DNA from: a virus
IMG/VR virus record: IMGVR_UViG_3300020203_000404
Span: 64,001 to 128,000 of that record
Direction: 5' to 3' (one strand)
Length of the DNA: 64,000 nucleotides
Within the stretch, counting starts at the first letter, position 1. Each line of letters starts with the position of its first letter. Made by a program: the position numbers and the translations under genes. The notes under the pieces are model-generated. The model saw only the letters and a list, made by a program, of their open reading frames with translations. It was not told the DNA's origin and ran no database searches. This document shows, piece by piece, positions 1-64,000 of the stretch.

Positions 1-2
1 AC

Positions 3-299
3 TTGAACGGTACGGCTTCAAGTGCAGCGGGAGTCGTGCCCGTTGAAATCACTGCGGTAGCAAACCAAGGATCGCCGCTCGCCAAGGCCATCTGTCGTCC
101 GCTTGACCACAACGGTCAAGTGGTGACATCTGGAACGCTGTACGCGGACGTGGTGCCCATTCCGTATCCTCAGTTCGCCGCATCTGGTGATAGAGGGTTC
201 TTGGCACAGGCTATCGTGCCAAGTGGCATGGGTGGACTTGCTACAGTAAACTTCATCGAAATCGTTCGTCCTGCAATGCAGAACTTCGGTATCTTCTAA
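3..299 (+). CDS. C-terminal fragment of putative virion structural protein (runs off window start)
   Basis: Open from the window edge; A/G/S/T/V-rich and charge-poor; stop overlaps next ATG (TAATG). Confidence 0.45.
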   Translation: MNGTASSAAGVVPVEITAVANQGSPLAKAICRPLDHNGQVVTSGTLYADVVPIPYPQFAASGDRGFLAQAIVPSGMGGLATVNFIEIVRPAMQNFGIF

Positions 300-2221
300 T
301 GCCAGTGCTCCAGTCAGGAGTTATTCCGTATGGGTATGTTGTGCCCGGTCCAGTCAAGACAGCGACACACGCACCCGGCAGTTTCCTTCAACCATCTGGT
401 TTGCTTTTCGAGCAAGCCGCATGGGTGTTGATGGCAGAACTACGTCGTTACAACGCTTCGGGCATGTTCAACACAGCGGAAGTGGTTGGTATTCCAACAC
501 TCAACAACTACCCAGATCGTCGTTTTCCAGTCAATGGATTGTATGATCCTTCGCCGATTGGAGCGAATCTTGGTTCGTACACGCCAGCGTTCTTGCAGAA
601 CTCAACTAACATCGGCAGCATCCGAAGCTTGATGTTGAACCTATTCTTTGGCCCAGCCGGTATTGGTGGTCTTGGTAGAGCCGTGGCTGAAGATTGGTTC
701 TTGGAAACGTTCCGTAATCATCCACGCGGCACAGTATCCAATCCATTTTTCAGTCAGGACATTTTTGCTCATCCAATTTCAGAAAATGGTACGGCGGTCG
801 TTGGCGAGCTGCTTATTAATCCGTTAACGGAAGAAGATACTTTCTTTACCGGCAGGCCATATTATCCTTTGGGATCGTCTGGCGTGATATACGATATTGA
901 CATGTCCGAGTTGATGTATCAGCCGTGGCCACGACTGACGACCAATGCCTTTAGTAATGGAACTTCAATTTTTGGTGGCGGTTCAGCACCTATTTTTCCA
1001 CAATTTCAGACTACTGCTGGTGCATTAATTGCGGTAAGTAATGCTGGTTTTACAAAATTTTGGAATGATGGCAACTTTGCCATTCGCGGTGATTTAATTC
1101 TTCCGGGTACAGAACTACTCATTACTCAAGTAAATGATTTTAGTGCCGGTAATTTGATAGCACAGCTATCTTTTGTAGAGCCTGGATTAGCTCCATTGCC
1201 ATCATTTGACAACAATTTATCTACAATCGCAGAGGGGGCGTTCACCCCCACTTCATTGGCTGCTGGATCATATAGAATGGGTATTCGTTTACCAAAATCA
1301 GTCAACGTCAACGTTGTAATACCATCTGGTATTCGCACATCTGTATTTCCAGTTATCAATTTGACAACTGATACTGGATTACATGTTTTTAGTGACGCAC
1401 TTTTCTTAGAAACCAATACAGCAGCCGCCGTTCTCTCTCCTATTACGCAGGATTTTAAACACGATTGCTTAGCAGAGGGTACAATTGCAGCCCCCACATG
1501 GCGACAGGTCATGGGTCTAGTACGTGTGACGGCTAATGAACTAGTCAAGACTGGTAGTGCTGTTCATCAGACGGCGTTCAACATAGCGACCGGGGAACAG
1601 ACGCTTGATATTGGGTTTGTAACATTTGATGATGTTGTCAATCGCGTATCTGTCGCTTCTGGTTCCGTTGTTTTGCCAACAGATGATGGTCTCGGCTTCC
1701 CACCATTTGCTAATCCGGCCCTTTTCGACGGATCTATACGATTATCAGATTGGTTTACTCATAACAACGCTGGCTATCTCATTGAAAAAAGTAGTACACG
1801 TATACATAGATTTACTGGGTCTCCCATGGCTTATGATAGTACCATTCATAATGTCACTCCCATATTCCCATTTGGAGGCTCTATGAATGGTGACCTATGG
1901 ACGTTCGGTGACACGGGAGACAATCGTTTTTTGAATGTGACTGGTGGATTTGTCACAAAAACATTTGACGTGACAACAAATTTTCCAGCATTAAGTACAA
2001 CCAATCTTATCCTGCATAGCGTATGGCAAGTTTCTGGTGCAGTAAATGTGACTAATGGAATTTATGTCTTGTGGAGTGCTACATCTGGTGGATTACGCAC
2101 ATATAAAATTTCACGCATGATTGAACGAGCGACAACATTTGAAGTGCTTCAAAATCTTGTGTCAAAAGCGACAGGCACAACCCTGAGGGACAACACACAT
2201 ATTTGGTGGAGGACCATTTAG
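299..2221 (+). CDS. Putative virion structural/tail-associated protein (640 aa)
   Basis: Long ORF with G/T/S/N/F-rich beta-type composition and few Lys/Glu; no enzyme motif recognised. Confidence 0.5.
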   Translation: MPVLQSGVIPYGYVVPGPVKTATHAPGSFLQPSGLLFEQAAWVLMAELRRYNASGMFNTAEVVGIPTLNNYPDRRFPVNGLYDPSPIGANLGSYTPAFLQNSTNIGSIRSLMLNLFFGPAGIGGLGRAVAEDWFLETFRNHPRGTVSNPFFSQDIFAHPISENGTAVVGELLINPLTEEDTFFTGRPYYPLGSSGVIYDIDMSELMYQPWPRLTTNAFSNGTSIFGGGSAPIFPQFQTTAGALIAVSNAGFTKFWNDGNFAIRGDLILPGTELLITQVNDFSAGNLIAQLSFVEPGLAPLPSFDNNLSTIAEGAFTPTSLAAGSYRMGIRLPKSVNVNVVIPSGIRTSVFPVINLTTDTGLHVFSDALFLETNTAAAVLSPITQDFKHDCLAEGTIAAPTWRQVMGLVRVTANELVKTGSAVHQTAFNIATGEQTLDIGFVTFDDVVNRVSVASGSVVLPTDDGLGFPPFANPALFDGSIRLSDWFTHNNAGYLIEKSSTRIHRFTGSPMAYDSTIHNVTPIFPFGGSMNGDLWTFGDTGDNRFLNVTGGFVTKTFDVTTNFPALSTTNLILHSVWQVSGAVNVTNGIYVLWSATSGGLRTYKISRMIERATTFEVLQNLVSKATGTTLRDNTHIWWRTI

Positions 2222-2227
2222 TGTATT
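2218..2227 (+). promoter_or_regulatory. TTAGTGTA(T/A)T motif, candidate phage late promoter
   Basis: TTAGTGTATT; the same 10-mer class recurs upstream of genes at 41385, 42739 and 53177(-). Confidence 0.4.
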
Positions 2228-2392
2228 GTCCATAGCGTTGGTATCCACCATAGCTTACTCGGCTCAAGACGTTCCCGCATAGGGATAGCTACAGCCATTT
2301 TAAGGCCGTAGTATGTCTAACTTAGATTTGTGTCCGAATCGAGTCAAGGGGCGTAAACTCTTGGCGTGTGCCGATCAGAAAGAGGTAGCATT

Positions 2393-3052
2393 ATGGTAAG
2401 CGGAATTCGTTTTTTTGCATGCTCTGGTGCTATGGGCGGTACGCCCAGTACACGAGCGACACCCAATCTTGAGATTTTCAATCTCGAAGCTGGAGCTACA
2501 AACAACCCCAATCGTATGGGCTTTTTCGGATCCGCTGGTGCTCCGAATAGTGCCGTGATTGTTGGTCGGTACCAAGATCGCACTCACCGTTGTGACGAGA
2601 CTGGCGTTGACTTCGGCACGATGATCAACGTTAAGTTTACGGGAGCAAGCACTGCTAGTGTATCTGGCGTGCCATTTACAGCCGGTCTCACTAACATTCC
2701 TTCGATTTCTGGAACGCTTTTGTGTCGTTTCATCGAGCCGAACAACACTGCTGTCGTCACGCAGAATGCAACATTCCGTGCTATTGGCTTGACGCCTGGG
2801 TCTGGTGCTCCAGACGTTGACAATCTCGTGAGTGCTGGTATTTTGATCAAGGCCGCTCAACTTCAAGATACGCAAGGCTTTGCTGGAAATGCTTCGTGGC
2901 AAAACATTGACAGTAGCGGCTCTGCACTAGCTCTTCAAGCTCAGTTGAGTGCTCAATCAGTTCATGACTACCATCTTATTATCAGTGGTACGCCGACTGC
3001 TGCTGGACGTAAGATCAACTTTGCGTACTTGTTATTGTTAGAGTATTTGTAA
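2393..3052 (+). CDS. Putative virion structural protein
   Basis: ATG at 2393 preceded by AGAGGT SD; G/A/S/T-rich; 7 Ser-Gly dipeptides. Confidence 0.5.
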   Translation: MVSGIRFFACSGAMGGTPSTRATPNLEIFNLEAGATNNPNRMGFFGSAGAPNSAVIVGRYQDRTHRCDETGVDFGTMINVKFTGASTASVSGVPFTAGLTNIPSISGTLLCRFIEPNNTAVVTQNATFRAIGLTPGSGAPDVDNLVSAGILIKAAQLQDTQGFAGNASWQNIDSSGSALALQAQLSAQSVHDYHLIISGTPTAAGRKINFAYLLLLEYL

Positions 3053-3104
3053 GCAACGTCCAGAGGCGTTAAACTCTATCTTGATGCGTGGCAACATTTT
3101 GTGA

Positions 3105-3133
3105 TAGACGAGTCTATGTCTGTTGGTCATAAT
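3105..3133 (+). promoter_or_regulatory. sigma70-like promoter of replication operon (TAGACG-N17-CATAAT)
   Basis: Identical -35/-10 pair at 62664-62636(-); near-identical pair at 40406-40433. Confidence 0.6.
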
Positions 3134-3164
3134 GTAGTGTCAATCACGAAGATGATTTTCACTC

Positions 3165-3632
3165 GTGGACATGATCAATATGCTGGCATTCTCTTCAAAA
3201 CATCCATTTGTTCCTAATCCTGCGAAGGATCCGACCGTTAGTCGTTGGATTGCCTCCCTCTCTGACGGTACAACCGTTTTCGAGGACGTTATGCCAGGAG
3301 AACGAACGGCCTGGGTTCGTCTTAGCGAGTACGTTAAGGTTCATAAGCTCAAGCTCACGAATCTACGACTAGAAGCGTACAGTCGTCGTGTTATACTTAT
3401 GCCTTATCGAGACGATAGTGGCAATCCCCAGATTAATGGCTACTGGCAATCCAAGAAGGCTGGGGCATTGCTGAATGCAACACAGGTCGGCCAGATTAAT
3501 TGGGTTGGCATTGGTCTGATTAAAGGTCGCGAAATTCATGTGACGTGGATTGATCATGCTGGCAACGTCTCCTACGAAATAAAGCCGTACAGCGAGACTA
3601 ATCTCGCGTGCATAGTGAACGACGCAGTATGA
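3165..3632 (+). CDS. Hypothetical protein
   Basis: First ORF of a tightly coupled operon; ATGA overlap with next gene. Confidence 0.6.
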   Translation: MDMINMLAFSSKHPFVPNPAKDPTVSRWIASLSDGTTVFEDVMPGERTAWVRLSEYVKVHKLKLTNLRLEAYSRRVILMPYRDDSGNPQINGYWQSKKAGALLNATQVGQINWVGIGLIKGREIHVTWIDHAGNVSYEIKPYSETNLACIVNDAV

Positions 3633-4066
3633 AGTACGAGTCGCTTACAACGCCCGGAATTGAGCATGATGAAGCCAATATTCTCACGGAGATGCTGTGG
3701 CTGAATCGTGATCTACGCTCAGCCATCTTCCCGTGGCGTGGCGACAACGGCAAAGAGTGGGGTCGATTCGTCGCGGCCTTCAAGAAGCTCATGGGGCCAT
3801 CGTTTGGCCTATCCTCCGAGCAACTTGCTTTCTACGTTTTCAAGTGTAAGCCGCACTACATAAATCCACCAGAGTTTGCCAAGATGGCTGTCGTAGCCCG
3901 CAAGCTGTTTAGACGCTATAACATAGACGAAGTATGTAGACTCTATTCCGATCAACGCCGCGAGTCCATGAAGCCCGGACTTGAAAAGGCGTCATACAAG
4001 CAAGAAAAACCGAAGTCATTCCTGACTTTTTTGAAGGAGCTAGAACGTGGCGAAGTCAAAGACTGA
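3629..4066 (+). CDS. Hypothetical protein
   Basis: ATG at 3629 overlaps upstream TGA; 3' end overlaps recA start. Confidence 0.6.
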   Translation: MKYESLTTPGIEHDEANILTEMLWLNRDLRSAIFPWRGDNGKEWGRFVAAFKKLMGPSFGLSSEQLAFYVFKCKPHYINPPEFAKMAVVARKLFRRYNIDEVCRLYSDQRRESMKPGLEKASYKQEKPKSFLTFLKELERGEVKD

Positions 4067-5213
4067 TAAGCAGCCCAATATTCCCGCACAAGTTTCGCTT
4101 GAGTTCTTTAGTGGTGAACTAAGCAACGAAGAAACGGGCGTGTATGTTGTTGGTGCCAACGCAATGGAAGATCCGCCGGGCAATGAAAGCGGATCGTATA
4201 CCCTAGACTACGACCTAGTTGTTCCATTTCCAGCGGGTCGCATTACCGAACTTTATGGAGATGAGGGTACGGGCAAGACAACTATCATTCTTGAAATTAT
4301 AGGAAGAGCGTTGTCTACTGATCCGACTAAGCGATGCATGTTTGTCAATATGGAGAAGAGCCTGAATGTTTCGCTCATGAGGACGATTCGTAGTCTACGT
4401 CCATTCGTGGAAGAGGCTGTCTCGAAAAAGAATGATTGTCGTTTTTGGATCGTCAATACTACAAATGGTGAACAAGCCCTTGAGGCGATGCGTCAGTTTG
4501 CTGCCATGTGTCCAGGTGGCATTGCTGCTCTTGACTCTATTGATGCGGCACAACCTGAGACTGTTTTGTCTGGTGCTATTGGCGAGAACCGAGTTGGTAA
4601 TCATGGTAAGTTAATGTCTGATGCTATGCGTAAACTTATCGGTGTAGCCGAACAGAACAATGTTGCGTTAATCTTTACCAATCAAACTCGTAGCAAGATT
4701 ACGTTGTATGGCGATCCAACTACAACGCCGGGTGGTGCTGCCGTTGCATTCTATGCGTCTCAACGTATTCGTCTTAAGAAGCCAACTAAGGCAGATATGA
4801 TTACGATGGCGGATGGTCACATTATTGGCAAGCTGATCAATTATAAGGTGGTCAAGAATAAGTTTGCACCAGAGGGGGCAGAAAATGCCGTACCTCTACT
4901 CTATAATAGCGGTATTTTTCGCGAGCAAGAACTTGTGATTCAGTGCTGTAACTTTGGTATCTTGCGTTTGGGTGGCAAGGGTGGCAAACAAGTTTATTTG
5001 CCCAAGCTAGATCGTGCCACCAATGAATTCGTCAAGAAAGATGCTACGGAACTAGATGGTACATGGATGTCTCAATTCAATGCGTCACGCAAATTATTGC
5101 TTGATCCGGCATTGACGCTTAAGCTTGATCAACAGTTAAAAGCATTCCTTAAGACGGACGCACGCCATGATGTTTTAGATGATCTTACAGATGAAGTTTC
5201 TGACCCTCAGTAA
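4047..5213 (+). CDS. recA: RecA/UvsX-like recombinase
   Basis: GRITELYGDEGTGKTT Walker A, ALDSI Walker B, IFTNQTRSKI...TTPGG..VAFYASQRIRL signature, KVVKNK; AAGGAG SD before GTG. Confidence 0.93.
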   Translation: MAKSKTDKQPNIPAQVSLEFFSGELSNEETGVYVVGANAMEDPPGNESGSYTLDYDLVVPFPAGRITELYGDEGTGKTTIILEIIGRALSTDPTKRCMFVNMEKSLNVSLMRTIRSLRPFVEEAVSKKNDCRFWIVNTTNGEQALEAMRQFAAMCPGGIAALDSIDAAQPETVLSGAIGENRVGNHGKLMSDAMRKLIGVAEQNNVALIFTNQTRSKITLYGDPTTTPGGAAVAFYASQRIRLKKPTKADMITMADGHIIGKLINYKVVKNKFAPEGAENAVPLLYNSGIFREQELVIQCCNFGILRLGGKGGKQVYLPKLDRATNEFVKKDATELDGTWMSQFNASRKLLLDPALTLKLDQQLKAFLKTDARHDVLDDLTDEVSDPQ

Positions 5214-5613
5214 AAAAGAAGTGCGTCTTGAGATTCTGCCGAGTAAGTATCCTGTTCGGTCCAGAACTCAGTCTAAGTCTATAGGTCAGTACAATCTGGG
5301 ACGTGCTATCCGTTCTATTTATGGTACGCAAGCTTTAGTTTTAGAAGAGTTTCCTATTCCAGAAGAAAGACTTTTGCTTGACTTTTATATGCCACACAAC
5401 AATCTTGCATTTGAGTTTCAGGGTGTACAACACGACATTTTCAACAAATTCTTTCATGGCGATAAAGATGGCTTCGAGCGTTCAAGGGGCAGGGATCAAC
5501 GTAAGCGAGACTGGTGCGTGCTCAATAAAATCCTATTGATTGAAGTGCGTGACACACTTTCTACTGATGAACTCAAAGATTTGATTCAATCGAACAGGGA
5601 AGACGATGAGTAA
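5191..5613 (+). CDS. DUF559/Vsr-like PD-(D/E)XK endonuclease
   Basis: LDFYMP..NLAFEFQGVQH...RDQRKRDWC..NKILLIEV pattern. Confidence 0.65.
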   Translation: MKFLTLSKKEVRLEILPSKYPVRSRTQSKSIGQYNLGRAIRSIYGTQALVLEEFPIPEERLLLDFYMPHNNLAFEFQGVQHDIFNKFFHGDKDGFERSRGRDQRKRDWCVLNKILLIEVRDTLSTDELKDLIQSNREDDE

Positions 5614-7108
5614 TATTGCCGCCGAGCAGGTCTTTTTGGCCGGGGTTATCGCGAACCCAACCAAACTATTTGATTATCTAGACTATCTAGATGATACAGA
5701 TTTTCAGCACTCAGCCACGAAGATGACATTCGAGGCTTTGCGTTCGTTGGTTCTGAATAAGGAAGCAACTAACATCACGAAGTCCAAGCTGGTAGCGGAG
5801 GCCAAAGCTCTTGGTCACCAGAACTATCTATCAGCCACCAAGGATGGGGCGTGGATTGATGAACTCTATAGGGAAAAAGTTGGTGAACAAGAACTAACCG
5901 ACCTCTTCCTAGAGATTAAGCGTCAGACACTTAAAGGTAGTTACAGGCGTGCCTTTGAAGACACCAACAACTATCTGACAACTACGTCTGATCCTTTGTC
6001 GATCATGATTGGTAAGGTCGAAGATGCGATCATTAGCCAAGTTAATACACTTGATCGTGGCGAAAACGCTCCTGTACTCCTGACCAAAGGCATTTTCGAG
6101 TTCATTGACGCACTCGCGAACGATCCTGGAAATTTAGGAATAGATTTGGGTTTCCCAATATGGCAAGATCGTGTGGGTCAATTCAGAAACGGGTCTGTAA
6201 CTTTTGTGGTGGCTACAGCTAAGGCTGGTAAGTCGCAGTTTGCGTTACGTGCAGCCCTCAATACAGCCCGGAAAGGACTGCCGGTCATCTTGTGTGATAG
6301 TGAACTTAACAAGAATGATCAACAGATTCGTCTTGTGGCCCTGATGGCTCGTGTACCATTCCAGTACATTGAAACTGGTTTTTGGAAGATGACCCCAGAG
6401 CAGTTGAAGTTTCATGGAGTAACTGATGAGCAGCAGATTTCGCACATTATGGAATGTGGTCGCCGCATTCGTGACCCTGAGTTACGTGAGCGTGTTTTGG
6501 CCTTACCTATTACATACCAATCTATTTCGGGCATGGATGTATCTGCCGTCATTCCGCATCTACGTCGCTGGATTCTAAAAGACGTTAAGCCAGACCGCAC
6601 TACAAAGAATGCACAGTGTTTAGTAGTCTACGACTACATTAAGTTGGCGACCGTTTCTGAACTTAAGGCTAATCATAATTTAGCTGAGTGGCAGATGCAC
6701 GGTATCAACGTAGCGTTGTTACATGACACGATGAAGAAGTATAACATTCCTTGTCTGGCGTTTGGTCAGACAAATAATGAGGTTGACGAAGGCATCAAGT
6801 GTGTTGCTGGTGGTAAGCGTATTAGCGAAAACGTTACGTCGGTGAGTTACCTTAAAAGAAAGACAGATGATGAAAGAGCGTTTGACGGCAATGGTTCTCA
6901 CTATTTACGAGTATTTGTTACCCGTTATGGTGCGGGTACACCGACTGGTCACATCAATTTTGACGCTGATTTGAGTTGTGGTGATTTCAAAGAGATCGGC
7001 CTTAGTACCGTGAACTTCAATGAAGAGCGTCAAAAGCGGTTAGATCAGTTTAAGAAGAGTCGTGACGTAGCCTCCAAGAGAAAGGGTGCCGATGATGAAG
7101 ATGACTGA
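5606..7108 (+). CDS. dnaB: DnaB-like replicative helicase
   Basis: N-terminal AAEQVFLAGVI; Walker A-like VVATAKAGKS; DSEL; VVYDYIKL; FGQTN; TRYG; adjacent to primase. Confidence 0.85.
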   Translation: MSNIAAEQVFLAGVIANPTKLFDYLDYLDDTDFQHSATKMTFEALRSLVLNKEATNITKSKLVAEAKALGHQNYLSATKDGAWIDELYREKVGEQELTDLFLEIKRQTLKGSYRRAFEDTNNYLTTTSDPLSIMIGKVEDAIISQVNTLDRGENAPVLLTKGIFEFIDALANDPGNLGIDLGFPIWQDRVGQFRNGSVTFVVATAKAGKSQFALRAALNTARKGLPVILCDSELNKNDQQIRLVALMARVPFQYIETGFWKMTPEQLKFHGVTDEQQISHIMECGRRIRDPELRERVLALPITYQSISGMDVSAVIPHLRRWILKDVKPDRTTKNAQCLVVYDYIKLATVSELKANHNLAEWQMHGINVALLHDTMKKYNIPCLAFGQTNNEVDEGIKCVAGGKRISENVTSVSYLKRKTDDERAFDGNGSHYLRVFVTRYGAGTPTGHINFDADLSCGDFKEIGLSTVNFNEERQKRLDQFKKSRDVASKRKGADDEDD

Positions 7109-8147
7109 AAACGAAAAAGTGGCTTTACGTAATCACGCAAATCGCAACATTACTTATCTACTTGATAAGCTTGCAATCAACTATACCGATCGTGGAGATG
7201 GTCTTATTCAGTCATGTTGCAAGTGTCAACAACATGGTGGAAATCGTGATAATCCCACCGCCTTTAGTTGGCGTCCAGGTCTCGGCAGGTGGGTGTGTTG
7301 GACTCATCACTGCGAAGAGTCACGAGGCAACGACATTTTTGGTCTTGTAGGTAGCATTCTCGGCATCAATTTTCTCGGCACTTCTAAGTGGATTCATGAT
7401 CGTCTATCTGAGAAGAGTATTGACGTAACTCAAGTCGCAGCCCCGCCCGAGAATCTTTATCGTGGAACGGCACTTCATACACATGAACCACTCAAGGAGG
7501 ATAATCTGCGTTTCTTGCAGATGGATCCCGAGTACCTGATTAAGCGTGGCTTTAGCAAGGAAGTACTAAGAGACTACAACGCTGGATTGTGGCAACGTCC
7601 TGGAACATTCATGCATGATCGTGTAGTGTTTCCGATTCGAGACCATGATGGATTCTTGGTTGGCTATAGTGGCCGTACTATTCATTCAGAGAAATACTTC
7701 ACTGAGAAGGGTACCGAGTATCGCAAATGGATTCATGGTCGCAACTATAATCTATGGCCAAAGCGTGGCGAACTTTTGATTAGTTCATTGCTATTCAATC
7801 TCAATAGAGCAAAGCGTTTTATGGGTCAGCAGAGGAAGATGATCGTAGTAGAGGGGCCGCTTGATGGCATGAAGCTGGAAATGTCCGGCATTCATAACTG
7901 GGTAGCGACCCTCGGAACGACATTTTGTGTCAACCACAGAACTCTATTGGTTAAGTATGGCATTACTGACGTGTACGTCGCTTATGATGACGATGAAAAC
8001 GATGCCGGTGACAAGGGACTCACGAGACTTAAGCGTGTTGTTGGTGACATCTTTAACGTTCATCAAGTTGATCTTAATGGATCGCACGATTGCGGCGAAC
8101 TTTCTATCGAACAACTTCAACTCATTTTCAAGGGTGTAGGATGCTAA
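7101..8147 (+). CDS. dnaG: DnaG-type DNA primase (Zn finger + TOPRIM)
   Basis: CQQH...CWTHHC zinc finger; DRVVFPIRD..GFLVGYSGR; VVEGPLD; ATLGT; YDDD..DAG. Confidence 0.9.
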   Translation: MTENEKVALRNHANRNITYLLDKLAINYTDRGDGLIQSCCKCQQHGGNRDNPTAFSWRPGLGRWVCWTHHCEESRGNDIFGLVGSILGINFLGTSKWIHDRLSEKSIDVTQVAAPPENLYRGTALHTHEPLKEDNLRFLQMDPEYLIKRGFSKEVLRDYNAGLWQRPGTFMHDRVVFPIRDHDGFLVGYSGRTIHSEKYFTEKGTEYRKWIHGRNYNLWPKRGELLISSLLFNLNRAKRFMGQQRKMIVVEGPLDGMKLEMSGIHNWVATLGTTFCVNHRTLLVKYGITDVYVAYDDDENDAGDKGLTRLKRVVGDIFNVHQVDLNGSHDCGELSIEQLQLIFKGVGC

Positions 8148-9109
8148 AACTCAAATCATGTTCACCTAGCCGTATCAAGACGTATGACATGTGTAAGTTT
8201 AAATACTGGCTTACCTATAATTGCCCTGGTCTAAAGCTTAAGACAAATTGGGGGGCGGTACATGGATCTTTATTGCATGATGTCTTGGAGAATCTTGCTA
8301 ATGAAAATGATACAGATTGGATGAGTCGTCTGTACAGGGGGTATGCTGGTGAACTTGCTACGTTAGACCGCAATGGTCAGCCTGAGATTATGGAGTCACC
8401 TCTAGTCTGGGCGAAGACTAAAGACTATCATGACAAGAAGCCTTACTGTGATACCTGTCCATATAAGCAGGGCGATATATGTGGCATCTCTAAAGAGAAG
8501 CTTGATGATCTAACGGGCTGTCCACGGAACCTGTTTGATGGTTCGGTCAGTATGCTTGAGACGACCATTAAGAAGTATAGAAATGGCATTTGGGACAAGA
8601 TGCTTCGGGACGCGAAGGGCGTTCCTATCGGCACTGAGTATTCCTTTAATATCAAGCTTACAGGCACGGACGTTCCTCTGATCGGCATTATGGATCTCGT
8701 GATCGAAGAAGATCCCGAAACGATTCACATCATCGACTATAAGAGTGGTGCTTGGGTACAAAGTTATGCTGAGTGTCGCGAAGACATTCAAGTAAAGATC
8801 TATTCAATGGCGAGCCGTAAAGAGTTCATTGAAGACGTGAACAACAAGGGATACAAATACAAGAATGTCATGTTGACTTTCGACTACTTTACCAGCACCC
8901 CCATTACTATCGCTTTTACAGCGGAAGAGGATGCTGAGACAGAAATTTCGACAGTTAAAAAGATTCATGAGATTCAAGACACCAATTGGATTGATCGTAT
9001 TGTTCGTAGTAACGAAGACTTCTCTCAGCGTTGGGCTTGGAAGTGTAAGTCGCTTTGCGATACGGAAGTGTGTGCATCTAAGTGGACGGGAAAGTTCAAG
9101 ACGGAATGA
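8141..9109 (+). CDS. Cas4/AddB-like PD-(D/E)XK exonuclease
   Basis: SPSRIKTYDMC, GSLLH, GIMDLV, IIDYKSG, QVKIY; C-terminal CKSLCDTEVC. Confidence 0.82.
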   Translation: MLKLKSCSPSRIKTYDMCKFKYWLTYNCPGLKLKTNWGAVHGSLLHDVLENLANENDTDWMSRLYRGYAGELATLDRNGQPEIMESPLVWAKTKDYHDKKPYCDTCPYKQGDICGISKEKLDDLTGCPRNLFDGSVSMLETTIKKYRNGIWDKMLRDAKGVPIGTEYSFNIKLTGTDVPLIGIMDLVIEEDPETIHIIDYKSGAWVQSYAECREDIQVKIYSMASRKEFIEDVNNKGYKYKNVMLTFDYFTSTPITIAFTAEEDAETEISTVKKIHEIQDTNWIDRIVRSNEDFSQRWAWKCKSLCDTEVCASKWTGKFKTE

Positions 9110-9684
9110 TGGCACGAATTTCAAAAGATCTGATTGACGCATACTTTCAATATGGCGTTGACATTACCAATCGAAAAGTGTTCTTGTTTGACGACGTTGA
9201 TGCCAGCAGTATTGGTGCTGTCATTAAAGGTCTATATTTAATGGAGTCTCAATATTCAAATAAGCCAATTGAACTTTTTGTAGGCTCGTTTGGTGGATCT
9301 GAATATGATATGTTTGCCCTGTATGATGTATGTCGTACATTAGTGAGTCCCATTTATACTACAGCCATTGGCAAGTGTATGTCTGCGGCACCACTGCTTG
9401 TTGCCGCAGGCGAAAAAGGACATCGCTATGCTACTCCCAATACCTTTTTCATGGTTCATGAGTCATGGGAAGAATTTGGTGCCAAAAGAGTTGATGAGCT
9501 TGAATTGGACTTAAGGCACTATAGAGTTATGGGATCCAAGTGGGGTGAATTGATGGGTAAACACAGTAACAAAACTTCTAAGTTTTGGCTAGGTCTTTGT
9601 AAAAAATCTGGCGACACTTACTTTGACGCCGAACAGGCTTTAGAGTGGGGTTTGATTGATCACATTTGGGATGAGAAGGAGTGA
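9106..9684 (+). CDS. clpP: ClpP-like serine protease subunit
   Basis: RKVFL, IELFVGSFGG, GKCMSAA (Ser), FMVHE (His), DTYFDAEQALEWGLID (Asp). Confidence 0.88.
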   Translation: MMARISKDLIDAYFQYGVDITNRKVFLFDDVDASSIGAVIKGLYLMESQYSNKPIELFVGSFGGSEYDMFALYDVCRTLVSPIYTTAIGKCMSAAPLLVAAGEKGHRYATPNTFFMVHESWEEFGAKRVDELELDLRHYRVMGSKWGELMGKHSNKTSKFWLGLCKKSGDTYFDAEQALEWGLIDHIWDEKE

Positions 9685-9685
9685 T

Positions 9686-10366
9686 ATGTCGAAATCAGTA
9701 GTACGTATTATGTGCTGGAAACGCTCACACGTTACCGAATTGGTCATGAATAGGAGTCAGGAGCAGAAACTTGAATCGGATATTCCTAAGATGAAGAAGG
9801 TGTGTCCTGATTGCAAGCCAGAACATTCTGCCATTACGATTGTGGGTGGTGCAACAGTGTTTAGTCAAGCGAAAGGCTATCGTTGCGAGCATGGTCACTT
9901 GAGTCTAATCTCGACGCTCGGCAAGCAACTACACGTCTGTTTTGGTCCCAGTAATGATGAATTTGTGAACGTTACAGGATCGCTGGCCGATTTGCCGAAT
10001 TTGGTTGACGAGGGTTACATTGCGTGTAATCATGTAGTGGATGGAAAGATGTGCGACTGTAAGCTAACCGCTATTGATGACTCTGTTCTGAATTACCCGT
10101 CGTCTCCTGGTATCAAAACTAGAATGCGTGTTGGTGATTTGTGGGATCGTCATGGTATCGAGCCGGTACGTACAGGCAACTATGACGGACAGGGCGGCTA
10201 TAATGATAGTCGTTCACAGAAAGCTAACAACGATCGGTTGGCTCGTATGAGCAGAACACGCAATACATCGAAGGACCGTCAGCCCGGCAAGACAATCAAT
10301 AAGGCCACGAAAACAGATTACGGACATCGTAACAAGTCGTCCGTAAATCCAGACAGACTCAAATGA
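9686..10366 (+). CDS. Cys/His-rich hypothetical protein
   Basis: AAGGAG SD; CPDC, CEHGH, CNH, CDC motifs; basic tail. Confidence 0.6.
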   Translation: MSKSVVRIMCWKRSHVTELVMNRSQEQKLESDIPKMKKVCPDCKPEHSAITIVGGATVFSQAKGYRCEHGHLSLISTLGKQLHVCFGPSNDEFVNVTGSLADLPNLVDEGYIACNHVVDGKMCDCKLTAIDDSVLNYPSSPGIKTRMRVGDLWDRHGIEPVRTGNYDGQGGYNDSRSQKANNDRLARMSRTRNTSKDRQPGKTINKATKTDYGHRNKSSVNPDRLK

Positions 10367-13300
10367 ATTTCACTCACCTAAACGTTCACTCGAAGGCGTC
10401 GATGCTATATGGATCGGCCAACGTCAAGGACATCATTAAGTGTGCCAAAGACTTGGGACAAACGTCCGTCGCACTAACAGACTATTCCAATCTTTTTAAT
10501 GCGATTGAGTTTTACAAGCAGGCCAAGACTGCTGGACTAAAGCCTATTCTTGGCGTTGATATTTTCTTCTGTGAGGACGCTGAGCAGCTACGTATTCAAA
10601 AGGTGCGACAAGTTTCGCATTTGATTCTGTTGGCAGAGACGGACGAAGGTTGGAAGAATATCGCGAGGATTGTTTCGGAGGCGAATAGCGAAGCTAACTA
10701 TTATTACAATCCCCGTGTTGACTTTAAGTTGCTTGAAAAGTACAAAGAGGGTGTGATTTGTTTGACTGGCGGTAGCCTTGATGGTGTGATTGCAAGGTAC
10801 CTGTATGATAAGCCCACTGAGGATGGCAATGACGTTGAGCCCGCAGCTATTTTTAAAGCCGAGGGCATGGTACGTCGCTTCTTGAAGATCTACGATCAAT
10901 CTCATTTCTTCCTCGAAGTGCAATCTACTGGCTTAGTGCAGCAAGAACAGATCAATAGTCGCTTGCGTACTATGGCACTCAAGTATGGCATTAAGACCGT
11001 GGCGACCGGCAACGTTCACTACGTTCATCAGCATGACGCGGAGTCTCATAAGACGTTGCTGGCTATGAGCGAGAATGCCTACAGTAAGCTCACGTACACT
11101 GACTTTTCGCACGAAGAATACTACATCAAGTCTCGCGAGCAAATGCTTGCGGCTGGTCTACAAGAGGCTGAGCTTGATGTTACGAATGAGATTGCTGAGC
11201 GTTGTAACGTCACGATTGACATTAACAAGAGACGCTTACCTAAGTACGCTTTCGTGCCAGATGGCAAGACTTCTGATGAGTATTTGGTTGAGATTGCCAA
11301 CGATGGGCTTTCTCGTATTCTCAAGGTTGCTGGATCAGAACAAGACTATCAGGATCGTCTCGATCGTGAATTGAATGACATTCGCGAAATGGGGTTCTCT
11401 GACTACTTCCTCATCGTTCACGACGTGATCTCGTGGATTCACAGCAAGGAAATTTTACTCGGGCGTGGCCGTGGCTCTGCTGGTGGTAGCCTTGTGAGTT
11501 ACGCCCTCGGGATTACCAACATTGATCCACTCCAGTACGGCTTGATTTGGGAACGCTTCATGAACAAGGGGCGTGGTGGATTGCCTGACATCGACACGGA
11601 CGTGCCACGTTCGAAGCGTCAGAAGGTCTTGGAGTATGTTCGCAATCGTTTCGGTGCTGGCAACGTTGCTCAGCTTGTAACCTTCAATGGCTTGCAAGCG
11701 AGAGCCGTGCTCAAGGAAGTGTTTCGTGTGTATGACATGCCGTTCGATGAGGCCAACAAGATCACCGCGTTGGTTCCCGCGAAGAACGACGAGCACGTTG
11801 CTATCAGTCTGGATGAGGCTATCGAGTCCGTCAAGGAACTCAAAGAATACGCCGAGAAGTACAAGCCATGGTTCACCATCGCTCGTGCCCTCGAAGGTTG
11901 CTACAAGTCAACTGGTTTGCATGCTGCTGCTGTTGTGATCTCGGACGTTCCGTTTGACGAAAGTGCCTATCCTCTGACTCGTTCAAAGGATGGCGATCTA
12001 ATTTTCGGTTGGGACATGAACACGGTCGATTCTTTGAATCTGCTTAAGTTGGATATCTTGGGATTGAATACACTTGATGACATTCAGGTGACCATGGATT
12101 TGGTTGCTGAGCGTCGCAAGATTGACATCTCTCGCTCTTCTATGCCTCTGGACGATCCGATTACCTACGCCATGATTGGTCAGGGGTTTACGGTTGGTGT
12201 TTTCCAGATCGAAAAGCAGCTTGGTAGAACATGGAGCAAGAATCTTAGGCCGGAAAGTATAGAACAGCTAAGTGACTTATGTAGTATTATTCGTCCTGGT
12301 CCGCTTGACTCTGGTATGGCAACTCAATATCGCGACGTGAAGATGAAGGGGGGGGATCCGACCTACATTCATCCTGCTCTTGAGCCTATTCTCAAGAATA
12401 CCTATTCAGGTCTTTTGTATCAAGAACAGGTAATTGAGATCTGTCGTGTACTTGCTGGCATGTCTTTGATCGACGCCGACAAGGTGCGTAAGGCGATGGG
12501 CAAGAAGAAGCCCGAAGAGATGAAGAAGTGGGAACAAATCTTCACGGCTGGATGTAGCAAGAACGGGATTGACCCTGACATTGCTCTGTCTATTTGGAGC
12601 TACATCGACAAGTTCGCGGGGTATGGATTTAACAAATCTCACGGTGTCGGTTATGCTTTGATGGCTTATGAGACTGCCTATCTCAAAGCCAACTATACGG
12701 TTGAGTTCTTGTGTGCTAAGCTTTCGAATTCAGACGGCGAAGCCGAGAAACTGAGTGGTTTGGTGTACGATGCCAAACTATTTGGTATCGAAGTCACACC
12801 GCCTCGTATTACGCATGCAAATAAAGACTTCGATGTGGTCACAGACAGGCATATCGCTTTCGGTCTCACAGCCCTCAAGGGTGTTGGCGTGGCCGCTGTG
12901 GGCGACATGATCAAGTTGTCGAAGGGCCTCAAGACTTTCGACGAGATCATCTGGAAGTGGGCGACCACCAAGAGTAAGGTAACGAGTGCCACTATGATGG
13001 CGTTCATTAAAGGTGGAGCACTTGATGACGTGCAAGAAAATCGCGTTCGTGGCGTTTCACGTTTGAAGTTGCTTGATAACTTGACCGACAAGGAACGCGA
13101 GACTGTGACGCGGTTGATGCAAATTGAAACTGATGTCACTGATTGGGTGCGTTTCGTGAAATCATTGTCCGATGACAACAAGGTCGATCAGATTAAAGAG
13201 AAATATGGCGTGACAATTCCGAACGTACGTCGTCGTGCTACAATTCGTGAGCTATTACAAGAGTACGATGCTGGCGAACTCTTTGATAGTAAGGCTCAAC

Positions 13301-13650
13301 GCATTGCCTGGGAGCAGTTTTATCTTGGTATTTCACTTAGTGGTAGCGAAGCCGACATCTACAAAGCCCGCCACAAGTGCGTGGACTTGGTGAAGAACGC
13401 ATCTGCTGATATGGCTTTCGAGATTGCCGTATGTGTTGATAGCGTACGTCAAATTACAACCAAGAAGGGTGATGACATGGCCTTTGTGACAGCTCGTGAC
13501 AATACCTATCAAATGGACAACATCGTCGTTTTTCCAAGAACATTTGCTCTATCTAAAGGGCTTTTGGAATCTGGCAATGTCATTCGTATTAAAGGTAAAG
13601 TTGATGATCGTGGCTCACTGATCGCCGACGTTGTGGAAAGACTTAAATGA
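10363..13650 (+). CDS. dnaE: DNA polymerase III alpha subunit (family C)
   Basis: PHP domain (HLNVHS, ALTD), GRGSAGGSLV, PDIDTD, KLDILGL, YQEQV, YGFNKSH, C-terminal OB fold; no intein-sized insert. Confidence 0.97.
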   Translation: MNFTHLNVHSKASMLYGSANVKDIIKCAKDLGQTSVALTDYSNLFNAIEFYKQAKTAGLKPILGVDIFFCEDAEQLRIQKVRQVSHLILLAETDEGWKNIARIVSEANSEANYYYNPRVDFKLLEKYKEGVICLTGGSLDGVIARYLYDKPTEDGNDVEPAAIFKAEGMVRRFLKIYDQSHFFLEVQSTGLVQQEQINSRLRTMALKYGIKTVATGNVHYVHQHDAESHKTLLAMSENAYSKLTYTDFSHEEYYIKSREQMLAAGLQEAELDVTNEIAERCNVTIDINKRRLPKYAFVPDGKTSDEYLVEIANDGLSRILKVAGSEQDYQDRLDRELNDIREMGFSDYFLIVHDVISWIHSKEILLGRGRGSAGGSLVSYALGITNIDPLQYGLIWERFMNKGRGGLPDIDTDVPRSKRQKVLEYVRNRFGAGNVAQLVTFNGLQARAVLKEVFRVYDMPFDEANKITALVPAKNDEHVAISLDEAIESVKELKEYAEKYKPWFTIARALEGCYKSTGLHAAAVVISDVPFDESAYPLTRSKDGDLIFGWDMNTVDSLNLLKLDILGLNTLDDIQVTMDLVAERRKIDISRSSMPLDDPITYAMIGQGFTVGVFQIEKQLGRTWSKNLRPESIEQLSDLCSIIRPGPLDSGMATQYRDVKMKGGDPTYIHPALEPILKNTYSGLLYQEQVIEICRVLAGMSLIDADKVRKAMGKKKPEEMKKWEQIFTAGCSKNGIDPDIALSIWSYIDKFAGYGFNKSHGVGYALMAYETAYLKANYTVEFLCAKLSNSDGEAEKLSGLVYDAKLFGIEVTPPRITHANKDFDVVTDRHIAFGLTALKGVGVAAVGDMIKLSKGLKTFDEIIWKWATTKSKVTSATMMAFIKGGALDDVQENRVRGVSRLKLLDNLTDKERETVTRLMQIETDVTDWVRFVKSLSDDNKVDQIKEKYGVTIPNVRRRATIRELLQEYDAGELFDSKAQRIAWEQFYLGISLSGSEADIYKARHKCVDLVKNASADMAFEIAVCVDSVRQITTKKGDDMAFVTARDNTYQMDNIVVFPRTFALSKGLLESGNVIRIKGKVDDRGSLIADVVERLK

Positions 13651-13862
13651 ATTACGAATACGATTTTGAAGATATTGGTCTCACGGAAGATCAACGCAAA
13701 CTTGTTGAATTGGGGATGGCAAAGGTTGAAGATCTTAATGTCATCATCAAGAAAGCAATTAACGCACGATCAAAAAACGGCTGGGAACCACTTTATCCAT
13801 TCTCTGTGCCGCTCATGTGGTTTAGACGAATTCCTCCCACACAAAAACGAAAAACTAAGTGA
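13647..13862 (+). CDS. Small hypothetical protein
   Basis: ATGA overlap with dnaE stop; 71 aa. Confidence 0.55.
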   Translation: MNYEYDFEDIGLTEDQRKLVELGMAKVEDLNVIIKKAINARSKNGWEPLYPFSVPLMWFRRIPPTQKRKTK

Positions 13863-13884
13863 CGGTTATGTTGATTGGTGTCAT

Positions 13885-13890
13885 TATAAT
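13885..13890 (+). promoter_or_regulatory. -10 box (TATAAT) 5 nt before sigma factor ATG; possible leaderless start
   Basis: TATAAT-gatgg-ATG; -35 poorly defined. Confidence 0.4.
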
Positions 13891-13895
13891 GATGG

Positions 13896-14570
13896 ATGGA
13901 GGACTTAGACATGATGGTTGATGTATCTGACGACACAGTAGCACAGATTCTTGAACAGTATCATCCCTTTGTTCGCTACATTGCTAAACGTGCCTGTTGC
14001 TCATCTGCGACGCTTGATATCAACGACTTGTATCAGGTTGGAGATATGGCTGTTTTACGAGCGGTTAAAGCATATGATCCTTCATCTGGTACTAACATCA
14101 AGTCGTTTGTTACAAACTCCATTCGAAACGCGATCTTTAACGAGGCGGCTCGTTTTCTTGGTGTATTGACAGTTGATTTTAGAACGACCGCCTTGGCGTC
14201 TATGGCGTCAAAATTGCACGAAAAAGGACAAAGTGACGAAGAGATCGCAGTTATGTTAACTAACAAGTATGGTCGCAATTTCGATGCAGATCATGCTCGC
14301 GACTTGCGTATCACCTATAGTCGTAGACACTATACACAAGTACAAGAAGATATCACGGTAGACGGTATTGAGAATGATTTCTCGATCAGGGATCTATTGG
14401 ACAGTGTTGTAAGGGACGAGACAGATCGTATCATCCTTCATAGACGCATACTGGGTGGTCTCTCTGTAGAACAGATAGCGGCCATTCTTCATATTTCAAG
14501 AAGGGCGGTTTCCAAAAAAGAGACCCGCCTTAAGACCAGAATCAAACGAGCCCTTGAGGACGCGGCATAA
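13896..14570 (+). CDS. Sigma70-family RNA polymerase sigma factor
   Basis: Region 2 DINDLYQVG..AVLRAVKAYDP..G.NIKSF...IRNAI; region 4 HTH LSVEQIAAILHISRRAVSKKE. Confidence 0.85.
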   Translation: MEDLDMMVDVSDDTVAQILEQYHPFVRYIAKRACCSSATLDINDLYQVGDMAVLRAVKAYDPSSGTNIKSFVTNSIRNAIFNEAARFLGVLTVDFRTTALASMASKLHEKGQSDEEIAVMLTNKYGRNFDADHARDLRITYSRRHYTQVQEDITVDGIENDFSIRDLLDSVVRDETDRIILHRRILGGLSVEQIAAILHISRRAVSKKETRLKTRIKRALEDAA

Positions 14571-16369
14571 TGTATAAGAAACGAATTCTATTTGTTGGTG
14601 AAGCTAGTTTTTTGAATACTGGTTTTTCAACCTACTATCGTGAGCTGTTGCCTCGATTAGCCGCTACAGGCAAGTATGAAATTGCTGAGCTTGGCTCGTA
14701 TGCACGTCAGGACGATCCTCGTGTACAAGAGTTTATTGCTGGTCGTTGGCGTTTTTATGGCGTGATGCCGACCACTAATGAAGAGAATCAAGTTTATCAA
14801 CAGCAAAATCCGCACCCACGTACACGCGGACAGAACACTAATCAGTTTGGTGAATACAAGTTTGCTTACGCTCTTGTTGATTTTAAGCCGGATATCGTTA
14901 TTGATATTCGTGACTGGTGGATGCTTGAATTCCAAGAACGTAACATCTTTCGCCCATGGTACAAGTGGCTTGTAATGCCAACGGTTGACGCTGAACCTCA
15001 ACAAGAAGAGTGGATTCAGTCATATGAAAACGCCAACATGGTTTTGGCGTATTCGGATTATGGCATTCATACGTTGCGTCGCCAATCTTCGCTAGCTACA
15101 AACGGCAAGCGTGCCATGAAGATTTTCCCGAAGCCGATGCGTCCTGGCGTAGACATTAACTCTTTCAAGCCAACTGACAAGAAGACGAGTCGCGAACACT
15201 GGAATTTGGCCGCTGACGTACCTGTTATTGGTACCGTTATGCGTAATCAAAGTCGCAAACTCTATCCCGATCTTATTGACGCTTTTGCGTTAATGAAGAA
15301 TAAGTATAAGGGCGAGTCACAAGTTGACAAGGCTGTATTACTCATTCATTCGTGTTGGCCAGACAACATGCATTCATATGACTATCCTCGTCACGTAGCA
15401 CGCCTAGATCGTTATGAGTGGATGGCCAATCATCATAAGGGCATTCGCGGTAGCGTCTTACAATCTCTCTATTGTGATTCTTGTAAGCAGCCGTCTATCA
15501 CTTTTGCCGCCAACCTCTTTGGTCGTCCGGTTCAAGCGGGTGGACGCATTAAGCTACCGTGCTGTTATTGCGGCAAGACGGACGCTTCGCCGCCGAGCAC
15601 GCTTGGTGGCTTCGACCGCAACGATCTAGCTAAGCTATACAATCTGATGGACGTTTACGTTCAGTGTTCTATTTGTGAAGGCGACGGCATGCCTATTCAA
15701 GAAGCCAAGGCTTGTGGTGTCCCAGCCTTGGTTATGGATTACACTGCCATGCGAGAGAAGGGCCGTTACCCTGATTATTCTCATTTCAAGGAATCTGATA
15801 TCACTGAACGTAATTATACGTGCCACAAGGGTGGTGAAGTAATTAACGTTGATAGATACTATTATGAACCTGAAACTTCATGCAAGAGGGCGTTGCCTGA
15901 TATCGCTGATCTAGCACTTAAAATGCGTAACATGATTAAGGATCCAGTGCGTCTAGCGGCACTTAGTAACGAGGCTCGTGAATGCGTTGAAGAAAACTAC
16001 AACTGGGATGAGTTGTGGCATCAGTGGGAGTACGTGTTGGATAATGTCAAAATTTTGGATCGTGCCGACACATGGGATAGTCCCATCGCTCAGGTTGACG
16101 AAGTGCGTAGTATTCCTGTTCCGGCTAACCTTAGCGATGAGCAGTTTGTGAATTGGCTATACTTGAACATTCTTAAGTATCCTTCGGTGGATACCGAAGG
16201 GGCCAAGATGTGGATCTCTCACATTCAACAGGGCGTAACACGCGATCAACTCATGCAGCAATTTGTCTCGATCGGTAATCAGCAATCAAGTGCTAGCAAG
16301 ACGCGTGATCAAGTGCGACTTGAAATGAGTGATAAGCCGCCGACGAAGAAGTCGCAGGAGTTTGTATGA
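14570..16369 (+). CDS. GT-B (GT4-like) glycosyltransferase with CxxC insert and DUF4214-like C-terminus
   Basis: RILFVGE...TGF; GTVMRNQSRK; LYNLMDVYVQCSICEGDGMPIQEAKACGVP; C-terminal FVNWLY.NIL...D.EG..MW...G..R.Q....F. Confidence 0.85.
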   Translation: MYKKRILFVGEASFLNTGFSTYYRELLPRLAATGKYEIAELGSYARQDDPRVQEFIAGRWRFYGVMPTTNEENQVYQQQNPHPRTRGQNTNQFGEYKFAYALVDFKPDIVIDIRDWWMLEFQERNIFRPWYKWLVMPTVDAEPQQEEWIQSYENANMVLAYSDYGIHTLRRQSSLATNGKRAMKIFPKPMRPGVDINSFKPTDKKTSREHWNLAADVPVIGTVMRNQSRKLYPDLIDAFALMKNKYKGESQVDKAVLLIHSCWPDNMHSYDYPRHVARLDRYEWMANHHKGIRGSVLQSLYCDSCKQPSITFAANLFGRPVQAGGRIKLPCCYCGKTDASPPSTLGGFDRNDLAKLYNLMDVYVQCSICEGDGMPIQEAKACGVPALVMDYTAMREKGRYPDYSHFKESDITERNYTCHKGGEVINVDRYYYEPETSCKRALPDIADLALKMRNMIKDPVRLAALSNEARECVEENYNWDELWHQWEYVLDNVKILDRADTWDSPIAQVDEVRSIPVPANLSDEQFVNWLYLNILKYPSVDTEGAKMWISHIQQGVTRDQLMQQFVSIGNQQSSASKTRDQVRLEMSDKPPTKKSQEFV

Positions 16370-17601
16370 AATTACTATTCACTGGCCCACTATTGGATTT
16401 TAGTGGATTCGCTCATGCCTCACGTATCTTTCTGCGTACGCTCTTGCAAGATGATAATATTGTCGTGACAGCACGGGCACTCAAATACGATCAGCTAGAC
16501 GTTGGTCAGGCTTTCAAGCCAGACGCTTGGCTATCCGCCGTTCTCGCAAGAGACTTGCAGGACGTTGATGTAGCTATTCAGATGACAACGTGTAATGTCG
16601 AGGCTGTACCAATTCCTGGCATCCTGAATGGATTGTATACGTTCTTAGAAAGCAGTCATATGCAGTTGTCTTGGGCGGCCAAGGCCAATGAGTTTGACTT
16701 CTTGATGGTGCCATCTAAATCTAACGCAGAAGCGATGTTTAACTCTGGCGTGGTTAAGCCTATTGTTGTGTGCGGTCTTCCATGTGACGAAGATGTATAC
16801 GCCAAGCAGTACGAGCCGTATATTCTTGAGCACGCTGGCGACCGCACGGTGTTCTACAACATCTGTCAGTTGAGTAACAAGAAGGGGATTGATGCCCTGT
16901 TACGTGCTTATAATGCGGCCTTCTGGGACCGTCCAGACGAAGTTTTGCTTGTTCTTAAAACGTACATTCAGATGTCTGGACGGAATAATGAGCAAGAGCA
17001 AGTTAAGCAGTACATTCAGAATATTCGTCAACGTTGCCGCATTCCTGCTGATCGTTTTCCGCCCGTGTTGCCGTTAGTGTTCACAATGAGCGATGACGAG
17101 ATTCATAGTCTTCATGCTCGTGGTGACGCTTACGTTTGTTCTTCTCGTGCCGAAGGATGGGGTATCCCCGTTTTTGATGCTCTTGGATATGGCAAGACAG
17201 TAATCACAAATGCCGCTGGTGGTATGGCGGATTTCGTGACTCGTGATAATGCTCTCGTATATGGTGGTATGCCAACATACTTCTTTGATACGCCTCATAG
17301 TGATCCAGGACTTTACACTGGTGTCGAACAGTGTTTCGAGCCATGTGTTCCAGAAATGGCCATGGCTATGCGTAACTTTCATTTCCTTCGCAATGGAGAC
17401 AAAGCAGGAGTGCTTGACGATTCCAATAAAGAACAATGGAGGTCTGTTTTGACGCGGCGTGAGAACGCCAAGCTTGTTGGACGGAAGCATGACTACAGAC
17501 GTATTTCGTCTATAATTACGAAACCAATTCATACGATGCTCGATATGTGGAAACAAACAGGAGCCGTGAGATTCAATGAAATCGTCCAAGAGAATAGCTA
17601 A
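16366..17601 (+). CDS. GT4 glycosyltransferase
   Basis: KKGIDALLRAY; DAYVCSSRAEGWGIPVFDALGYGKTVIT. Confidence 0.88.
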   Translation: MKLLFTGPLLDFSGFAHASRIFLRTLLQDDNIVVTARALKYDQLDVGQAFKPDAWLSAVLARDLQDVDVAIQMTTCNVEAVPIPGILNGLYTFLESSHMQLSWAAKANEFDFLMVPSKSNAEAMFNSGVVKPIVVCGLPCDEDVYAKQYEPYILEHAGDRTVFYNICQLSNKKGIDALLRAYNAAFWDRPDEVLLVLKTYIQMSGRNNEQEQVKQYIQNIRQRCRIPADRFPPVLPLVFTMSDDEIHSLHARGDAYVCSSRAEGWGIPVFDALGYGKTVITNAAGGMADFVTRDNALVYGGMPTYFFDTPHSDPGLYTGVEQCFEPCVPEMAMAMRNFHFLRNGDKAGVLDDSNKEQWRSVLTRRENAKLVGRKHDYRRISSIITKPIHTMLDMWKQTGAVRFNEIVQENS

Positions 17602-17920
17602 GTATAATTTAACAAATCGTCTTGAAAACGAGATGCGTGTTTCGCATCCGAAACGCGGTCTTAAGGCGGATTATCAACGTAGTCGTACCGCCGCCATTCA
17701 GTTGTTTTGTTTGTCTTGCATGGGTGGCTGCCGTGCTGATGTAGTTGCCTGTACATCTAAGATTTGTCCACTTTGGCAGTTCAGACCGGGTGCCAAGAAA
17801 GGTGTGCGTCCGCCGGGTATTCCTAGCGAGGCAGACTATAATGAAATGATTGGCGGTCGCGTTAGTAATAAGCAGAGTGAAGCAGGACGTAAGCTAGGTA
17901 AAGAGGATGATGTAGAATGA
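17576..17920 (+). CDS. Small Cys-rich hypothetical protein
   Basis: AIQLFCLSCMGG..DV..C....CPLW.FR motif; start could be 17633. Confidence 0.55.
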   Translation: MKSSKRIAKYNLTNRLENEMRVSHPKRGLKADYQRSRTAAIQLFCLSCMGGCRADVVACTSKICPLWQFRPGAKKGVRPPGIPSEADYNEMIGGRVSNKQSEAGRKLGKEDDVE

Positions 17921-18924
17921 ATCAGTTTTATGAACCGCAAATGAAGTCGATTGCGGAGCGAGTGAATCGCAAGCCGCGATTGGTACAGTGTATTCAGATG
18001 CTGAACGAAGAAGAGTTTGCCCCCTTGGTTCTGCGTTCGATCTATGATCAGGTAGACCGCATCCTAGTTATCGAAGGGGCGGTCGCAAACAACCCTCGAT
18101 CGACGCCCGATGGGCATTCGATCGACAAGACCCGTGAAATCCTAGCGGATTTCAAAGCGAATCACGACCCCAAGAAAAAGGTTGTTATCATCTCTATCAA
18201 CAAGCATTGGAAAAACTTGGAAGAGATGAAGCAGACGTTCTTGGATATGTCCATTCCTGGTGATTGGATTTTGATCAATGATGCTGACGAAATCTATCGT
18301 CCAGAAGACATCATTCGGCTCCGTCGTGCGATCGAATTGAATCCACATGTACAAGAGTGGATTCCGGCGTTTTTGCATTTTTATCGTGACTTTCATCATA
18401 TTGCCAAACCTGGACCCGAATGGAATCCATTACATCAAAGAATATTTAAGTATGTACGTGGCATGAAGTATATTGGCCACCCAACAGTATGTGACCCCGC
18501 TGGCAACGATACTTATTTCAATCCACAGTACTGGCATCGCCGCTATAATTTGAATGATTTCTTCATCTATCATTATGGGTATGCACGTAGTAATATGGAC
18601 GAGATCATGACTGCTAAGCAGGAATACTATGGTAAGGAATTGGTCGCTCACGGAGCAGCCAACAAGAAGTTCGATCAAAAAGTCAAGGATTGGTTCGCTA
18701 ATACTGAGCCGATTTTGTACTTTGATGGCAAACATCCTAGCGTGATGGAAACCCATTCAATGTGGCACGCTTGGACTGATCGTAAAAGCGACACAATGCA
18801 TTGGCGTGAAGATCCATTCTACGCCAAAGTTCTTGCTGGAGAACAATTTGGAACTATGTGGCTTAATCAAACGGGCCAAGCACAACCGCCCGTTCCATTC
18901 TTTCACAATCAATTAGACGTATGA
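17917..18924 (+). CDS. GT-A (GT2-like) glycosyltransferase
   Basis: LNEEEF..LVLRSIY..VDRILVIEG..S.DKT; DWILINDADE (DxD); IYHYGY. Confidence 0.82.
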   Translation: MNQFYEPQMKSIAERVNRKPRLVQCIQMLNEEEFAPLVLRSIYDQVDRILVIEGAVANNPRSTPDGHSIDKTREILADFKANHDPKKKVVIISINKHWKNLEEMKQTFLDMSIPGDWILINDADEIYRPEDIIRLRRAIELNPHVQEWIPAFLHFYRDFHHIAKPGPEWNPLHQRIFKYVRGMKYIGHPTVCDPAGNDTYFNPQYWHRRYNLNDFFIYHYGYARSNMDEIMTAKQEYYGKELVAHGAANKKFDQKVKDWFANTEPILYFDGKHPSVMETHSMWHAWTDRKSDTMHWREDPFYAKVLAGEQFGTMWLNQTGQAQPPVPFFHNQLDV

Positions 18925-18954
18925 GACTTAAACGCAATTCAGAAAGGCGTTTAC

Positions 18955-19797
18955 GTGCCTAAGCTATCGTATCTTGTCTCGACCTATGATGCTGGCCACT
19001 ATCTTGACCGGCATATTGCCGACTTGCTTGAAAAGCAAACTGATCCCGACTTCGAGATCGTTGTTATGAATCCCGCTTCTCCTGGCACCGATGACATCAT
19101 TGGTAGGAAGTGGGCCGAGTTTGACTTGCGAGTCAAGTATCTTTATTGGCCAACACGAGAATGGTACGGTACGTCGTGGCTAAGAGCTTGGCAGAGTGCC
19201 ACTGGCGATTTCGTGATCAATAGCAACGCAGACGATTACCACGCACCGACTACTACTGCTGAGTTTCATAAGCACATGAGCTTTGCGACCAGCGGCATGC
19301 ACGCCGGTCGCAAGATTGGTTTCGGATATGCTGGCATTCATGTCATCGACGATCATGGCGTTTCACTTGGCGGTGGCATTAAGCCGCCCTTCGACTTTGA
19401 ACTAATGAGTCGTGAGTGTTGGGCGGGCCCTCAAGTGTGTTGGCGGAATGATCCGGCCTTCAAGAAGTCGCTAGACTGGGACTTAATGTTCGCTCGTTCC
19501 GAACAATACCGATCAGCGTTTGATTACTGGCTATGGCTGTATTTCATGTCCCTGGGCTATCACGGTCATGTGATCCCCCAGGTGCTCACGATTTACACTC
19601 AAAGACCCGGTTCGATCGAGAACAGCAACAAGTCTGCGAACAATTACGAGACTTACTCGGCCATTTCCGAGTTCTTCGGTCATAATTTCAGGGGACACTT
19701 GAAGCACGCGATCGAGTTCGAAGACTTCAAGAGCCCCCCACCGCGTGACGAATGGATTGCCACTATGCAAGCTGGCAAGAAATGGAAGCGGTCATAA
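18955..19797 (+). CDS. GT2 glycosyltransferase
   Basis: LSYLVSTYDAGHYL; FEIVV; ATGDFVINSNADD; FDYWLWL. Confidence 0.85.
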   Translation: MPKLSYLVSTYDAGHYLDRHIADLLEKQTDPDFEIVVMNPASPGTDDIIGRKWAEFDLRVKYLYWPTREWYGTSWLRAWQSATGDFVINSNADDYHAPTTTAEFHKHMSFATSGMHAGRKIGFGYAGIHVIDDHGVSLGGGIKPPFDFELMSRECWAGPQVCWRNDPAFKKSLDWDLMFARSEQYRSAFDYWLWLYFMSLGYHGHVIPQVLTIYTQRPGSIENSNKSANNYETYSAISEFFGHNFRGHLKHAIEFEDFKSPPPRDEWIATMQAGKKWKRS

Positions 19798-19827
19798 TTT
19801 CAATGGACACTTGAAGCACGCGATCGA
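19677..19827 (+). repeat. 39-bp direct repeat, 37/39 identical (19677-19715 and 19789-19827)
   Basis: CGGTCATAATTTCA(GG/AT)GGACACTTGAAGCACGCGATCGA. Confidence 0.9.
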
Positions 19828-19854
19828 AACTGAGTGATGTCGTAAGACTAGAGG

Positions 19855-20223
19855 ATGATTATGATTTTTAAGAAATTGTGGTATCAGGTATTTGCTTCCA
19901 AGCTCTATCGCAGAGAGCGTGAAACATTTCAACTTTTTCGAGATAAATGTGGCGAAGTATTCAAGCTTCAAAGTGAAATCAATAGACTTGAGCTACCTAC
20001 GTATATTGGCAGTTGGGTAGCATCACAATCCCATGCCGCGAAGCAACGTATCGTTGCTCTAGAGCATGACCTTGCGAAGATGAGTCTTGTACGCGACGCC
20101 TTGAAGCATGAAAAGGCTTACTCGCTCTTCTTAGAGGACAGTCTTATATGTCACAACCCTGTCGAAGTATTTAACGCCCTTCCGTTTGACAAGCGGAAAG
20201 AGTATTTTGAACGAGCACAATGA
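19855..20223 (+). CDS. Hypothetical protein
   Basis: GAGG SD; ATGA overlap with next gene. Confidence 0.5.
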   Translation: MIMIFKKLWYQVFASKLYRRERETFQLFRDKCGEVFKLQSEINRLELPTYIGSWVASQSHAAKQRIVALEHDLAKMSLVRDALKHEKAYSLFLEDSLICHNPVEVFNALPFDKRKEYFERAQ

Positions 20224-21305
20224 TCAAAGTTCTTCACTATCTGCGTCACCTTGGGTTAGGTGGTACTGAAAAAACATGCCAACTCTTTTTCGAGCACGCT
20301 GACGTTAGCGAGTTTGAAGTAGCCGTAGTATACGACACTGGTGGCACTCATCCTCGTCGAGAAGAGTTTCAGAAGTCCGCCATGGTTTGTGGTGGCAAGT
20401 TGTACAGCGTAGACACGCACGGACACAGCAACGCAAACGAGTTGCAGGCTGTCATCGACGATTTCAAGCCTGACATCTTCCATGTCTACCGTAGCGGCTA
20501 TCACGAGTTTCCGAGTCCTGGACACCACATCCAGGTGCCACGCTTCGTAGAGACTAACGTGTTTGGCTTCTACGACGGTAATCCAAAGATTAACAAGTCA
20601 CTGTTCATGAGCAAATGGCTCATGCAGAACACCATCAAGCAGCTTGGTGTCAAGCCAGACCGCTTTGACTTCGTGAACAACCCTGTTGAGATGCCGTGTA
20701 CGGGCGACGTGCTGGCAATTAGTCAGCGTTGGAAGGCCGAGGGGGCGATTGTTGTGGGTCGCTGTGGTCGTCCAGACAACGGCATCTACAACGCAGTGAG
20801 TGTTGATGCTGTTCGCCTACTACGTATGGTGGGACACGACGTTAGGTTCTTGGTGGTTGCTCCGCCGTCCAACATGATCGACGATCTAGCACGCCATGAG
20901 ATCCCGTTCTACGTCATCGAACCAACAACAAGTCCCTTGGTTCTAAGCACATTCTATAACAGCGTGGACATTTACACGCATGCCAGAGCGGATGGCGAGA
21001 CCTTTGGCGTGAACATTGCTGAGGCCATGATCCATGGCAAACCAGTTATCACACATATCGCCACCCCAAGTGTGCCGGGTATGGGCGTGTTCCAGTCACA
21101 GACGGAGCTTGTAGACAATGGCCGTACCGGCTTTGTTGTGAACAACACTCCTGGCGAATATGCGGAAGCCTTGAAGGCCCTGATCGACGATGAGCGTTCT
21201 CGCAACATCATGGGTGAACTAGGTAGACGTAAGGCCCAAGCAGAATACGAGGTTGGCGTCTGTATGCACAAACTCGAAACCATTTACAGAGAGATAGTAT
21301 CATGA
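20220..21305 (+). CDS. GT4 glycosyltransferase
   Basis: LGLGGTEK; DIYTHARADGETFGVNIAEAMIHGKPVI; ELVDNGRTGFVV. Confidence 0.9.
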   Translation: MIKVLHYLRHLGLGGTEKTCQLFFEHADVSEFEVAVVYDTGGTHPRREEFQKSAMVCGGKLYSVDTHGHSNANELQAVIDDFKPDIFHVYRSGYHEFPSPGHHIQVPRFVETNVFGFYDGNPKINKSLFMSKWLMQNTIKQLGVKPDRFDFVNNPVEMPCTGDVLAISQRWKAEGAIVVGRCGRPDNGIYNAVSVDAVRLLRMVGHDVRFLVVAPPSNMIDDLARHEIPFYVIEPTTSPLVLSTFYNSVDIYTHARADGETFGVNIAEAMIHGKPVITHIATPSVPGMGVFQSQTELVDNGRTGFVVNNTPGEYAEALKALIDDERSRNIMGELGRRKAQAEYEVGVCMHKLETIYREIVS

Positions 21306-21781
21306 TGAGAACTGGTCGTCCTGCAACTAATCCCATAACACGCTTATTGAATAGAATCAATAAGTGTAGCGGAGTATTTGGCGAAGACGGCAAATACGAA
21401 ACAGAGTGTTGGCTCTATACGGGATATATTAACAGGCTTGGATATGGCACAGTTGGCATTCGACAGAGTTTTGTGCTCGCACACAGATTAAGCTACGAAT
21501 ATCATAGGGGTATTATTTCTAATAACTTATGTGTAGATCATCTATGTCGAATGCGTTCTTGTGTCAATCCAGATCATATGGAGCTTGTAACGCGAGTAGA
21601 AAATGTCATGCGTGGCAACAGTCTTCATGCTGTCAACTTGAGGAAAACACATTGTAGTCATGGTCATGAATTTACGTTAGAAAATACAGGCATAGATGGA
21701 CGCAATAGACGTTATTGTAAACTCTGTGCTCGCGATAGACGCCGCAAGTTTCAAGGATATCAAGGTCATGGAAAAGATTAG
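21302..21781 (+). CDS. HNH homing endonuclease (HNH_3 type)
   Basis: CWLYTG..GYG; AHRLSY; DHLCRMRSCVNPDHME; KTHC.HGH..RYC..C. Confidence 0.9.
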   Translation: MMRTGRPATNPITRLLNRINKCSGVFGEDGKYETECWLYTGYINRLGYGTVGIRQSFVLAHRLSYEYHRGIISNNLCVDHLCRMRSCVNPDHMELVTRVENVMRGNSLHAVNLRKTHCSHGHEFTLENTGIDGRNRRYCKLCARDRRRKFQGYQGHGKD

Positions 21782-22922
21782 AGTTGTACATCACGCGAAA
21801 ACTGTCGGATTTTCTGGCACGGACAGAACTTGTCAGTTATTTTGCAAGTACCTCGCCAAGAGCGAGAAGTACGAACCGTTTATCGTCTATCGCGAGGGCG
21901 ATCTGGCGAACAATCGTCTAGCTATTGTGAAACAATGGCTAGGCGATGACCACGTAATTCCATACCAATGGACCCCTGGAAAGAAGGGTCGGCAAGCCCC
22001 CTACCTGCCAGAGTCGGACAACCTCTACGACGTTTTAAAGCAGATCGACCCACAGATTATGCACGTCCATCGCAGCGGCTACACGGAATGGCCAGCCTTT
22101 CGCTACATGGCACCCAAGGCGAAGTGGATAGAGACTAACATCTTCGGCTTTAAAGATAATGCACCTGAACCGCAGATCGACGTTAACGTCTATATCTCCC
22201 AGTACATTCGCAGCACCGCCTTGGGTGCCGGTAGCGTCGATGGTCCGGTATTATACAACCCGATTGAAGTGCCGGTACTCGACGTTACGACAGAGAACAA
22301 GGAAGTATGTCGCGAACATCTTCTTTCAACTTTCAAGCTACCTCATAATGCAGTTATACTTGGACGTGTAGGTCGAGCAGACAACTTTGATCCTATCTCT
22401 CTAAGAGCGTTTAAGGCTATTGAAGATGTCTATTCGAACGCCTACTACATTGTTGTAAATCCTTGTCAGGGTTGGCACGATACGGTGCGTCAGCTAGGCA
22501 TTAAGAACGTTTGCTTTTCAAGCCCTATCGTCAAAGACGATGAACTGTCAAAATTCTATATGGGACTTGACATTTACGCTCACGCTCGTCATGATGGAGA
22601 GTGCTGTCCGTGCAACATCCAGGAAGCCATGATGCATGGTCTGCCGGTGGTGTCACACGAGAGTATGATCTATAACGGTCAGTCTGAGATCCTTGCTGAA
22701 AGTGGCTTTGTTGTTCCTGTTGGCAATCACGAAGCTTATCGTGACGTACTAATGCAGCTTATTGCCAATCCTGAACTCGCGACGGAAGACGAGAGGTCTA
22801 CTATTCGTCTACGACAGCACTTCGGTCGCGAAGCCCGTCGCCGTGCTATGCGACACTTTGAAGCAAGTACCGTGACAGGACAGTTGATGCAAATCTACGA
22901 TTGGACATTGGCAAACAAATGA
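21768..22922 (+). CDS. GT4 glycosyltransferase, paralog of 20220
   Basis: GTDRTCQLF, HRSGY, ETNIFGF, DIYAHARHDGE, EAMMHGLPVV all match the 20220 protein. Confidence 0.88.
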   Translation: MEKIRVVHHAKTVGFSGTDRTCQLFCKYLAKSEKYEPFIVYREGDLANNRLAIVKQWLGDDHVIPYQWTPGKKGRQAPYLPESDNLYDVLKQIDPQIMHVHRSGYTEWPAFRYMAPKAKWIETNIFGFKDNAPEPQIDVNVYISQYIRSTALGAGSVDGPVLYNPIEVPVLDVTTENKEVCREHLLSTFKLPHNAVILGRVGRADNFDPISLRAFKAIEDVYSNAYYIVVNPCQGWHDTVRQLGIKNVCFSSPIVKDDELSKFYMGLDIYAHARHDGECCPCNIQEAMMHGLPVVSHESMIYNGQSEILAESGFVVPVGNHEAYRDVLMQLIANPELATEDERSTIRLRQHFGREARRRAMRHFEASTVTGQLMQIYDWTLANK

Positions 22923-23587
22923 AAGTCATATCATTCTGTCTTTGGGGGAATGATCCAAAATATCTTGTTGGTGCAATGAAAAATATTGAACTCGCACGTA
23001 CACTATTTCCAGACTGGACCTGTCGTTTTTATGTTGGTCAGTCAGTACCGAGCGACACTATTAAGCAATTGCTTATCCCTAGAGATAATGTTGAGGTTGT
23101 TTGCGTGGATGAGCCGGGTGATTGGCGTATGATGTTGTATCGCTTTAGCCCTATCGGTGAAAATGATGTAGAAGTCATGATTAGTCGTGATTGCGACTCT
23201 CGTCTTTCTTTGCGAGAAAAGCTTGCAGTTAACGAGTGGTTGGCTAGTGACAAATCATTTCATACTATGCACTGTCACTTTCATCATTCGGTGCCGATAC
23301 TTGGTGGAATGTTTGGAATTAAAAAAGGACTGTTTTCTGAGCTGTCTCGACACGCTATTGAATGGGCTCAGGCTCGTGAATCTCGATGGCAGATTGATCA
23401 AGATTTTCTAAAGGAAATTGTCTGGCCTATTGTTAAGCACGACACTTTGAATCATGCTGACTTTCATACCAATATTTGGCCGGGTGTTCCATTTCCTACT
23501 CCAATGACGCCTGGATATTTTATTGGTGCCACATATGATGAGAATGATAATATTGACCCGGCACAACTCAGAGCTTTACATGGCTAG
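22919..23587 (+). CDS. Conserved hypothetical, putative GT-A glycosyltransferase
   Basis: KVISFCLWG..PKY..GA..N; SRDCDSR (DxD); PILGGMFG; DQDFL; island context. Confidence 0.55.
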   Translation: MKVISFCLWGNDPKYLVGAMKNIELARTLFPDWTCRFYVGQSVPSDTIKQLLIPRDNVEVVCVDEPGDWRMMLYRFSPIGENDVEVMISRDCDSRLSLREKLAVNEWLASDKSFHTMHCHFHHSVPILGGMFGIKKGLFSELSRHAIEWAQARESRWQIDQDFLKEIVWPIVKHDTLNHADFHTNIWPGVPFPTPMTPGYFIGATYDENDNIDPAQLRALHG

Positions 23588-23678
23588 AAAAGTGTGTGAT
23601 CCTCATGTCGTCTTGACGACAGAGAATTTATCAGAAAGAAAAGGAAGGCTTAAATGATCCGTAAGGGTTATTCATTCG

Positions 23679-24944
23679 ATGACTATAGATGAACACGGTT
23701 ATATTTTAGTGCATGACGGTATAGAATATCGCAGACAACATAGAGTTGTGATGGAGCAAGTATTGCAACGCCCATTGACCAATGTTGAACAAGTTCATTA
23801 TATTGATGGAGACAAATTAAATAATCTCGCCCATAATTTACATTTGTGTGCATCAGACGTTGACCATAGTGAATTACATAAACAATTAGAGTCCGTAGCT
23901 ATGCAGGCTGTAAAAAGCGGTTTTATTTTCTTTGATCGCTCGTCTGGACAATATAGATTACGATCTGATTTGATGCCACGCTCATTAGGTTTTGAAGATA
24001 TAGCAATTCAACAGTCATTTAATCAATGTCAATCTAGACTTGATGTAGATACAAAAAGCGAGATTTGTCGTGGCGTTTGGCTTAATGTGCCTTTGGTCGC
24101 CTCAAACATGTCTACTGTTGTTAATGCTGATTTTTGTATTTTACTTAGTAAATATGGTGCTATGGGCATTATGCATCGTGCCGCACCCGATGATATACTT
24201 ATACAATCTGCAAAATCCATGGCTAGTTACTTAGAGCATATTGCCGTTTCGGTTGGCGTCGGAGACGTTCAAGTGCAATTGGCAAAAAAATTAATTCGTG
24301 CAGGTGCAACTATAGTAGTTATTGATATTGCACATGGTTTTAGTTCTGGCGTGCTAGACACCGCCAAGGCCATCAAAGTATTTAGTCCAACAACAAAAAT
24401 TATTGTTGGCAATTTTGTTTGTCCAGAAGCTATACCATATTTTAATGATTATGTTGATGGTATAAAATTAGGTATTGCACAAGGCTTGGCATGTGAAACA
24501 AAAAATACTGCTGGCTGTACAGAGAAACAATTTTCTGCTATTGCTAAAATGACCGCTATATGTCGTGATTTTGGCATGCCAATGATCAGTGATGGTGGTA
24601 TTCGAGAACCCGCTGATTACACTAAGGCAATTGCTGCTGGTGCGAACGCTGTGATGGCCGGGTCTATTTTTGCTCGTTGTCCAGAATCAGCAGCAGAAAT
24701 TGTGCATGTTGATGGTGTGGCTAAAAAAGTATATGCCGGTATGGCCAGTCGTTACGTACAGGACAAATGGCGTGGTATGAAAGCCGGTACATGTCCCGAG
24801 GGCAGTGTTCGATATCTTGATATTGGAGAGTCAGTTGAAAAATTAATTGAACGATATCAGGGAGCATTACGAAGTGGCGTTACATATGCTGGCGGAAAAG
24901 ACATTCAGTCGTTTCAGGCCAATGTGAAATTTATTCGTGTATAA
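23679..24944 (+). CDS. HNH domain fused in-frame to IMPDH/GMP-reductase family enzyme (no CBS domains)
   Basis: aa 1-95: HRVVME...VHYIDGDKLNN; then PLVASNMSTV, GIMHR, IDIAHG, GIAQGLACET, SDGGIR, YAGMAS, PEG, LRSGVTY. Confidence 0.85.
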   Translation: MTIDEHGYILVHDGIEYRRQHRVVMEQVLQRPLTNVEQVHYIDGDKLNNLAHNLHLCASDVDHSELHKQLESVAMQAVKSGFIFFDRSSGQYRLRSDLMPRSLGFEDIAIQQSFNQCQSRLDVDTKSEICRGVWLNVPLVASNMSTVVNADFCILLSKYGAMGIMHRAAPDDILIQSAKSMASYLEHIAVSVGVGDVQVQLAKKLIRAGATIVVIDIAHGFSSGVLDTAKAIKVFSPTTKIIVGNFVCPEAIPYFNDYVDGIKLGIAQGLACETKNTAGCTEKQFSAIAKMTAICRDFGMPMISDGGIREPADYTKAIAAGANAVMAGSIFARCPESAAEIVHVDGVAKKVYAGMASRYVQDKWRGMKAGTCPEGSVRYLDIGESVEKLIERYQGALRSGVTYAGGKDIQSFQANVKFIRV

Positions 24945-24960
24945 ATAAAGGAGGCTATAA

Positions 24961-25290
24961 ATGTCAATAACTTTAACAGAGAGTGCTATTAAAGAATTAG
25001 ATCGTATTATGTTAGAACAGAATCTTTCAAAAAATACATGCCTTCGTTTAGGAGTGCGAGGAGGCGGCTGTTCGGGCTTTAGCTATATTTTAGAATTCGA
25101 TGACACTGTGAATGAAGTAGATCAAGTTAATGAACATGGCGGCATTACAGTTGTTTGTGATCCAAAGAGTTTTTTGTATCTTAGTGGTATGAGTGTTGAC
25201 TTTGAGAACACTTTAATGAATCGTGGTTTTAAGTTCATCAATCCTAACGCAGTTAAAAGCTGTGGATGCGGCGAGTCGTTTTCGGCATGA
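24961..25290 (+). CDS. iscA: IscA/HesB A-type Fe-S carrier
   Basis: LRLGVRGGGCSGFSY, NPNAVKSCGCGESF; AAGGAGG SD. Confidence 0.95.
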   Translation: MSITLTESAIKELDRIMLEQNLSKNTCLRLGVRGGGCSGFSYILEFDDTVNEVDQVNEHGGITVVCDPKSFLYLSGMSVDFENTLMNRGFKFINPNAVKSCGCGESFSA

Positions 25291-26159
25291 CAATGCGTAT
25301 TCTAGTTTCATACAGAGGAATTCCTCAGTCTCGTGGCTGGGCGACTGGGGATTGCGTCGTTCGTGCTTTTCAAGAACTTGGGCACGAAGCTGTTCCATAT
25401 GGTAACTACTATCAGACACAAGAGAGACTAGAGGGCTCACGGAAGGTCTTAGAAGAAGACTGGGACTTATTCTTATTTCTTGAATGCGGCGATGGCGATC
25501 CCGTCTATACAGAGCTAATGAATGTACGGTCACGCAAGCGAGCTAGCTGGTTTTTTGATGCCGCACTCTATCCTGATCGTTGGCGAGCAATCAATAACAT
25601 GTTTGGCTTTGATGTTAACTTTATGGCAAACGCCAATATGATCTACGATGGAATGTACTTGCCATACGCCGCCGATGAGAAGTTGCATTTTAGATCTTAT
25701 CAAGAAAAGGTTCGTGACTTTCTAATCATAGGTTCTGATAGACCAGAACGTCGCCACCTTTACAATCTAATTAGACAATATTGTCCGGCAGCAAGAACAG
25801 ATTTTTTGCATGGCGTGTTTAGAGAGCAGTACATTGATGAGATAGCTAGATCTCATTATGTTGTAAATGATGTTGCTGGTGGAGGGGGTGGTTTATTACC
25901 CATGAGATGCACCGAAACCATGGCGGCGTGTAGTGTGCTCCTCAGTGTACAAGATTCGGCCCTGCATACCATTGGCAATGATCTTGAGCACTTCATTTCA
26001 TTTCAAGACGAAAACCATCTCGTTGGCAATATTCCAAAAATGTTTTCTGTGGGAGAAAGTCTTTCCAAGAGAATTGCCACTCAGGGCCAAGAGCATTGCT
26101 TGAAGAACCATACCTACAGGAATAGATGTTCGGCCATTTTGACTAGGATGTTCCCGTAA
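25287..26159 (+). CDS. CgeB-like (Glyco_trans_1_2) glycosyltransferase
   Basis: LPYAAD; IGS.RPER; MRCTETMA; IATQGQEH..KNHTYRNR. Confidence 0.75.
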   Translation: MTMRILVSYRGIPQSRGWATGDCVVRAFQELGHEAVPYGNYYQTQERLEGSRKVLEEDWDLFLFLECGDGDPVYTELMNVRSRKRASWFFDAALYPDRWRAINNMFGFDVNFMANANMIYDGMYLPYAADEKLHFRSYQEKVRDFLIIGSDRPERRHLYNLIRQYCPAARTDFLHGVFREQYIDEIARSHYVVNDVAGGGGGLLPMRCTETMAACSVLLSVQDSALHTIGNDLEHFISFQDENHLVGNIPKMFSVGESLSKRIATQGQEHCLKNHTYRNRCSAILTRMFP

Positions 26160-26161
26160 TT

Positions 26162-26262
26162 ATTCCAGATAGTGCTGGACAAGATGTTGTTTCAAGTAAT
26201 CATATGTATGGGCACCGTTGTTCGACGATCTTAAAAAGTTGTTTCCACATGAAAGAGTCTGA
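26162..26262 (+). pseudogene. Remnant 3' end of a homologous CgeB-like GT
   Basis: Translates GQDVVSSNHMYGHRCSTIL versus upstream GQEHCLKNHTYRNRCSAIL; a one-base frameshift gives K-L-F-P versus upstream R-M-F-P. Confidence 0.7.
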
Positions 26263-26923
26263 CAAGATTAGTATTTTGGTTTGCTGTCACAGCAACGATC
26301 ATGAGCACGACATGCTTTTGCAAGCTGCTCTTGAGTCTTTAACTCGACAGACGTATCAAAATTTTGAAACTGTTTTAGTGCTTGATGAGTGTCGTGAAGG
26401 CACGAAATGGATAGCTGAGCCCTATAGGGATATTTTAAGTCTTAAGATTCATGAGCGTTCCCATAAGCAAGGCTTGGCAATGGCTAAGAACTTTGGTCTA
26501 GCTCGCTGTACGGGTCAATGGGTTGCCTACCTTGATGCTGACGACCAGTGGATGGATTGTAAGCTTGAACTGCAACGCAACTTCCTTTTAGAGAACGAGA
26601 ATACGGATTTTGTATTTTGTGAAGTATGGGATAATTATGCTGGTACGCTAACTCCTAACTGTTTCAAGATTGGGCAATACGAAACCCACGCGGCAATTGC
26701 TGCTGCGATGCCGCGTGAGAATGTTGTATGTCACGGCTCAGCGTTAATTCGTAAGTTAGCTATTGATTCTCTGGGTGGTTACAGTACCGACCGTTTACTA
26801 TTGGGTCGCGAAGACTGGGATTTGTGGCAAAGAGCTATCGCTAATGGATTTCATTTCTATAAAATACCAGAAAGATTGTATATTTATGGCATGGGAACTA
26901 GCGTTGTTCGTGGCGAAGTATAA
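26249..26923 (+). CDS. GT2 glycosyltransferase
   Basis: ISILV; ALESLTRQTYQNFE; GLAMAKNFGL; WVAYLDADDQW; EDWDLW. Confidence 0.9.
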   Translation: MKESDKISILVCCHSNDHEHDMLLQAALESLTRQTYQNFETVLVLDECREGTKWIAEPYRDILSLKIHERSHKQGLAMAKNFGLARCTGQWVAYLDADDQWMDCKLELQRNFLLENENTDFVFCEVWDNYAGTLTPNCFKIGQYETHAAIAAAMPRENVVCHGSALIRKLAIDSLGGYSTDRLLLGREDWDLWQRAIANGFHFYKIPERLYIYGMGTSVVRGEV

Positions 26924-27885
26924 TGAAATTACTTTATTGTGGACTAAGATTCAACTATGGCAAATCACTAGAGGGCGATAGCTACGAATATTGGAATTTT
27001 GAAGCTGGATTGAAGGAATTTTGCTTATCTCATAAAATAGAACTTCAAATTTATTATCCAGACTATTCTAATATTGCTGTTGACGAACTATGCACTACGG
27101 CATTTGATGCCATTATTCACTTTGCCTTTAATGAATCATTAGATTTGCCAGAGTGTATTGCTAAATTGGCATTAAAGCGTGATGTTCCCGTTATTCAATT
27201 TGATGCAGATTCAAGCTGGCGTTTCCAGAACTGGATCTTCCCGCGTCGTGACCGCGTGAGTCACTTTGTCACTACTCATTCTGCCACTATTCCTTGGTAT
27301 GAAAAGAATGGCTTGAAAGTTATTAAGTCACAGTGGGCTGGTTCCCCGGCGTATAAGGCGAATCCGTGGGCGTATATGTACGACGCTACGTTTGTTGGCC
27401 AGAAGCATGGTCAGATGCCGAATGGCAAATTTCTACGCTCAGAGATCGTGGATGCCATTATGAACGCTGGTATCCGCGTTGACATCTTTGGTAATTACTG
27501 GGATGGTTATGCCAACTGGCATGGCTACGCGAAGGACTTTGAAGAAGTGATTCGCGTATTCAATCAGTCGCGTGTCAATTTGAATCTGTCGAATCCATGG
27601 CATCATGGAACGATGCCACAGATTAAGGGCAGGCACTTCGAAATTCCTCAGTGTCAAGGGTTTCAGATTAGTACGCCAGCAGACGATCTTGAATCTTACT
27701 TTGTACCAGACAAGGAAATAGTCATTGCCAAAAACGTTCAAGAGTTGATTGAGAAGACACAATACTATCTTGCCAATCCAGAGGAGCGAGAGGTAATTGC
27801 TCAAGCGGGTCGTGACCGTATGCTTCGTGACCATCAATGGTACCATCGTTTCGAGTACATCTTTAAGGAAGTGGGATTGCTATGA
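26923..27885 (+). CDS. CgeB-like (Glyco_trans_1_2) glycosyltransferase
   Basis: YDATFVG; SRVNLNL; QIKGRHFEIP..GF; YYL.NPEERE.IA.AG..R..RDH.W.HR. Confidence 0.85.
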   Translation: MKLLYCGLRFNYGKSLEGDSYEYWNFEAGLKEFCLSHKIELQIYYPDYSNIAVDELCTTAFDAIIHFAFNESLDLPECIAKLALKRDVPVIQFDADSSWRFQNWIFPRRDRVSHFVTTHSATIPWYEKNGLKVIKSQWAGSPAYKANPWAYMYDATFVGQKHGQMPNGKFLRSEIVDAIMNAGIRVDIFGNYWDGYANWHGYAKDFEEVIRVFNQSRVNLNLSNPWHHGTMPQIKGRHFEIPQCQGFQISTPADDLESYFVPDKEIVIAKNVQELIEKTQYYLANPEEREVIAQAGRDRMLRDHQWYHRFEYIFKEVGLL

Positions 27886-28415
27886 GATTGAATCTAGCAT
27901 CACACGGCGACAACCGCGAAGGCTACGTCAACATTGATTACGATCATCCCTCGGCAGACCTCAAGGCCGATGTTTCGGCACTGCCGTACGAGGAAGATTC
28001 GGTAGATCAGATCCTGGCTTACCACATTCTCGAACACTTTCGAGCCGGTGAGTACGAGCCACAACTATCGAATCCGCTCAATCCCAAGACAGCAATGGCT
28101 GCTCTTGCTGAGTGGCGTCGAGTCCTGAAACCGGGCGGCACACTAGAGATCAAGGTGCCGGACTTCGAGAAGATCGTTTGGCTTTACTTCAACTTCCCTC
28201 AATGGGCCAGAGCAGAATCCAGCGTCAACGCTCCATTTGGTAGCTACTCGGATTGGGTTGTATCTAACGGGCAGCACCAGTGCTTGTTTGACAAGCGGGC
28301 TATGCAGCGACTACTAACCGTATGTGGCTTCACGAACATCACGTTCGTTGACTCGCCAGCGGTTGCCGTAATTGACAGAGCGAATTTAGAGATGTATGTA
28401 ATCTGCTCTAAGTGA
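27882..28415 (+). CDS. Class I SAM methyltransferase (type 11-like)
   Basis: RLNL..G..REGYVNID; LPY..DSVD.I.AYHILEH; EWRRVLKPGG.LEI.VPD. Confidence 0.85.
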   Translation: MRLNLASHGDNREGYVNIDYDHPSADLKADVSALPYEEDSVDQILAYHILEHFRAGEYEPQLSNPLNPKTAMAALAEWRRVLKPGGTLEIKVPDFEKIVWLYFNFPQWARAESSVNAPFGSYSDWVVSNGQHQCLFDKRAMQRLLTVCGFTNITFVDSPAVAVIDRANLEMYVICSK

Positions 28416-28783
28416 TGGTACGCACATACAAAACACTTGAGTTTGGTAGAGCTTCTGGCAATGAAGTATGGCGGTCATACATCGCTCGTGCCGCATCTAA
28501 GGGACTGGCTTGGGAATTGACACGCTGTGAATTTGATGCACTGATATCTCGATCATGTGTCTATTGCAGTAGACCTCCCGGCAACATCAAAAACAACGGC
28601 AGAAACTATGGCCATTTGTTTTACAATGGCATTGATAGAGTTGACAATCGTCTCGGATACATCAAGAGTAATGTAGTCTCGTGCTGTGCCATCTGTAACA
28701 GAGCTAAAGGCACGCTCACCACACAAGAATTCGATCTATGGATTCATGATCTCATGCGAGTACAACATGGACTACCAAACTAG
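28412..28783 (+). CDS. HNH/Zn-finger endonuclease lacking N-terminal domain
   Basis: CVYC...NGIDRVDN..GY..SNVVSCC.ICN.AK. Confidence 0.8.
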   Translation: MMVRTYKTLEFGRASGNEVWRSYIARAASKGLAWELTRCEFDALISRSCVYCSRPPGNIKNNGRNYGHLFYNGIDRVDNRLGYIKSNVVSCCAICNRAKGTLTTQEFDLWIHDLMRVQHGLPN

Positions 28784-29402
28784 ACGCGACAATCACGACT
28801 TCATGACCGAAGAGCACATCTCGGTGTTCCTACGTAATCACAACACGGGCACGAACAATCGTGGTCGTCATCGCTTGGCGTCCCTACTTTTTGAATACCA
28901 ACAACCGACTGTGTTAGACGTTGCCTGTGGTTCTTGTGTCAACTGGGAAGTGTTTAAGGGACGCGGACTCGACTGCCAGTACACTGGCTTGGATCGCACT
29001 AAGAAGATGCTGGCTCACGCTCAAGCACTCTACGGCGACGAAATTAAACTACAAGAAGGCTTCATCCAGAGTCTTCCATTTCAAGATAGTGCGTTTGATA
29101 TAGTAATCGCCAGACACATAATTGAGCACCTTGGCGAAGGCTATGAACAGGCGATTAAGGAAGTCTATCGTGTTGCTTCCAAAGAGGCAATCATCGTTCT
29201 GTTCGTCGATCTAGCCAATGGGCCAGACGACGAAATCAAGGAGTCGGATCCCGACGAGAACGGCTGCACTTACTTCTGGAACACCTACGCTCACGATAAG
29301 TTCATGACTTTTCTTGGCACATTGGGATGTCAAGTCAAGGTGGAGTATGTGCGTACGCCCGGTGCTGCTGCTAATGATACGATCATTCGACTTATCAAAT
29401 AA
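28767..29402 (+). CDS. Class I SAM methyltransferase
   Basis: VLDVACGS; YTGLD; LPFQDSAFDIVIARHIIEHL; EVYRV. Confidence 0.88.
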   Translation: MDYQTRRDNHDFMTEEHISVFLRNHNTGTNNRGRHRLASLLFEYQQPTVLDVACGSCVNWEVFKGRGLDCQYTGLDRTKKMLAHAQALYGDEIKLQEGFIQSLPFQDSAFDIVIARHIIEHLGEGYEQAIKEVYRVASKEAIIVLFVDLANGPDDEIKESDPDENGCTYFWNTYAHDKFMTFLGTLGCQVKVEYVRTPGAAANDTIIRLIK

Positions 29403-29947
29403 TGCACAAACGAATTCAAAACCTTGACGGCAAGAAGTTTGGTAGCTTGACGGCTACTAACATAACTCGTAAACGTCGTAATAGAAAATTGCAGCGTCTA
29501 TGTCATTGTGATTGTGGGCAAGATTCTTGGGTCGAGACAAATGCCTTGATAAGCGGCGGCACCAAAAGTTGTGGCTGTAAGCAAGGCGGTGGTAGAAAAT
29601 TGTCTTTTGGTACCGCCTCAAGAAATGAAGTCTTAAGAAATTACAAAAGCAGTGCTAAGAAACGTGCTCTTGTTTGGAAAATTACCGACAAAGAGTTTGA
29701 CGAGCTAACAAGTGGCATATGTCATTATTGTGGCTCGCCACCCTCTAGAGTCAAACATACTGGAAGAAATTATGGTGACTTTGTTTATAATGGTATTGAT
29801 AGTGCTATAGGATATACTGTCAAAAATGTTGTCCCTTGTTGTACGCTATGCAATAGAGCTAAAAACACCATGAACTATATTGATTTTATTCATTGGATTG
29901 ATAATATCAGGACGCACAATCGTTTGGAGGTTGTATATGTTTCATGA
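29402..29947 (+). CDS. HNH/Zn-finger endonuclease with 3-aa active-site deletion
   Basis: GKKFGSL..CHCDCG..SCGC N-terminus; CHYC; NGIDSAIGY lacks the R-(V/I)-D of the paralogs; CCTLCNRAK. Confidence 0.75.
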   Translation: MHKRIQNLDGKKFGSLTATNITRKRRNRKLQRLCHCDCGQDSWVETNALISGGTKSCGCKQGGGRKLSFGTASRNEVLRNYKSSAKKRALVWKITDKEFDELTSGICHYCGSPPSRVKHTGRNYGDFVYNGIDSAIGYTVKNVVPCCTLCNRAKNTMNYIDFIHWIDNIRTHNRLEVVYVS

Positions 29948-30785
29948 TGTGACGTACGGGGTTTTGCATTACAATCCCAGCCTAGATGCAGGTGCGACTC
30001 GTGCGTATATTAATGCTGTTGATTCTTTAGCACAAAATAGAAGCTCTAGTTTGCGTAGTGAAATTTTTCTTATTGATCAAAATAGTGATCAAGAGTTAAC
30101 GAATACACTTGCTAAAAAATATGGCTTTAGTTCATTATGTTTAAACAAAAACATTGGCATTAGTCGTGGTATCAACCTGTTAGCCAATATGGCTCGCGGC
30201 AAGTATGTGTCATTAGTCACATCAGATGTGATCTTCCCACAAGGACTTGATGAAAGACTTATGTCTGTGCTTGATGCCGACCCCAAGATCTATCAGATCT
30301 GCCCAGTGTCCGACAACTCGTCTCTGGATCACCAGCGTTCGCCTTGTGCTATTGAAGATGGCGTCCTTATTCCCAACCTAGTTCAAGAGTTGACCATTCA
30401 GTATTGGCCACGTACCGTTTTCGACAAGATTGGATACTTTGACGAACGCTGGAAGGCGTGCTACGAGAACATGGACTTTGCTCTCCGTGCCTTCTTGGAG
30501 GGCGGATCTGTCGTAGTCGATCAACGTGCGTTCTGCCACCATGAGCACAACACCACTATGAAGAGTGGTGCGATTCACCATGCATACGACGGCTATCTAC
30601 CTATGCCCAATGGTCTTGATCATCAGCCGCTCTTGCAGATGTGGCGTGACAAGTGGCCCAACCTTGAAAGATACATGAATCACTATGACACATTCACTAA
30701 GGATATGGGCCAAACGCGGGCGGCAATGTTTTTTGCGTATAGCAAGAACGTGTATCTGCCGTATGTACAAGAAGTCCCTTATTAA
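29937..30785 (+). CDS. GT2 glycosyltransferase
   Basis: GGAGG SD; FLIDQNS; NIGISRGIN; ARGKYV; FDKIGYFDE; ENMDF..RA. Confidence 0.85.
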   Translation: MFHDVTYGVLHYNPSLDAGATRAYINAVDSLAQNRSSSLRSEIFLIDQNSDQELTNTLAKKYGFSSLCLNKNIGISRGINLLANMARGKYVSLVTSDVIFPQGLDERLMSVLDADPKIYQICPVSDNSSLDHQRSPCAIEDGVLIPNLVQELTIQYWPRTVFDKIGYFDERWKACYENMDFALRAFLEGGSVVVDQRAFCHHEHNTTMKSGAIHHAYDGYLPMPNGLDHQPLLQMWRDKWPNLERYMNHYDTFTKDMGQTRAAMFFAYSKNVYLPYVQEVPY

Positions 30786-30786
30786 C

Positions 30787-31368
30787 ATGAAACGCTACGA
30801 TATCATTCGTCATCTGATTGAGGCACGCGACTACAAGTCGTATCTTGAAATTGGTGTACTGGAACAAGAAACATTCAACAGCTTGCCGCCATTAGATGTT
30901 AAACATAGTGTTGATCCTAATGGGCAAGCTGTGTTTAATACTACCTCCGACGACTTTTTCAAGAATCATTGTCATCAATATTATGATTTAATCTTTATTG
31001 ACGGCTTACATCTTGAAGAGCAAGTGCAAAGAGATATGGAAAATTCATTGACATACCTAAACGAAGGTGGCATAATTATAGTACATGACTGCTTGCCTTC
31101 GGCAGAGTATGAGCAACTGCGAGAAGGTGTTAGTGGCAAACCATGGACTGGGGACGTGTGGAAGGCATTTGCAAAGCTGCGAGCGGATCGTAGGGACTTA
31201 ATTATGCGTGTTGTGGACACTGATTATGGATGTGGGTTGATTGAGCGTGGTGTCGATCCGGTCGAGTATCACTCAATTGATGGCGATTACACCTGGGACT
31301 TCTTCTGTAAGAATCGTAACGAAATCATGGGTGTTATTACACCGGAGCAGTTCATTGGACGTTCATAA
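30787..31368 (+). CDS. Class I SAM methyltransferase (Methyltransf_24-like)
   Basis: SYLEIGV; TSDDFF; YDLIFIDGLH; LNEGGIIIVHDCLP; WTGDVWKA. Confidence 0.87.
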   Translation: MKRYDIIRHLIEARDYKSYLEIGVLEQETFNSLPPLDVKHSVDPNGQAVFNTTSDDFFKNHCHQYYDLIFIDGLHLEEQVQRDMENSLTYLNEGGIIIVHDCLPSAEYEQLREGVSGKPWTGDVWKAFAKLRADRRDLIMRVVDTDYGCGLIERGVDPVEYHSIDGDYTWDFFCKNRNEIMGVITPEQFIGRS

Positions 31369-31882
31369 TCGAGATTGGGTTGTAGCCCGTAACAATCTTT
31401 TGAATGGTAAGCTACTTGAGATTGGTAGTTTTGTTGTGCCCGGCCAAGAACAGATTGCCTTGCGACCAGTAGTCGAAAAGTTTGTCAATAGCTATCTCGG
31501 CATTGACATGCGTGAAGGCCCTGGCGTTGATCTCGTAACTAGCGAAGACAACGCCTTTCCTTTTGAAGATAACACATTTGATGTCGTTGTATCGTTAGAC
31601 ACCCTTGAACACGTTCGCAACCCTTGGACGTTCATTGAAAACGCAGCGAGAGTCCTAAAGCCCGGTGGTCACTTCTTTTTGGCTACCGTGTTTTCATTTC
31701 CTATTCATGGTTACCCGGATGACTACTGGCGTTTCACCCCCAATTGCTTGAAGATGCTCATCGAGACCTATGGTCTCGAAGTGGCAGGTGATTTGACGCC
31801 ATCTGAATGCTGTACTAAAAACCCTGCACATCACTTGGCGAACCCGACAATCGTTCGTCTAATTGCTAGAAAGCCACTATGA
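31355..31882 (+). CDS. Class I SAM methyltransferase (type 11-like)
   Basis: TTG start after GGAG; LEIGS; YLGIDM..GPGVD; FDVVVS..TLEHV.NPW; RVLKPGG; HGYPDDYWRF. Confidence 0.87.
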   Translation: MDVHNRDWVVARNNLLNGKLLEIGSFVVPGQEQIALRPVVEKFVNSYLGIDMREGPGVDLVTSEDNAFPFEDNTFDVVVSLDTLEHVRNPWTFIENAARVLKPGGHFFLATVFSFPIHGYPDDYWRFTPNCLKMLIETYGLEVAGDLTPSECCTKNPAHHLANPTIVRLIARKPL

Positions 31883-32835
31883 ACGCCAAGACATTAGTTA
31901 CTGGTTCGTCTGGATTTTTAGGTCAACATGTCGTTCCACTCTTACGTGCCGACGGTCATGAAGTGATGACCCCATCAAGTAACTCTTTGAACTTACTTGA
32001 CCAAGACGCTAAGGCAATTGCGAGTTATCTTGTTATCCACGAGGTAAGTACGGTTGTTCATCTTGCTGCAATTTGTGGTGGCATCGGCATCAATAAAGAC
32101 AATCCAGGTAAGTTCATGTATGGGAACTTGCAGATGGGTCTTAACGTTATCGAGGCGTGTCGCCTCGCTAACGTAAAGAAGCTTGTGAATTTGAGTACCG
32201 TCTGCTCGTATCCCAAGAACACGCCGGTACCATTTCAAGAGAGTGATCTATGGATCGGCTATCCCGAAGAGACCAATGCTCCATATGGCATTGCCAAGAA
32301 AACGATTGTGGAGCTTGGTATTGCATACCATAAGCAGTATGGTTTAAACGTCACTAATCTAGTGCCGGTTAATATGGCCGGTGAGCACGATCATTTCGAT
32401 CCTTATTCCTCTCATGTTGTGCCAGCTTTGATTCGCAAGTTTGAAGAAGCTGATCAACAAAGAGAGTATGTAGATATCTACTCAGTTAGTGCCCCACTTG
32501 TGACCTTATGGGGCACAGGATCTGCTTCTCGCGAGTTTTTGTATGCCGGTGATTGTGCCAAAGCGATTGCAATTGCCGTTCAAAAGAATACGGGGCCAGA
32601 TCCCATCAATCTTGGCACTGGTCAAGAAATTACCATCAAGCAGTTAGCCGAGTTGGTAAAGCAAATTGGTGGTTATGTTTCCAATGTCAAATGGGATCAT
32701 ACTAAGCCAGATGGTCAACCACGCAGATCACTAGATGTTTCAAGAGCCAAGAACGTGCTTCACTGGGAAGCTACAACTCCTATTTCCGAAACGGTCCGCA
32801 AGACCATTGACTGGTACAGAGAGAACAATGGGTAG
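31879..32835 (+). CDS. fcl: GDP-L-fucose synthase family epimerase/reductase
   Basis: VTGSSGFLG; HLAAICGGIGIN; STVCSYPK; GYPEETNAPYGIAKK; SHVVPALIRK; WGTGSASREFLY; KPDGQPRR. Confidence 0.95.
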   Translation: MNAKTLVTGSSGFLGQHVVPLLRADGHEVMTPSSNSLNLLDQDAKAIASYLVIHEVSTVVHLAAICGGIGINKDNPGKFMYGNLQMGLNVIEACRLANVKKLVNLSTVCSYPKNTPVPFQESDLWIGYPEETNAPYGIAKKTIVELGIAYHKQYGLNVTNLVPVNMAGEHDHFDPYSSHVVPALIRKFEEADQQREYVDIYSVSAPLVTLWGTGSASREFLYAGDCAKAIAIAVQKNTGPDPINLGTGQEITIKQLAELVKQIGGYVSNVKWDHTKPDGQPRRSLDVSRAKNVLHWEATTPISETVRKTIDWYRENNG

Positions 32836-33073
32836 AACACTAATAGACGTTGACGGTCAAAGATTTGGTAGACTTGTCGCAAGTAACAAAGTCAAGAAAA
32901 TTGGACGTGCTATGTGTCGTCTATGTTACTGTGATTGTGGCAAAAAGACTTGGCAAGCTACAAAAGGATATACCAAGAAGAACTGTGTATCTTGTTGTAA
33001 AATCTGTAATAGAGCTAAAAGCGGCATGGGGTTTGACGATTTTATGAGTTGGATTCGGAGATTACAAGCATGA
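32828..33073 (+). pseudogene. HNH endonuclease with large in-frame internal deletion
   Basis: GQRFGRL..CYCDCGKKTW joined almost directly to GYTKKNCVSCCKICNRAK; the middle found in paralogs 29402/49117 is missing. Confidence 0.75.
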
Positions 33074-34089
33074 ACAAGACTGCTATAATTAGTGGTGTTG
33101 GCGGTCAAGACGGAATGTACTTGTCGCATTATCTCTTGTCCTTGGGTTATCGAGTTGTAGGTATTCGTCGTCGCACATCGACCCCAAACTTAGTTCGATT
33201 ACGTACTTTAATAGGGTCGCCAAACTTTCATATTGTTGATGGTGACATTACTGACATTTCAAGCCTCCAGGACATCGTGCGTCAATTCCAACCGCACGAG
33301 TTCTATCACTTGGCCGCACAGAGCCATGTTGCGATGTCCTGGAAGTATCCTATCGCCACCTGCGAAATGACCGGCCTCGGTGTTTTGAATTGCCTTGAGG
33401 CTTTGAAGCAAGTGAAGCCAGACTGTCGTTTCTACTTTGCTGGTTCAAGCGAACAGTTCGGCAACCCAATTCACAATGGTAAGGTTGTGAGCTTGGACGA
33501 GAACACTCCTATGGAGCCTGAGTCGCCATACGCGGCTGCCAAAGTCTTCGGCTACAATATTGCTCATGTGTATCGCCGTTCGTTTGGTATGTACACCGCC
33601 TGTGGCATTCTCTTCAATCACGAGTCTCCGCTTCGTGGAGAGGAGTTCGTCACACGAAAGATCACAAGCAACCTTGCTCGCGTCAAATGGGGCTTGCAGG
33701 ATTGTGTAGAACTCGGCAACATGGACGCTCAACGTGACTGGGGCTTCGCTGGCGATTACGTCAAGGCGATGCACGGCATGTTGCAGCTAGACACCCCAGA
33801 CGATTTCGTAATTGCAACAGGCAGCACGCACTCTGTGCGTAAGTTCTTTGACGCCTGCTGTAACTGGTTTGAACTCGATCCTGAAAAGGTTTATCGAATC
33901 AATCCTGCATTCAAACGCCCCAAGGATGTTGAAGTATTGTTGGGCGATTCTTCCAAGGCCCGAAAGAAGTTGAACTGGTATCCTGAGTGCGACTTCGATC
34001 AGCTAGTAGACAAGATGTGTCGTTACGACTACCATCTACAGTCGCCTGAACCCAACTTGTTCAGACGTGCTGACGAATTCCTTTTCTAG
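33070..34089 (+). CDS. gmd: GDP-mannose 4,6-dehydratase
   Basis: ISGVGGQDG.YL; YHLAAQSHV; SSEQFG; SPYAAAK; GILFNHESPLRG.EFVTRKIT; RDWG.A.DYV. Confidence 0.96.
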   Translation: MNKTAIISGVGGQDGMYLSHYLLSLGYRVVGIRRRTSTPNLVRLRTLIGSPNFHIVDGDITDISSLQDIVRQFQPHEFYHLAAQSHVAMSWKYPIATCEMTGLGVLNCLEALKQVKPDCRFYFAGSSEQFGNPIHNGKVVSLDENTPMEPESPYAAAKVFGYNIAHVYRRSFGMYTACGILFNHESPLRGEEFVTRKITSNLARVKWGLQDCVELGNMDAQRDWGFAGDYVKAMHGMLQLDTPDDFVIATGSTHSVRKFFDACCNWFELDPEKVYRINPAFKRPKDVEVLLGDSSKARKKLNWYPECDFDQLVDKMCRYDYHLQSPEPNLFRRADEFLF

Positions 34090-34097
34090 GAGTAAAT

Positions 34098-34784
34098 ATG
34101 AATGAGAATGAAAAGCCGCACGAGATCACTGAACGTGAGAAGCGTGCATGGCAAGAGGGTTCTAAGACCCGCAAACGTGATCGTCCTGCATTGACAATGC
34201 CACAGCGTATTGAATTCTTGAAGATGGTTGCACAGCTTTCAAGTAATACAGCATTCGAAAGAAAGCTTGGATTGGGTGCTGCCGATGTTGACTTCTATAA
34301 AAAGGAGTTCAGTGTTGAAAATCAAGATGATGCTAGACGTTTGTATAAACGCCTAGAGATCGACATGATTGAAGGCAACGAAGAGCGTATTATTAGCGAG
34401 ACAGGCAAAGCTCGTGACGCTGAGGCTACTGCTAATCTTAGACTGAAAGAGATTGAATTGCGTAAGACGATTGAGAAACGTGAAAAGACCGTTGGCACGC
34501 CGAACGGCAATGCGATTCGTGCTGAGGATGCCGAACGTCAACAACGTTTCCAGCAAGAGCAAGACGCTCAAATGACAGAAGCTCTTGGCAATGGCGAACC
34601 TTGGTTTTTGCCACTTGAGGGCTCTGAATCCGATAGACGTGGCATGACCGAACGTTTCCGTCGAGACGTTGAGAATTGTGGTTTGCAGTTTTGTGTCAAT
34701 AAGTATCGGGCCAGTCCCCTTCAATTGAAAACAGAAGCGGCAAGACTCAAGCTTCGCATCAATTGGGATAGAGTCAAAAGATGA
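34098..34784 (+). CDS. Hypothetical charged/coiled-coil protein
   Basis: AGGAG SD; E/R/K-rich. Confidence 0.6.
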   Translation: MNENEKPHEITEREKRAWQEGSKTRKRDRPALTMPQRIEFLKMVAQLSSNTAFERKLGLGAADVDFYKKEFSVENQDDARRLYKRLEIDMIEGNEERIISETGKARDAEATANLRLKEIELRKTIEKREKTVGTPNGNAIRAEDAERQQRFQQEQDAQMTEALGNGEPWFLPLEGSESDRRGMTERFRRDVENCGLQFCVNKYRASPLQLKTEAARLKLRINWDRVKR

Positions 34785-34794
34785 ACCGCAAACT

Positions 34795-35514
34795 ATGAAA
34801 TTGACGCATCAAAGTTTGCAACAACTCTACGACACTATGTCGTTGGATGAAATGGCTATTCATGTAGGCATGTCAAAGTCTACCCTGTATTATCATATGA
34901 AAAAGTTGGGCGTCGCCCGTAGAAGTAAGAGTGACGCTCAACGTAAACACATTGAGACTACTGGTCATCAGAGAACTGGCAGTCATCATACGGGCGAGGC
35001 TCGCGAAAAGATATCGACGGGCACGAAAGAGTTTTGGGAGTCCGATAGAGGTAAAGATCAGAAGGCTGCGTTATGTAAATTACGTCGCCAAGAATGGGCG
35101 GATAGCACAAGTAAGAAGCGTAGTGCCGTACTGGCACGCCTTCAAGATGCTCACAGGCCGGAGCCAGGCGAGCTTTCGAACTTTGGAAGGAAGTTGTCCA
35201 CGTTCCTTGCAAGCAGGGAACGTGTTTCTACAGGAATCCGACTGACGAACGATCACGTCTCTGACATAATATTAGAGGACAGGAAGGTGGTCGTAGAGCT
35301 TATCTTCCCGATTAGTATCTATGGAGAACAACAACAACATCGACTCGAAGAACGGTACGCACGCCTCACACAGCATTTGAATGCCGCAGGCTATCGCGTT
35401 ATGATCATCGAGGACAAGTCCAATTCTGTATCGCAAGCTCGCTGTCAGCGGGTATATGATCAACTCTGTCTCTTTTTTCAAGAGACGCAACAGGCCAAGA
35501 CAATCATTTCATGA
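34795..35514 (+). CDS. HTH + NUMOD3-like + DUF559-like putative endonuclease
   Basis: SLDEMA.HVGMSKSTLYY HTH; G.HHT.E.REKIS; SDIIL..RKVVVE; L..AGYRV. Confidence 0.5.
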   Translation: MKLTHQSLQQLYDTMSLDEMAIHVGMSKSTLYYHMKKLGVARRSKSDAQRKHIETTGHQRTGSHHTGEAREKISTGTKEFWESDRGKDQKAALCKLRRQEWADSTSKKRSAVLARLQDAHRPEPGELSNFGRKLSTFLASRERVSTGIRLTNDHVSDIILEDRKVVVELIFPISIYGEQQQHRLEERYARLTQHLNAAGYRVMIIEDKSNSVSQARCQRVYDQLCLFFQETQQAKTIIS

Positions 35515-36218
35515 CTATCACACCCAAGCTACCCCGATACGGCACTAACTGGGAAGACCAACTTCAACCTGCCGACATTGGTGCTCGAAAAGAAGAGAAT
35601 AGGGAGATGCGAGTTGTATACTTGCGTGGTCTACAACGTCTCGCTCAAGACGCTGGCATGATTCGCAGTGAATGTAGACTCAACTTCATCACAAAGGACC
35701 AGACCGGATCAGTTGGCATCATGCAGGCTGTGTATACGGTTGAGTTTTCTGATGGTACTTGGTGGGTTGGAGCGGCTGACTGTAACTCGGCGAATACGTC
35801 AGAGAAGTACATGAAGTATCCAACGGCGGTGGCCGAGTCTCGTGCGGAAGCTCGTTGTCTTCGCAAGGCCCTGAACATTGGTATCCTGTCGTCGGAAGAG
35901 GTTGGCTTTACTGATGGCGGTGCGATTGAACAAATTGCGGCCTCATCGAATAAGAAAGTTGATACACAGGTTGTGAAGGCTATTGAAAAGCTTTGTGAGT
36001 CTCGTGGCGTTACGAACGCCGAAGTGCTCGAAGCTATTCTTAGTAAAGGTCGCAATAGCTCTGTCTTTGAGCTTGGCGAATTGACGGTTGACGAAGGTCA
36101 GAAAGCCATGGGATGGCTAAACGAACAGAAACCGAAGGCGGTCAAGTTGACCGCCACCCAAGAACGTGACGCCCGCAAGAAGGAATTGCGAGCACAGACA
36201 GATAAGGATAATTCATGA
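35511..36218 (+). CDS. Putative Rad52-like single-strand annealing protein
   Basis: GL..LA; GAAD...N; AVAESRAEARCLRKALNIG..SSEEV; resemblance by eye only. Confidence 0.4.
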   Translation: MTITPKLPRYGTNWEDQLQPADIGARKEENREMRVVYLRGLQRLAQDAGMIRSECRLNFITKDQTGSVGIMQAVYTVEFSDGTWWVGAADCNSANTSEKYMKYPTAVAESRAEARCLRKALNIGILSSEEVGFTDGGAIEQIAASSNKKVDTQVVKAIEKLCESRGVTNAEVLEAILSKGRNSSVFELGELTVDEGQKAMGWLNEQKPKAVKLTATQERDARKKELRAQTDKDNS

Positions 36219-36556
36219 AGATTACATATACAAGCAAGAGTGGTCGTCTCGCCGCAGAGTTTGACGAGAAGTCCCAAAAAGATCTCTTCCGACAGATTTC
36301 TACATTTCAAGAAGTCTTTGAAGAGACGAAGTGTGGCGTCTGCGGTAACGAAGATTTGCGTTTTGTTGTCCGCAACATTAAGGACAACGATTTTTATGAA
36401 CTCCACTGCTTGAGCATTCCTTGCAAGTCTCGCTTGGCGTTTGGACAGCACAAGAAGGGTGAAACGCTGTTCCCGAGTCGCAAGGACGACGAAGGTAAGT
36501 GGCTACGTAACAACGGTTGGATTAAGTGGAACCCTGATACGAAGAAGGAAGAGTGA
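36215..36556 (+). CDS. Zn-ribbon hypothetical protein
   Basis: CGVC...C....C; coupled at both ends. Confidence 0.6.
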   Translation: MKITYTSKSGRLAAEFDEKSQKDLFRQISTFQEVFEETKCGVCGNEDLRFVVRNIKDNDFYELHCLSIPCKSRLAFGQHKKGETLFPSRKDDEGKWLRNNGWIKWNPDTKKEE

Positions 36557-36936
36557 TGAATACATTCCGCCTTACTTTTCAAGAGTATCAAAAGCTTGCC
36601 GCCGCTACCGCAGTTTATCCTTTTGTTGGGGTCAGTCCAAATAGTGTTGGTGGGACCGCACATTGTGAAAACTACATTTATCCTGCTCTTGGATTATGTG
36701 GAGAGGCTGGTGAAGTAGCTGAAAAAATCAAGAAGATTATTCGTGATAAAGATGGTGCAGTATCAATAGAAGATAAGATGGCTATCGCCAAAGAGCTTGG
36801 CGACGTTATGTGGTATCTTGCCGCCCTATGCAAAGAACTTGATCTTGATATGGGTGAAGTCGCTCAATGCAATCTTGACAAGCTTGCTGCTCGTGCATCA
36901 AAAGGAACTCTTGGTGGAAGCGGTGATAGCAGATGA
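36553..36936 (+). CDS. mazG: MazG-like nucleotide pyrophosphohydrolase
   Basis: YPALGLCGEAGEVAEKIKK..RD; KELGDVMWY; NLDKL..R..G.L.GSGD.R. Confidence 0.9.
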   Translation: MMNTFRLTFQEYQKLAAATAVYPFVGVSPNSVGGTAHCENYIYPALGLCGEAGEVAEKIKKIIRDKDGAVSIEDKMAIAKELGDVMWYLAALCKELDLDMGEVAQCNLDKLAARASKGTLGGSGDSR

Positions 36937-37226
36937 GACGCATTGGTGATGGACCTCCTGTAGACAAGAAGATGTTTACGTGCCCGCAATGCTTGCAGAC
37001 ACGTATGACCCGTCCATTGGATCATACAGTGTCTCGTGATAAACAAGAATTCAAGACGAAAGACGGTTCGTCTATTTTGTTAATGACTGACACTTGCGAC
37101 GCTTGCGTCGCAAGGAACTATCGTAGGTATTTTGAACCAACGAGAGCAGACATTCGTAAAGTTCTCAGGGCTATGAATGATGAGGCTCGGGCGTCGCCTG
37201 ATGTATCGCTAGAAGAATTGCTGTAG
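36933..37226 (+). CDS. Zn-binding hypothetical protein
   Basis: CPQC...CDAC; ATGA overlap. Confidence 0.55.
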   Translation: MRRIGDGPPVDKKMFTCPQCLQTRMTRPLDHTVSRDKQEFKTKDGSSILLMTDTCDACVARNYRRYFEPTRADIRKVLRAMNDEARASPDVSLEELL

Positions 37227-37227
37227 C

Positions 37228-38451
37228 ATGGTCAAACACGCAAATTTGTGGTTTGAATCGTGCCCAACCAAGCGTGAACTCACGTCTGGATTAATAAAGA
37301 ATGTTGACACGCTCATCATCGGTGGCGGACTCGCCGGGGTGAGCTTGCTTCATAATCTTGTCAATGGCGGCATGGTCAATACATATCTCGTTGAAGAAAA
37401 CTCTGTTGGGTTTCATGGGTCCGGTCGTGGCATGGGACAGCTTATGCTACGCGGTAGCAAGCTCTTTCATGAAATGCCAGATGGTGAAGAGTATCTGAAT
37501 TTCGTTAGCGACAATAACTGTCGTTTCTTGAAAGGGTTACGAGCACTATCCTTTGATCATGACCTTCGTGAAACTGGTGGTCTAAGACTTGCTATGAACG
37601 ATCAAGAGATGGCGTTACTTGAACGTGAATCATGGTTTATTCAACAGGTGCGTAGGATCGACTGTCCAATTCTTTCGAGACGACAGTTAAATTTACTAGT
37701 ACCAGCTAAACATTTCGTAGGTGGTATGTTTATTCCTAATGAAGCTTCGTACAATCCATACAAAGTTGTGAATGGCTTGCGAGATACTGTTGAAAAAAAC
37801 GGATCTCGTGTCTTTACTAACACTCAGGTAGAATCTGTACTTGCGAACGATGATGGAAGTTTAACCGTCTTAATTCGTCATCGTGGCACCATTCGAGCCA
37901 AACAAGTAGTGTATTGTCTTGGTGCATACACGAGTAGACTACTACCAGAATTTGCGGATGTGCTTATTCCATTTAGAGAGCAAGTAGTTGCTACCGATTA
38001 TCTTGAAAACGACGCCGCACAGACGCTCCCGGCTATGAGCATTTCATGCAATAATGGTCAGGAGCGATTTCGTCAGTACGCGAGTCGTTTCCTTATGGGA
38101 GGCATGCGACAGTCTGTGCGAGGCCGACAAGAAGGTCTCGTATACGATGGAGAGATTAGTCCTGCGGTGTATGAAAAACTTCGTGTATTCGCCATCGAAT
38201 CTTTTCCAGTCTTAAAACATTCTAAGTTCAGTCATGTCTGGTCAGGTGTTTTCTGTGGCACCAAAGATGATAAGCCATTGATTGGTCCGGTACCAAATCG
38301 CCCCAATCAATACATGATGACTGGTTTCGGTTGTTATGATTCTAGCAACGCAATTCTCGGCAGTATGTTGATCAAGGATTACATTAAGCACAAGGACTCG
38401 GCTGGGCCGGGCCACCAAATTTTGCATCCAGGACGTTTTTTCCATGTTTGA
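37228..38451 (+). CDS. FAD-dependent oxidoreductase (DAO/PuuB family)
   Basis: DTLIIGGGLAG; G.SGR..G; NPYK; HVWSG..C.T.D.KPLIG; TGF. Confidence 0.85.
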   Translation: MVKHANLWFESCPTKRELTSGLIKNVDTLIIGGGLAGVSLLHNLVNGGMVNTYLVEENSVGFHGSGRGMGQLMLRGSKLFHEMPDGEEYLNFVSDNNCRFLKGLRALSFDHDLRETGGLRLAMNDQEMALLERESWFIQQVRRIDCPILSRRQLNLLVPAKHFVGGMFIPNEASYNPYKVVNGLRDTVEKNGSRVFTNTQVESVLANDDGSLTVLIRHRGTIRAKQVVYCLGAYTSRLLPEFADVLIPFREQVVATDYLENDAAQTLPAMSISCNNGQERFRQYASRFLMGGMRQSVRGRQEGLVYDGEISPAVYEKLRVFAIESFPVLKHSKFSHVWSGVFCGTKDDKPLIGPVPNRPNQYMMTGFGCYDSSNAILGSMLIKDYIKHKDSAGPGHQILHPGRFFHV

Positions 38452-40405
38452 TATCGCCACACCTTCTTTCACACTCCCCGATTCGTTTGTAGCCAAGTAC
38501 CGTGGTAAACAGCCTCAATGGGGCAGCTTGGGTTATTTTACTTTTAAACGGACTTATGCCCGTGCCATTGAAAACGAAAGTCGTTCAGAGGAATACTGGG
38601 AGACGTGTCGTCGTGTAGTTGAAGGCACGTTCAGCATTCAGCGTAACCATTGCAAGCGTAATCATTTACCTTGGAATGAAGCAAAGGCTCAACGTACCGC
38701 TAAGCGTATGTTCGAGTTGATGTGGACGTTCAAGTTTCTTCCTCCGGGCCGTGGCCTGTGGGCGATGGGCACTAAATACGTTCAAGAGCGTGGTGGTGCG
38801 GCCCTCAACAACTGTGCCTTCGTTAGCACGAAAGATCTCGCCACCGATCCTATTAAGCCATTCACGTTCATTATGGACATGAGTATGGTTGGTGTCGGTG
38901 TTGGCTTTGATACGATGGGTGCTGGCAAACTCTTAGTGAAGGGCGTGACAGTCAATCAGGCTGAGCCGTTCGTTGTGCCAGATACTCGCGAAGGCTGGGT
39001 CGAAGCATTGCGACTTATGTTAGAGGCGTACATTCATGGCACGCCAGGACCGTGGTTTGACTTTAGTTTAGTTCGTCCAGAAGGATCGCCCATCAAGGGA
39101 TTTGGCGGTACTGCAAGTGGACCTCAACCATTGATTGAAATGTTGCAGGACATTCGCAAGGTGCTGGACGCAAAGACAGACCAGACGCTATCATCAGAAG
39201 ATATCGTAGACATCGGCAATCTCATTGGCCGTTGTGTTGTCGCGGGCAACGTTCGTCGCTCCGCAGAGATCGTATTCGGCGATCCAACCGACGAGACATT
39301 TGCCCTTTTAAAGCAAGACAAAGAGAAGCTAGCTCACCACAGATGGGCAAGTAACAACTCTATCTTCGCTACCGTAGGTATGGACTACGCTTGGCACGCT
39401 CGTCAGACAGCTACCAACGGCGAGCCGGGATATATGTGGCTTGACAATGCTCGTGCATACGGACGCATGAAGGATCCTGCCGACTGGGCAGATCGTGAAG
39501 CCGTTGGTGGTAACCCGTGCTTAGAGCAGACTCTCCATCAGTACGAACTCTGTACTCTTGTCGAAACGTTCCCGTCGAGACATGAAAGTCTCGACGAGTA
39601 TGTGGAAACTCTCAAGATTGCATACCTGTACGCAAAGACCGTCACCCTGATTCCGACTCACTGGGCAGAGACGAACTCTGTGATGGCTAGAAACCGTCGT
39701 ATCGGTTTGAGTCAGAGCGGCATCATCAAAGCGTTTGGACGACACGGTCGTCGTGAAGTATTGCGTTGGTGTGACAAGGGTTACGAATTCATCTCTGGGC
39801 TTGACATTCAGTATTCTAATTGGCTTGGTGTACCCAAGTCAATTAAGAAGACTTCCGTCAAGCCCAGTGGGACTATCAGCTTGCTTGCTGGTGAGCCGCC
39901 CGGCATTCATTACCCGCACTCCGAGTATTACATCAGGCGAATCCGCGTTGGCACGTCTTCGCCTTTAGTTGAAGCTGCCCGCGTAGCTGGCTATAAGATT
40001 GAAGCCGCTGTTGGCCAAGAGGCGAACACGGTCTGTATTGAATTCCCTATCCACGAAGAGTTCTTTGTCCGTTCGAAGGACGACGTGTCGATCTGGGAGC
40101 AGGTTGCCAATGCAGTTGCGTACCAACGTTACTGGGCTGATAACCAAGTGTCAATCACTGTGACTTTCAAGCCAGAAGAGCAGGAAGATATTCAGCACGT
40201 TCTTGAGCTATATGAAGACTCGCTCAAAGGCATTTCGTTCTTGCCAATTTCAGAGCATGGCTACGTGCAAGCTCCGTATGAAACTATTACAAAAGAGCAG
40301 TATCTTGAAATGTCAAAGGACTTGAAGGCCGTTATCTTTGACAATGTTTCAGAGGGTGATGTAGTAGCTCCTAAGTTTTGTGATGGTTCATCTTGTGAAA
40401 TCTAG
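38444..40405 (+). CDS. nrdJ: Class II (B12-dependent) monomeric-type ribonucleotide reductase
   Basis: PPGRGLW; NNCAFVS; CVVAGNVRRSAEI; GNPCLEQ; ELCTLVE; TSVKPSGT; C-terminal CDGSSC. Confidence 0.95.
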   Translation: MFDIATPSFTLPDSFVAKYRGKQPQWGSLGYFTFKRTYARAIENESRSEEYWETCRRVVEGTFSIQRNHCKRNHLPWNEAKAQRTAKRMFELMWTFKFLPPGRGLWAMGTKYVQERGGAALNNCAFVSTKDLATDPIKPFTFIMDMSMVGVGVGFDTMGAGKLLVKGVTVNQAEPFVVPDTREGWVEALRLMLEAYIHGTPGPWFDFSLVRPEGSPIKGFGGTASGPQPLIEMLQDIRKVLDAKTDQTLSSEDIVDIGNLIGRCVVAGNVRRSAEIVFGDPTDETFALLKQDKEKLAHHRWASNNSIFATVGMDYAWHARQTATNGEPGYMWLDNARAYGRMKDPADWADREAVGGNPCLEQTLHQYELCTLVETFPSRHESLDEYVETLKIAYLYAKTVTLIPTHWAETNSVMARNRRIGLSQSGIIKAFGRHGRREVLRWCDKGYEFISGLDIQYSNWLGVPKSIKKTSVKPSGTISLLAGEPPGIHYPHSEYYIRRIRVGTSSPLVEAARVAGYKIEAAVGQEANTVCIEFPIHEEFFVRSKDDVSIWEQVANAVAYQRYWADNQVSITVTFKPEEQEDIQHVLELYEDSLKGISFLPISEHGYVQAPYETITKEQYLEMSKDLKAVIFDNVSEGDVVAPKFCDGSSCEI

Positions 40406-40433
40406 TAGACATGAGACTGATCTTGGTCATAAT
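40406..40433 (+). promoter_or_regulatory. sigma70-like promoter TAGACA-N16-CATAAT, 6 nt before ATG (leaderless)
   Basis: Matches the motifs at 3105 and 62664(-); TTGGTCATAAT is shared with 3123. Confidence 0.55.
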
Positions 40434-40439
40434 ATAGAC

Positions 40440-40712
40440 ATGCAGAACACACAAAAGTACGTTATGATCTTCGCTAGGGACGAGCAGGGTAACGAAATCA
40501 AATATCGTTTCATGCTTTCCATTAGTAAGTCAATTAAGTCAGTCGAAGCGAAGTTTATTAAGGCCGTGATGGACACCGATGGAGTCGATCGTGTTGAGCT
40601 TAATGGTCGATACACGGCTGAGGTGGTGATCGCTCGTGCCTTTGATGCCGAAGAGGTATTAAAAGTACTCGCATCCAAGCTCGATGAAGTACTCAGCGAC
40701 ATCATTGTATGA
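40440..40712 (+). CDS. Hypothetical protein
   Basis: ATG directly after promoter; ATGA overlap with thyX. Confidence 0.55.
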   Translation: MQNTQKYVMIFARDEQGNEIKYRFMLSISKSIKSVEAKFIKAVMDTDGVDRVELNGRYTAEVVIARAFDAEEVLKVLASKLDEVLSDIIV

Positions 40713-41338
40713 CTCAGCACACTAACGTAGTAGAACTGATCGGACATTATGGTGGTGACGAGTCACATGCTCTGTCTGCGTGGACTAGTACAAGCCGCGA
40801 TCTTACAGACGAGAAGCGTGGGCGTATGGGTCGTCTACTTGAATCTCTTGCTAAGGCAGGTCATCACACACCATTTGAAAAAAGTCAATTGCATTTTCTT
40901 GTCACTTGTGATACCGCAAGTCACATTCATATCATTAAGCATCGCATCGGTGTTAGTGTGAATGCCGAATCTGCTCGTTACAAGGAACTCAAAGAAGACA
41001 AATATTATCTGCCACAAGACTGGTCTCAAGAATCACGAGATGATCTTGAGTGTAACATAAAGAAATGCTATGTGGAATACCACCGTTATGTGCGTGAGCT
41101 TGAAAAACAAGGCATTGACAAAAAACGTGCTAAAGAATCCGCACGCTTCATTCTTCCTTACGCTAATCAGTTGGTGCTTGATGTGAGTTTTAACTTTCGT
41201 TCCTTTATGCACTTCCAAGGACTGAGAAATAACGAACATGCTCAGCTAGAGATTCGGACAATCGCTCAACAAATGTTGCGTTTAGTTAAAGACACTGGTC
41301 AGTTTGACATGTCATTGAAGGCATTTGAATATGCTTAA
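40709..41338 (+). CDS. thyX: FAD-dependent thymidylate synthase
   Basis: GHHTPFE; KHR...SVNAESARY; KESARF.LP; NFRSFMHF..LR...HAQLEIR. Confidence 0.93.
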   Translation: MTQHTNVVELIGHYGGDESHALSAWTSTSRDLTDEKRGRMGRLLESLAKAGHHTPFEKSQLHFLVTCDTASHIHIIKHRIGVSVNAESARYKELKEDKYYLPQDWSQESRDDLECNIKKCYVEYHRYVRELEKQGIDKKRAKESARFILPYANQLVLDVSFNFRSFMHFQGLRNNEHAQLEIRTIAQQMLRLVKDTGQFDMSLKAFEYA

Positions 41339-41363
41339 CTTATTGTCTAATTGACGTTCTTTC

Positions 41364-41386
41364 AAGACCCGCTAAAAGCGGGCCTT
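41364..41386 (+). terminator. Hairpin after thyX (possible terminator)
   Basis: AAG-A-CCCGC TAAAA GCGGG-C-CTT; weak U-tract. Confidence 0.4.
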
Positions 41387-41394
41387 AGTGTATT
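41385..41394 (+). promoter_or_regulatory. TTAGTGTATT candidate late promoter of virion cluster
   Basis: Intergenic, 47 nt before the first structural ATG. Confidence 0.45.
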
Positions 41395-41441
41395 CATCTA
41401 AGGTCGGGTATCGTTTTTGTACCTTTTCAAGGAAGTTCAGT

Positions 41442-41888
41442 ATGACCTCAATAGTAGCATCAATCGTAGGCAGTGGAACATTGCCTTTTACTCGTGCAAT
41501 TCTTCCACCTTCTCAGCGTGGCACTCAACTTGGTTCCGAGGGTGTTCGCACCGGAATGCAGGTAATGATTGGCAACCCCGAAGACATGACTTCGGTTGAT
41601 GCCTTTGCCGTCTCTGGTGTGTCGCTGGCGGGAACTCCTGTGCGAATCTGGGGACCGGGCATTAGCTCGTTACCTAGACAGCGAGAAGTGATGATTAAAA
41701 ATCAAGGACCGGGCTCTGTTTACATTGGCCCAAACTCAACTGCTGTCATTGCACCCAGTGGTTTCCAGATCAATCCACCTACGGCGAACAACACGTTCAA
41801 CGAAGTAAAGCTTCCATTCTTGTGTAACGTAGACATTTGGGCCAGAGCAGATGGTGCCGGTGCGTCGGTAACTATTATCGCTTACTGA
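41442..41888 (+). CDS. Putative virion protein
   Basis: REVMIKNQGPGSVYIG motif shared with 41916. Confidence 0.55.
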   Translation: MTSIVASIVGSGTLPFTRAILPPSQRGTQLGSEGVRTGMQVMIGNPEDMTSVDAFAVSGVSLAGTPVRIWGPGISSLPRQREVMIKNQGPGSVYIGPNSTAVIAPSGFQINPPTANNTFNEVKLPFLCNVDIWARADGAGASVTIIAY

Positions 41889-41915
41889 TGACACAATCCC
41901 TTTAAAGGGGAGCCC

Positions 41916-42350
41916 ATGTCCTTAGAATACAGCACAATTATTGGCTCAGGTACAACTCCTCACCTAGCACCGTCGCCGGTCTATAACTTTCCAGATGGTA
42001 CGTTTCCGATTCCTGATCAACGCACGGACCTTCGTGCCCGTCGTGGCGAAGGTACCGTCATTCTCAATCCCGAGAACTTCTCGGTGTCGATTGGATTGCG
42101 TCAGCAGGCCATATCTGTTTCAAGCGAAATAGCACTGCCACTAAACCCCCTAGAGAATAGACGTGCTCTTGTTTTGCACAACGCTGGTCCAGGTATACTG
42201 TATATCGGATTATCTGGTGTCACTACTATTGATGGTTTCCCAATTGCTGTAAATGAAAAGATAGCAATTGACTGCCAGGGAACCACGAACGTAACCCTTT
42301 ACGGCGTCTCTGACTCGACTTGCGATGTCAGAGTTCTTGAGTTTGCGTAA
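41916..42350 (+). CDS. Putative virion protein (paralog of 41442)
   Basis: GGGGAG SD; RRALVLHNAGPGILYIG...GF.I; N-terminal IIGSGT.P versus IVGSGT.P. Confidence 0.55.
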   Translation: MSLEYSTIIGSGTTPHLAPSPVYNFPDGTFPIPDQRTDLRARRGEGTVILNPENFSVSIGLRQQAISVSSEIALPLNPLENRRALVLHNAGPGILYIGLSGVTTIDGFPIAVNEKIAIDCQGTTNVTLYGVSDSTCDVRVLEFA

Positions 42351-42742
42351 TGGTCAGCATAGGAGGCATTGTCAGCCTTGGCGGGGGCACAAGCGGTGGG
42401 GGCGGCGGGTCTACATCCGGCATCCAGTCTATCAACGGCCAGACTGGCCCGACTGTTTCATTCACTGGCGTCAACGGCATTGTAGTTGCCGCTGGCGGCA
42501 ACCAGATTGTTATCGACGGTGCGGGTGCATCAGGCGTAACGAGCAAGTTCGCACATTCCTTTTCTTCTATTTCAAGTGGATTGTTTACGCATGGATTAGG
42601 TACTTTGGATGTACTTGTTCAGGTGTACGATAATGGCTCCCCTAGACGTGCCATGATGCCTGACGATATCATTATTGAGAATACTACACAAGTATCACTA
42701 ATCTTCAATACTCCACAATCTGGACGTATTGTGATTGTTTAG
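42350..42742 (+). CDS. Putative tail fibre-associated protein
   Basis: Gly-rich linker; C-terminal THGLGT.DV.VQVYD..PD.I.I....V...FNT.Q.GR.VI domain shared with 42767. Confidence 0.55.
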   Translation: MVSIGGIVSLGGGTSGGGGGSTSGIQSINGQTGPTVSFTGVNGIVVAAGGNQIVIDGAGASGVTSKFAHSFSSISSGLFTHGLGTLDVLVQVYDNGSPRRAMMPDDIIIENTTQVSLIFNTPQSGRIVIV

Positions 42743-42748
42743 TGTAAT
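42739..42748 (+). promoter_or_regulatory. TTAGTGTAAT candidate late promoter
   Basis: Lies before GGAGG SD and ATG 42767. Confidence 0.4.
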
Positions 42749-42766
42749 CATATTTGGAGGAACATC

Positions 42767-43537
42767 ATGGTAAGACTAAATGGCGATCTCATTCCCGGTA
42801 GTAGTGGTCAAGCACACTTGGGCGTGAACGGTGGCGTAGGCGATGCATTTGATATAACCACGCTAACGCCGTTTGGTCGTATTCATATGAACTCTGGCGT
42901 CTGGCACGATCCTATGACGGGTCAATCAGGCGTCCTTAGATATAGCCAAGCCGCAAGTGCGTTTCAGATCTCTATTGATGGAGGTCGTACGTTCAATAAC
43001 TTGGTTACAAGTGCCGGAACTGTTACATCCGTTGGTGTAATTGGTGGTGCTAATCTTACTGGCAATATCGACCTAGCGACCCAAGCGAGCGGCTTCCTTG
43101 CTATCTTTGACACTGCTGGTGCAAGCCCAATCAATTTTGCCGTTGATCATCTAGGTCTATCTGGCCTGTGGAGATTCCCACCACAAGGCTTCAATGGATC
43201 TGTTGTTAATGAATTGACTGACTTCAATGGTACAAAAGTTCAAGGATCGGTAAGTGTTGTTGGTGCCTCTGGTGTCGTTGTTGATATTATTGGTCAAGTA
43301 ATAACGATCACCGCCGGTAATACACTACTGCGAGCATTTGCCCAAACTTTTGGTGCATTTGTAACTTGGACCGTCATTCACAATCTTGGTACGACAGATG
43401 TATCTGTAGATGTTTATGATGCAAGTTCTCCACGTCTATCAATTATTCCCGATGCGATTGCAATTACAGATAGCAATACTGTTACTGTGACTTTTAACAC
43501 CGCTCAAGCTGGCAGAGTTGTAATTTCAGGATTCTAA
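42767..43537 (+). CDS. Putative tail fibre protein
   Basis: N-terminus shared with 44304 (GDL.P..SG.A.LG...PF..(I/V)HM.SG); C-terminal HNLGT domain. Confidence 0.6.
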   Translation: MVRLNGDLIPGSSGQAHLGVNGGVGDAFDITTLTPFGRIHMNSGVWHDPMTGQSGVLRYSQAASAFQISIDGGRTFNNLVTSAGTVTSVGVIGGANLTGNIDLATQASGFLAIFDTAGASPINFAVDHLGLSGLWRFPPQGFNGSVVNELTDFNGTKVQGSVSVVGASGVVVDIIGQVITITAGNTLLRAFAQTFGAFVTWTVIHNLGTTDVSVDVYDASSPRLSIIPDAIAITDSNTVTVTFNTAQAGRVVISGF

Positions 43538-43571
43538 TATGGTAAGTTTACATCTTTTGTTGCGTGGAGAC

Positions 43572-44237
43572 ATGATGCCATTAAGTGGCATCAAAGCTTC
43601 CATTGGTCGTAATACATATGATGGTGCCGCCCCGACTGTGCCAGTGAATGACGTGCATTTACGTTCTCTTAATCTATATGATGGCGGTTCATCTGGCGTT
43701 CTTACTTACAATAATGGTAATAGACGTTTAGATCTAAATCGTAACAATGGGGCTGTAAGACCAATTGTTACGGCGATCGTAGTACAAATTTATGACGCTG
43801 ATGGCACTGGTACACATGTATTTGGTAGCGGCGGCACACCAGTTATTATGTCCACAACACAAGTTAATACTCATGTGAATCTTTTTCTTCTTGGTGGTGC
43901 TGGTTCTGAGATTGGCGTTAAGGAAGACGGAACTTATGAATTGGAATGGCGTGTAACGGCACAAGATGATGGTGGATGGGGTCGTGACGCTAGCATAAGT
44001 ATTTGGCTTGAAGAAGATAATGGTGGTGGTTTTACTGAAGTTGCTGGAACACGCTCTTTCGCTTCAATGGGGATAGACGGAAACGGTACTGTATGGCCAG
44101 CCACAGCCAATGGTTTTCATATTATGCCCATTTTTGATAGTTATGTTTATAGAATCATGGTTGATGATTTGACTGGCGGCTCTACTGGTGCTCAAGTTCA
44201 ATATGGATCATCTTTTATGATGAAGAAAATATATTGA
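43572..44237 (+). CDS. Putative fibre/receptor-binding protein with C1q/BclA-C-like domain
   Basis: GGAG SD; I.VKEDGTYEL.W.V; EVAGTRS; terminal SSFMMKKI. Confidence 0.5.
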   Translation: MMPLSGIKASIGRNTYDGAAPTVPVNDVHLRSLNLYDGGSSGVLTYNNGNRRLDLNRNNGAVRPIVTAIVVQIYDADGTGTHVFGSGGTPVIMSTTQVNTHVNLFLLGGAGSEIGVKEDGTYELEWRVTAQDDGGWGRDASISIWLEEDNGGGFTEVAGTRSFASMGIDGNGTVWPATANGFHIMPIFDSYVYRIMVDDLTGGSTGAQVQYGSSFMMKKIY

Positions 44238-44238
44238 A

Positions 44239-44304
44239 ATGAAAATGGCAATAATAATTACTGGTGTTGGTGCATCACAACTACTTATAAAGAGACTTAA
44301 ATAA
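44239..44304 (+). pseudogene. 21-aa remnant resembling the last strand of a replaced C1q-like fibre gene
   Basis: MKMAIIITGVGASQLLIKRLK*; stop overlaps next ATG (TAATG). Confidence 0.4.
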
Positions 44305-45689
44305 TGGCAAGAGAAGTAGGAGATTTGTGGCCGCAAGTTAGTGGCTCTGCATCTTTGGGTGCGGAGATGCGTAATGGTGGCTTTACCGGAGCGATACGTC
44401 CATTCGCTCATGTACATATGGACAGTGGTATATTTCATAGTTCACTTATTGATAATTCTGGTATCATTAGATTAGACACGGGCAAGGGACTTTATAATGC
44501 ACATGCTCCATCTTTTTCATTTTCTTTTAATGGCGGGAATAATTTTCCGTTGGAAATTGGTGGCAATGCAGCACAACCAGTATTAGAAGCTGCGTATATT
44601 GAGACACCAAGAGGAGACTTGCGTCTTACTGCAAGCGGCACTTTAACGCTTTTAAGTCTTAATAGCGACATTGGCGTTACAACAAATAGCGATACTGTTA
44701 TAAGCGTTTTTAATAATAGCGGCGTCCTACATTACGAGTTTGGTCCTCATCAAGCTTGGTATGTAAAAGCTAGTCACTCAAATACTGGCGGACCATTCAA
44801 TGATGGCTTCTGGCCGATTGCACATTCGGGCAACGTTGCTCAAATGATTGCTAGTAGCACTACAACATTACAACAGGCGTACGTAGCTGGCCGCTCTATC
44901 ATCACAACATCACTTGATGGCGGACCTGTACTAATCTCTGGTCAGACTGCTGTACCATTACGTCTTGAAACCGCAGAAGATAGTTTGGGACATATTGAAA
45001 TGTTAGGTCTACTTAGATCTCCAACAGAATTTCAAAAGCCAGGCACTCTTGTCTTGATGAGTCATGGTTTGAATCTTGACAATCCTTTTGTTGCGTCTAT
45101 CACTGGACAAAACATGATTGCCGCCAAGTCTGCCGGTATACCAACACTTTGGTTACACTGTGGTGGTTCTGGAACGGTTGCAATACGTACTGCGTCTGGT
45201 GTATCTCAGTTTTTTAATATCTTTGCTTCAAATGCAATAACTGAAACCGGCTTGAATGTGCCGTTTTTAGATCCATCACAATCAGTACCAGATAGATTTT
45301 TAAAGTCTATTTCTGGCAGTGGTATTCAAGTTCTTGTTCCTGGCCTTTATAAGATTTTGTATGCGGCTTCGCTAGAAAAAACTGCTGGCGAACTTGCTCA
45401 ACAAGTTAACATAGAGATTCGCATTAATGATATTTGGGGTCAAACATTTAAAATTATTGGCGGCAATGCTTTTTCTACTGTTAGAGATTCAGCATCTAAC
45501 GTTAATACGGCACATGGACAATCTATTATTGATGTTAACAGTGGCGAAGTGCTCAATATTTTTGGTTATTTACCATTCGCTCCTGTGCCACCAAACTCTG
45601 TACGATTCGGCCAAAGATTGTGCAATGTTATTGTAGAGTATCTTGGTCCACAAAGAGGTATCAGTACTGTGAGACTGAAAGTAACATAA
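44304..45689 (+). CDS. Putative tail fibre protein with C1q/BclA-C-like C-terminus
   Basis: Shared N-terminus with 42767; TLQQAY..G motif; GIQVLVPGLYKI.Y; 12 SG dipeptides. Confidence 0.6.
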   Translation: MAREVGDLWPQVSGSASLGAEMRNGGFTGAIRPFAHVHMDSGIFHSSLIDNSGIIRLDTGKGLYNAHAPSFSFSFNGGNNFPLEIGGNAAQPVLEAAYIETPRGDLRLTASGTLTLLSLNSDIGVTTNSDTVISVFNNSGVLHYEFGPHQAWYVKASHSNTGGPFNDGFWPIAHSGNVAQMIASSTTTLQQAYVAGRSIITTSLDGGPVLISGQTAVPLRLETAEDSLGHIEMLGLLRSPTEFQKPGTLVLMSHGLNLDNPFVASITGQNMIAAKSAGIPTLWLHCGGSGTVAIRTASGVSQFFNIFASNAITETGLNVPFLDPSQSVPDRFLKSISGSGIQVLVPGLYKILYAASLEKTAGELAQQVNIEIRINDIWGQTFKIIGGNAFSTVRDSASNVNTAHGQSIIDVNSGEVLNIFGYLPFAPVPPNSVRFGQRLCNVIVEYLGPQRGISTVRLKVT

Positions 45690-45988
45690 TGGACGCTGTA
45701 TTAGACACGGCAAAAACATTAATTGAAAGCTACGGCTTTACTGGTGCGGCTTTTGGTGGACTATTGTGGCTTCTATGGAAGAACAAGAAGGACGCTGACG
45801 TGCGTATCACAGAGCTTGAGCGTGCAGCAGACTCTTATCAGTCTGGTCAAGTTGCCAACTACAAAGAGATGATCATGGAATATATTTGTCTCGTTAAGGG
45901 TAACACAGAGTTGCTCGCCAAGCTAACTACCTGTCTTGATTCAATGAATAATACTCTACTTAGGCTAGAAGATAAGAAGCAAGAATAG
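45689..45988 (+). CDS. Holin-like (BhlA-like) membrane protein
   Basis: One N-terminal hydrophobic segment (YGFTGAAFGGLLWLLW) followed by coiled coil; at end of tail cluster. Confidence 0.45.
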   Translation: MDAVLDTAKTLIESYGFTGAAFGGLLWLLWKNKKDADVRITELERAADSYQSGQVANYKEMIMEYICLVKGNTELLAKLTTCLDSMNNTLLRLEDKKQE

Positions 45989-46025
45989 AAACACTCGGGG
46001 CCGCGATAAGCGGCCCCGATTGTTT
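45989..46025. terminator. Bidirectional hairpin terminator at convergence point
   Basis: AAACA-C-TCGGGGCCGC GATAA GCGGCCCCGA-T-TGTTT between convergent genes. Confidence 0.85.
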
Positions 46026-46263
46026 ACACGATGTTTGGTTTGGCGTTGTTAGGATCGCCTCGCTTCTCGACCCTTTCTTTGTCCGCAGCTACACTCGCTT
46101 CGGGCGTCATTACGCACGCACCAAAGGGTTTACGTTCTGGGCGTCCAAAGAAGGACATGATCTCAGTCCTGAGACTTGCACGCACCTCCTGTGGTACATT
46201 GAATTGCTCCAAGCGTTCACGCAGAATACGATCCAGCGTGAGTCCATTGTCATTACTGTTCAT
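46024..46263 (-). CDS. Hypothetical protein
   Basis: Last ORF of the - arm; overlaps upstream gene. Confidence 0.55.
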   Translation of the reverse strand: MNSNDNGLTLDRILRERLEQFNVPQEVRASLRTEIMSFFGRPERKPFGACVMTPEASVAADKERVEKRGDPNNAKPNIV

Positions 46264-46759
46264 TTTTCCACATTCTTTTAAAGCGGTTGATAGTACGTCT
46301 CTTTAATGAGCGTGCTTGATCTTTATCTATCTCATCTAGTTTGGCAGCCAACTCACTAACCTTTGAGTGGTCCTTGGGAGCCAATAGAACCTCCCCGTCC
46401 CTAACCTTTGCCTTAACATATTCGGCTGTCTTCTTGCGAAAGAAGACGAGCGATCGAATAGTGGGCACCAATTCACGACGAATAGCTTGTTGCCACCTGC
46501 GACAAGTATCGTCGAGCGGCGAGACCTGACTGTTGAGTTCATCTATGATTCGCGAGTCGTTGTATACCATCACGTCACCCTGAATGCCTTGTTTTCGAGC
46601 CACTTCCTTGAGGGCTAGAAACAACACCTTATAGGTGTGGTGAATCTCATTAAAGATAGGACGGCCACGTTCATCCGTTGCCGGGGTGCATTTGAAGCTA
46701 GCTTCAACGCCTTCCCCAGCAACATAGTAACCATCTTTGGTAACGAAGACCGTGATCAT
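46253..46759 (-). CDS. Degenerate RNase H-like protein
   Basis: Y..L..AL.....G...V.VYNDSRII pattern resembles RNase HI; NxAE glutamate absent. Confidence 0.35.
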   Translation of the reverse strand: MITVFVTKDGYYVAGEGVEASFKCTPATDERGRPIFNEIHHTYKVLFLALKEVARKQGIQGDVMVYNDSRIIDELNSQVSPLDDTCRRWQQAIRRELVPTIRSLVFFRKKTAEYVKAKVRDGEVLLAPKDHSKVSELAAKLDEIDKDQARSLKRRTINRFKRMWKNEQ

Positions 46760-47286
46760 TGTGCCAAACGACAGAAGTCAGCCTTCATTTCCGTGGCCCG
46801 TGCTTGCTCGACTGGCGTGACTACGCCAGCAGTGCGTAGAGCGTCAGCAACAATAGTCAGTACTTCTTGGGTACGTGGCGAGAGTTCAAGCATATGCGTC
46901 TCGGGATTCAACCATTCCAGGGCACCACGAGCTAGCAATTCTTGTTCGACAACAAGCAAGATGAATTCAACTTCATCATTATCAAAGCCAGCCTTACGAA
47001 GAGCCGGAACAATCAAGGACTTCACTCCACCGGCAATGGGTTCGCCCTTAATGCCATCAATGATTGCGGCCACAACACCGAGTTGATTATGAGTGACGAG
47101 GCCCTCCTGTAGAATGCGGTTAGAACCAATCTTCACACCCAACTGAATGTACAGCTTCCACTTGCCGTATTCAAGCTCGGTCATCTCTTCAAGCGGCTTA
47201 ACTCCAATCCCTCCGGTGTTGACGCACGATACGAAGCCGCTTGAGAGAGCGGCACAAAATACCAACACTGTTACAATTTTCTTCAT
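46756..47286 (-). CDS. Putative lipoprotein
   Basis: MKK + hydrophobic stretch + FVSC lipobox-like. Confidence 0.5.
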   Translation of the reverse strand: MKKIVTVLVFCAALSSGFVSCVNTGGIGVKPLEEMTELEYGKWKLYIQLGVKIGSNRILQEGLVTHNQLGVVAAIIDGIKGEPIAGGVKSLIVPALRKAGFDNDEVEFILLVVEQELLARGALEWLNPETHMLELSPRTQEVLTIVADALRTAGVVTPVEQARATEMKADFCRLAQ

Positions 47287-47849
47287 GATTCATTCTTCTT
47301 TCGAGCTACTGGACTGTGACCTTCTCGGGTGTCGGCTGGAGCCTTTGCACCCAAGAACGCCGCCTTTTCTTCTACTGTTTTTTCATTGATACGCTTACGG
47401 CAGTCTCTACACGTACGGTAGATATGACGTTTACCATTCTCCATGGTTATACTGATGGGACTTTTATTGATGTGTAAACATTTACTACCATCTACTGCCA
47501 TTCCTGGCAAAATGATATCTTGATCTTCTGATATTTCACGAGGACTTGTATCGACCATCTCTCGTTTCTTTGCAGCAACAAAACTAGCATCGTCTTCATC
47601 CAGGTCGGCAAGTGTACGCTGACCTGGATTTTCGGAATGGCTCTGGCGGGCACCGCCAACAAAGTCCCAGCCCTCAGGCAACAAGTCGCCTGAGACAAGC
47701 TGTTGCTCAAGTTTTGCGGCTGCTGCCGCAGAGAGTTCGTATGTGCGACCAGTCTTCTTGCCACTTTTCTTTATAACCAACGTGACTGTATCGGCGGGAT
47801 CATATTCCTGCTTGGTTAAATCACATTCTTGAACAACACGTCTTGCCAT
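47283..47849 (-). CDS. Hypothetical protein with Lsr2-like N-terminus and C-terminal Zn motif
   Basis: MARRV...D......DTV......G.TYELS...A.KL...L; C.H...CRDC. Confidence 0.4.
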   Translation of the reverse strand: MARRVVQECDLTKQEYDPADTVTLVIKKSGKKTGRTYELSAAAAAKLEQQLVSGDLLPEGWDFVGGARQSHSENPGQRTLADLDEDDASFVAAKKREMVDTSPREISEDQDIILPGMAVDGSKCLHINKSPISITMENGKRHIYRTCRDCRKRINEKTVEEKAAFLGAKAPADTREGHSPVARKKNES

Positions 47850-48538
47850 TACGGTAAGTCCTGACTTCTGTATGCTTCGTATCTACGAAGAACTTCCTTA
47901 ACGATTGGTGAGCGTTGAACCGTCTCAATATTCTCCATTGAGATTACACCCACTCCTGGTACCCCATCCAGTATGTTGATTGCCTCAATCAAGGCACTAT
48001 TTTCTGGACGAATGTCGCACTGATCCATATCGCCAGCAATTACTAGCTTGGAATGCTTACCAACTCTAGTAAGTAACATCTTCATAGCGTCACCATCCAG
48101 AGGAACGTTTTGTGCTTCCTCTACGATAATGAAGCAGTTGTTGAATGAGCGTCCACGGCACAGACTTAAGACCGTGAACTCAAACTTGTCACGAACGATG
48201 TTGTCAATGTCTTGTTCATTTTGAAACATAAGACGCATGTTGTCTCTTAGACCTAGAACATACGGCGTGACCTTTTCATCAACTGTACCCGGCAGAGCAC
48301 CAAGTTTTTCTCCAGTATTGGATTGAATATATGGACGAACGATCACAATACGTTGAATGCCGCCTCTTTTGGGGGCATTCATCATCATGGTCAATGCCTT
48401 ATTGACCGCCAAGAATGTCTTTCCTGTACCGGCATAGCCGTTACAAATAGTGATAATGTTTCGATCTAGTGAATCTTGATACTCTTCTTGTCCTGGTGCT
48501 GGTTGAGCGGGAACAAATCGGACTTCACTTTTTTGCAT
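47849..48538 (-). CDS. phoH: PhoH-like ATPase
   Basis: GYAGTGKTFLA; IVIVRP; GEKLG.LPG; RGRSF; EEAQN; LTRVG; GD..Q.D. Confidence 0.95.
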   Translation of the reverse strand: MQKSEVRFVPAQPAPGQEEYQDSLDRNIITICNGYAGTGKTFLAVNKALTMMMNAPKRGGIQRIVIVRPYIQSNTGEKLGALPGTVDEKVTPYVLGLRDNMRLMFQNEQDIDNIVRDKFEFTVLSLCRGRSFNNCFIIVEEAQNVPLDGDAMKMLLTRVGKHSKLVIAGDMDQCDIRPENSALIEAINILDGVPGVGVISMENIETVQRSPIVKEVLRRYEAYRSQDLP

Positions 48539-48541
48539 CTA

Positions 48542-49120
48542 TCATCCTCTATTGGCCCTACGAGAAGCTTTTGTTTTCTTGTTTTGGGCACGACGATCCG
48601 CAATAACCTTGCGACGGTGGGGGGTAAGCTTCATGCCAAACTTCGTTTGGCTAACTTGTGCTGACATTTCATTCTCAAGGTGATGAGCAATGATCGTACC
48701 ATTCAAGTGGTCCATTTCATGCATCACACATCTTGCCCAAAAACCCTTGAATACTTCCGTCTTGACCTCGCCGTCAAGCTCGTGATATTGAAGAGTAATT
48801 TGCTTTGGTCTTTTAATCATTGCACTAAATCCAGGAAGTGACAGGCATGCTTCGCCGTCCTTCTTCGTCTCGCGACTACGCGAGATAACTACCGGATTAA
48901 TGAATGCACGATTCACGCCCTTTTCGCGAAGCAAGAAGATCCGTTTAGGATAGCCCACCTGTACGGCGGCTAAACCTGCGGCTTGTTCTCCAAGCACATC
49001 AAGGACAGCATCCATTTTGCCAATGACGGCTGCATCAGTATCATTGATGGGTAAGCTACATGGTTGCGACGCACCTTCAAGCAAGGGCCAGCGTTCTTGA
49101 TCTTGGGGCGTGATTATCAC
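48542..49120 (-). CDS. def: Peptide deformylase
   Basis: GLAAVQVG, EACLS, HEMDHL; GTG start overlaps HNH stop. Confidence 0.93.
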   Translation of the reverse strand: MIITPQDQERWPLLEGASQPCSLPINDTDAAVIGKMDAVLDVLGEQAAGLAAVQVGYPKRIFLLREKGVNRAFINPVVISRSRETKKDGEACLSLPGFSAMIKRPKQITLQYHELDGEVKTEVFKGFWARCVMHEMDHLNGTIIAHHLENEMSAQVSQTKFGMKLTPHRRKVIADRRAQNKKTKASRRANRG

Positions 49121-49731
49121 TGATTCTTGTGTTGATGATTCCATACTCGATTGATCCATTTCAAAAATTCCTCGGTTGTCTTGACGTGCTTCCCGTAATT
49201 ACAATCTTTACAAGATGTCACACAGTTGTCTAGTGAATAGCCAAGATTACTATCAATCCTGTCAATGCCGTTTGTCCGAATCAGACCATCCTCGTGACGC
49301 CGCTTGGCTTGTTCTGACCGAACTTGTTTGTATCTAGTCTTATTAAAGACGTTTTGTGCTATTGATGGAAGAGCACCACAATAATAACAACTTGAAAAAA
49401 TGAAGCGTTCAAACTCGTCTTTTGTTAATGACCAAGACAAGTGTCTTTTTTTTGCTCCGCCTTTGTAGCGGGACATGTAGTTATTGATATTTGTTTCTTT
49501 AGGATCTCTTGAAAAGAGAGGAGCGTGAACACGCCATTGACATCCACATGACCTATTGGGTGTTCTACGAATTTGCCTGCTGTCTAAGATGATTTCATTG
49601 CCACAATCACATCTCGCCTGCCATTGCACGTACTTATCATTCTTGACAAGTTTTTGATCATCGGATACACGCCCTAAGATGGTCATATATCCAATACGCT
49701 TTCCTGTATAATCTATTGCTTTGTGTGCCAT
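49117..49731 (-). CDS. HNH/Zn-finger homing endonuclease (full length)
   Basis: CDCG..SCGC; CYYCG; NGIDRIDS..GY..DNCV.SC..CN.GK. Confidence 0.85.
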   Translation of the reverse strand: MAHKAIDYTGKRIGYMTILGRVSDDQKLVKNDKYVQWQARCDCGNEIILDSRQIRRTPNRSCGCQWRVHAPLFSRDPKETNINNYMSRYKGGAKKRHLSWSLTKDEFERFIFSSCYYCGALPSIAQNVFNKTRYKQVRSEQAKRRHEDGLIRTNGIDRIDSNLGYSLDNCVTSCKDCNYGKHVKTTEEFLKWINRVWNHQHKNQ

Positions 49732-49771
49732 ATCAAGTAGTACACTATTAGCACGCGGCATGAGTGTGATA

Positions 49772-50548
49772 TTAGGACAGAATCTCATAGCCATCTTCCT
49801 TGACAAGGATACATCGTTCCGAATGAGCAACCAATGATCCGTCTTTAGAGCGTGCCGTCCAGCCATCATCACCAATCACAAACTCTGTTGATCCGAATGT
49901 CACAACTGGTTCGAGACAAATAATATCGCCGGTCTTAAACTTATACGCAGCATACTCTCTTTCAAGTTGCCACTGCTTAATCTTAGAGAGCGATCTATCT
50001 ATTCCATTGGGGATAAAGGGCACTTCATGTAATGTTCGCCCTATCTTATGACCACCCCAAGCAAGACATATATTGACGCCTAATGCAGTGGCTCTAGCCT
50101 CAGCAATTTTAGCTATTTCAAGTAAACTAACGCCATCTTTAAGCACAGAAATCTCAGCTTCCAATACACTCTCTACGGCAGTAATGAGACGTTCTTGAAA
50201 AGGAAAAAATGTAGGGTGTGTTACATCAGAAACGATGCGGGTGCGTGCAGAGTCCACACACCATCCTTCATAGCTACAGCCAACGTCTACGGTGAGTAGA
50301 TCGCCGTCTTTTAGAACGTAGTTGTTCGGGACGCCGTGTACGATAACATCGTTAGGCGATAAGCAGCAGACTCCTGTGAATCCGCGATAGCCTTTAAAGA
50401 TTGGTACGCATCCAAATATAGCGAAGTGTTGCTCTATCGCGTCGTTAATCTCTAAGAGAGTTGTGCCCGGAACGGCATGGCTAAATCCTAATTCAATAGC
50501 CATGCGATTGATTTCCCCGGCGTGGCGAGTGGCTTCGAGTCTATCCAT
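49772..50548 (-). CDS. map: Methionine aminopeptidase type I
   Basis: CLSPNDVIVHGVP; DVG....GW.VDSART; GHKIG..LHE.P; LEP; HSE. Confidence 0.93.
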   Translation of the reverse strand: MDRLEATRHAGEINRMAIELGFSHAVPGTTLLEINDAIEQHFAIFGCVPIFKGYRGFTGVCCLSPNDVIVHGVPNNYVLKDGDLLTVDVGCSYEGWCVDSARTRIVSDVTHPTFFPFQERLITAVESVLEAEISVLKDGVSLLEIAKIAEARATALGVNICLAWGGHKIGRTLHEVPFIPNGIDRSLSKIKQWQLEREYAAYKFKTGDIICLEPVVTFGSTEFVIGDDGWTARSKDGSLVAHSERCILVKEDGYEILS

Positions 50549-51140
50549 GTTCTTCAACCCAATACTTGATCTTTCGCCAGTGTGACAGCGTTTCACGGTA
50601 AGCCTTTTCAGGACTTTTCAAGTGAAACGATGGGTGGTAAGTCACAATAACCTTGGAAGCGTAGCCATCTACAGTGTAATTCAGCCAGCCGTCTTTATTG
50701 GACAGCTTATCAAAAAAAAACCGATTCAATGCACCCTTAATTGGCTCGCCTTTAAATTGTTCAAGTGCAGATCGTCCAAGCAATACTATTAACTTGGGAC
50801 GCAGCAACCTGATCTGTAGGTCGAGCCGCCATTTACACGAGTCCATTTCTTCTTTTCGAGGCGTTCTGTCATTAGGTGTACGACATAGAACCGTGTTTGT
50901 GATATAGACATCTTGACGTGTCACGCCAAGGTAACTAAGGATTGAGTCTAATTTTTGTCCAGCTTTTCCCAGAAAAGGAACGCCCTCCAAGTCCTCTTCT
51001 TCGCCAGGGGCTTCGCCAACAATCAAAATCAATGGTTCGTGTGAGCCCGATCCGAATACAACCTTTGTGCGGGTTTTGCATAGGTCGCAAGATCCGCACG
51101 AAGACATCTGTTCTTGAAAAGCATCAAGCCGAGCATTCAT
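50541..51140 (-). CDS. Uracil-DNA glycosylase family 4 (Fe-S)
   Basis: C..C.LC; VGEAPG.EED..G.PF.G.AG; YITN.V.CR; TYHPS. Confidence 0.93.
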   Translation of the reverse strand: MNARLDAFQEQMSSCGSCDLCKTRTKVVFGSGSHEPLILIVGEAPGEEEDLEGVPFLGKAGQKLDSILSYLGVTRQDVYITNTVLCRTPNDRTPRKEEMDSCKWRLDLQIRLLRPKLIVLLGRSALEQFKGEPIKGALNRFFFDKLSNKDGWLNYTVDGYASKVIVTYHPSFHLKSPEKAYRETLSHWRKIKYWVEEHG

Positions 51141-52075
51141 ACATTATGTCCCGTGAACAACTCGTTAGTCCAATTACCCTTAGTCTTTCTTCGCAGTGCG
51201 TCTCCACCGAAGTGAAGTAAGTTCATCATGGAATCGGCTGATGCTGCGATACGACCTTCAATCGTCTTGATGTCTGTTATTTCATTGCAAGAGTTTTCAA
51301 GAGCTTGCTTCTTAGCTTCCGGCACTTCTATTTCAAGGTCATTCTCAACGTGAATCATTAGATGATCCACATAGCGGGCACTTGCACGATTAATACCCGT
51401 CATATAGAATGCGTCCTTCGGACGCAGGTGGCCATTCACATAGCAGGTTGACGTGTGCCAGCCGATGTTGCGGAAGATACAGGCTGCCATGACCAGTGAA
51501 ATGTTCAGGGGGGTTTCAGATTCTTTTGCCTGTACGGCCATCACCTTGGCTAATCGTAGCGAGCCAGCGACGTGTACTAAAAGACCGCCGCGATAAGCCA
51601 GGGGGCCGCTCAAGCCATAGGGGCTCGTCTTGAGAGCGTGTAGCATATCGAGACGATGAATAGCGTTACCCACGACATTGCGGTAGTGCTCATCGGTCAT
51701 TGTCTCGAAGGCTTCTTCAACGTCTGCTGCACACGCAGCCAGAGCGGCGTCACTCATGCCCTTCACATAGTCGTGAACATTGAGGGGCGTATCTACCTCA
51801 ACGACCTTACTGGCGTCTACAGAGAACTCTAGATCGTCCTTGTAGGGTTTTAACTCTACTGCCATACGATAATACTGACCTTCAACTAAGGTGCTGTCGT
51901 AATTCCATACGACACCTTCAATTTCTCCAGTAATATCTCGAAGCGTTGCCTTGGCGAATCTATTGCCAGAGGTCGTTAGCATGGCTTCATTTTGCGTAAC
52001 CTTTTGAACAAGAAAGATCTGTCGGTAACGACCAGCTTTCAAGTCCTTGATCGCAATATACGTTTCAGTATTCAT
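51137..52075 (-). CDS. YhaM/Cbf1-like OB-fold protein with degenerate HD domain
   Basis: L.D.TG.I.G.VW OB fold; AY.GGLL.H; HDIG replaced by RNIG. Confidence 0.7.
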   Translation of the reverse strand: MNTETYIAIKDLKAGRYRQIFLVQKVTQNEAMLTTSGNRFAKATLRDITGEIEGVVWNYDSTLVEGQYYRMAVELKPYKDDLEFSVDASKVVEVDTPLNVHDYVKGMSDAALAACAADVEEAFETMTDEHYRNVVGNAIHRLDMLHALKTSPYGLSGPLAYRGGLLVHVAGSLRLAKVMAVQAKESETPLNISLVMAACIFRNIGWHTSTCYVNGHLRPKDAFYMTGINRASARYVDHLMIHVENDLEIEVPEAKKQALENSCNEITDIKTIEGRIAASADSMMNLLHFGGDALRRKTKGNWTNELFTGHNV

Positions 52076-52277
52076 ATTTGTTGCGTCTGCCACCATGCGT
52101 TCGATCATCTCCCTGTTTACAGGTTGGGCATTGAGCGACCTTGCGGGTGATGATGTAGATTTCATCTGGCTGTTCTCTTTCTGAACCTGGATTAAGGATG
52201 ATCTTCACTTGTCCGCCGTAGTAACAGCCGCGACACTTGCCGCATTCAATAAGAGTGATAGTCTTAGGCGTTTTCAT
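52065..52277 (-). CDS. Small Zn-ribbon protein
   Basis: CGKC...CPTC; overlaps both neighbours. Confidence 0.55.
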   Translation of the reverse strand: MKTPKTITLIECGKCRGCYYGGQVKIILNPGSEREQPDEIYIITRKVAQCPTCKQGDDRTHGGRRNKYEY

Positions 52278-52776
52278 GACTCAATCTCTTTTCCAGCAAC
52301 TTGACGAGTCGTTTGACATGCATAGCCACACCCTGATGTGAGATGTCACTTGACTCCGCTATCTTTCGAAACGACTTGCCTTTGACATAGTGCTCGATTA
52401 AGAAGTGTGCGTTTGGCTCTTCCGCAACCGCACTAAAAATAGAAGCCATAAGCTCGCTTTCTTCGGGTGAGTTGTCTACATAGCCGGGTTCGAGCGTAGC
52501 GTCAAACTCTAAACGATTCACGGAGACGCGAGTCTTTTCAAGAACATAGCGTAGCATACGTCCACGCATATATAAATAAGCGAAGGTCGTGAACTTAGCT
52601 TTTGTTGAGTCATAGTTTTTGACTGCACTAAGCAGGCCAACCCATGCCTCTTGTTGAAGGTCTTCGTACGTAATTAGTGGATCTTTTTTTGTGTACGAAA
52701 GGAATGGACGTATAATAGCACTGATCAGTGCGTCCCATTCACATTTTGGCAAAGAGTCTAAAGTTTTATCGTTCAT
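52264..52776 (-). CDS. Sigma70-family sigma factor (short)
   Basis: YEDLQQEA.VGL..AVKNYD...AKFTTFAY..MRG; SFRKIAE...ISHQGV HTH. Confidence 0.85.
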   Translation of the reverse strand: MNDKTLDSLPKCEWDALISAIIRPFLSYTKKDPLITYEDLQQEAWVGLLSAVKNYDSTKAKFTTFAYLYMRGRMLRYVLEKTRVSVNRLEFDATLEPGYVDNSPEESELMASIFSAVAEEPNAHFLIEHYVKGKSFRKIAESSDISHQGVAMHVKRLVKLLEKRLSHENA

Positions 52777-53161
52777 AAGAGTCAATTTGTGCGACTAGCA
52801 TTGTAATGTACGTGTTCTTTTCGTCGCTTGTCAGAGCAGCCCAGTGAGAGATCACGTCGAGATTGCCGCCGTTTGGCACTTCTTCGTTACCCACTATTTG
52901 GCGGTGCCGATATAGTACTTGTCCTTCTATGTTTTGCACTACAAAGGTTACCACATGAAAGTCTTCGCTGTCGATTAAATTCCAGAAGTACTTGAGTAGT
53001 TCGTTGTATCGCACTACAACCTTCTTTGATTTACCGCCCTTTTCTATCAGGATAAAGATAACCCTATCCTGGTTTTTCCAGCCATCTGATTCTAGCTCGG
53101 CGTGTAGTTGCTTTACTCGGTCCCAATTGATTTTGATTGCTATGAGACAAGCCCCCTTCAA
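52766..53161 (-). CDS. Hypothetical protein
   Basis: 131-aa ORF in operon; start uncertain (TTG, or non-canonical ATA after AAGGGGG). Confidence 0.5.
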   Translation of the reverse strand: MKGACLIAIKINWDRVKQLHAELESDGWKNQDRVIFILIEKGGKSKKVVVRYNELLKYFWNLIDSEDFHVVTFVVQNIEGQVLYRHRQIVGNEEVPNGGNLDVISHWAALTSDEKNTYITMLVAQIDSYER

Positions 53162-53167
53162 GTAAGG

Positions 53168-53177
53168 ATTACACTAA
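53168..53177 (-). promoter_or_regulatory. TTAGTGTAAT candidate phage promoter
   Basis: Intergenic, sense orientation, upstream of the operon containing the second sigma factor. Confidence 0.4.
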
Positions 53178-54434
53178 TCACGCAACGCGACCATCTTCGA
53201 TGTAAACACCCATTCTATCTTCGGAGTTGCGTGAGGCGTATTCAATCCAGATCTGAAAGTCACTGTCAACGGCCATAGAATTAATAACCGCCATACTCTC
53301 GTCATCCAGTAGCGAACCGTCTGTAATGCGAATGACACGTAAAGTTGGATTGGACGCCATCGCGATAGCAAGCGAGATTTTTAGTCTGCGTGCCGCAGAA
53401 GCTTGACAGAACGGTACGTCTGTACCGTCTTCATTGATAATACGCACACCTTCGGCATTGATAGTAAAGCCCTTGACCGGCAAGGGGGCAGCTTCTAGAG
53501 CTTCCGCCTTTTCAATCTCGATCAGTTCCATCTTTGCGTTCAGCGATGTGATGTTAGCGTCTACACCTTCTAGTGCCTTGCGTAGCTTACGATACTCGAT
53601 AACTTCACGAGCACGGCGATTGTTGTTCTCAATGTCCTTGAGTTGACTTTGCAAAAACGTAACGTCAATAACTTCTGTCTTACCAAGCTCAGCGGTGTTC
53701 GCTCCCATGATCATGGCGGAATTGTTCACTACTGCCTGTAGTCTTTGAATCTCGCGGAGGGCATCTGCGGACGCCTTGGTAACACGCTCGTTCTCAGCTT
53801 GCAAGTCCTTGATGCGTTGATTAACTGCCACGCCCTCCGTGATAGAGACGGTGAGATCTAGGCTAGACAATTCTTCTACTGGATCTTGATCTGTTGGTGG
53901 ACGAACATTCGCCAACAAACTAGCCAGACGTTTCTGTTCACGGTTGGCATCGGTGCGAGATTCGTAGGCCGCTTGTATGCGGGCGTCGAAGTCCGCCAAG
54001 TTCAACTTGCCATCCGTAATCTTAAACAAGAGGTCGGCCAGCATGGTACGCTGCTCTTGTTCGGTTTTTCTAGCAAACTCCCATGGATCGAATGAAAGAT
54101 CACCAATCATTCCATCAAGTAGTTTTTGAGGAGACGACACCTTATTGCCTTCTGGCGTACGAACTTCTAAAGTGCTGCCGCCCTCAGTAAAACGACGAGT
54201 CACAATATAGTCGCCCAGATCCAAAGTCGTCACGGCACTTTTCTCGCCACGACGTATTGGCTGCGGATTACTCTTGGATGCTGCCCTATATTCGAGTGCG
54301 AGATAGATACAGTCAAGCACAGAAGTTTTGCCATTTTCATTCTTACCACTGATAACTACTACGTTATCAGTGGGGGTAATGTCAATAGCCTTAAGTCGCT
54401 TGATGTTTTCAGCTTGTAATTGAATGATCTTCAT
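53178..54434 (-). CDS. SMC/Rad50-like AAA ATPase with coiled coil
   Basis: AENIKRLK; ISGKNENGKTSVLD; coiled coil; RITDGSLLD. Confidence 0.85.
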   Translation of the reverse strand: MKIIQLQAENIKRLKAIDITPTDNVVVISGKNENGKTSVLDCIYLALEYRAASKSNPQPIRRGEKSAVTTLDLGDYIVTRRFTEGGSTLEVRTPEGNKVSSPQKLLDGMIGDLSFDPWEFARKTEQEQRTMLADLLFKITDGKLNLADFDARIQAAYESRTDANREQKRLASLLANVRPPTDQDPVEELSSLDLTVSITEGVAVNQRIKDLQAENERVTKASADALREIQRLQAVVNNSAMIMGANTAELGKTEVIDVTFLQSQLKDIENNNRRAREVIEYRKLRKALEGVDANITSLNAKMELIEIEKAEALEAAPLPVKGFTINAEGVRIINEDGTDVPFCQASAARRLKISLAIAMASNPTLRVIRITDGSLLDDESMAVINSMAVDSDFQIWIEYASRNSEDRMGVYIEDGRVA

Positions 54435-54472
54435 TGTTAAACGCCTTTAGAAAGTAGTTTTCAGCGACCACA

Positions 54473-55054
54473 TTAGCGTGCGAACTCGAACGTCACCGTT
54501 TCGCTTACGTTTGATAGCCCGCCTAGGCTTTGCATTGTTTGCCATAATAGTTTATCGTGATTATCTGATGGCTGCCAGCCATCAGTGAGTTGAAAAAGTG
54601 CTCGCGTGTGTGCCATGCCAACCGTCAAGATATCCGTACTGTTTGTTTGGCCCACTCTACGATTGACCTGTTTCGAGCGTGGAGATTTACGTCTCCATGA
54701 AAATGAGCGTCCAACAGTTCTTAACATAGTTGCTTGAGGATTCTCCTCAAGCATGCTTGAAAAAGTAGAAAGATGGTTGTGCAGCCACACGTCGTCGTCG
54801 TCGATGTACGCAATCCAGGGATTAGAACCTAACGCCGCACCTTTATTGCGAGCCCAGGCACCGAAGTCTTCGTGACAGGGCACGTCTGAGTTAACGACCT
54901 TCACTTGTGGACTATCGACAATGTGCTCTAGGCGTGACATACCGTCACACACTATCCAAAGACACCAGTCTTTATAATCTTGATGTAGGACTGATTCGAC
55001 AGCTTGAAACAGGCTGAGCCTGCCGACTGACGGCAGGATAATGTCAAACTTCAC
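54473..55054 (-). CDS. GT2 glycosyltransferase (outside the island)
   Basis: DIILPS.GR; AVESVL.Q.Y; G..ARN.G; WIAYIDDDDVW..NHL. Confidence 0.85.
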   Translation of the reverse strand: MKFDIILPSVGRLSLFQAVESVLHQDYKDWCLWIVCDGMSRLEHIVDSPQVKVVNSDVPCHEDFGAWARNKGAALGSNPWIAYIDDDDVWLHNHLSTFSSMLEENPQATMLRTVGRSFSWRRKSPRSKQVNRRVGQTNSTDILTVGMAHTRALFQLTDGWQPSDNHDKLLWQTMQSLGGLSNVSETVTFEFAR

Positions 55055-55536
55055 TTGAGAGGTCTCCACACAAACTTATTTACAGGTATTTTATATGACA
55101 TCTTGGAGCCAAAACCTGTCCACGGAATAATCTTGCATGTATCTATAATGTCTTGGAGGGCCGCAGGCTTGAGCATCGTATAGCGTGGTACGTCTTCATT
55201 AGATCCATTGATCATCAGGATGATTGCACCATCACGCAGGTATGACTTTACTTGAGAAGCTTTCAAGTGAAAGAACTTATCCAGTAGTGGCTTTGAAAAC
55301 TTGACTTCGACTTTACCATAACCCTCAACATTAAAGTCGGGATCCATGGACACTTCTTTGTCTGTCAGTAGCTCGCCAGTTTGACCGCAGCCGGTATCAG
55401 TATACTTTGGCCGAACGCCACTGGTGCGTTCGACCAAATCTAGCCACATAATGAACAACGCACGCTCTTCTTTCGTCCTAGACTTAATGTCCTTCTTGAA
55501 CTGATCTTCGGAACGACTATCATAGCGGTAATTCAT
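55051..55536 (-). CDS. PD-(D/E)XK nuclease-like protein
   Basis: DPDF......VEVK. Confidence 0.5.
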   Translation of the reverse strand: MNYRYDSRSEDQFKKDIKSRTKEERALFIMWLDLVERTSGVRPKYTDTGCGQTGELLTDKEVSMDPDFNVEGYGKVEVKFSKPLLDKFFHLKASQVKSYLRDGAIILMINGSNEDVPRYTMLKPAALQDIIDTCKIIPWTGFGSKMSYKIPVNKFVWRPLK

Positions 55537-55597
55537 TTTTATAGCTTCAAAGGTGTTCTTGGTCTAGCGATGTCGCCACAAGAAGCTGTATCGTCCA

Positions 55598-56197
55598 TTA
55601 CTTCACAAGTCTTTCAATGACATCCGGCTGAGACAAGACCTTGCGGAATTTGTGCAGCACTTGAAAACAACAATGAGAATCATATAGAGCAGCGTGGAAC
55701 TTACTCTTGCCAAGATAGCTCATGTCGATTTTGAGAGCCTTCACTGTCTGCGACAGACTTGCTCCACTCTTGATTGCTTCACTGCCAGCAAACAATCGGA
55801 TGAGGGGCATAGAGTCAACGTAACGGTACGTGAAGTTGGCTTCAAATTGTTGAGGCTCGATACCATAAATACCATACGCCAACATTCGTATATCGAATGC
55901 TATATTGTGACCGCCCATGATCTGAGCACCATTATCGTGCCACATGTCTACGAATTTACTCTGGATTACTTCCGTTGTTTCCCCTTCTGAGAAGGCTTGT
56001 GACGGAGTAATGCCATGAATTTCGATGGCCTTTGGCGTAAACTTATAGTCTTCAATAGACGGCAGCTTATGCAGAGATTCAAACTGAGAAATAATCTCGC
56101 CAGTTTCAAGATCGCCAACAAGAGCACCAACCGAGAACACTGAGTGTACCTTGGAATCTAATCCGCCCGATTCACTGTCAAACACCATGATTCGCAT
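55598..56197 (-). CDS. DEDDh 3'-5' exonuclease (DnaQ-like)
   Basis: FDSESGGLD; HGIT; GHNIAFD; HAALYD. Confidence 0.9.
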   Translation of the reverse strand: MRIMVFDSESGGLDSKVHSVFSVGALVGDLETGEIISQFESLHKLPSIEDYKFTPKAIEIHGITPSQAFSEGETTEVIQSKFVDMWHDNGAQIMGGHNIAFDIRMLAYGIYGIEPQQFEANFTYRYVDSMPLIRLFAGSEAIKSGASLSQTVKALKIDMSYLGKSKFHAALYDSHCCFQVLHKFRKVLSQPDVIERLVK

Positions 56198-56316
56198 TTT
56201 TATTCCTCATCTTTTCGTAATATTTTCTTTTAGTCGCCTGAACGCAAATGACTCCAGCACCCATTAGGTTCTATTCGAACCTTCTGCATGAATCGTACTG
56301 GAATTGATTTTTCATT

Positions 56317-56754
56317 TTACGATACGCATTGTGTATTAACTGCCTTCACGGCTTCGTCAAACATACCAACGATCTTTGCCCACTGATCGTCGCGTGCCAT
56401 CGGGCAACGGAAGGCAACATTGCCAAGCTTGTCAACATTCGAAAACGTCGGGTCCGTACAAGCGTGTTCGGGCTTGAATACCTTGCGGAATTCACGCACA
56501 ACTGCACGAGCATCTACCTTGTCCGACAGGTGCTCCACGACGCCGACAAACTTGACGTTGTTATTGCCTTCAATCGTACTCACAACACGTTGAGCCAGAA
56601 TGTGGCGGGCCAACTTGCGGTTGAAGCAGTCGCCAGCACGCACGAAGCCGACTGACATATAGGCGACGCTAGCAATCACTGCGACGCCAACACTGATGCC
56701 GTCAGCAGGACGGTGAGAAAATGCCATCGAATCAATCAATTCAACGATCTTCAT
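56317..56754 (-). CDS. Hypothetical protein
   Basis: AAGGA SD; D.FNRK.AR.I...R motif seen in small phage proteins. Confidence 0.55.
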   Translation of the reverse strand: MKIVELIDSMAFSHRPADGISVGVAVIASVAYMSVGFVRAGDCFNRKLARHILAQRVVSTIEGNNNVKFVGVVEHLSDKVDARAVVREFRKVFKPEHACTDPTFSNVDKLGNVAFRCPMARDDQWAKIVGMFDEAVKAVNTQCVS

Positions 56755-56938
56755 TTGAAATGTTTCCTTGTACTTTTTGCACAGGTGGTTGGACTTGGCT
56801 GAGAACAGACAAGGCCAGGAAAAGGTTAACGGTAACTCCGATTGGAGCACCGACGTTAGTTGTACGAAGGGCAGCCATTAAAATGCGTGCCTCATCCCCG
56901 GACAGTGCGATATTGGGTTCGTGTTGTGTATCAGTCAT
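56741..56938 (-). CDS. Small hypothetical protein
   Basis: Overlaps both neighbours. Confidence 0.5.
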   Translation of the reverse strand: MTDTQHEPNIALSGDEARILMAALRTTNVGAPIGVTVNLFLALSVLSQVQPPVQKVQGNISNEDR

Positions 56939-57656
56939 TGATCAAACCATATTTTTTCAAGACGGAGCGTAGATAGTTTTCAAGGTCATCGAATGAACCA
57001 TTGTTCTGGTACGTGTTCTCAAACACTTCGTTATCTAGGGCCGTTTCACTTGCGTGATTATCTTTAAAGCCCGTAGACCTCTCCAGTCTAATGATGACGC
57101 CGCCCGCCTCTTCTGTCACGCTCTTTTCGTTAGGAAAGCGACAGTCCGTTATGATTACTACGTCAGTGCCCCAATCGCGGTTAAATGGAGCTTTAGCCCA
57201 TACTGGATCGTAAATCGCACGAAAGATGTCAGTACCCATCACTTGAAGCACTTCACGATTAGTCATGGCACCAGTTCGCGGCAGTAGTTTACCATCAAGT
57301 GGGTCAATTTCTATACTATATTTCAAGCGAACGTCGAGAGTGAATCCATCCCATAGAATGGGGGAGCGTTCGTTCTTTTGTACGTCAGTGCCGTAGACTT
57401 CCGCAGAACTCAAGCCCAAGATGTCAATGCACATATTCTTGAGAGGGTCGGCGAACGAAGTAATGACTACGCGTTTTCCGGTTGTTTCAAGTATTTTTTT
57501 GATAAACATAGCTGAGCTATCTTTACCAACTTGTTTCTTACCTGACAGTGCAATGAACACTGGAGAGGCATGGGGGGTCTTTTTAGTCATGTCTTCTAGT
57601 CCTACTGTTAGAGTATCGTGTGGTGTACCATAGTCTACTTCATCAAACCAATTCAT
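56931..57656 (-). CDS. Deoxynucleoside monophosphate kinase
   Basis: IALSGKKQVGKD; SFADPLK; REVLQ.MGT..FR; ITDCRFPNE; HASE. Confidence 0.9.
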   Translation of the reverse strand: MNWFDEVDYGTPHDTLTVGLEDMTKKTPHASPVFIALSGKKQVGKDSSAMFIKKILETTGKRVVITSFADPLKNMCIDILGLSSAEVYGTDVQKNERSPILWDGFTLDVRLKYSIEIDPLDGKLLPRTGAMTNREVLQVMGTDIFRAIYDPVWAKAPFNRDWGTDVVIITDCRFPNEKSVTEEAGGVIIRLERSTGFKDNHASETALDNEVFENTYQNNGSFDDLENYLRSVLKKYGLIND

Positions 57657-57690
57657 GCGTGCATCAATCTTGAAAAAACTGTAGGTGTCT

Positions 57691-58173
57691 TTAGTACTCC
57701 CCTAAGATACCCTTCACGACGTACAGGGCGTCTGCGATATTGGTCGTGCGAAACTGACAGCATTCGGTGACAAATGCATGTTCGTGTGTATTGCCAGTCT
57801 CTTCAATGATTAAGATGATAGGAATATCTCGGGCATTGGCCCAGCCGACTTCTACCATTGATCCAATAGAAACTCTTTTCGAGCCAAGTAAATTGAGAAT
57901 CATGACATCAGTATTGAGACAATAAAACCTGTCACGAGTCACAACACCAGTCGGCGTACTCATGGCACGCACCGCACACTCAAGTCCAGGTACGATTTCA
58001 CAATCAGTTAATAGACCTTTGTGATGACGTAGATGCACCGCTGAACTGAGCGGGCTAATGGCCTTGATGCCTGATTTAGCAAGCTCTTCTTGTGCGTCTT
58101 GACGCCATTCTGTAGCTTCGTCATACGTGAGACCACTGATTGGACCAGCCAAGTATACCGTTTTATTTACCAT
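57691..58173 (-). CDS. Nucleoside 2-deoxyribosyltransferase-like/N-glycosidase
   Basis: VYLAGPI; WR; RD..C...D; SIGS.VEVGWA....PI. Confidence 0.8.
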   Translation of the reverse strand: MVNKTVYLAGPISGLTYDEATEWRQDAQEELAKSGIKAISPLSSAVHLRHHKGLLTDCEIVPGLECAVRAMSTPTGVVTRDRFYCLNTDVMILNLLGSKRVSIGSMVEVGWANARDIPIILIIEETGNTHEHAFVTECCQFRTTNIADALYVVKGILGEY

Positions 58174-58204
58174 GTAGCTTTCTTAATGAGGTTGCTTAGT
58201 TTAC

Positions 58205-58375
58205 TTGACATGCTCCCCGACCTAAAGGCACGGGGATTCTCCGGCTAGGCGACTTTCGTCGCTGTACGGTTGGCTTGACGTTTCAACACGGGTTGCTCCC
58301 AGGGGAGTCTTACGCCCGCTCCGCGTCCATTTAGCGTCGTGGGCATATCCTGCCCCGACTTGATCAATGTTATCA
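58205..58375 (-). mobile_element. IS200/IS605-family right end with TnpB omega-RNA-like scaffold; no tnpB/tnpA
   Basis: Minus strand GAAT-CCCCGTGCCTTTAGGTCGGGG-AGCATG-TCAA (GAAT guide, hairpin, TCAA cleavage site as in IS608), preceded by ~130 nt resembling tnpB 3' ends. Confidence 0.75.
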
Positions 58376-58394
58376 GCTGGTAGAAATGTAGTAT

Positions 58395-59456
58395 TCATTC
58401 TTGCGTGACGGGCTTGCCTTTTTCATCCTTAACCTTTTCAAGGACAATTTTCCAGATATTGTCTATCATCTTCTTCTTATCTAATAGACCAAAGACAATA
58501 CCAGTTAAGGTCTTGGGCGTGTTTGCCTGGATCCAGAGAGCTTGCGTCTTGCGATCTGCATCAGGGATGCGACCGGCAATATCCTCAGTCTCGATACGCA
58601 GCTTGTCGTGCATAGTCTGCACGTAAGCACGGATGTCGTCGAAGTCCTGTCGAATACCATGAGGCAATTCGCGAAGCGTTACGCCGTATTCCTTGCCACG
58701 GATAAGCTCGATGACCCCCTTCGGGCTCATGTAATTCAGGAGTCGGTGGACACGCAGGTAGGCCGGTGATTTGACTTTAACACGACGACCGCTCGCAAAG
58801 CGAGCGACGTATCCCTCGTGGTTATCCTCGAAAGGAATGTCGCCACGTAAGTCCAGATTGTAGCGGCGGGGCCGCTTAAAGCCACACTTTTCTGCGAGTT
58901 GGTCAACTCGCATGGGGTGCCATTCCGTCCCGCCGTGCTCGATGACACCGAGTAGACACAGGAACGTCTCGCCCTTGTAATCTACGACGATTCGGTTCTC
59001 TGGATAGATAATCTCGAAGATTGGCGTGCAGTCCTTCGGCAGCAATTGCGTAGGATAGTTAGCATTCAAGATCTGAGTGCCCATCTTTGCCTGATTCGAC
59101 TCCATGCTACCGGGGGTCGCCAGTGACCACGACACGTCACCCGTCAAGAAGTATCCGATACCACATGAGCCGTCCACCTTTTCCGTGATCTCGATCTCTT
59201 CATCCCACGGAAGATTCTCCATCATCGTCTCGGAGACTTCTCCGAGGTTGAAGAACTTCGGAAAGGGGCGAGCCACTAACGTTCCATCGGAACGGAAGAT
59301 GATGCCGCGAGCCTGACGGTTCGTGTCGTTCCAGAGACCCTGGATGTGGGTGTCCTGGGTGTATTTGAAGATCGCGAGGTCGCCCGTTCGTGAGACGTTG
59401 ACACGACCTTCGTCTACCTCGCGAATGAGCTTCTGATAAAGTATGTAGTCTTTCAT
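58395..59456 (-). CDS. T4 Rnl1-like RNA ligase
   Basis: ARGII; RPFPKFFN; EKVDGS; FEII.P.NRIVVDY; EGYV; VKVK. Confidence 0.9.
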   Translation of the reverse strand: MKDYILYQKLIREVDEGRVNVSRTGDLAIFKYTQDTHIQGLWNDTNRQARGIIFRSDGTLVARPFPKFFNLGEVSETMMENLPWDEEIEITEKVDGSCGIGYFLTGDVSWSLATPGSMESNQAKMGTQILNANYPTQLLPKDCTPIFEIIYPENRIVVDYKGETFLCLLGVIEHGGTEWHPMRVDQLAEKCGFKRPRRYNLDLRGDIPFEDNHEGYVARFASGRRVKVKSPAYLRVHRLLNYMSPKGVIELIRGKEYGVTLRELPHGIRQDFDDIRAYVQTMHDKLRIETEDIAGRIPDADRKTQALWIQANTPKTLTGIVFGLLDKKKMIDNIWKIVLEKVKDEKGKPVTQE

Positions 59457-60685
59457 GCGAGTGCCTTTACTCGTGCTTGCTCCATCTTTTGCTTAATGGC
59501 TTCGCCATTTCGTAAATTAGCGAACTGATCGCCCTTCACGCTGCGGAATCTATCCGCAGCGTCTAGCACAGCTTGACGCTGCGGATAGGGCTTGTCATGA
59601 AAGTCGGGTCCACGCCCCTGAGCGTCTGCCTGCGAAGCAAGCGTAACGCATTCAATTAGCGTGTTGCCGTGAGCGGCCCCCAGTCGATCAAGGAGTCGTA
59701 CCTTTGTCGTAGACCTCAAGGAATCGAAACGATGGATATTCAGGTGCTCTCGTGACGTAGCCACACCAACATCTCTGAGTGCGTTGGGCACCTTTAAACG
59801 ATCACAGAATTTATGTACCAATGGTATACCCAACGCCTCATGATTGTAATGGTGCGGTAGGTTATCGTCGTCAGTCACGGCCTTTCCTAGATCGTGGACC
59901 AATGCAGCAAACATCGTGGCGTCATCCGCCCCGAGTTCGCGTGCTCGATCCACGACTAGAAGCGTGTGAACGAATGCGTCACCCTCCGGGTGATGCTTCT
60001 CTGGTTGGACTCGTCCAGCCAGAGCAGCGATTTCTGGGAACACTTCTGCCAAACATTGGAAGTCTCGAAGTGCCTCAAAGAATACACTCGGCTTGGCCGA
60101 ACGTAACGCCTTCATAAGCTCCTCAAAAACACGCTCGCCAGCGAGCGTGGGAAGCTCGAAACGCAAGAATTGGCACATATTCATAAGCTCTTGCGTAGAC
60201 TGGAATCCGAGTTGGGCCGCGAACCTTGCGGCACGCAACACACGCAACGGATCCTCAACGAAGTGCTTGCTGACGGGAGCCAGTCTTTTTTCAGCAATTG
60301 CCTTACGACCACCGAACGGGTCGATAATCTCACCCGTGAACGGTTCCATAGCCATAGCATTAATCGTCAAGTCACGACGGAACAAATCTTGTTCAATCGT
60401 GATGCCGCCCGTATCACAGACGAATCCCGTGTGACCAGCACCGACCTTGCGTTCTGTACGAGCTAGGGCAATTTCGATACCCGCAACGATAACGATAGGA
60501 AAATCCTTACCTACGGCATCGCCTTCTGGAAAGGCTGCAAGCAACTGCGGCATCGTCAGGCCAATGACGCAAATATCCACGTCATTCGACTCGCGACCCA
60601 TTACGTGATCGCGGACGGCCCCACCAACCACAAGGGGGTGGCCACCAACCGCTTGAATGCGGCGGCAAAGCTCAAGATGTTCCAT
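59453..60685 (-). CDS. cca: CCA-adding tRNA nucleotidyltransferase with HD domain
   Basis: VGGAVRD; DVD; ARTERK; DL.RRDLTINAMA; EDPLRVLRAARF; HHPEGD..VHT; VHDLGK. Confidence 0.95.
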   Translation of the reverse strand: MEHLELCRRIQAVGGHPLVVGGAVRDHVMGRESNDVDICVIGLTMPQLLAAFPEGDAVGKDFPIVIVAGIEIALARTERKVGAGHTGFVCDTGGITIEQDLFRRDLTINAMAMEPFTGEIIDPFGGRKAIAEKRLAPVSKHFVEDPLRVLRAARFAAQLGFQSTQELMNMCQFLRFELPTLAGERVFEELMKALRSAKPSVFFEALRDFQCLAEVFPEIAALAGRVQPEKHHPEGDAFVHTLLVVDRARELGADDATMFAALVHDLGKAVTDDDNLPHHYNHEALGIPLVHKFCDRLKVPNALRDVGVATSREHLNIHRFDSLRSTTKVRLLDRLGAAHGNTLIECVTLASQADAQGRGPDFHDKPYPQRQAVLDAADRFRSVKGDQFANLRNGEAIKQKMEQARVKALA

Positions 60686-60690
60686 GTGTC

Positions 60691-60719
60691 ATTATACCTT
60701 ACGTCGTGGACGTAGTCAA
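60691..60719 (-). promoter_or_regulatory. sigma70 promoter TTGACT-N17-TATAAT, 5 nt before cca ATG (leaderless)
   Basis: Near-consensus boxes with 17-nt spacer; no SD. Confidence 0.75.
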
Positions 60720-61127
60720 CTTCTTTCGCAGATTCATGAGAGCCTTACCCAGAAAATTACTTCCCTTGCCGTTGCAGACTCCCCAAAACGTATCGCCCCA
60801 GGTATTACCTTCGATCAATTCGGCATCGCCAGTGGCGACAAGAGCGTCCTTAAGCACTTCTTCTGAAAATTTACTTACAAGTATATCTTCCATTACAACG
60901 ATCTTGTCCCAATTGGGACGTAATACCAGTGCTCTGCCAAGGTGTTTAGAGAGGCTTGCATCCATTAAAGGTTGTGTAAATGCTCGCCTTGCTTCCATGT
61001 TCAGGGTCTTGGCGGCTTGAAAAGCATGTTCGCTAGAAGGATAAATTAGTCCCTCATAACTTACATTACATCTGTAGAAATTACTCAGGAAGGCGTATTC
61101 GCCACGAAATTGTTCAATTCTTTTCAT
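60699..61127 (-). CDS. NADAR (YbiA/DUF1768) family protein
   Basis: FLSNFY; SEHAFQAAK; LGR..LR.NWD; KF; L..TG.A.LIEGN.WGDTFWG; G.N.LG.ALM.LR. Confidence 0.93.
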   Translation of the reverse strand: MKRIEQFRGEYAFLSNFYRCNVSYEGLIYPSSEHAFQAAKTLNMEARRAFTQPLMDASLSKHLGRALVLRPNWDKIVVMEDILVSKFSEEVLKDALVATGDAELIEGNTWGDTFWGVCNGKGSNFLGKALMNLRKKLTTSTT

Positions 61128-61407
61128 AACGACTACACTCCGTAACGACATTAAAGACGAGCGGTGATACAATCGACTGACCGGGCTGCGAACGCCAGAA
61201 ACACACCGATCGCACTTTCTGGATGTCAATCGAGATTTGAGAAACTCCGGGACTTTCTGCATTGTCACCGTCGAACGGATTGCCCTGTATCATTTCTGGC
61301 TGCATGAAAATTTGCACGTCGTTCTCTTGCAACGTCATGCCATGTCTGCACGTCCAGCACCGACTTTGTTGCGGCGTGACATCTTCTTCTTCATCATCGT
61401 CATGCAT
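61114..61407 (-). CDS. Cys-containing hypothetical protein
   Basis: CWTC...C...C; acidic N-terminus. Confidence 0.5.
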   Translation of the reverse strand: MHDDDEEEDVTPQQSRCWTCRHGMTLQENDVQIFMQPEMIQGNPFDGDNAESPGVSQISIDIQKVRSVCFWRSQPGQSIVSPLVFNVVTECSRYEKN

Positions 61408-61816
61408 ATTCTTGTTCACTTTCAAGCGGCTGATACTTGTTGATTTGCCTTTGAACAATCTCTTTGGTTACACCATGAGTGTTTCGGGACGCGAATAGTT
61501 TGGCGTCCCACGGACCCTTGATTCGATAAATTGTGACTTCGTAATCAAATTCCTTAGCCATTTGAAGGTACGGAGTTAATTCCCAGCGAGTCATGCTCGT
61601 GTTCGACACGACCACCAGTTCTTTTTCGCTACTGACAGCTTCACGAACACGACGTTGACAGTCAGCGTGAGCTTGACTCAGCTTATTGGCCTCAAAAACG
61701 TACGTGCCGCTCCGCATAAAGAATTCGTCTGCCTCAAAGTGGAGACCTCCGAGTGCTTTAGCGGCGGTGGACTTGCCTGAGCCACTCGGCCCACGAAAGA
61801 TGATGAGCTTCTTCAT
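61400..61816 (-). CDS. AAA_33/N4BP2-like P-loop kinase (polynucleotide kinase-like)
   Basis: IFRGPSGSGKST; EAD.FF; AH..C; VVSNT; RN.HGV. Confidence 0.85.
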   Translation of the reverse strand: MKKLIIFRGPSGSGKSTAAKALGGLHFEADEFFMRSGTYVFEANKLSQAHADCQRRVREAVSSEKELVVVSNTSMTRWELTPYLQMAKEFDYEVTIYRIKGPWDAKLFASRNTHGVTKEIVQRQINKYQPLESEQEYA

Positions 61817-61822
61817 TGCTTT

Positions 61823-61863
61823 ATCATACAACAGGGGCGTGCTCTTGTCAAGCACGCCCCTGT
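61823..61863 (-). promoter_or_regulatory. sigma70 promoter TTGACA-N17-TATGAT embedded in a perfect 13-bp inverted repeat
   Basis: ACAGGGGCGTGCT cttgtca AGCACGCCCCTGT; ATG 6 nt after the -10. Confidence 0.75.
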
Positions 61864-61882
61864 GAAAACTTGATCTAAAGGA

Positions 61883-62254
61883 TCAGAACAGCTTGCCTTC
61901 GCTCGTAGCCGCCTCCACAGGAGGTTCGTCGCTCTTTGGTCCACCACTGACGAAATTGAATCCGCCGAAGCTGTCGAGAATCATTTCAAGCTTAGAACGC
62001 TTATCGCCATCCTTCGTTTCCCAGCGGTTCTGATGAATAGAGCCCTTTACGATGATCTGTTTACCCTTCGTGCAGTAAACCTTGATCGTATCGACCTGCT
62101 TACCAAAGGCCACACAATCAACGAATGCCGTTTCCTTTTTGTCACCAAATCCGGTGTTCACGGCGATGGTAAAACGAGCCACGTTCTTTTCTGGACCGAT
62201 GATCTCAGGATCAGCCGTCAAATTACCTTGCAAAATCACTACGTTCAAATTCAT
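61883..62254 (-). CDS. ssb: Single-stranded DNA-binding protein
   Basis: NVVILQGNLT.DPE; F.IAVN; FVDCVAFG; KG..I.V.G...RWE.KDG.KRS. Confidence 0.93.
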   Translation of the reverse strand: MNLNVVILQGNLTADPEIIGPEKNVARFTIAVNTGFGDKKETAFVDCVAFGKQVDTIKVYCTKGKQIIVKGSIHQNRWETKDGDKRSKLEMILDSFGGFNFVSGGPKSDEPPVEAATSEGKLF

Positions 62255-62616
62255 ACTACTATTTCCTTGGCTGCGATAGCAGCGATAACTTCTTGTAATG
62301 CCCGCTCACGAGTGAGCGTGCCGTCCTTGTGTCGTTGACATTGTTCACGACTCATGCGAAATCTACGGACCACGCCCGTAGCCGCCTGCACTCTTTCCGA
62401 GAAATTTGCGATCGTCAAGCCATCGCAAAGATAGACCGAATCAGGAACCTCGGGCTTTCTAGGCTTAAGCTTATCGGCTCCACCAGCCGCAATAAACTCA
62501 GCAAATGCCTGTTCTCGTGTAAACGTACCAGCTTCGATACGTGCGAACTGTTCGTTGCTAACACGAAAACGGAACCCCGTCTTTTCGTGAAAGTTTTCTA
62601 ACGTTAGATCATTCAT
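62251..62616 (-). CDS. Hypothetical protein with a tandem ~40-aa internal repeat
   Basis: LT..NF.E..TG..RFR.S.EQ..R...GT.TRE.A..E.I occurs twice; GGAG SD. Confidence 0.65.
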   Translation of the reverse strand: MNDLTLENFHEKTGFRFRVSNEQFARIEAGTFTREQAFAEFIAAGGADKLKPRKPEVPDSVYLCDGLTIANFSERVQAATGVVRRFRMSREQCQRHKDGTLTRERALQEVIAAIAAKEIVV

Positions 62617-62635
62617 GTTGTGTCTCCATGTAACT

Positions 62636-62664
62636 ATTATGACGGGTTGGGTTTCTAGCGTCTA
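62636..62664 (-). promoter_or_regulatory. sigma70-like promoter TAGACG-N17-CATAAT
   Basis: Boxes identical to 3105-3133. Confidence 0.6.
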
Positions 62665-62727
62665 TCTGAAATTCGAATTCGTAGGAAGGGTGATTATAGT
62701 CTAAACTTACTCAGGGCATTGAGTGTT

Positions 62728-63816
62728 TCACAGATCCTTAGAATCACGGAATACGACACCTACAGGGAAACGGGGAATACCGTCGTCCGTGAGGTCGAAG
62801 TAGCGGACGGTGAGCTTCTTACCGATGTACTTTTTGCGTTCCGCATAAAAGCGGCGACGTTCGTCCATGGTAGCCTTCATCGTGCATTCGAAAAGTCCAC
62901 CATTACTTTGACAGGTCCACACGACGCACGCTGTCATCTTGCCACGACCGTCACGAGCATCGACAACGAGGAATTCGGCATCTTGGAATTCCTTTACCTT
63001 TAGAAGCTCAGAAGAGCGATATCCCCAAAGGTATTGTCCATGACCAAGACGTAGAATTGCACCTTCATAGCCCTCTTGGACGAATAGACCGTACAGAGTC
63101 ATTAGCTCTGTGTGTGATGCGACTTTAAAAGTAGGTACACGTTTGACATTTTTGAATTCCGCGATCGAATTCAGCTTGAGTGTACGTTCTTCAAAAGTGA
63201 GTGTTTCATCGCCTTCGTCACAAACCGGCACGTCATAGACGTTGTAGATAATCTGCTCACTGCCGGGCTTCCACTTTTTGACGAGCGAAGTCACCGTTTG
63301 GCATGATAGGCCGTGATAGTAAAGCTCGCCATCAAGAACCATGTTGCGGGGCAACCACTTTTCAAGCTGCTCTTGAACGGGCGGCATCTTGTATGGCTTG
63401 CCCGCTCGCGAGGTCAAAACGACCTTATTACCTTCCCATTCAGCTAAACAGCGAACGCCATCTAGCTTGGGTTGCACGAAAGCTGGGAAAGAGACGTTCT
63501 TCTTCTTATCCTCGTACTTATGAGCTAACATCGGAAGGCGTAACTCCTCCTGAGCCCCTTCCTTCGTCTCACTGTACTTTCTCTCGACTTTAAAGCTCCA
63601 GAGTGATTGAGCCTCCGCCTGGGCTTGTGCATCAGGCGTCGTGGCGTTCGAACGTCCTACGTTCTTCGAGATAGCCTTTTTCAAGCTTTGTTGAAGCTTG
63701 CCGCCAACCTGACCATACTCGGTCATGATCGTGTCGCCTTTGGCCCAAACTCGCCATTGACGAAGATCTCCGCCCTTGGCTTTATGATAAAGAATAGGAA
63801 GCTTCATATCCATCAA
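62728..63816 (-). CDS. ATP-dependent DNA ligase
   Basis: PMLAH; QPKLDGVRC; LDGELY; YD; EGAILR; LLKVK; PRFP. Confidence 0.93.
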   Translation of the reverse strand: MMDMKLPILYHKAKGGDLRQWRVWAKGDTIMTEYGQVGGKLQQSLKKAISKNVGRSNATTPDAQAQAEAQSLWSFKVERKYSETKEGAQEELRLPMLAHKYEDKKKNVSFPAFVQPKLDGVRCLAEWEGNKVVLTSRAGKPYKMPPVQEQLEKWLPRNMVLDGELYYHGLSCQTVTSLVKKWKPGSEQIIYNVYDVPVCDEGDETLTFEERTLKLNSIAEFKNVKRVPTFKVASHTELMTLYGLFVQEGYEGAILRLGHGQYLWGYRSSELLKVKEFQDAEFLVVDARDGRGKMTACVVWTCQSNGGLFECTMKATMDERRRFYAERKKYIGKKLTVRYFDLTDDGIPRFPVGVVFRDSKDL

Positions 63817-63998
63817 TGACGCTCGGTTCCGCCCTTACGGGTCAGGTAATCATGACTAATGACCTTGAAAATACGACGCTTCGGATGCGGGTCAAGATCT
63901 CCCTTGCCCCAAGTCTCTTCGTCCATTGGACGGACAACTATACCCTCTTTTATTTGACCGGGCGACAACACACTGTCGCCTTCCGCTAGTTCACACAA
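63813..63998 (-). CDS. C-terminus of Rnl2/DRB0094-like RNA ligase (runs off window)
   Basis: KEGIVVRP...FKVIS.DYL (ligase motifs IV and V). Confidence 0.7.
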   Translation of the reverse strand: MCELAEGDSVLSPGQIKEGIVVRPMDEETWGKGDLDPHPKRRIFKVISHDYLTRKGGTERH

Positions 63999-64000
63999 TT

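Follow-up and report, generated by a model that had tools for sequence, protein, structure and literature searches.

The neck, tail-tip and fibre proteins of this uncultured phage (152 kb) carry a dispersed Ser-Gly motif with the consensus [A/V/P/G]-Ser-Gly-[V/I/L]-hydrophobic, which is in marked excess over expectation and is conserved position by position across the clade. It is plausible, if short of probable, that the serines of this motif are O-glycan acceptors for the phage's own island of glycosyltransferases (GTs). The window analysed is a stretch of 64,000 nucleotides (positions 64,001 to 128,000 of IMG/VR virus record IMGVR_UViG_3300020203_000404). The genes in which the motif was noticed lie in its fibre module:

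41442 to 41888, + strand, small fibre-module protein, 148 aa from the ATG at 41442, 3 SG
41916 to 42350, + strand, small fibre-module protein, 144 aa, 2 SG
42350 to 42742, + strand, short Gly-rich fibre protein, 130 aa, 5 SG
42767 to 43537, + strand, fibre protein, 256 aa, 7 SG
43539 to 44237, + strand, fibre paralogue with a degenerate anchor, 232 aa, SG 3 against GS 5 and no excess
44304 to 45689, + strand, fibre protein with anchor, shaft and head, 461 aa, 12 SG

The interval from 41442 to 45689 is a modular tail-fibre cluster with a common N-terminal anchor and variable tips, and folds and PHROG matches suggest that its products are virion proteins. The anchor is common to two to four genes per genome in 11 genomes, while the tips differ. 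Three fibres of the module have it, with three SG in each copy, and other members of the module are paralogous too; in the anchor alignment, S-L stands in place of the second SG in the 43539 protein, for which a single orthologue was found (in L008). The 42767 protein combines the anchor and its three SG with a C-terminal small β-sandwich tip of a type that occurs on many phage tail fibres. It has PHROG matches at 1e-8, and its AF2 model is confident in the C-terminal domain only, which matches tail-fibre proteins in BFVD. The 42350 protein shares this C-terminal tip domain (41% identity), and its last 80 aa have PHROG matches to head-decoration and virion structural families. The 41442 and 41916 proteins are paralogues (27% identity). 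The first ORF opens upstream at a GTG at 41388; its orthologues in five relatives begin at residue 19 of the GTG ORF, a start that matches the ATG at 41442. Two of its three SG are kept in clade members G005 and G006, and searches of Pfam and PHROG gave no match to it. Synteny of the 41916 gene is kept in 10 of 10 relatives. PHROGs and Pfam are nearly blind to the proteins of this uncultured clade.

A further set of SG-bearing proteins lies at the start of the window, at the end of the main tail block:

3 to 299, + strand, C-terminal end of a 1105-aa tail protein that starts upstream of the window (genome 60982-64299)
299 to 2221, + strand, tail-module protein, 640 aa, SG 8 against GS 11, p=0.08
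2393 to 3052, + strand, last protein of the main tail block, 219-228 aa, 7 SG against 2.3 expected, p=0.004

The original prediction rested on hand counts of SG against GS, and all of them are reproduced: 12/3 for the 44304 protein, 7/3 for 42767, 5/2 for 42350, 3/1 for the 3-299 fragment, 8/11 for 299-2221, 3/5 for 43539, and 5 SG (7 GS) in DnaE. The count of 7/3 for the 2393 protein holds from the ATG at 2393 and becomes 7/4 for the ORF from 2366. In composition-preserving shuffles of single proteins, the excess of SG is significant for 44304 (p=0.002-0.0035), 2366 (p=0.004), 42767 (p=0.017) and 3-299 (p=0.02), and is not significant for the 42350 protein alone. The pattern had been described as not universal, and indeed neither the 299-2221 nor the 43539 protein has a significant excess. 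When the six ORFs of 41388-45689 are pooled, the count of SG is 32, where 16.8 are expected (p=1e-4), and SG is the top-ranked dipeptide, while GS, at 17, equals expectation. The hydrophobic context that had been read from individual sites is stronger still, with 16 SG[VIL] against 4.1 expected (p<=5e-5).

The excess extends well beyond the module, to neck, tail-tip and hub proteins encoded in the main tail block. In the 29 ORFs of the structural blocks there are 158 SG against 88 expected (z=7.4, rank 1 of 400 dipeptides), and NG, DG, TG and AG stand at expectation (O/E is 1.24 each for NG and DG; TG is under-represented at 0.77). In the tail blocks O/E reaches 2.10 for SG and 4.96 for SG[VIL]; the whole 1105-aa tail protein has 18 SG against 8.0 expected. 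Across the genome, 9 of 190 ORFs have p<0.01 for SG, three of them at the shuffle floor. The excess is seen in no fewer than 13 proteins, among which little paralogy can be detected, and is confined to those of the neck, tail tip and fibres; the portal, the capsid protein, the tape measure and the enzymes show none. The excess is repeated in G005 and G006. Next to the dipeptide, position -1 favours Pro and Ala and position +1 favours V/I.

An artefact of composition, paralogy, repeats or the post-hoc choice of proteins would be the simplest explanation of these counts. The null was calibrated on eight unrelated phages, with tail blocks taken from lambda, T4, T5, MaeS, Stills, PSS2 and Che8; PaV-LD, for which no tail block was defined, was left out of the tail-block comparison. 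The composition-only null is too low, underestimating SG by 10-35% in all control phages. Since genome-wide SG O/E is 1.12-1.37 in these eight phages, the six-gene cluster is only marginal on plain SG. Counting paralogous segments, such as the common three-SG anchor, once only reduces its excess to 21 against 12.5 (p=0.0075), and with both corrections the plain excess of the cluster alone is marginal. SG[VIL] nevertheless remains at 9 against 3.0 after correction for paralogy (p=0.003). The strength of the signal therefore lies in the SG-hydrophobic tripeptide, the excess in the upstream tail block, the positional conservation and the recurrence in G005 and G006. With the pooled tail set as extreme as it is, and with positional conservation that does not depend on the counting test, an artefact is largely refuted and we consider it highly improbable. 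Paralogy or internal repeats as the sole cause are rejected. A DNA-level word or codon-pair cause is rejected as well: the serines are encoded by TCT, AGT, AGC, TCA and TCG, from both the TCN and AGY families (Gly by GGT, GGC and GGA), and the excess thus resides at the amino-acid level. Use of SG as a substitute for the deamidation-prone NG and DG is excluded by the lack of NG/DG depletion relative to seven control phages.

Positional conservation is evidence independent of the counting test. Among tail and fibre orthologues SG is the best-conserved dipeptide, at 80% (272 comparisons) against 38% for all dipeptides, 47% for NG, 54% for DG and 12-40% for other S-x. Elsewhere its conservation is 32% in head proteins, 2 of 16 in the tape measure and 20 of 44 in enzymes; the capsid protein has one SG against 1.2 expected, at a site that is not conserved. 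A 1599-aa protein keeps 33 of 37 SG at 44% identity, compared with 25% of its other Ser and 56% of its other Gly. The 1105-aa tail protein keeps 16 of 18 in its G005 and G006 orthologues, and the 2393 protein 4 of 7 in G005 and 7 of 7 in G006. Within the module, the SG at S13, S43, S54, S108 and S132 of the 42767 protein are invariant in 10 orthologues. For the 44304 protein, conservation was read on about 115 aligned representatives (pairwise identity <=50%) of a family of 392 members. The SG at 13, 41, 52, 289 and 298 are invariant in these, S (0.73) and G (0.81) form local conservation peaks over flanks of 0.25-0.5, and SG makes up 8 of the 20 dipeptide columns with at least 80% conservation. 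Thr almost never takes the Ser position, and Asn and Asp almost never do either. The SG sites are under strong site-specific selection.

What is selected could be structural. SG may be a tight turn or bulge that starts a strand and that the β-rich tail and fibre proteins of this clade need in order to fold or to pack as trimers. A type I turn with a G1 bulge, of the form [A/P]-S-G-hydrophobic, would be one example, and the island would then serve another end, such as the remodelling of host-surface glycans or another acceptor. This is a close rival, which we regard as a serious possibility without being a probable one. The AF2 model of the 44304 protein has a mean pLDDT of 70, rising above 85 for the greater part of the head (residues ~300-450). 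The C-terminal head (residues ~296-452) is modelled as a ten-strand, TNF/C1q-like jelly-roll. It was compared by Foldseek and by VIA-align, the latter giving Z 14-16 and rmsd 2.2-2.8 Å over 126-144 residues against EDA, APRIL, C1q and BclA; a sequence search of the PDB found no significant match. The model suggests that the head is a trimeric, TNF/C1q-like tip. When the SG were mapped onto this model, 7 of the 12 serines were at -1 to +3 relative to the start of a predicted strand (p=0.006), compared with 6 of 34 other serines, and the 42767 model has the same predicted hairpin. Pro/Ala at -1 and V/I at +1 are what is expected of a turn followed by a strand. Sites hold their positions in orthologues, with almost no turnover or compensation close by (of 302, 228 are conserved and just 21 shifted), and part of them sit in repeat units, namely seven 14-residue VSG[VI]IGG units and an A-x-S-G-I after two LamG-like copies. 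A milder SG excess is also found in tail proteins of phages that have no GTs, with an O/E of 1.86 in lambda J.

Several observations run against the structural explanation. The original prediction named a β-turn preference as its alternative, and the generic form of that preference does not suffice, because neither the turn dipeptides NG and DG nor TG show enrichment; levels of NG and DG are not lowered either, and both are conserved far less than SG. In the seven control tail blocks O/E is 1.06-1.58 for SG and 0.74-1.72 for SG[VIL]; T4, T5, lambda and the others lack the SG[VIL] excess, and the Che8 block has neither SG nor SG[VIL] in excess. The motif is spread over many non-homologous proteins of one lineage. 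Thr, Asn and Asp, the usual substitutes in such caps, are almost never accepted. Homologous copies of the domains have no Ser or SG at the corresponding positions, so Ser is not a requirement of the fold. The 1599-aa protein has LamG-like repeats in which the SG of one copy aligns with non-SG in its sister copies and yet is kept among orthologues. The anchor hairpin has distant homologues in cellular repeats, where the position of S52-G53 is occupied by DG (6), SG (2), NG (2) and QG (1).

A lineage-wide tag on unrelated proteins points instead to a trans-acting reader, and the SG-hydrophobic motif may be the recognition or acceptor site for such a phage function. The candidate machinery lies between the two tail regions:

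13896 to 14570, + strand, phage sigma-70-family factor directly ahead of the glycan island (Pfam Sigma70_r2 and r4)
14570 to 34089, + strand, soluble glycan-building island interrupted by HNH ORFs (Pfam)

This island of about 20 kb encodes four GT4, four GT2 and two CgeB-like GTs, four methyltransferase ORFs, an fcl-like epimerase and a GDP-mannose 4,6-dehydratase (gmd), with no convincing TM segment in any island ORF. The proposed O-glycosylation would proceed in the cytoplasm, before or during tail assembly. A soluble GT of the island would glycosylate the SG serines, the other GTs and the methyltransferases would extend the glycan, and the gmd and fcl-like enzymes would supply a GDP-6-deoxyhexose as donor. 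We propose only tentatively that about 13 neck, tail-tip and fibre proteins, with about 160 sites per set, undergo sequon-directed, Ser-specific O-glycosylation at sites that are invariant for being critical to assembly or stability.

This proposal has to be weighed against several points. The near-absolute invariance without turnover resembles a structural or assembly-critical residue more than a decorative site, and the hydrophobic residues after Gly would be buried upon folding. The GT2 and GT4 of polysaccharide pathways are also free of TM segments, so the island could instead target host lipid-linked glycans. Its matches are to generic GT2, GT4 and CgeB-like families and in every case score far under the NCBIfam cut-offs; they single out no priming GT, and the island proteins show no resemblance to known protein O-GTs. 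The capsid protein is not enriched, and unrelated phages have their own mild excess. No convincing avoidance of the sequon is seen in the non-structural proteins of three genomes, where O/E is 0.87, 1.05 and 1.04 for SG and 1.04-1.25 for SG[VIL]. GT2 and CgeB-like matches occur in 12 of 12 clade records. Scans of IMG/VR with fibre, distal-tail and CgeB-like GT alignments recovered the same clade, all with the island and none without GTs; as every relative has it, a comparison with and without the island is impossible and co-occurrence of motif and island is uninformative. GTDB yielded one match, in a MAG: a 158-kb contig that belongs to this clade too. Cultured phages gave no DNA or fibre-protein match, and their best TerL is at ~25% identity.

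The reader need not act through sugars. Phosphorylation, acylation, ADP-ribosylation or docking of a tail or fibre assembly chaperone could also account for lineage-wide, tail-restricted, Ser-specific conservation, and nothing ties the motif to sugars specifically. We consider such a reader unlikely: no candidate kinase, acyltransferase or dedicated chaperone is found near the fibre module, which is preceded by genes for ThyX, a class II RNR, MazG and an FAD oxidoreductase, the GT island is the sole large modification machinery seen, and some 160 docking sites per protein set would be unusual for a chaperone.

The Ser-Gly acceptor of proteoglycan O-xylosylation, whose consensus needs acidic neighbours, was the original model for the motif. 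Of this analogy the dipeptide itself stands, being enriched and conserved. The analogy fails in the flanks of the motif, which are hydrophobic and poor in acidic residues: D/E make up 4.3% of positions -4 to -1 and +2 to +5, against a background of 9.8%, and at least two acidic neighbours are found in 5 of 158 sites. Pfam searches of the island ORFs found neither a xylosyltransferase-type GT nor a UDP-xylose pathway.

O-glycosylation of the tail serines would have other parallels. The bacterial autotransporter heptosyltransferases (BAHT) TibC and AAH are soluble cytoplasmic enzymes that attach many O-linked sugars to Ser only, on TibA and AIDA-I, with one mapped site reading N-S-G-G (PMC4358343). 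The modification of Ser, never Thr, on a β-rich surface adhesin may have a counterpart in the present case, in which Ser is almost never exchanged for Thr and sites lie at predicted strand starts. The island differs in having no GT9/heptosyltransferase-like or iron-finger protein recognised by Pfam or NCBIfam, although remote homology is possible. The donor is ADP-heptose there and a GDP-6-deoxyhexose pathway is present here. The BAHT target is one repeat passenger domain, whereas here the putative acceptors occur in many different tail proteins.

To our knowledge, glycosylation of phage particles is known experimentally from mycobacteriophages only, where it shields the capsid and tail tube. 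One to four phage GTs place O-glycans on the C-termini of capsid and tail-tube proteins there (Freeman et al., 2023, Cell Host Microbe, as summarised in PMC12619734). Both systems have phage-encoded GTs proposed to decorate their own particle. Here, however, about 10 GT ORFs are present, the motif is internal and dispersed, the capsid is not enriched, and glycosylation is putative. In chloroviruses the glycans are N-linked to the major capsid protein at non-canonical acceptor sequences, contain methylated sugars and involve no Ser-Gly motif. The PBCV-1 capsid is modified by virus-encoded cytosolic GTs, alongside a viral GDP-mannose dehydratase and GDP-fucose synthase (PMC5408694, PMC9614988). 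Soluble viral GTs, methylated sugars and viral gmd/fcl-type enzymes are features that recall the island; the N-linked capsid glycans, the absence of a Ser-Gly motif and the eukaryotic algal host set chloroviruses apart.

The jelly-roll head of the 44304 protein also resembles the trimeric, C1q/TNF-like tips, such as those of BclA and ExsFA, on Bacillus exosporium fibres (Z 14-15, rmsd 2.5 Å, ~130 residues). BclA is a glycoprotein fibre, but it is glycosylated on Thr of collagen-like GXT repeats rather than on SG and has no sequence relationship to the 44304 protein. The common fold is uninformative on modification of the latter.

If the SG serines are glycosylated, tailed phages can run their own sequon-directed protein glycosylation, and a sequence rule would be at hand for predicting glycosylated virions from metagenomes. 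Such a modification would also be relevant to how the phage recognises its host, how stable its particle is and how well it resists proteases or host defences in microbial mats. A purely structural motif would still be an unusually strict and previously undescribed signature of tail and fibre proteins, useful for annotating this uncultured clade.

The virus record is 151,810 bp long, of which the window comprises bases 64001-128000. Among cultured phages it has no DNA match and no fibre-protein match, and the closest TerL shares only ~25% identity. The genes for TerL, the portal, the major capsid protein (345 aa) and the tape measure (1791 aa) are upstream of the window, with those for the large tail-tip proteins after them. 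The order within the window is DnaE, sigma factor, glycan island, MazG/FAD oxidoreductase/class II RNR/ThyX and a six-gene fibre module whose proteins are named here by their start positions (41442, 41916, 42350, 42767, 43539 and 44304). The features considered are:

Genome 56180-60979 (L005:1180-5979), upstream of the window: 1599-aa tail protein with a C-terminal PKD domain
3-3052: the last of the large tail-tip proteins, extending into the window
14570-34089 (+): glycan island of ~20 kb with four GT4, four GT2 and two CgeB-like glycosyltransferases (GTs), four methyltransferase ORFs, an fcl-like epimerase and a GDP-mannose 4,6-dehydratase
41388-45689 (+): six-gene fibre module

The original prediction held that Ser-Gly (SG) is enriched over the reversed dipeptide (GS) in virion proteins, and its hand counts proved exact in every case on recount. 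The shuffle check that it proposed gave 32 SG in the module against 16.8 expected (p=1e-4); SG is the top-ranked dipeptide there, and GS matches expectation. SG followed by V, I or L (SG[VIL]), pooled over the six genes, occurs 16 times against 4.1 (shuffling, p<=5e-5). With paralogous segments counted once, SG stands at 21 vs 12.5 (p=0.0075) and SG[VIL] at 9 vs 3.0 (p=0.003). Genome-wide, 9 of 190 ORFs have an SG excess at p<0.01, and the strongest adjoin the window on its upstream side, in tail proteins of 505 aa (12 vs 3.6), 1599 aa (37 vs 18.6) and 1105 aa (18 vs 8.0). The enrichment is stronger than first stated. The 29 structural-block ORFs hold 158 SG vs 88 (z=7.4; runner-up dipeptide z=3.0), with NG, DG, TG and AG at expectation, and the remaining genome holds 128 vs 144. 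Neither the capsid protein (1 vs 1.2) nor the tape measure (8 vs 12) is enriched in SG. The site context is [A/V/P/G]-S-G-[V/I/L]-hydrophobic, with a hydrophobic residue after Gly at 62% of sites vs 32% in the background. Serine is encoded by TCN and AGY codons alike, which excludes a DNA word. Chance, composition, DNA words and paralogy were each excluded as a sufficient cause.

Eight control phages (lambda, T4, T5, Microcystis phage MaeS, Bacillus phage Stills, cyanophage PSS2, PaV-LD and Che8) were analyzed with the identical ORF caller and statistics. All eight have a mild generic excess (genome-wide observed/expected ratio, O/E, 1.12-1.37); lambda J and H individually reach 1.9. The composition-only null is therefore too lenient, and composition-preserving shuffles systematically overstate the SG excess. 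Control tail blocks have SG O/E of 1.06-1.58 and SG[VIL] O/E of 0.74-1.72, with V, I or L after 12-21% of SG; the corresponding values for the tail blocks of this phage are 2.10, 4.96 and 53%. SG has not replaced NG or DG in this phage, since both have unremarkable levels (1.24 each). Two complete, divergent members of the 12-record clade, G005 and G006, show the same pattern: SG[VIL] O/E is 4.1 and 4.5 in structural homologues and 1.1-1.25 in non-structural proteins.

The sites are also conserved in position. When 22 members of the 44304 family (~40% identity) are aligned, SG serines are conserved at 73% and other serines at 27% (p=1e-4), S and G form local conservation peaks between variable flanks, and SG accounts for 8 of the 20 dipeptide columns that reach >=80% conservation. 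A full HMM search with this family found 392 relatives; among ~115 aligned representatives with mutual identity <=50%, five SG pairs are near-invariant, at 13 (114/114), 41 (115/115), 52 (118/119), 289 (115/115) and 298 (114/115), and two more stand at ~90%. When tail and fibre proteins are paired with their orthologues in G005 and G006 (58% identity), SG is retained in 80% of 272 comparisons, more often than any other dipeptide; the mean over all dipeptides is 38%, with NG at 47%, DG at 54% and other S-x at 12-40%. Elsewhere SG retention does not stand out, at 32% in head proteins, 2/16 in the tape measure and 20/44 in enzymes. Replacement of Ser by Thr is rare at SG, and TG is under-represented. 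The SG-hydrophobic motif is a tag found throughout the lineage, specific to Ser, conserved in position and restricted to neck, tail and fibre proteins. A generic turn preference was excluded as its sufficient cause.

The products of the fibre module, whose synteny is kept in all relatives, are on good grounds inferred to be virion proteins. The 42767, 43539 and 44304 proteins have a common N-terminal anchor of ~80 residues and differ downstream; relatives have 2-4 paralogues each with this anchor. At its C-terminus the 44304 protein carries a TNF/C1q-like jelly roll (residues 296-452 of the model; Z 14-16 vs EDA, APRIL, C1q and BclA). A small beta-sandwich forms the C-terminus of the 42350 and 42767 proteins and matches the PHROGs 'head decoration' and 'virion structural' as well as many phage tail-fibre models. 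The small 41442 and 41916 proteins are paralogous to each other, their fold unassigned. The anchor includes an Asp-box/BNR-like hairpin, F-S-x-D-G-G-x-T-[FY], at 44304-44560 (44304 protein residues ~40-85) and 42767-43020.

A purely structural motif is a possible, if somewhat doubtful, explanation of the tag. A strand-start motif would suit the near-absence of turnover at SG sites and their placement, as in the 44304 model a predicted strand directly follows 7 of the 12 SG serines and 6 of the 34 other serines (p=0.006). Does the fold require SG? Two lines of sequence comparison say that it would not. Giant secreted proteins that bear a T9SS sorting domain (P0141, 2866 aa; P0157, 2053 aa; Por_Secre_tail, SdrD_B, F5/8 type C) contain 18-25 repeats of the anchor's hairpin unit (~40 residues); there, the position equivalent to S52-G53 is DG in 6, SG in 2, NG in 2 and QG in 1, from weak alignments and a small sample. 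At least four cryptic LamG-like repeats (hhalign 85-97%; Pfam Laminin_G_3) are present in the 1599-aa protein, which is probably a hub or fibre protein that binds carbohydrate; the SG of one copy aligns with non-SG in sister copies, and each SG is retained across 16 orthologues. Residues 1270-1354 of this protein form seven tandem 14-residue units, x-x-V-S-G-[VI]-I-G-G.

That the tag is a Ser-O-glycosylation acceptor modified by the island is quite possible, though short of probable. GT2 and CgeB-like genes occur in 12/12 clade records, and convincing transmembrane segments are absent from all island ORFs. Lipid-linked polysaccharide pathways also use GT2 and GT4 enzymes free of transmembrane segments, so that the solubility of the island is weak evidence. 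No island GT matches a known protein O-glycosyltransferase, and scans with alignments of the fibre, distal-tail and GT proteins retrieved only members of this clade. The suggested analogy to proteoglycan O-xylosylation fails because acidic residues are depleted around SG (4.3% vs 9.8%). The closest mechanistic precedent is TibC/AAH, cytoplasmic enzymes that carry out Ser-only heptosylation of beta-helical adhesins, with one site N-S-G-G (PMC4358343). In the known phage case, mycobacteriophage virion glycosylation targets the C-termini of capsid and tail-tube proteins (PMC12619734). Che8, the only control with GT2 matches, has no SG signal. Another trans-acting reader of the tag is unlikely.

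The first island GT4 (14570-16369) has a C-terminal DUF4214 domain (E=3e-7), which could be a protein-interaction module. Two HNH endonuclease ORFs lie within the island (21302-21781 and 23679-24944), one free-standing between GT genes and the other an HNH_3 match in the N-terminal part of an IMPDH/GMP-reductase-like protein. A MAG labelled Hydrogenophaga sp. contains a contig of this phage clade with the same GT2 match set (NZ_JAILWB010000012.1, 157,945 bp), which either points to the host or is a binning artefact (phage G+C ~46%). A 91-aa Ser-rich ORF at the strand switch (46031-46306), overlapping the start of the minus-strand gene 46253-46759, is probably not a real gene. Outside every structural module, a 151-aa ORF of unassigned function at 61400-61855 (-) has 3 SG vs 0.64 expected (p=0.02).
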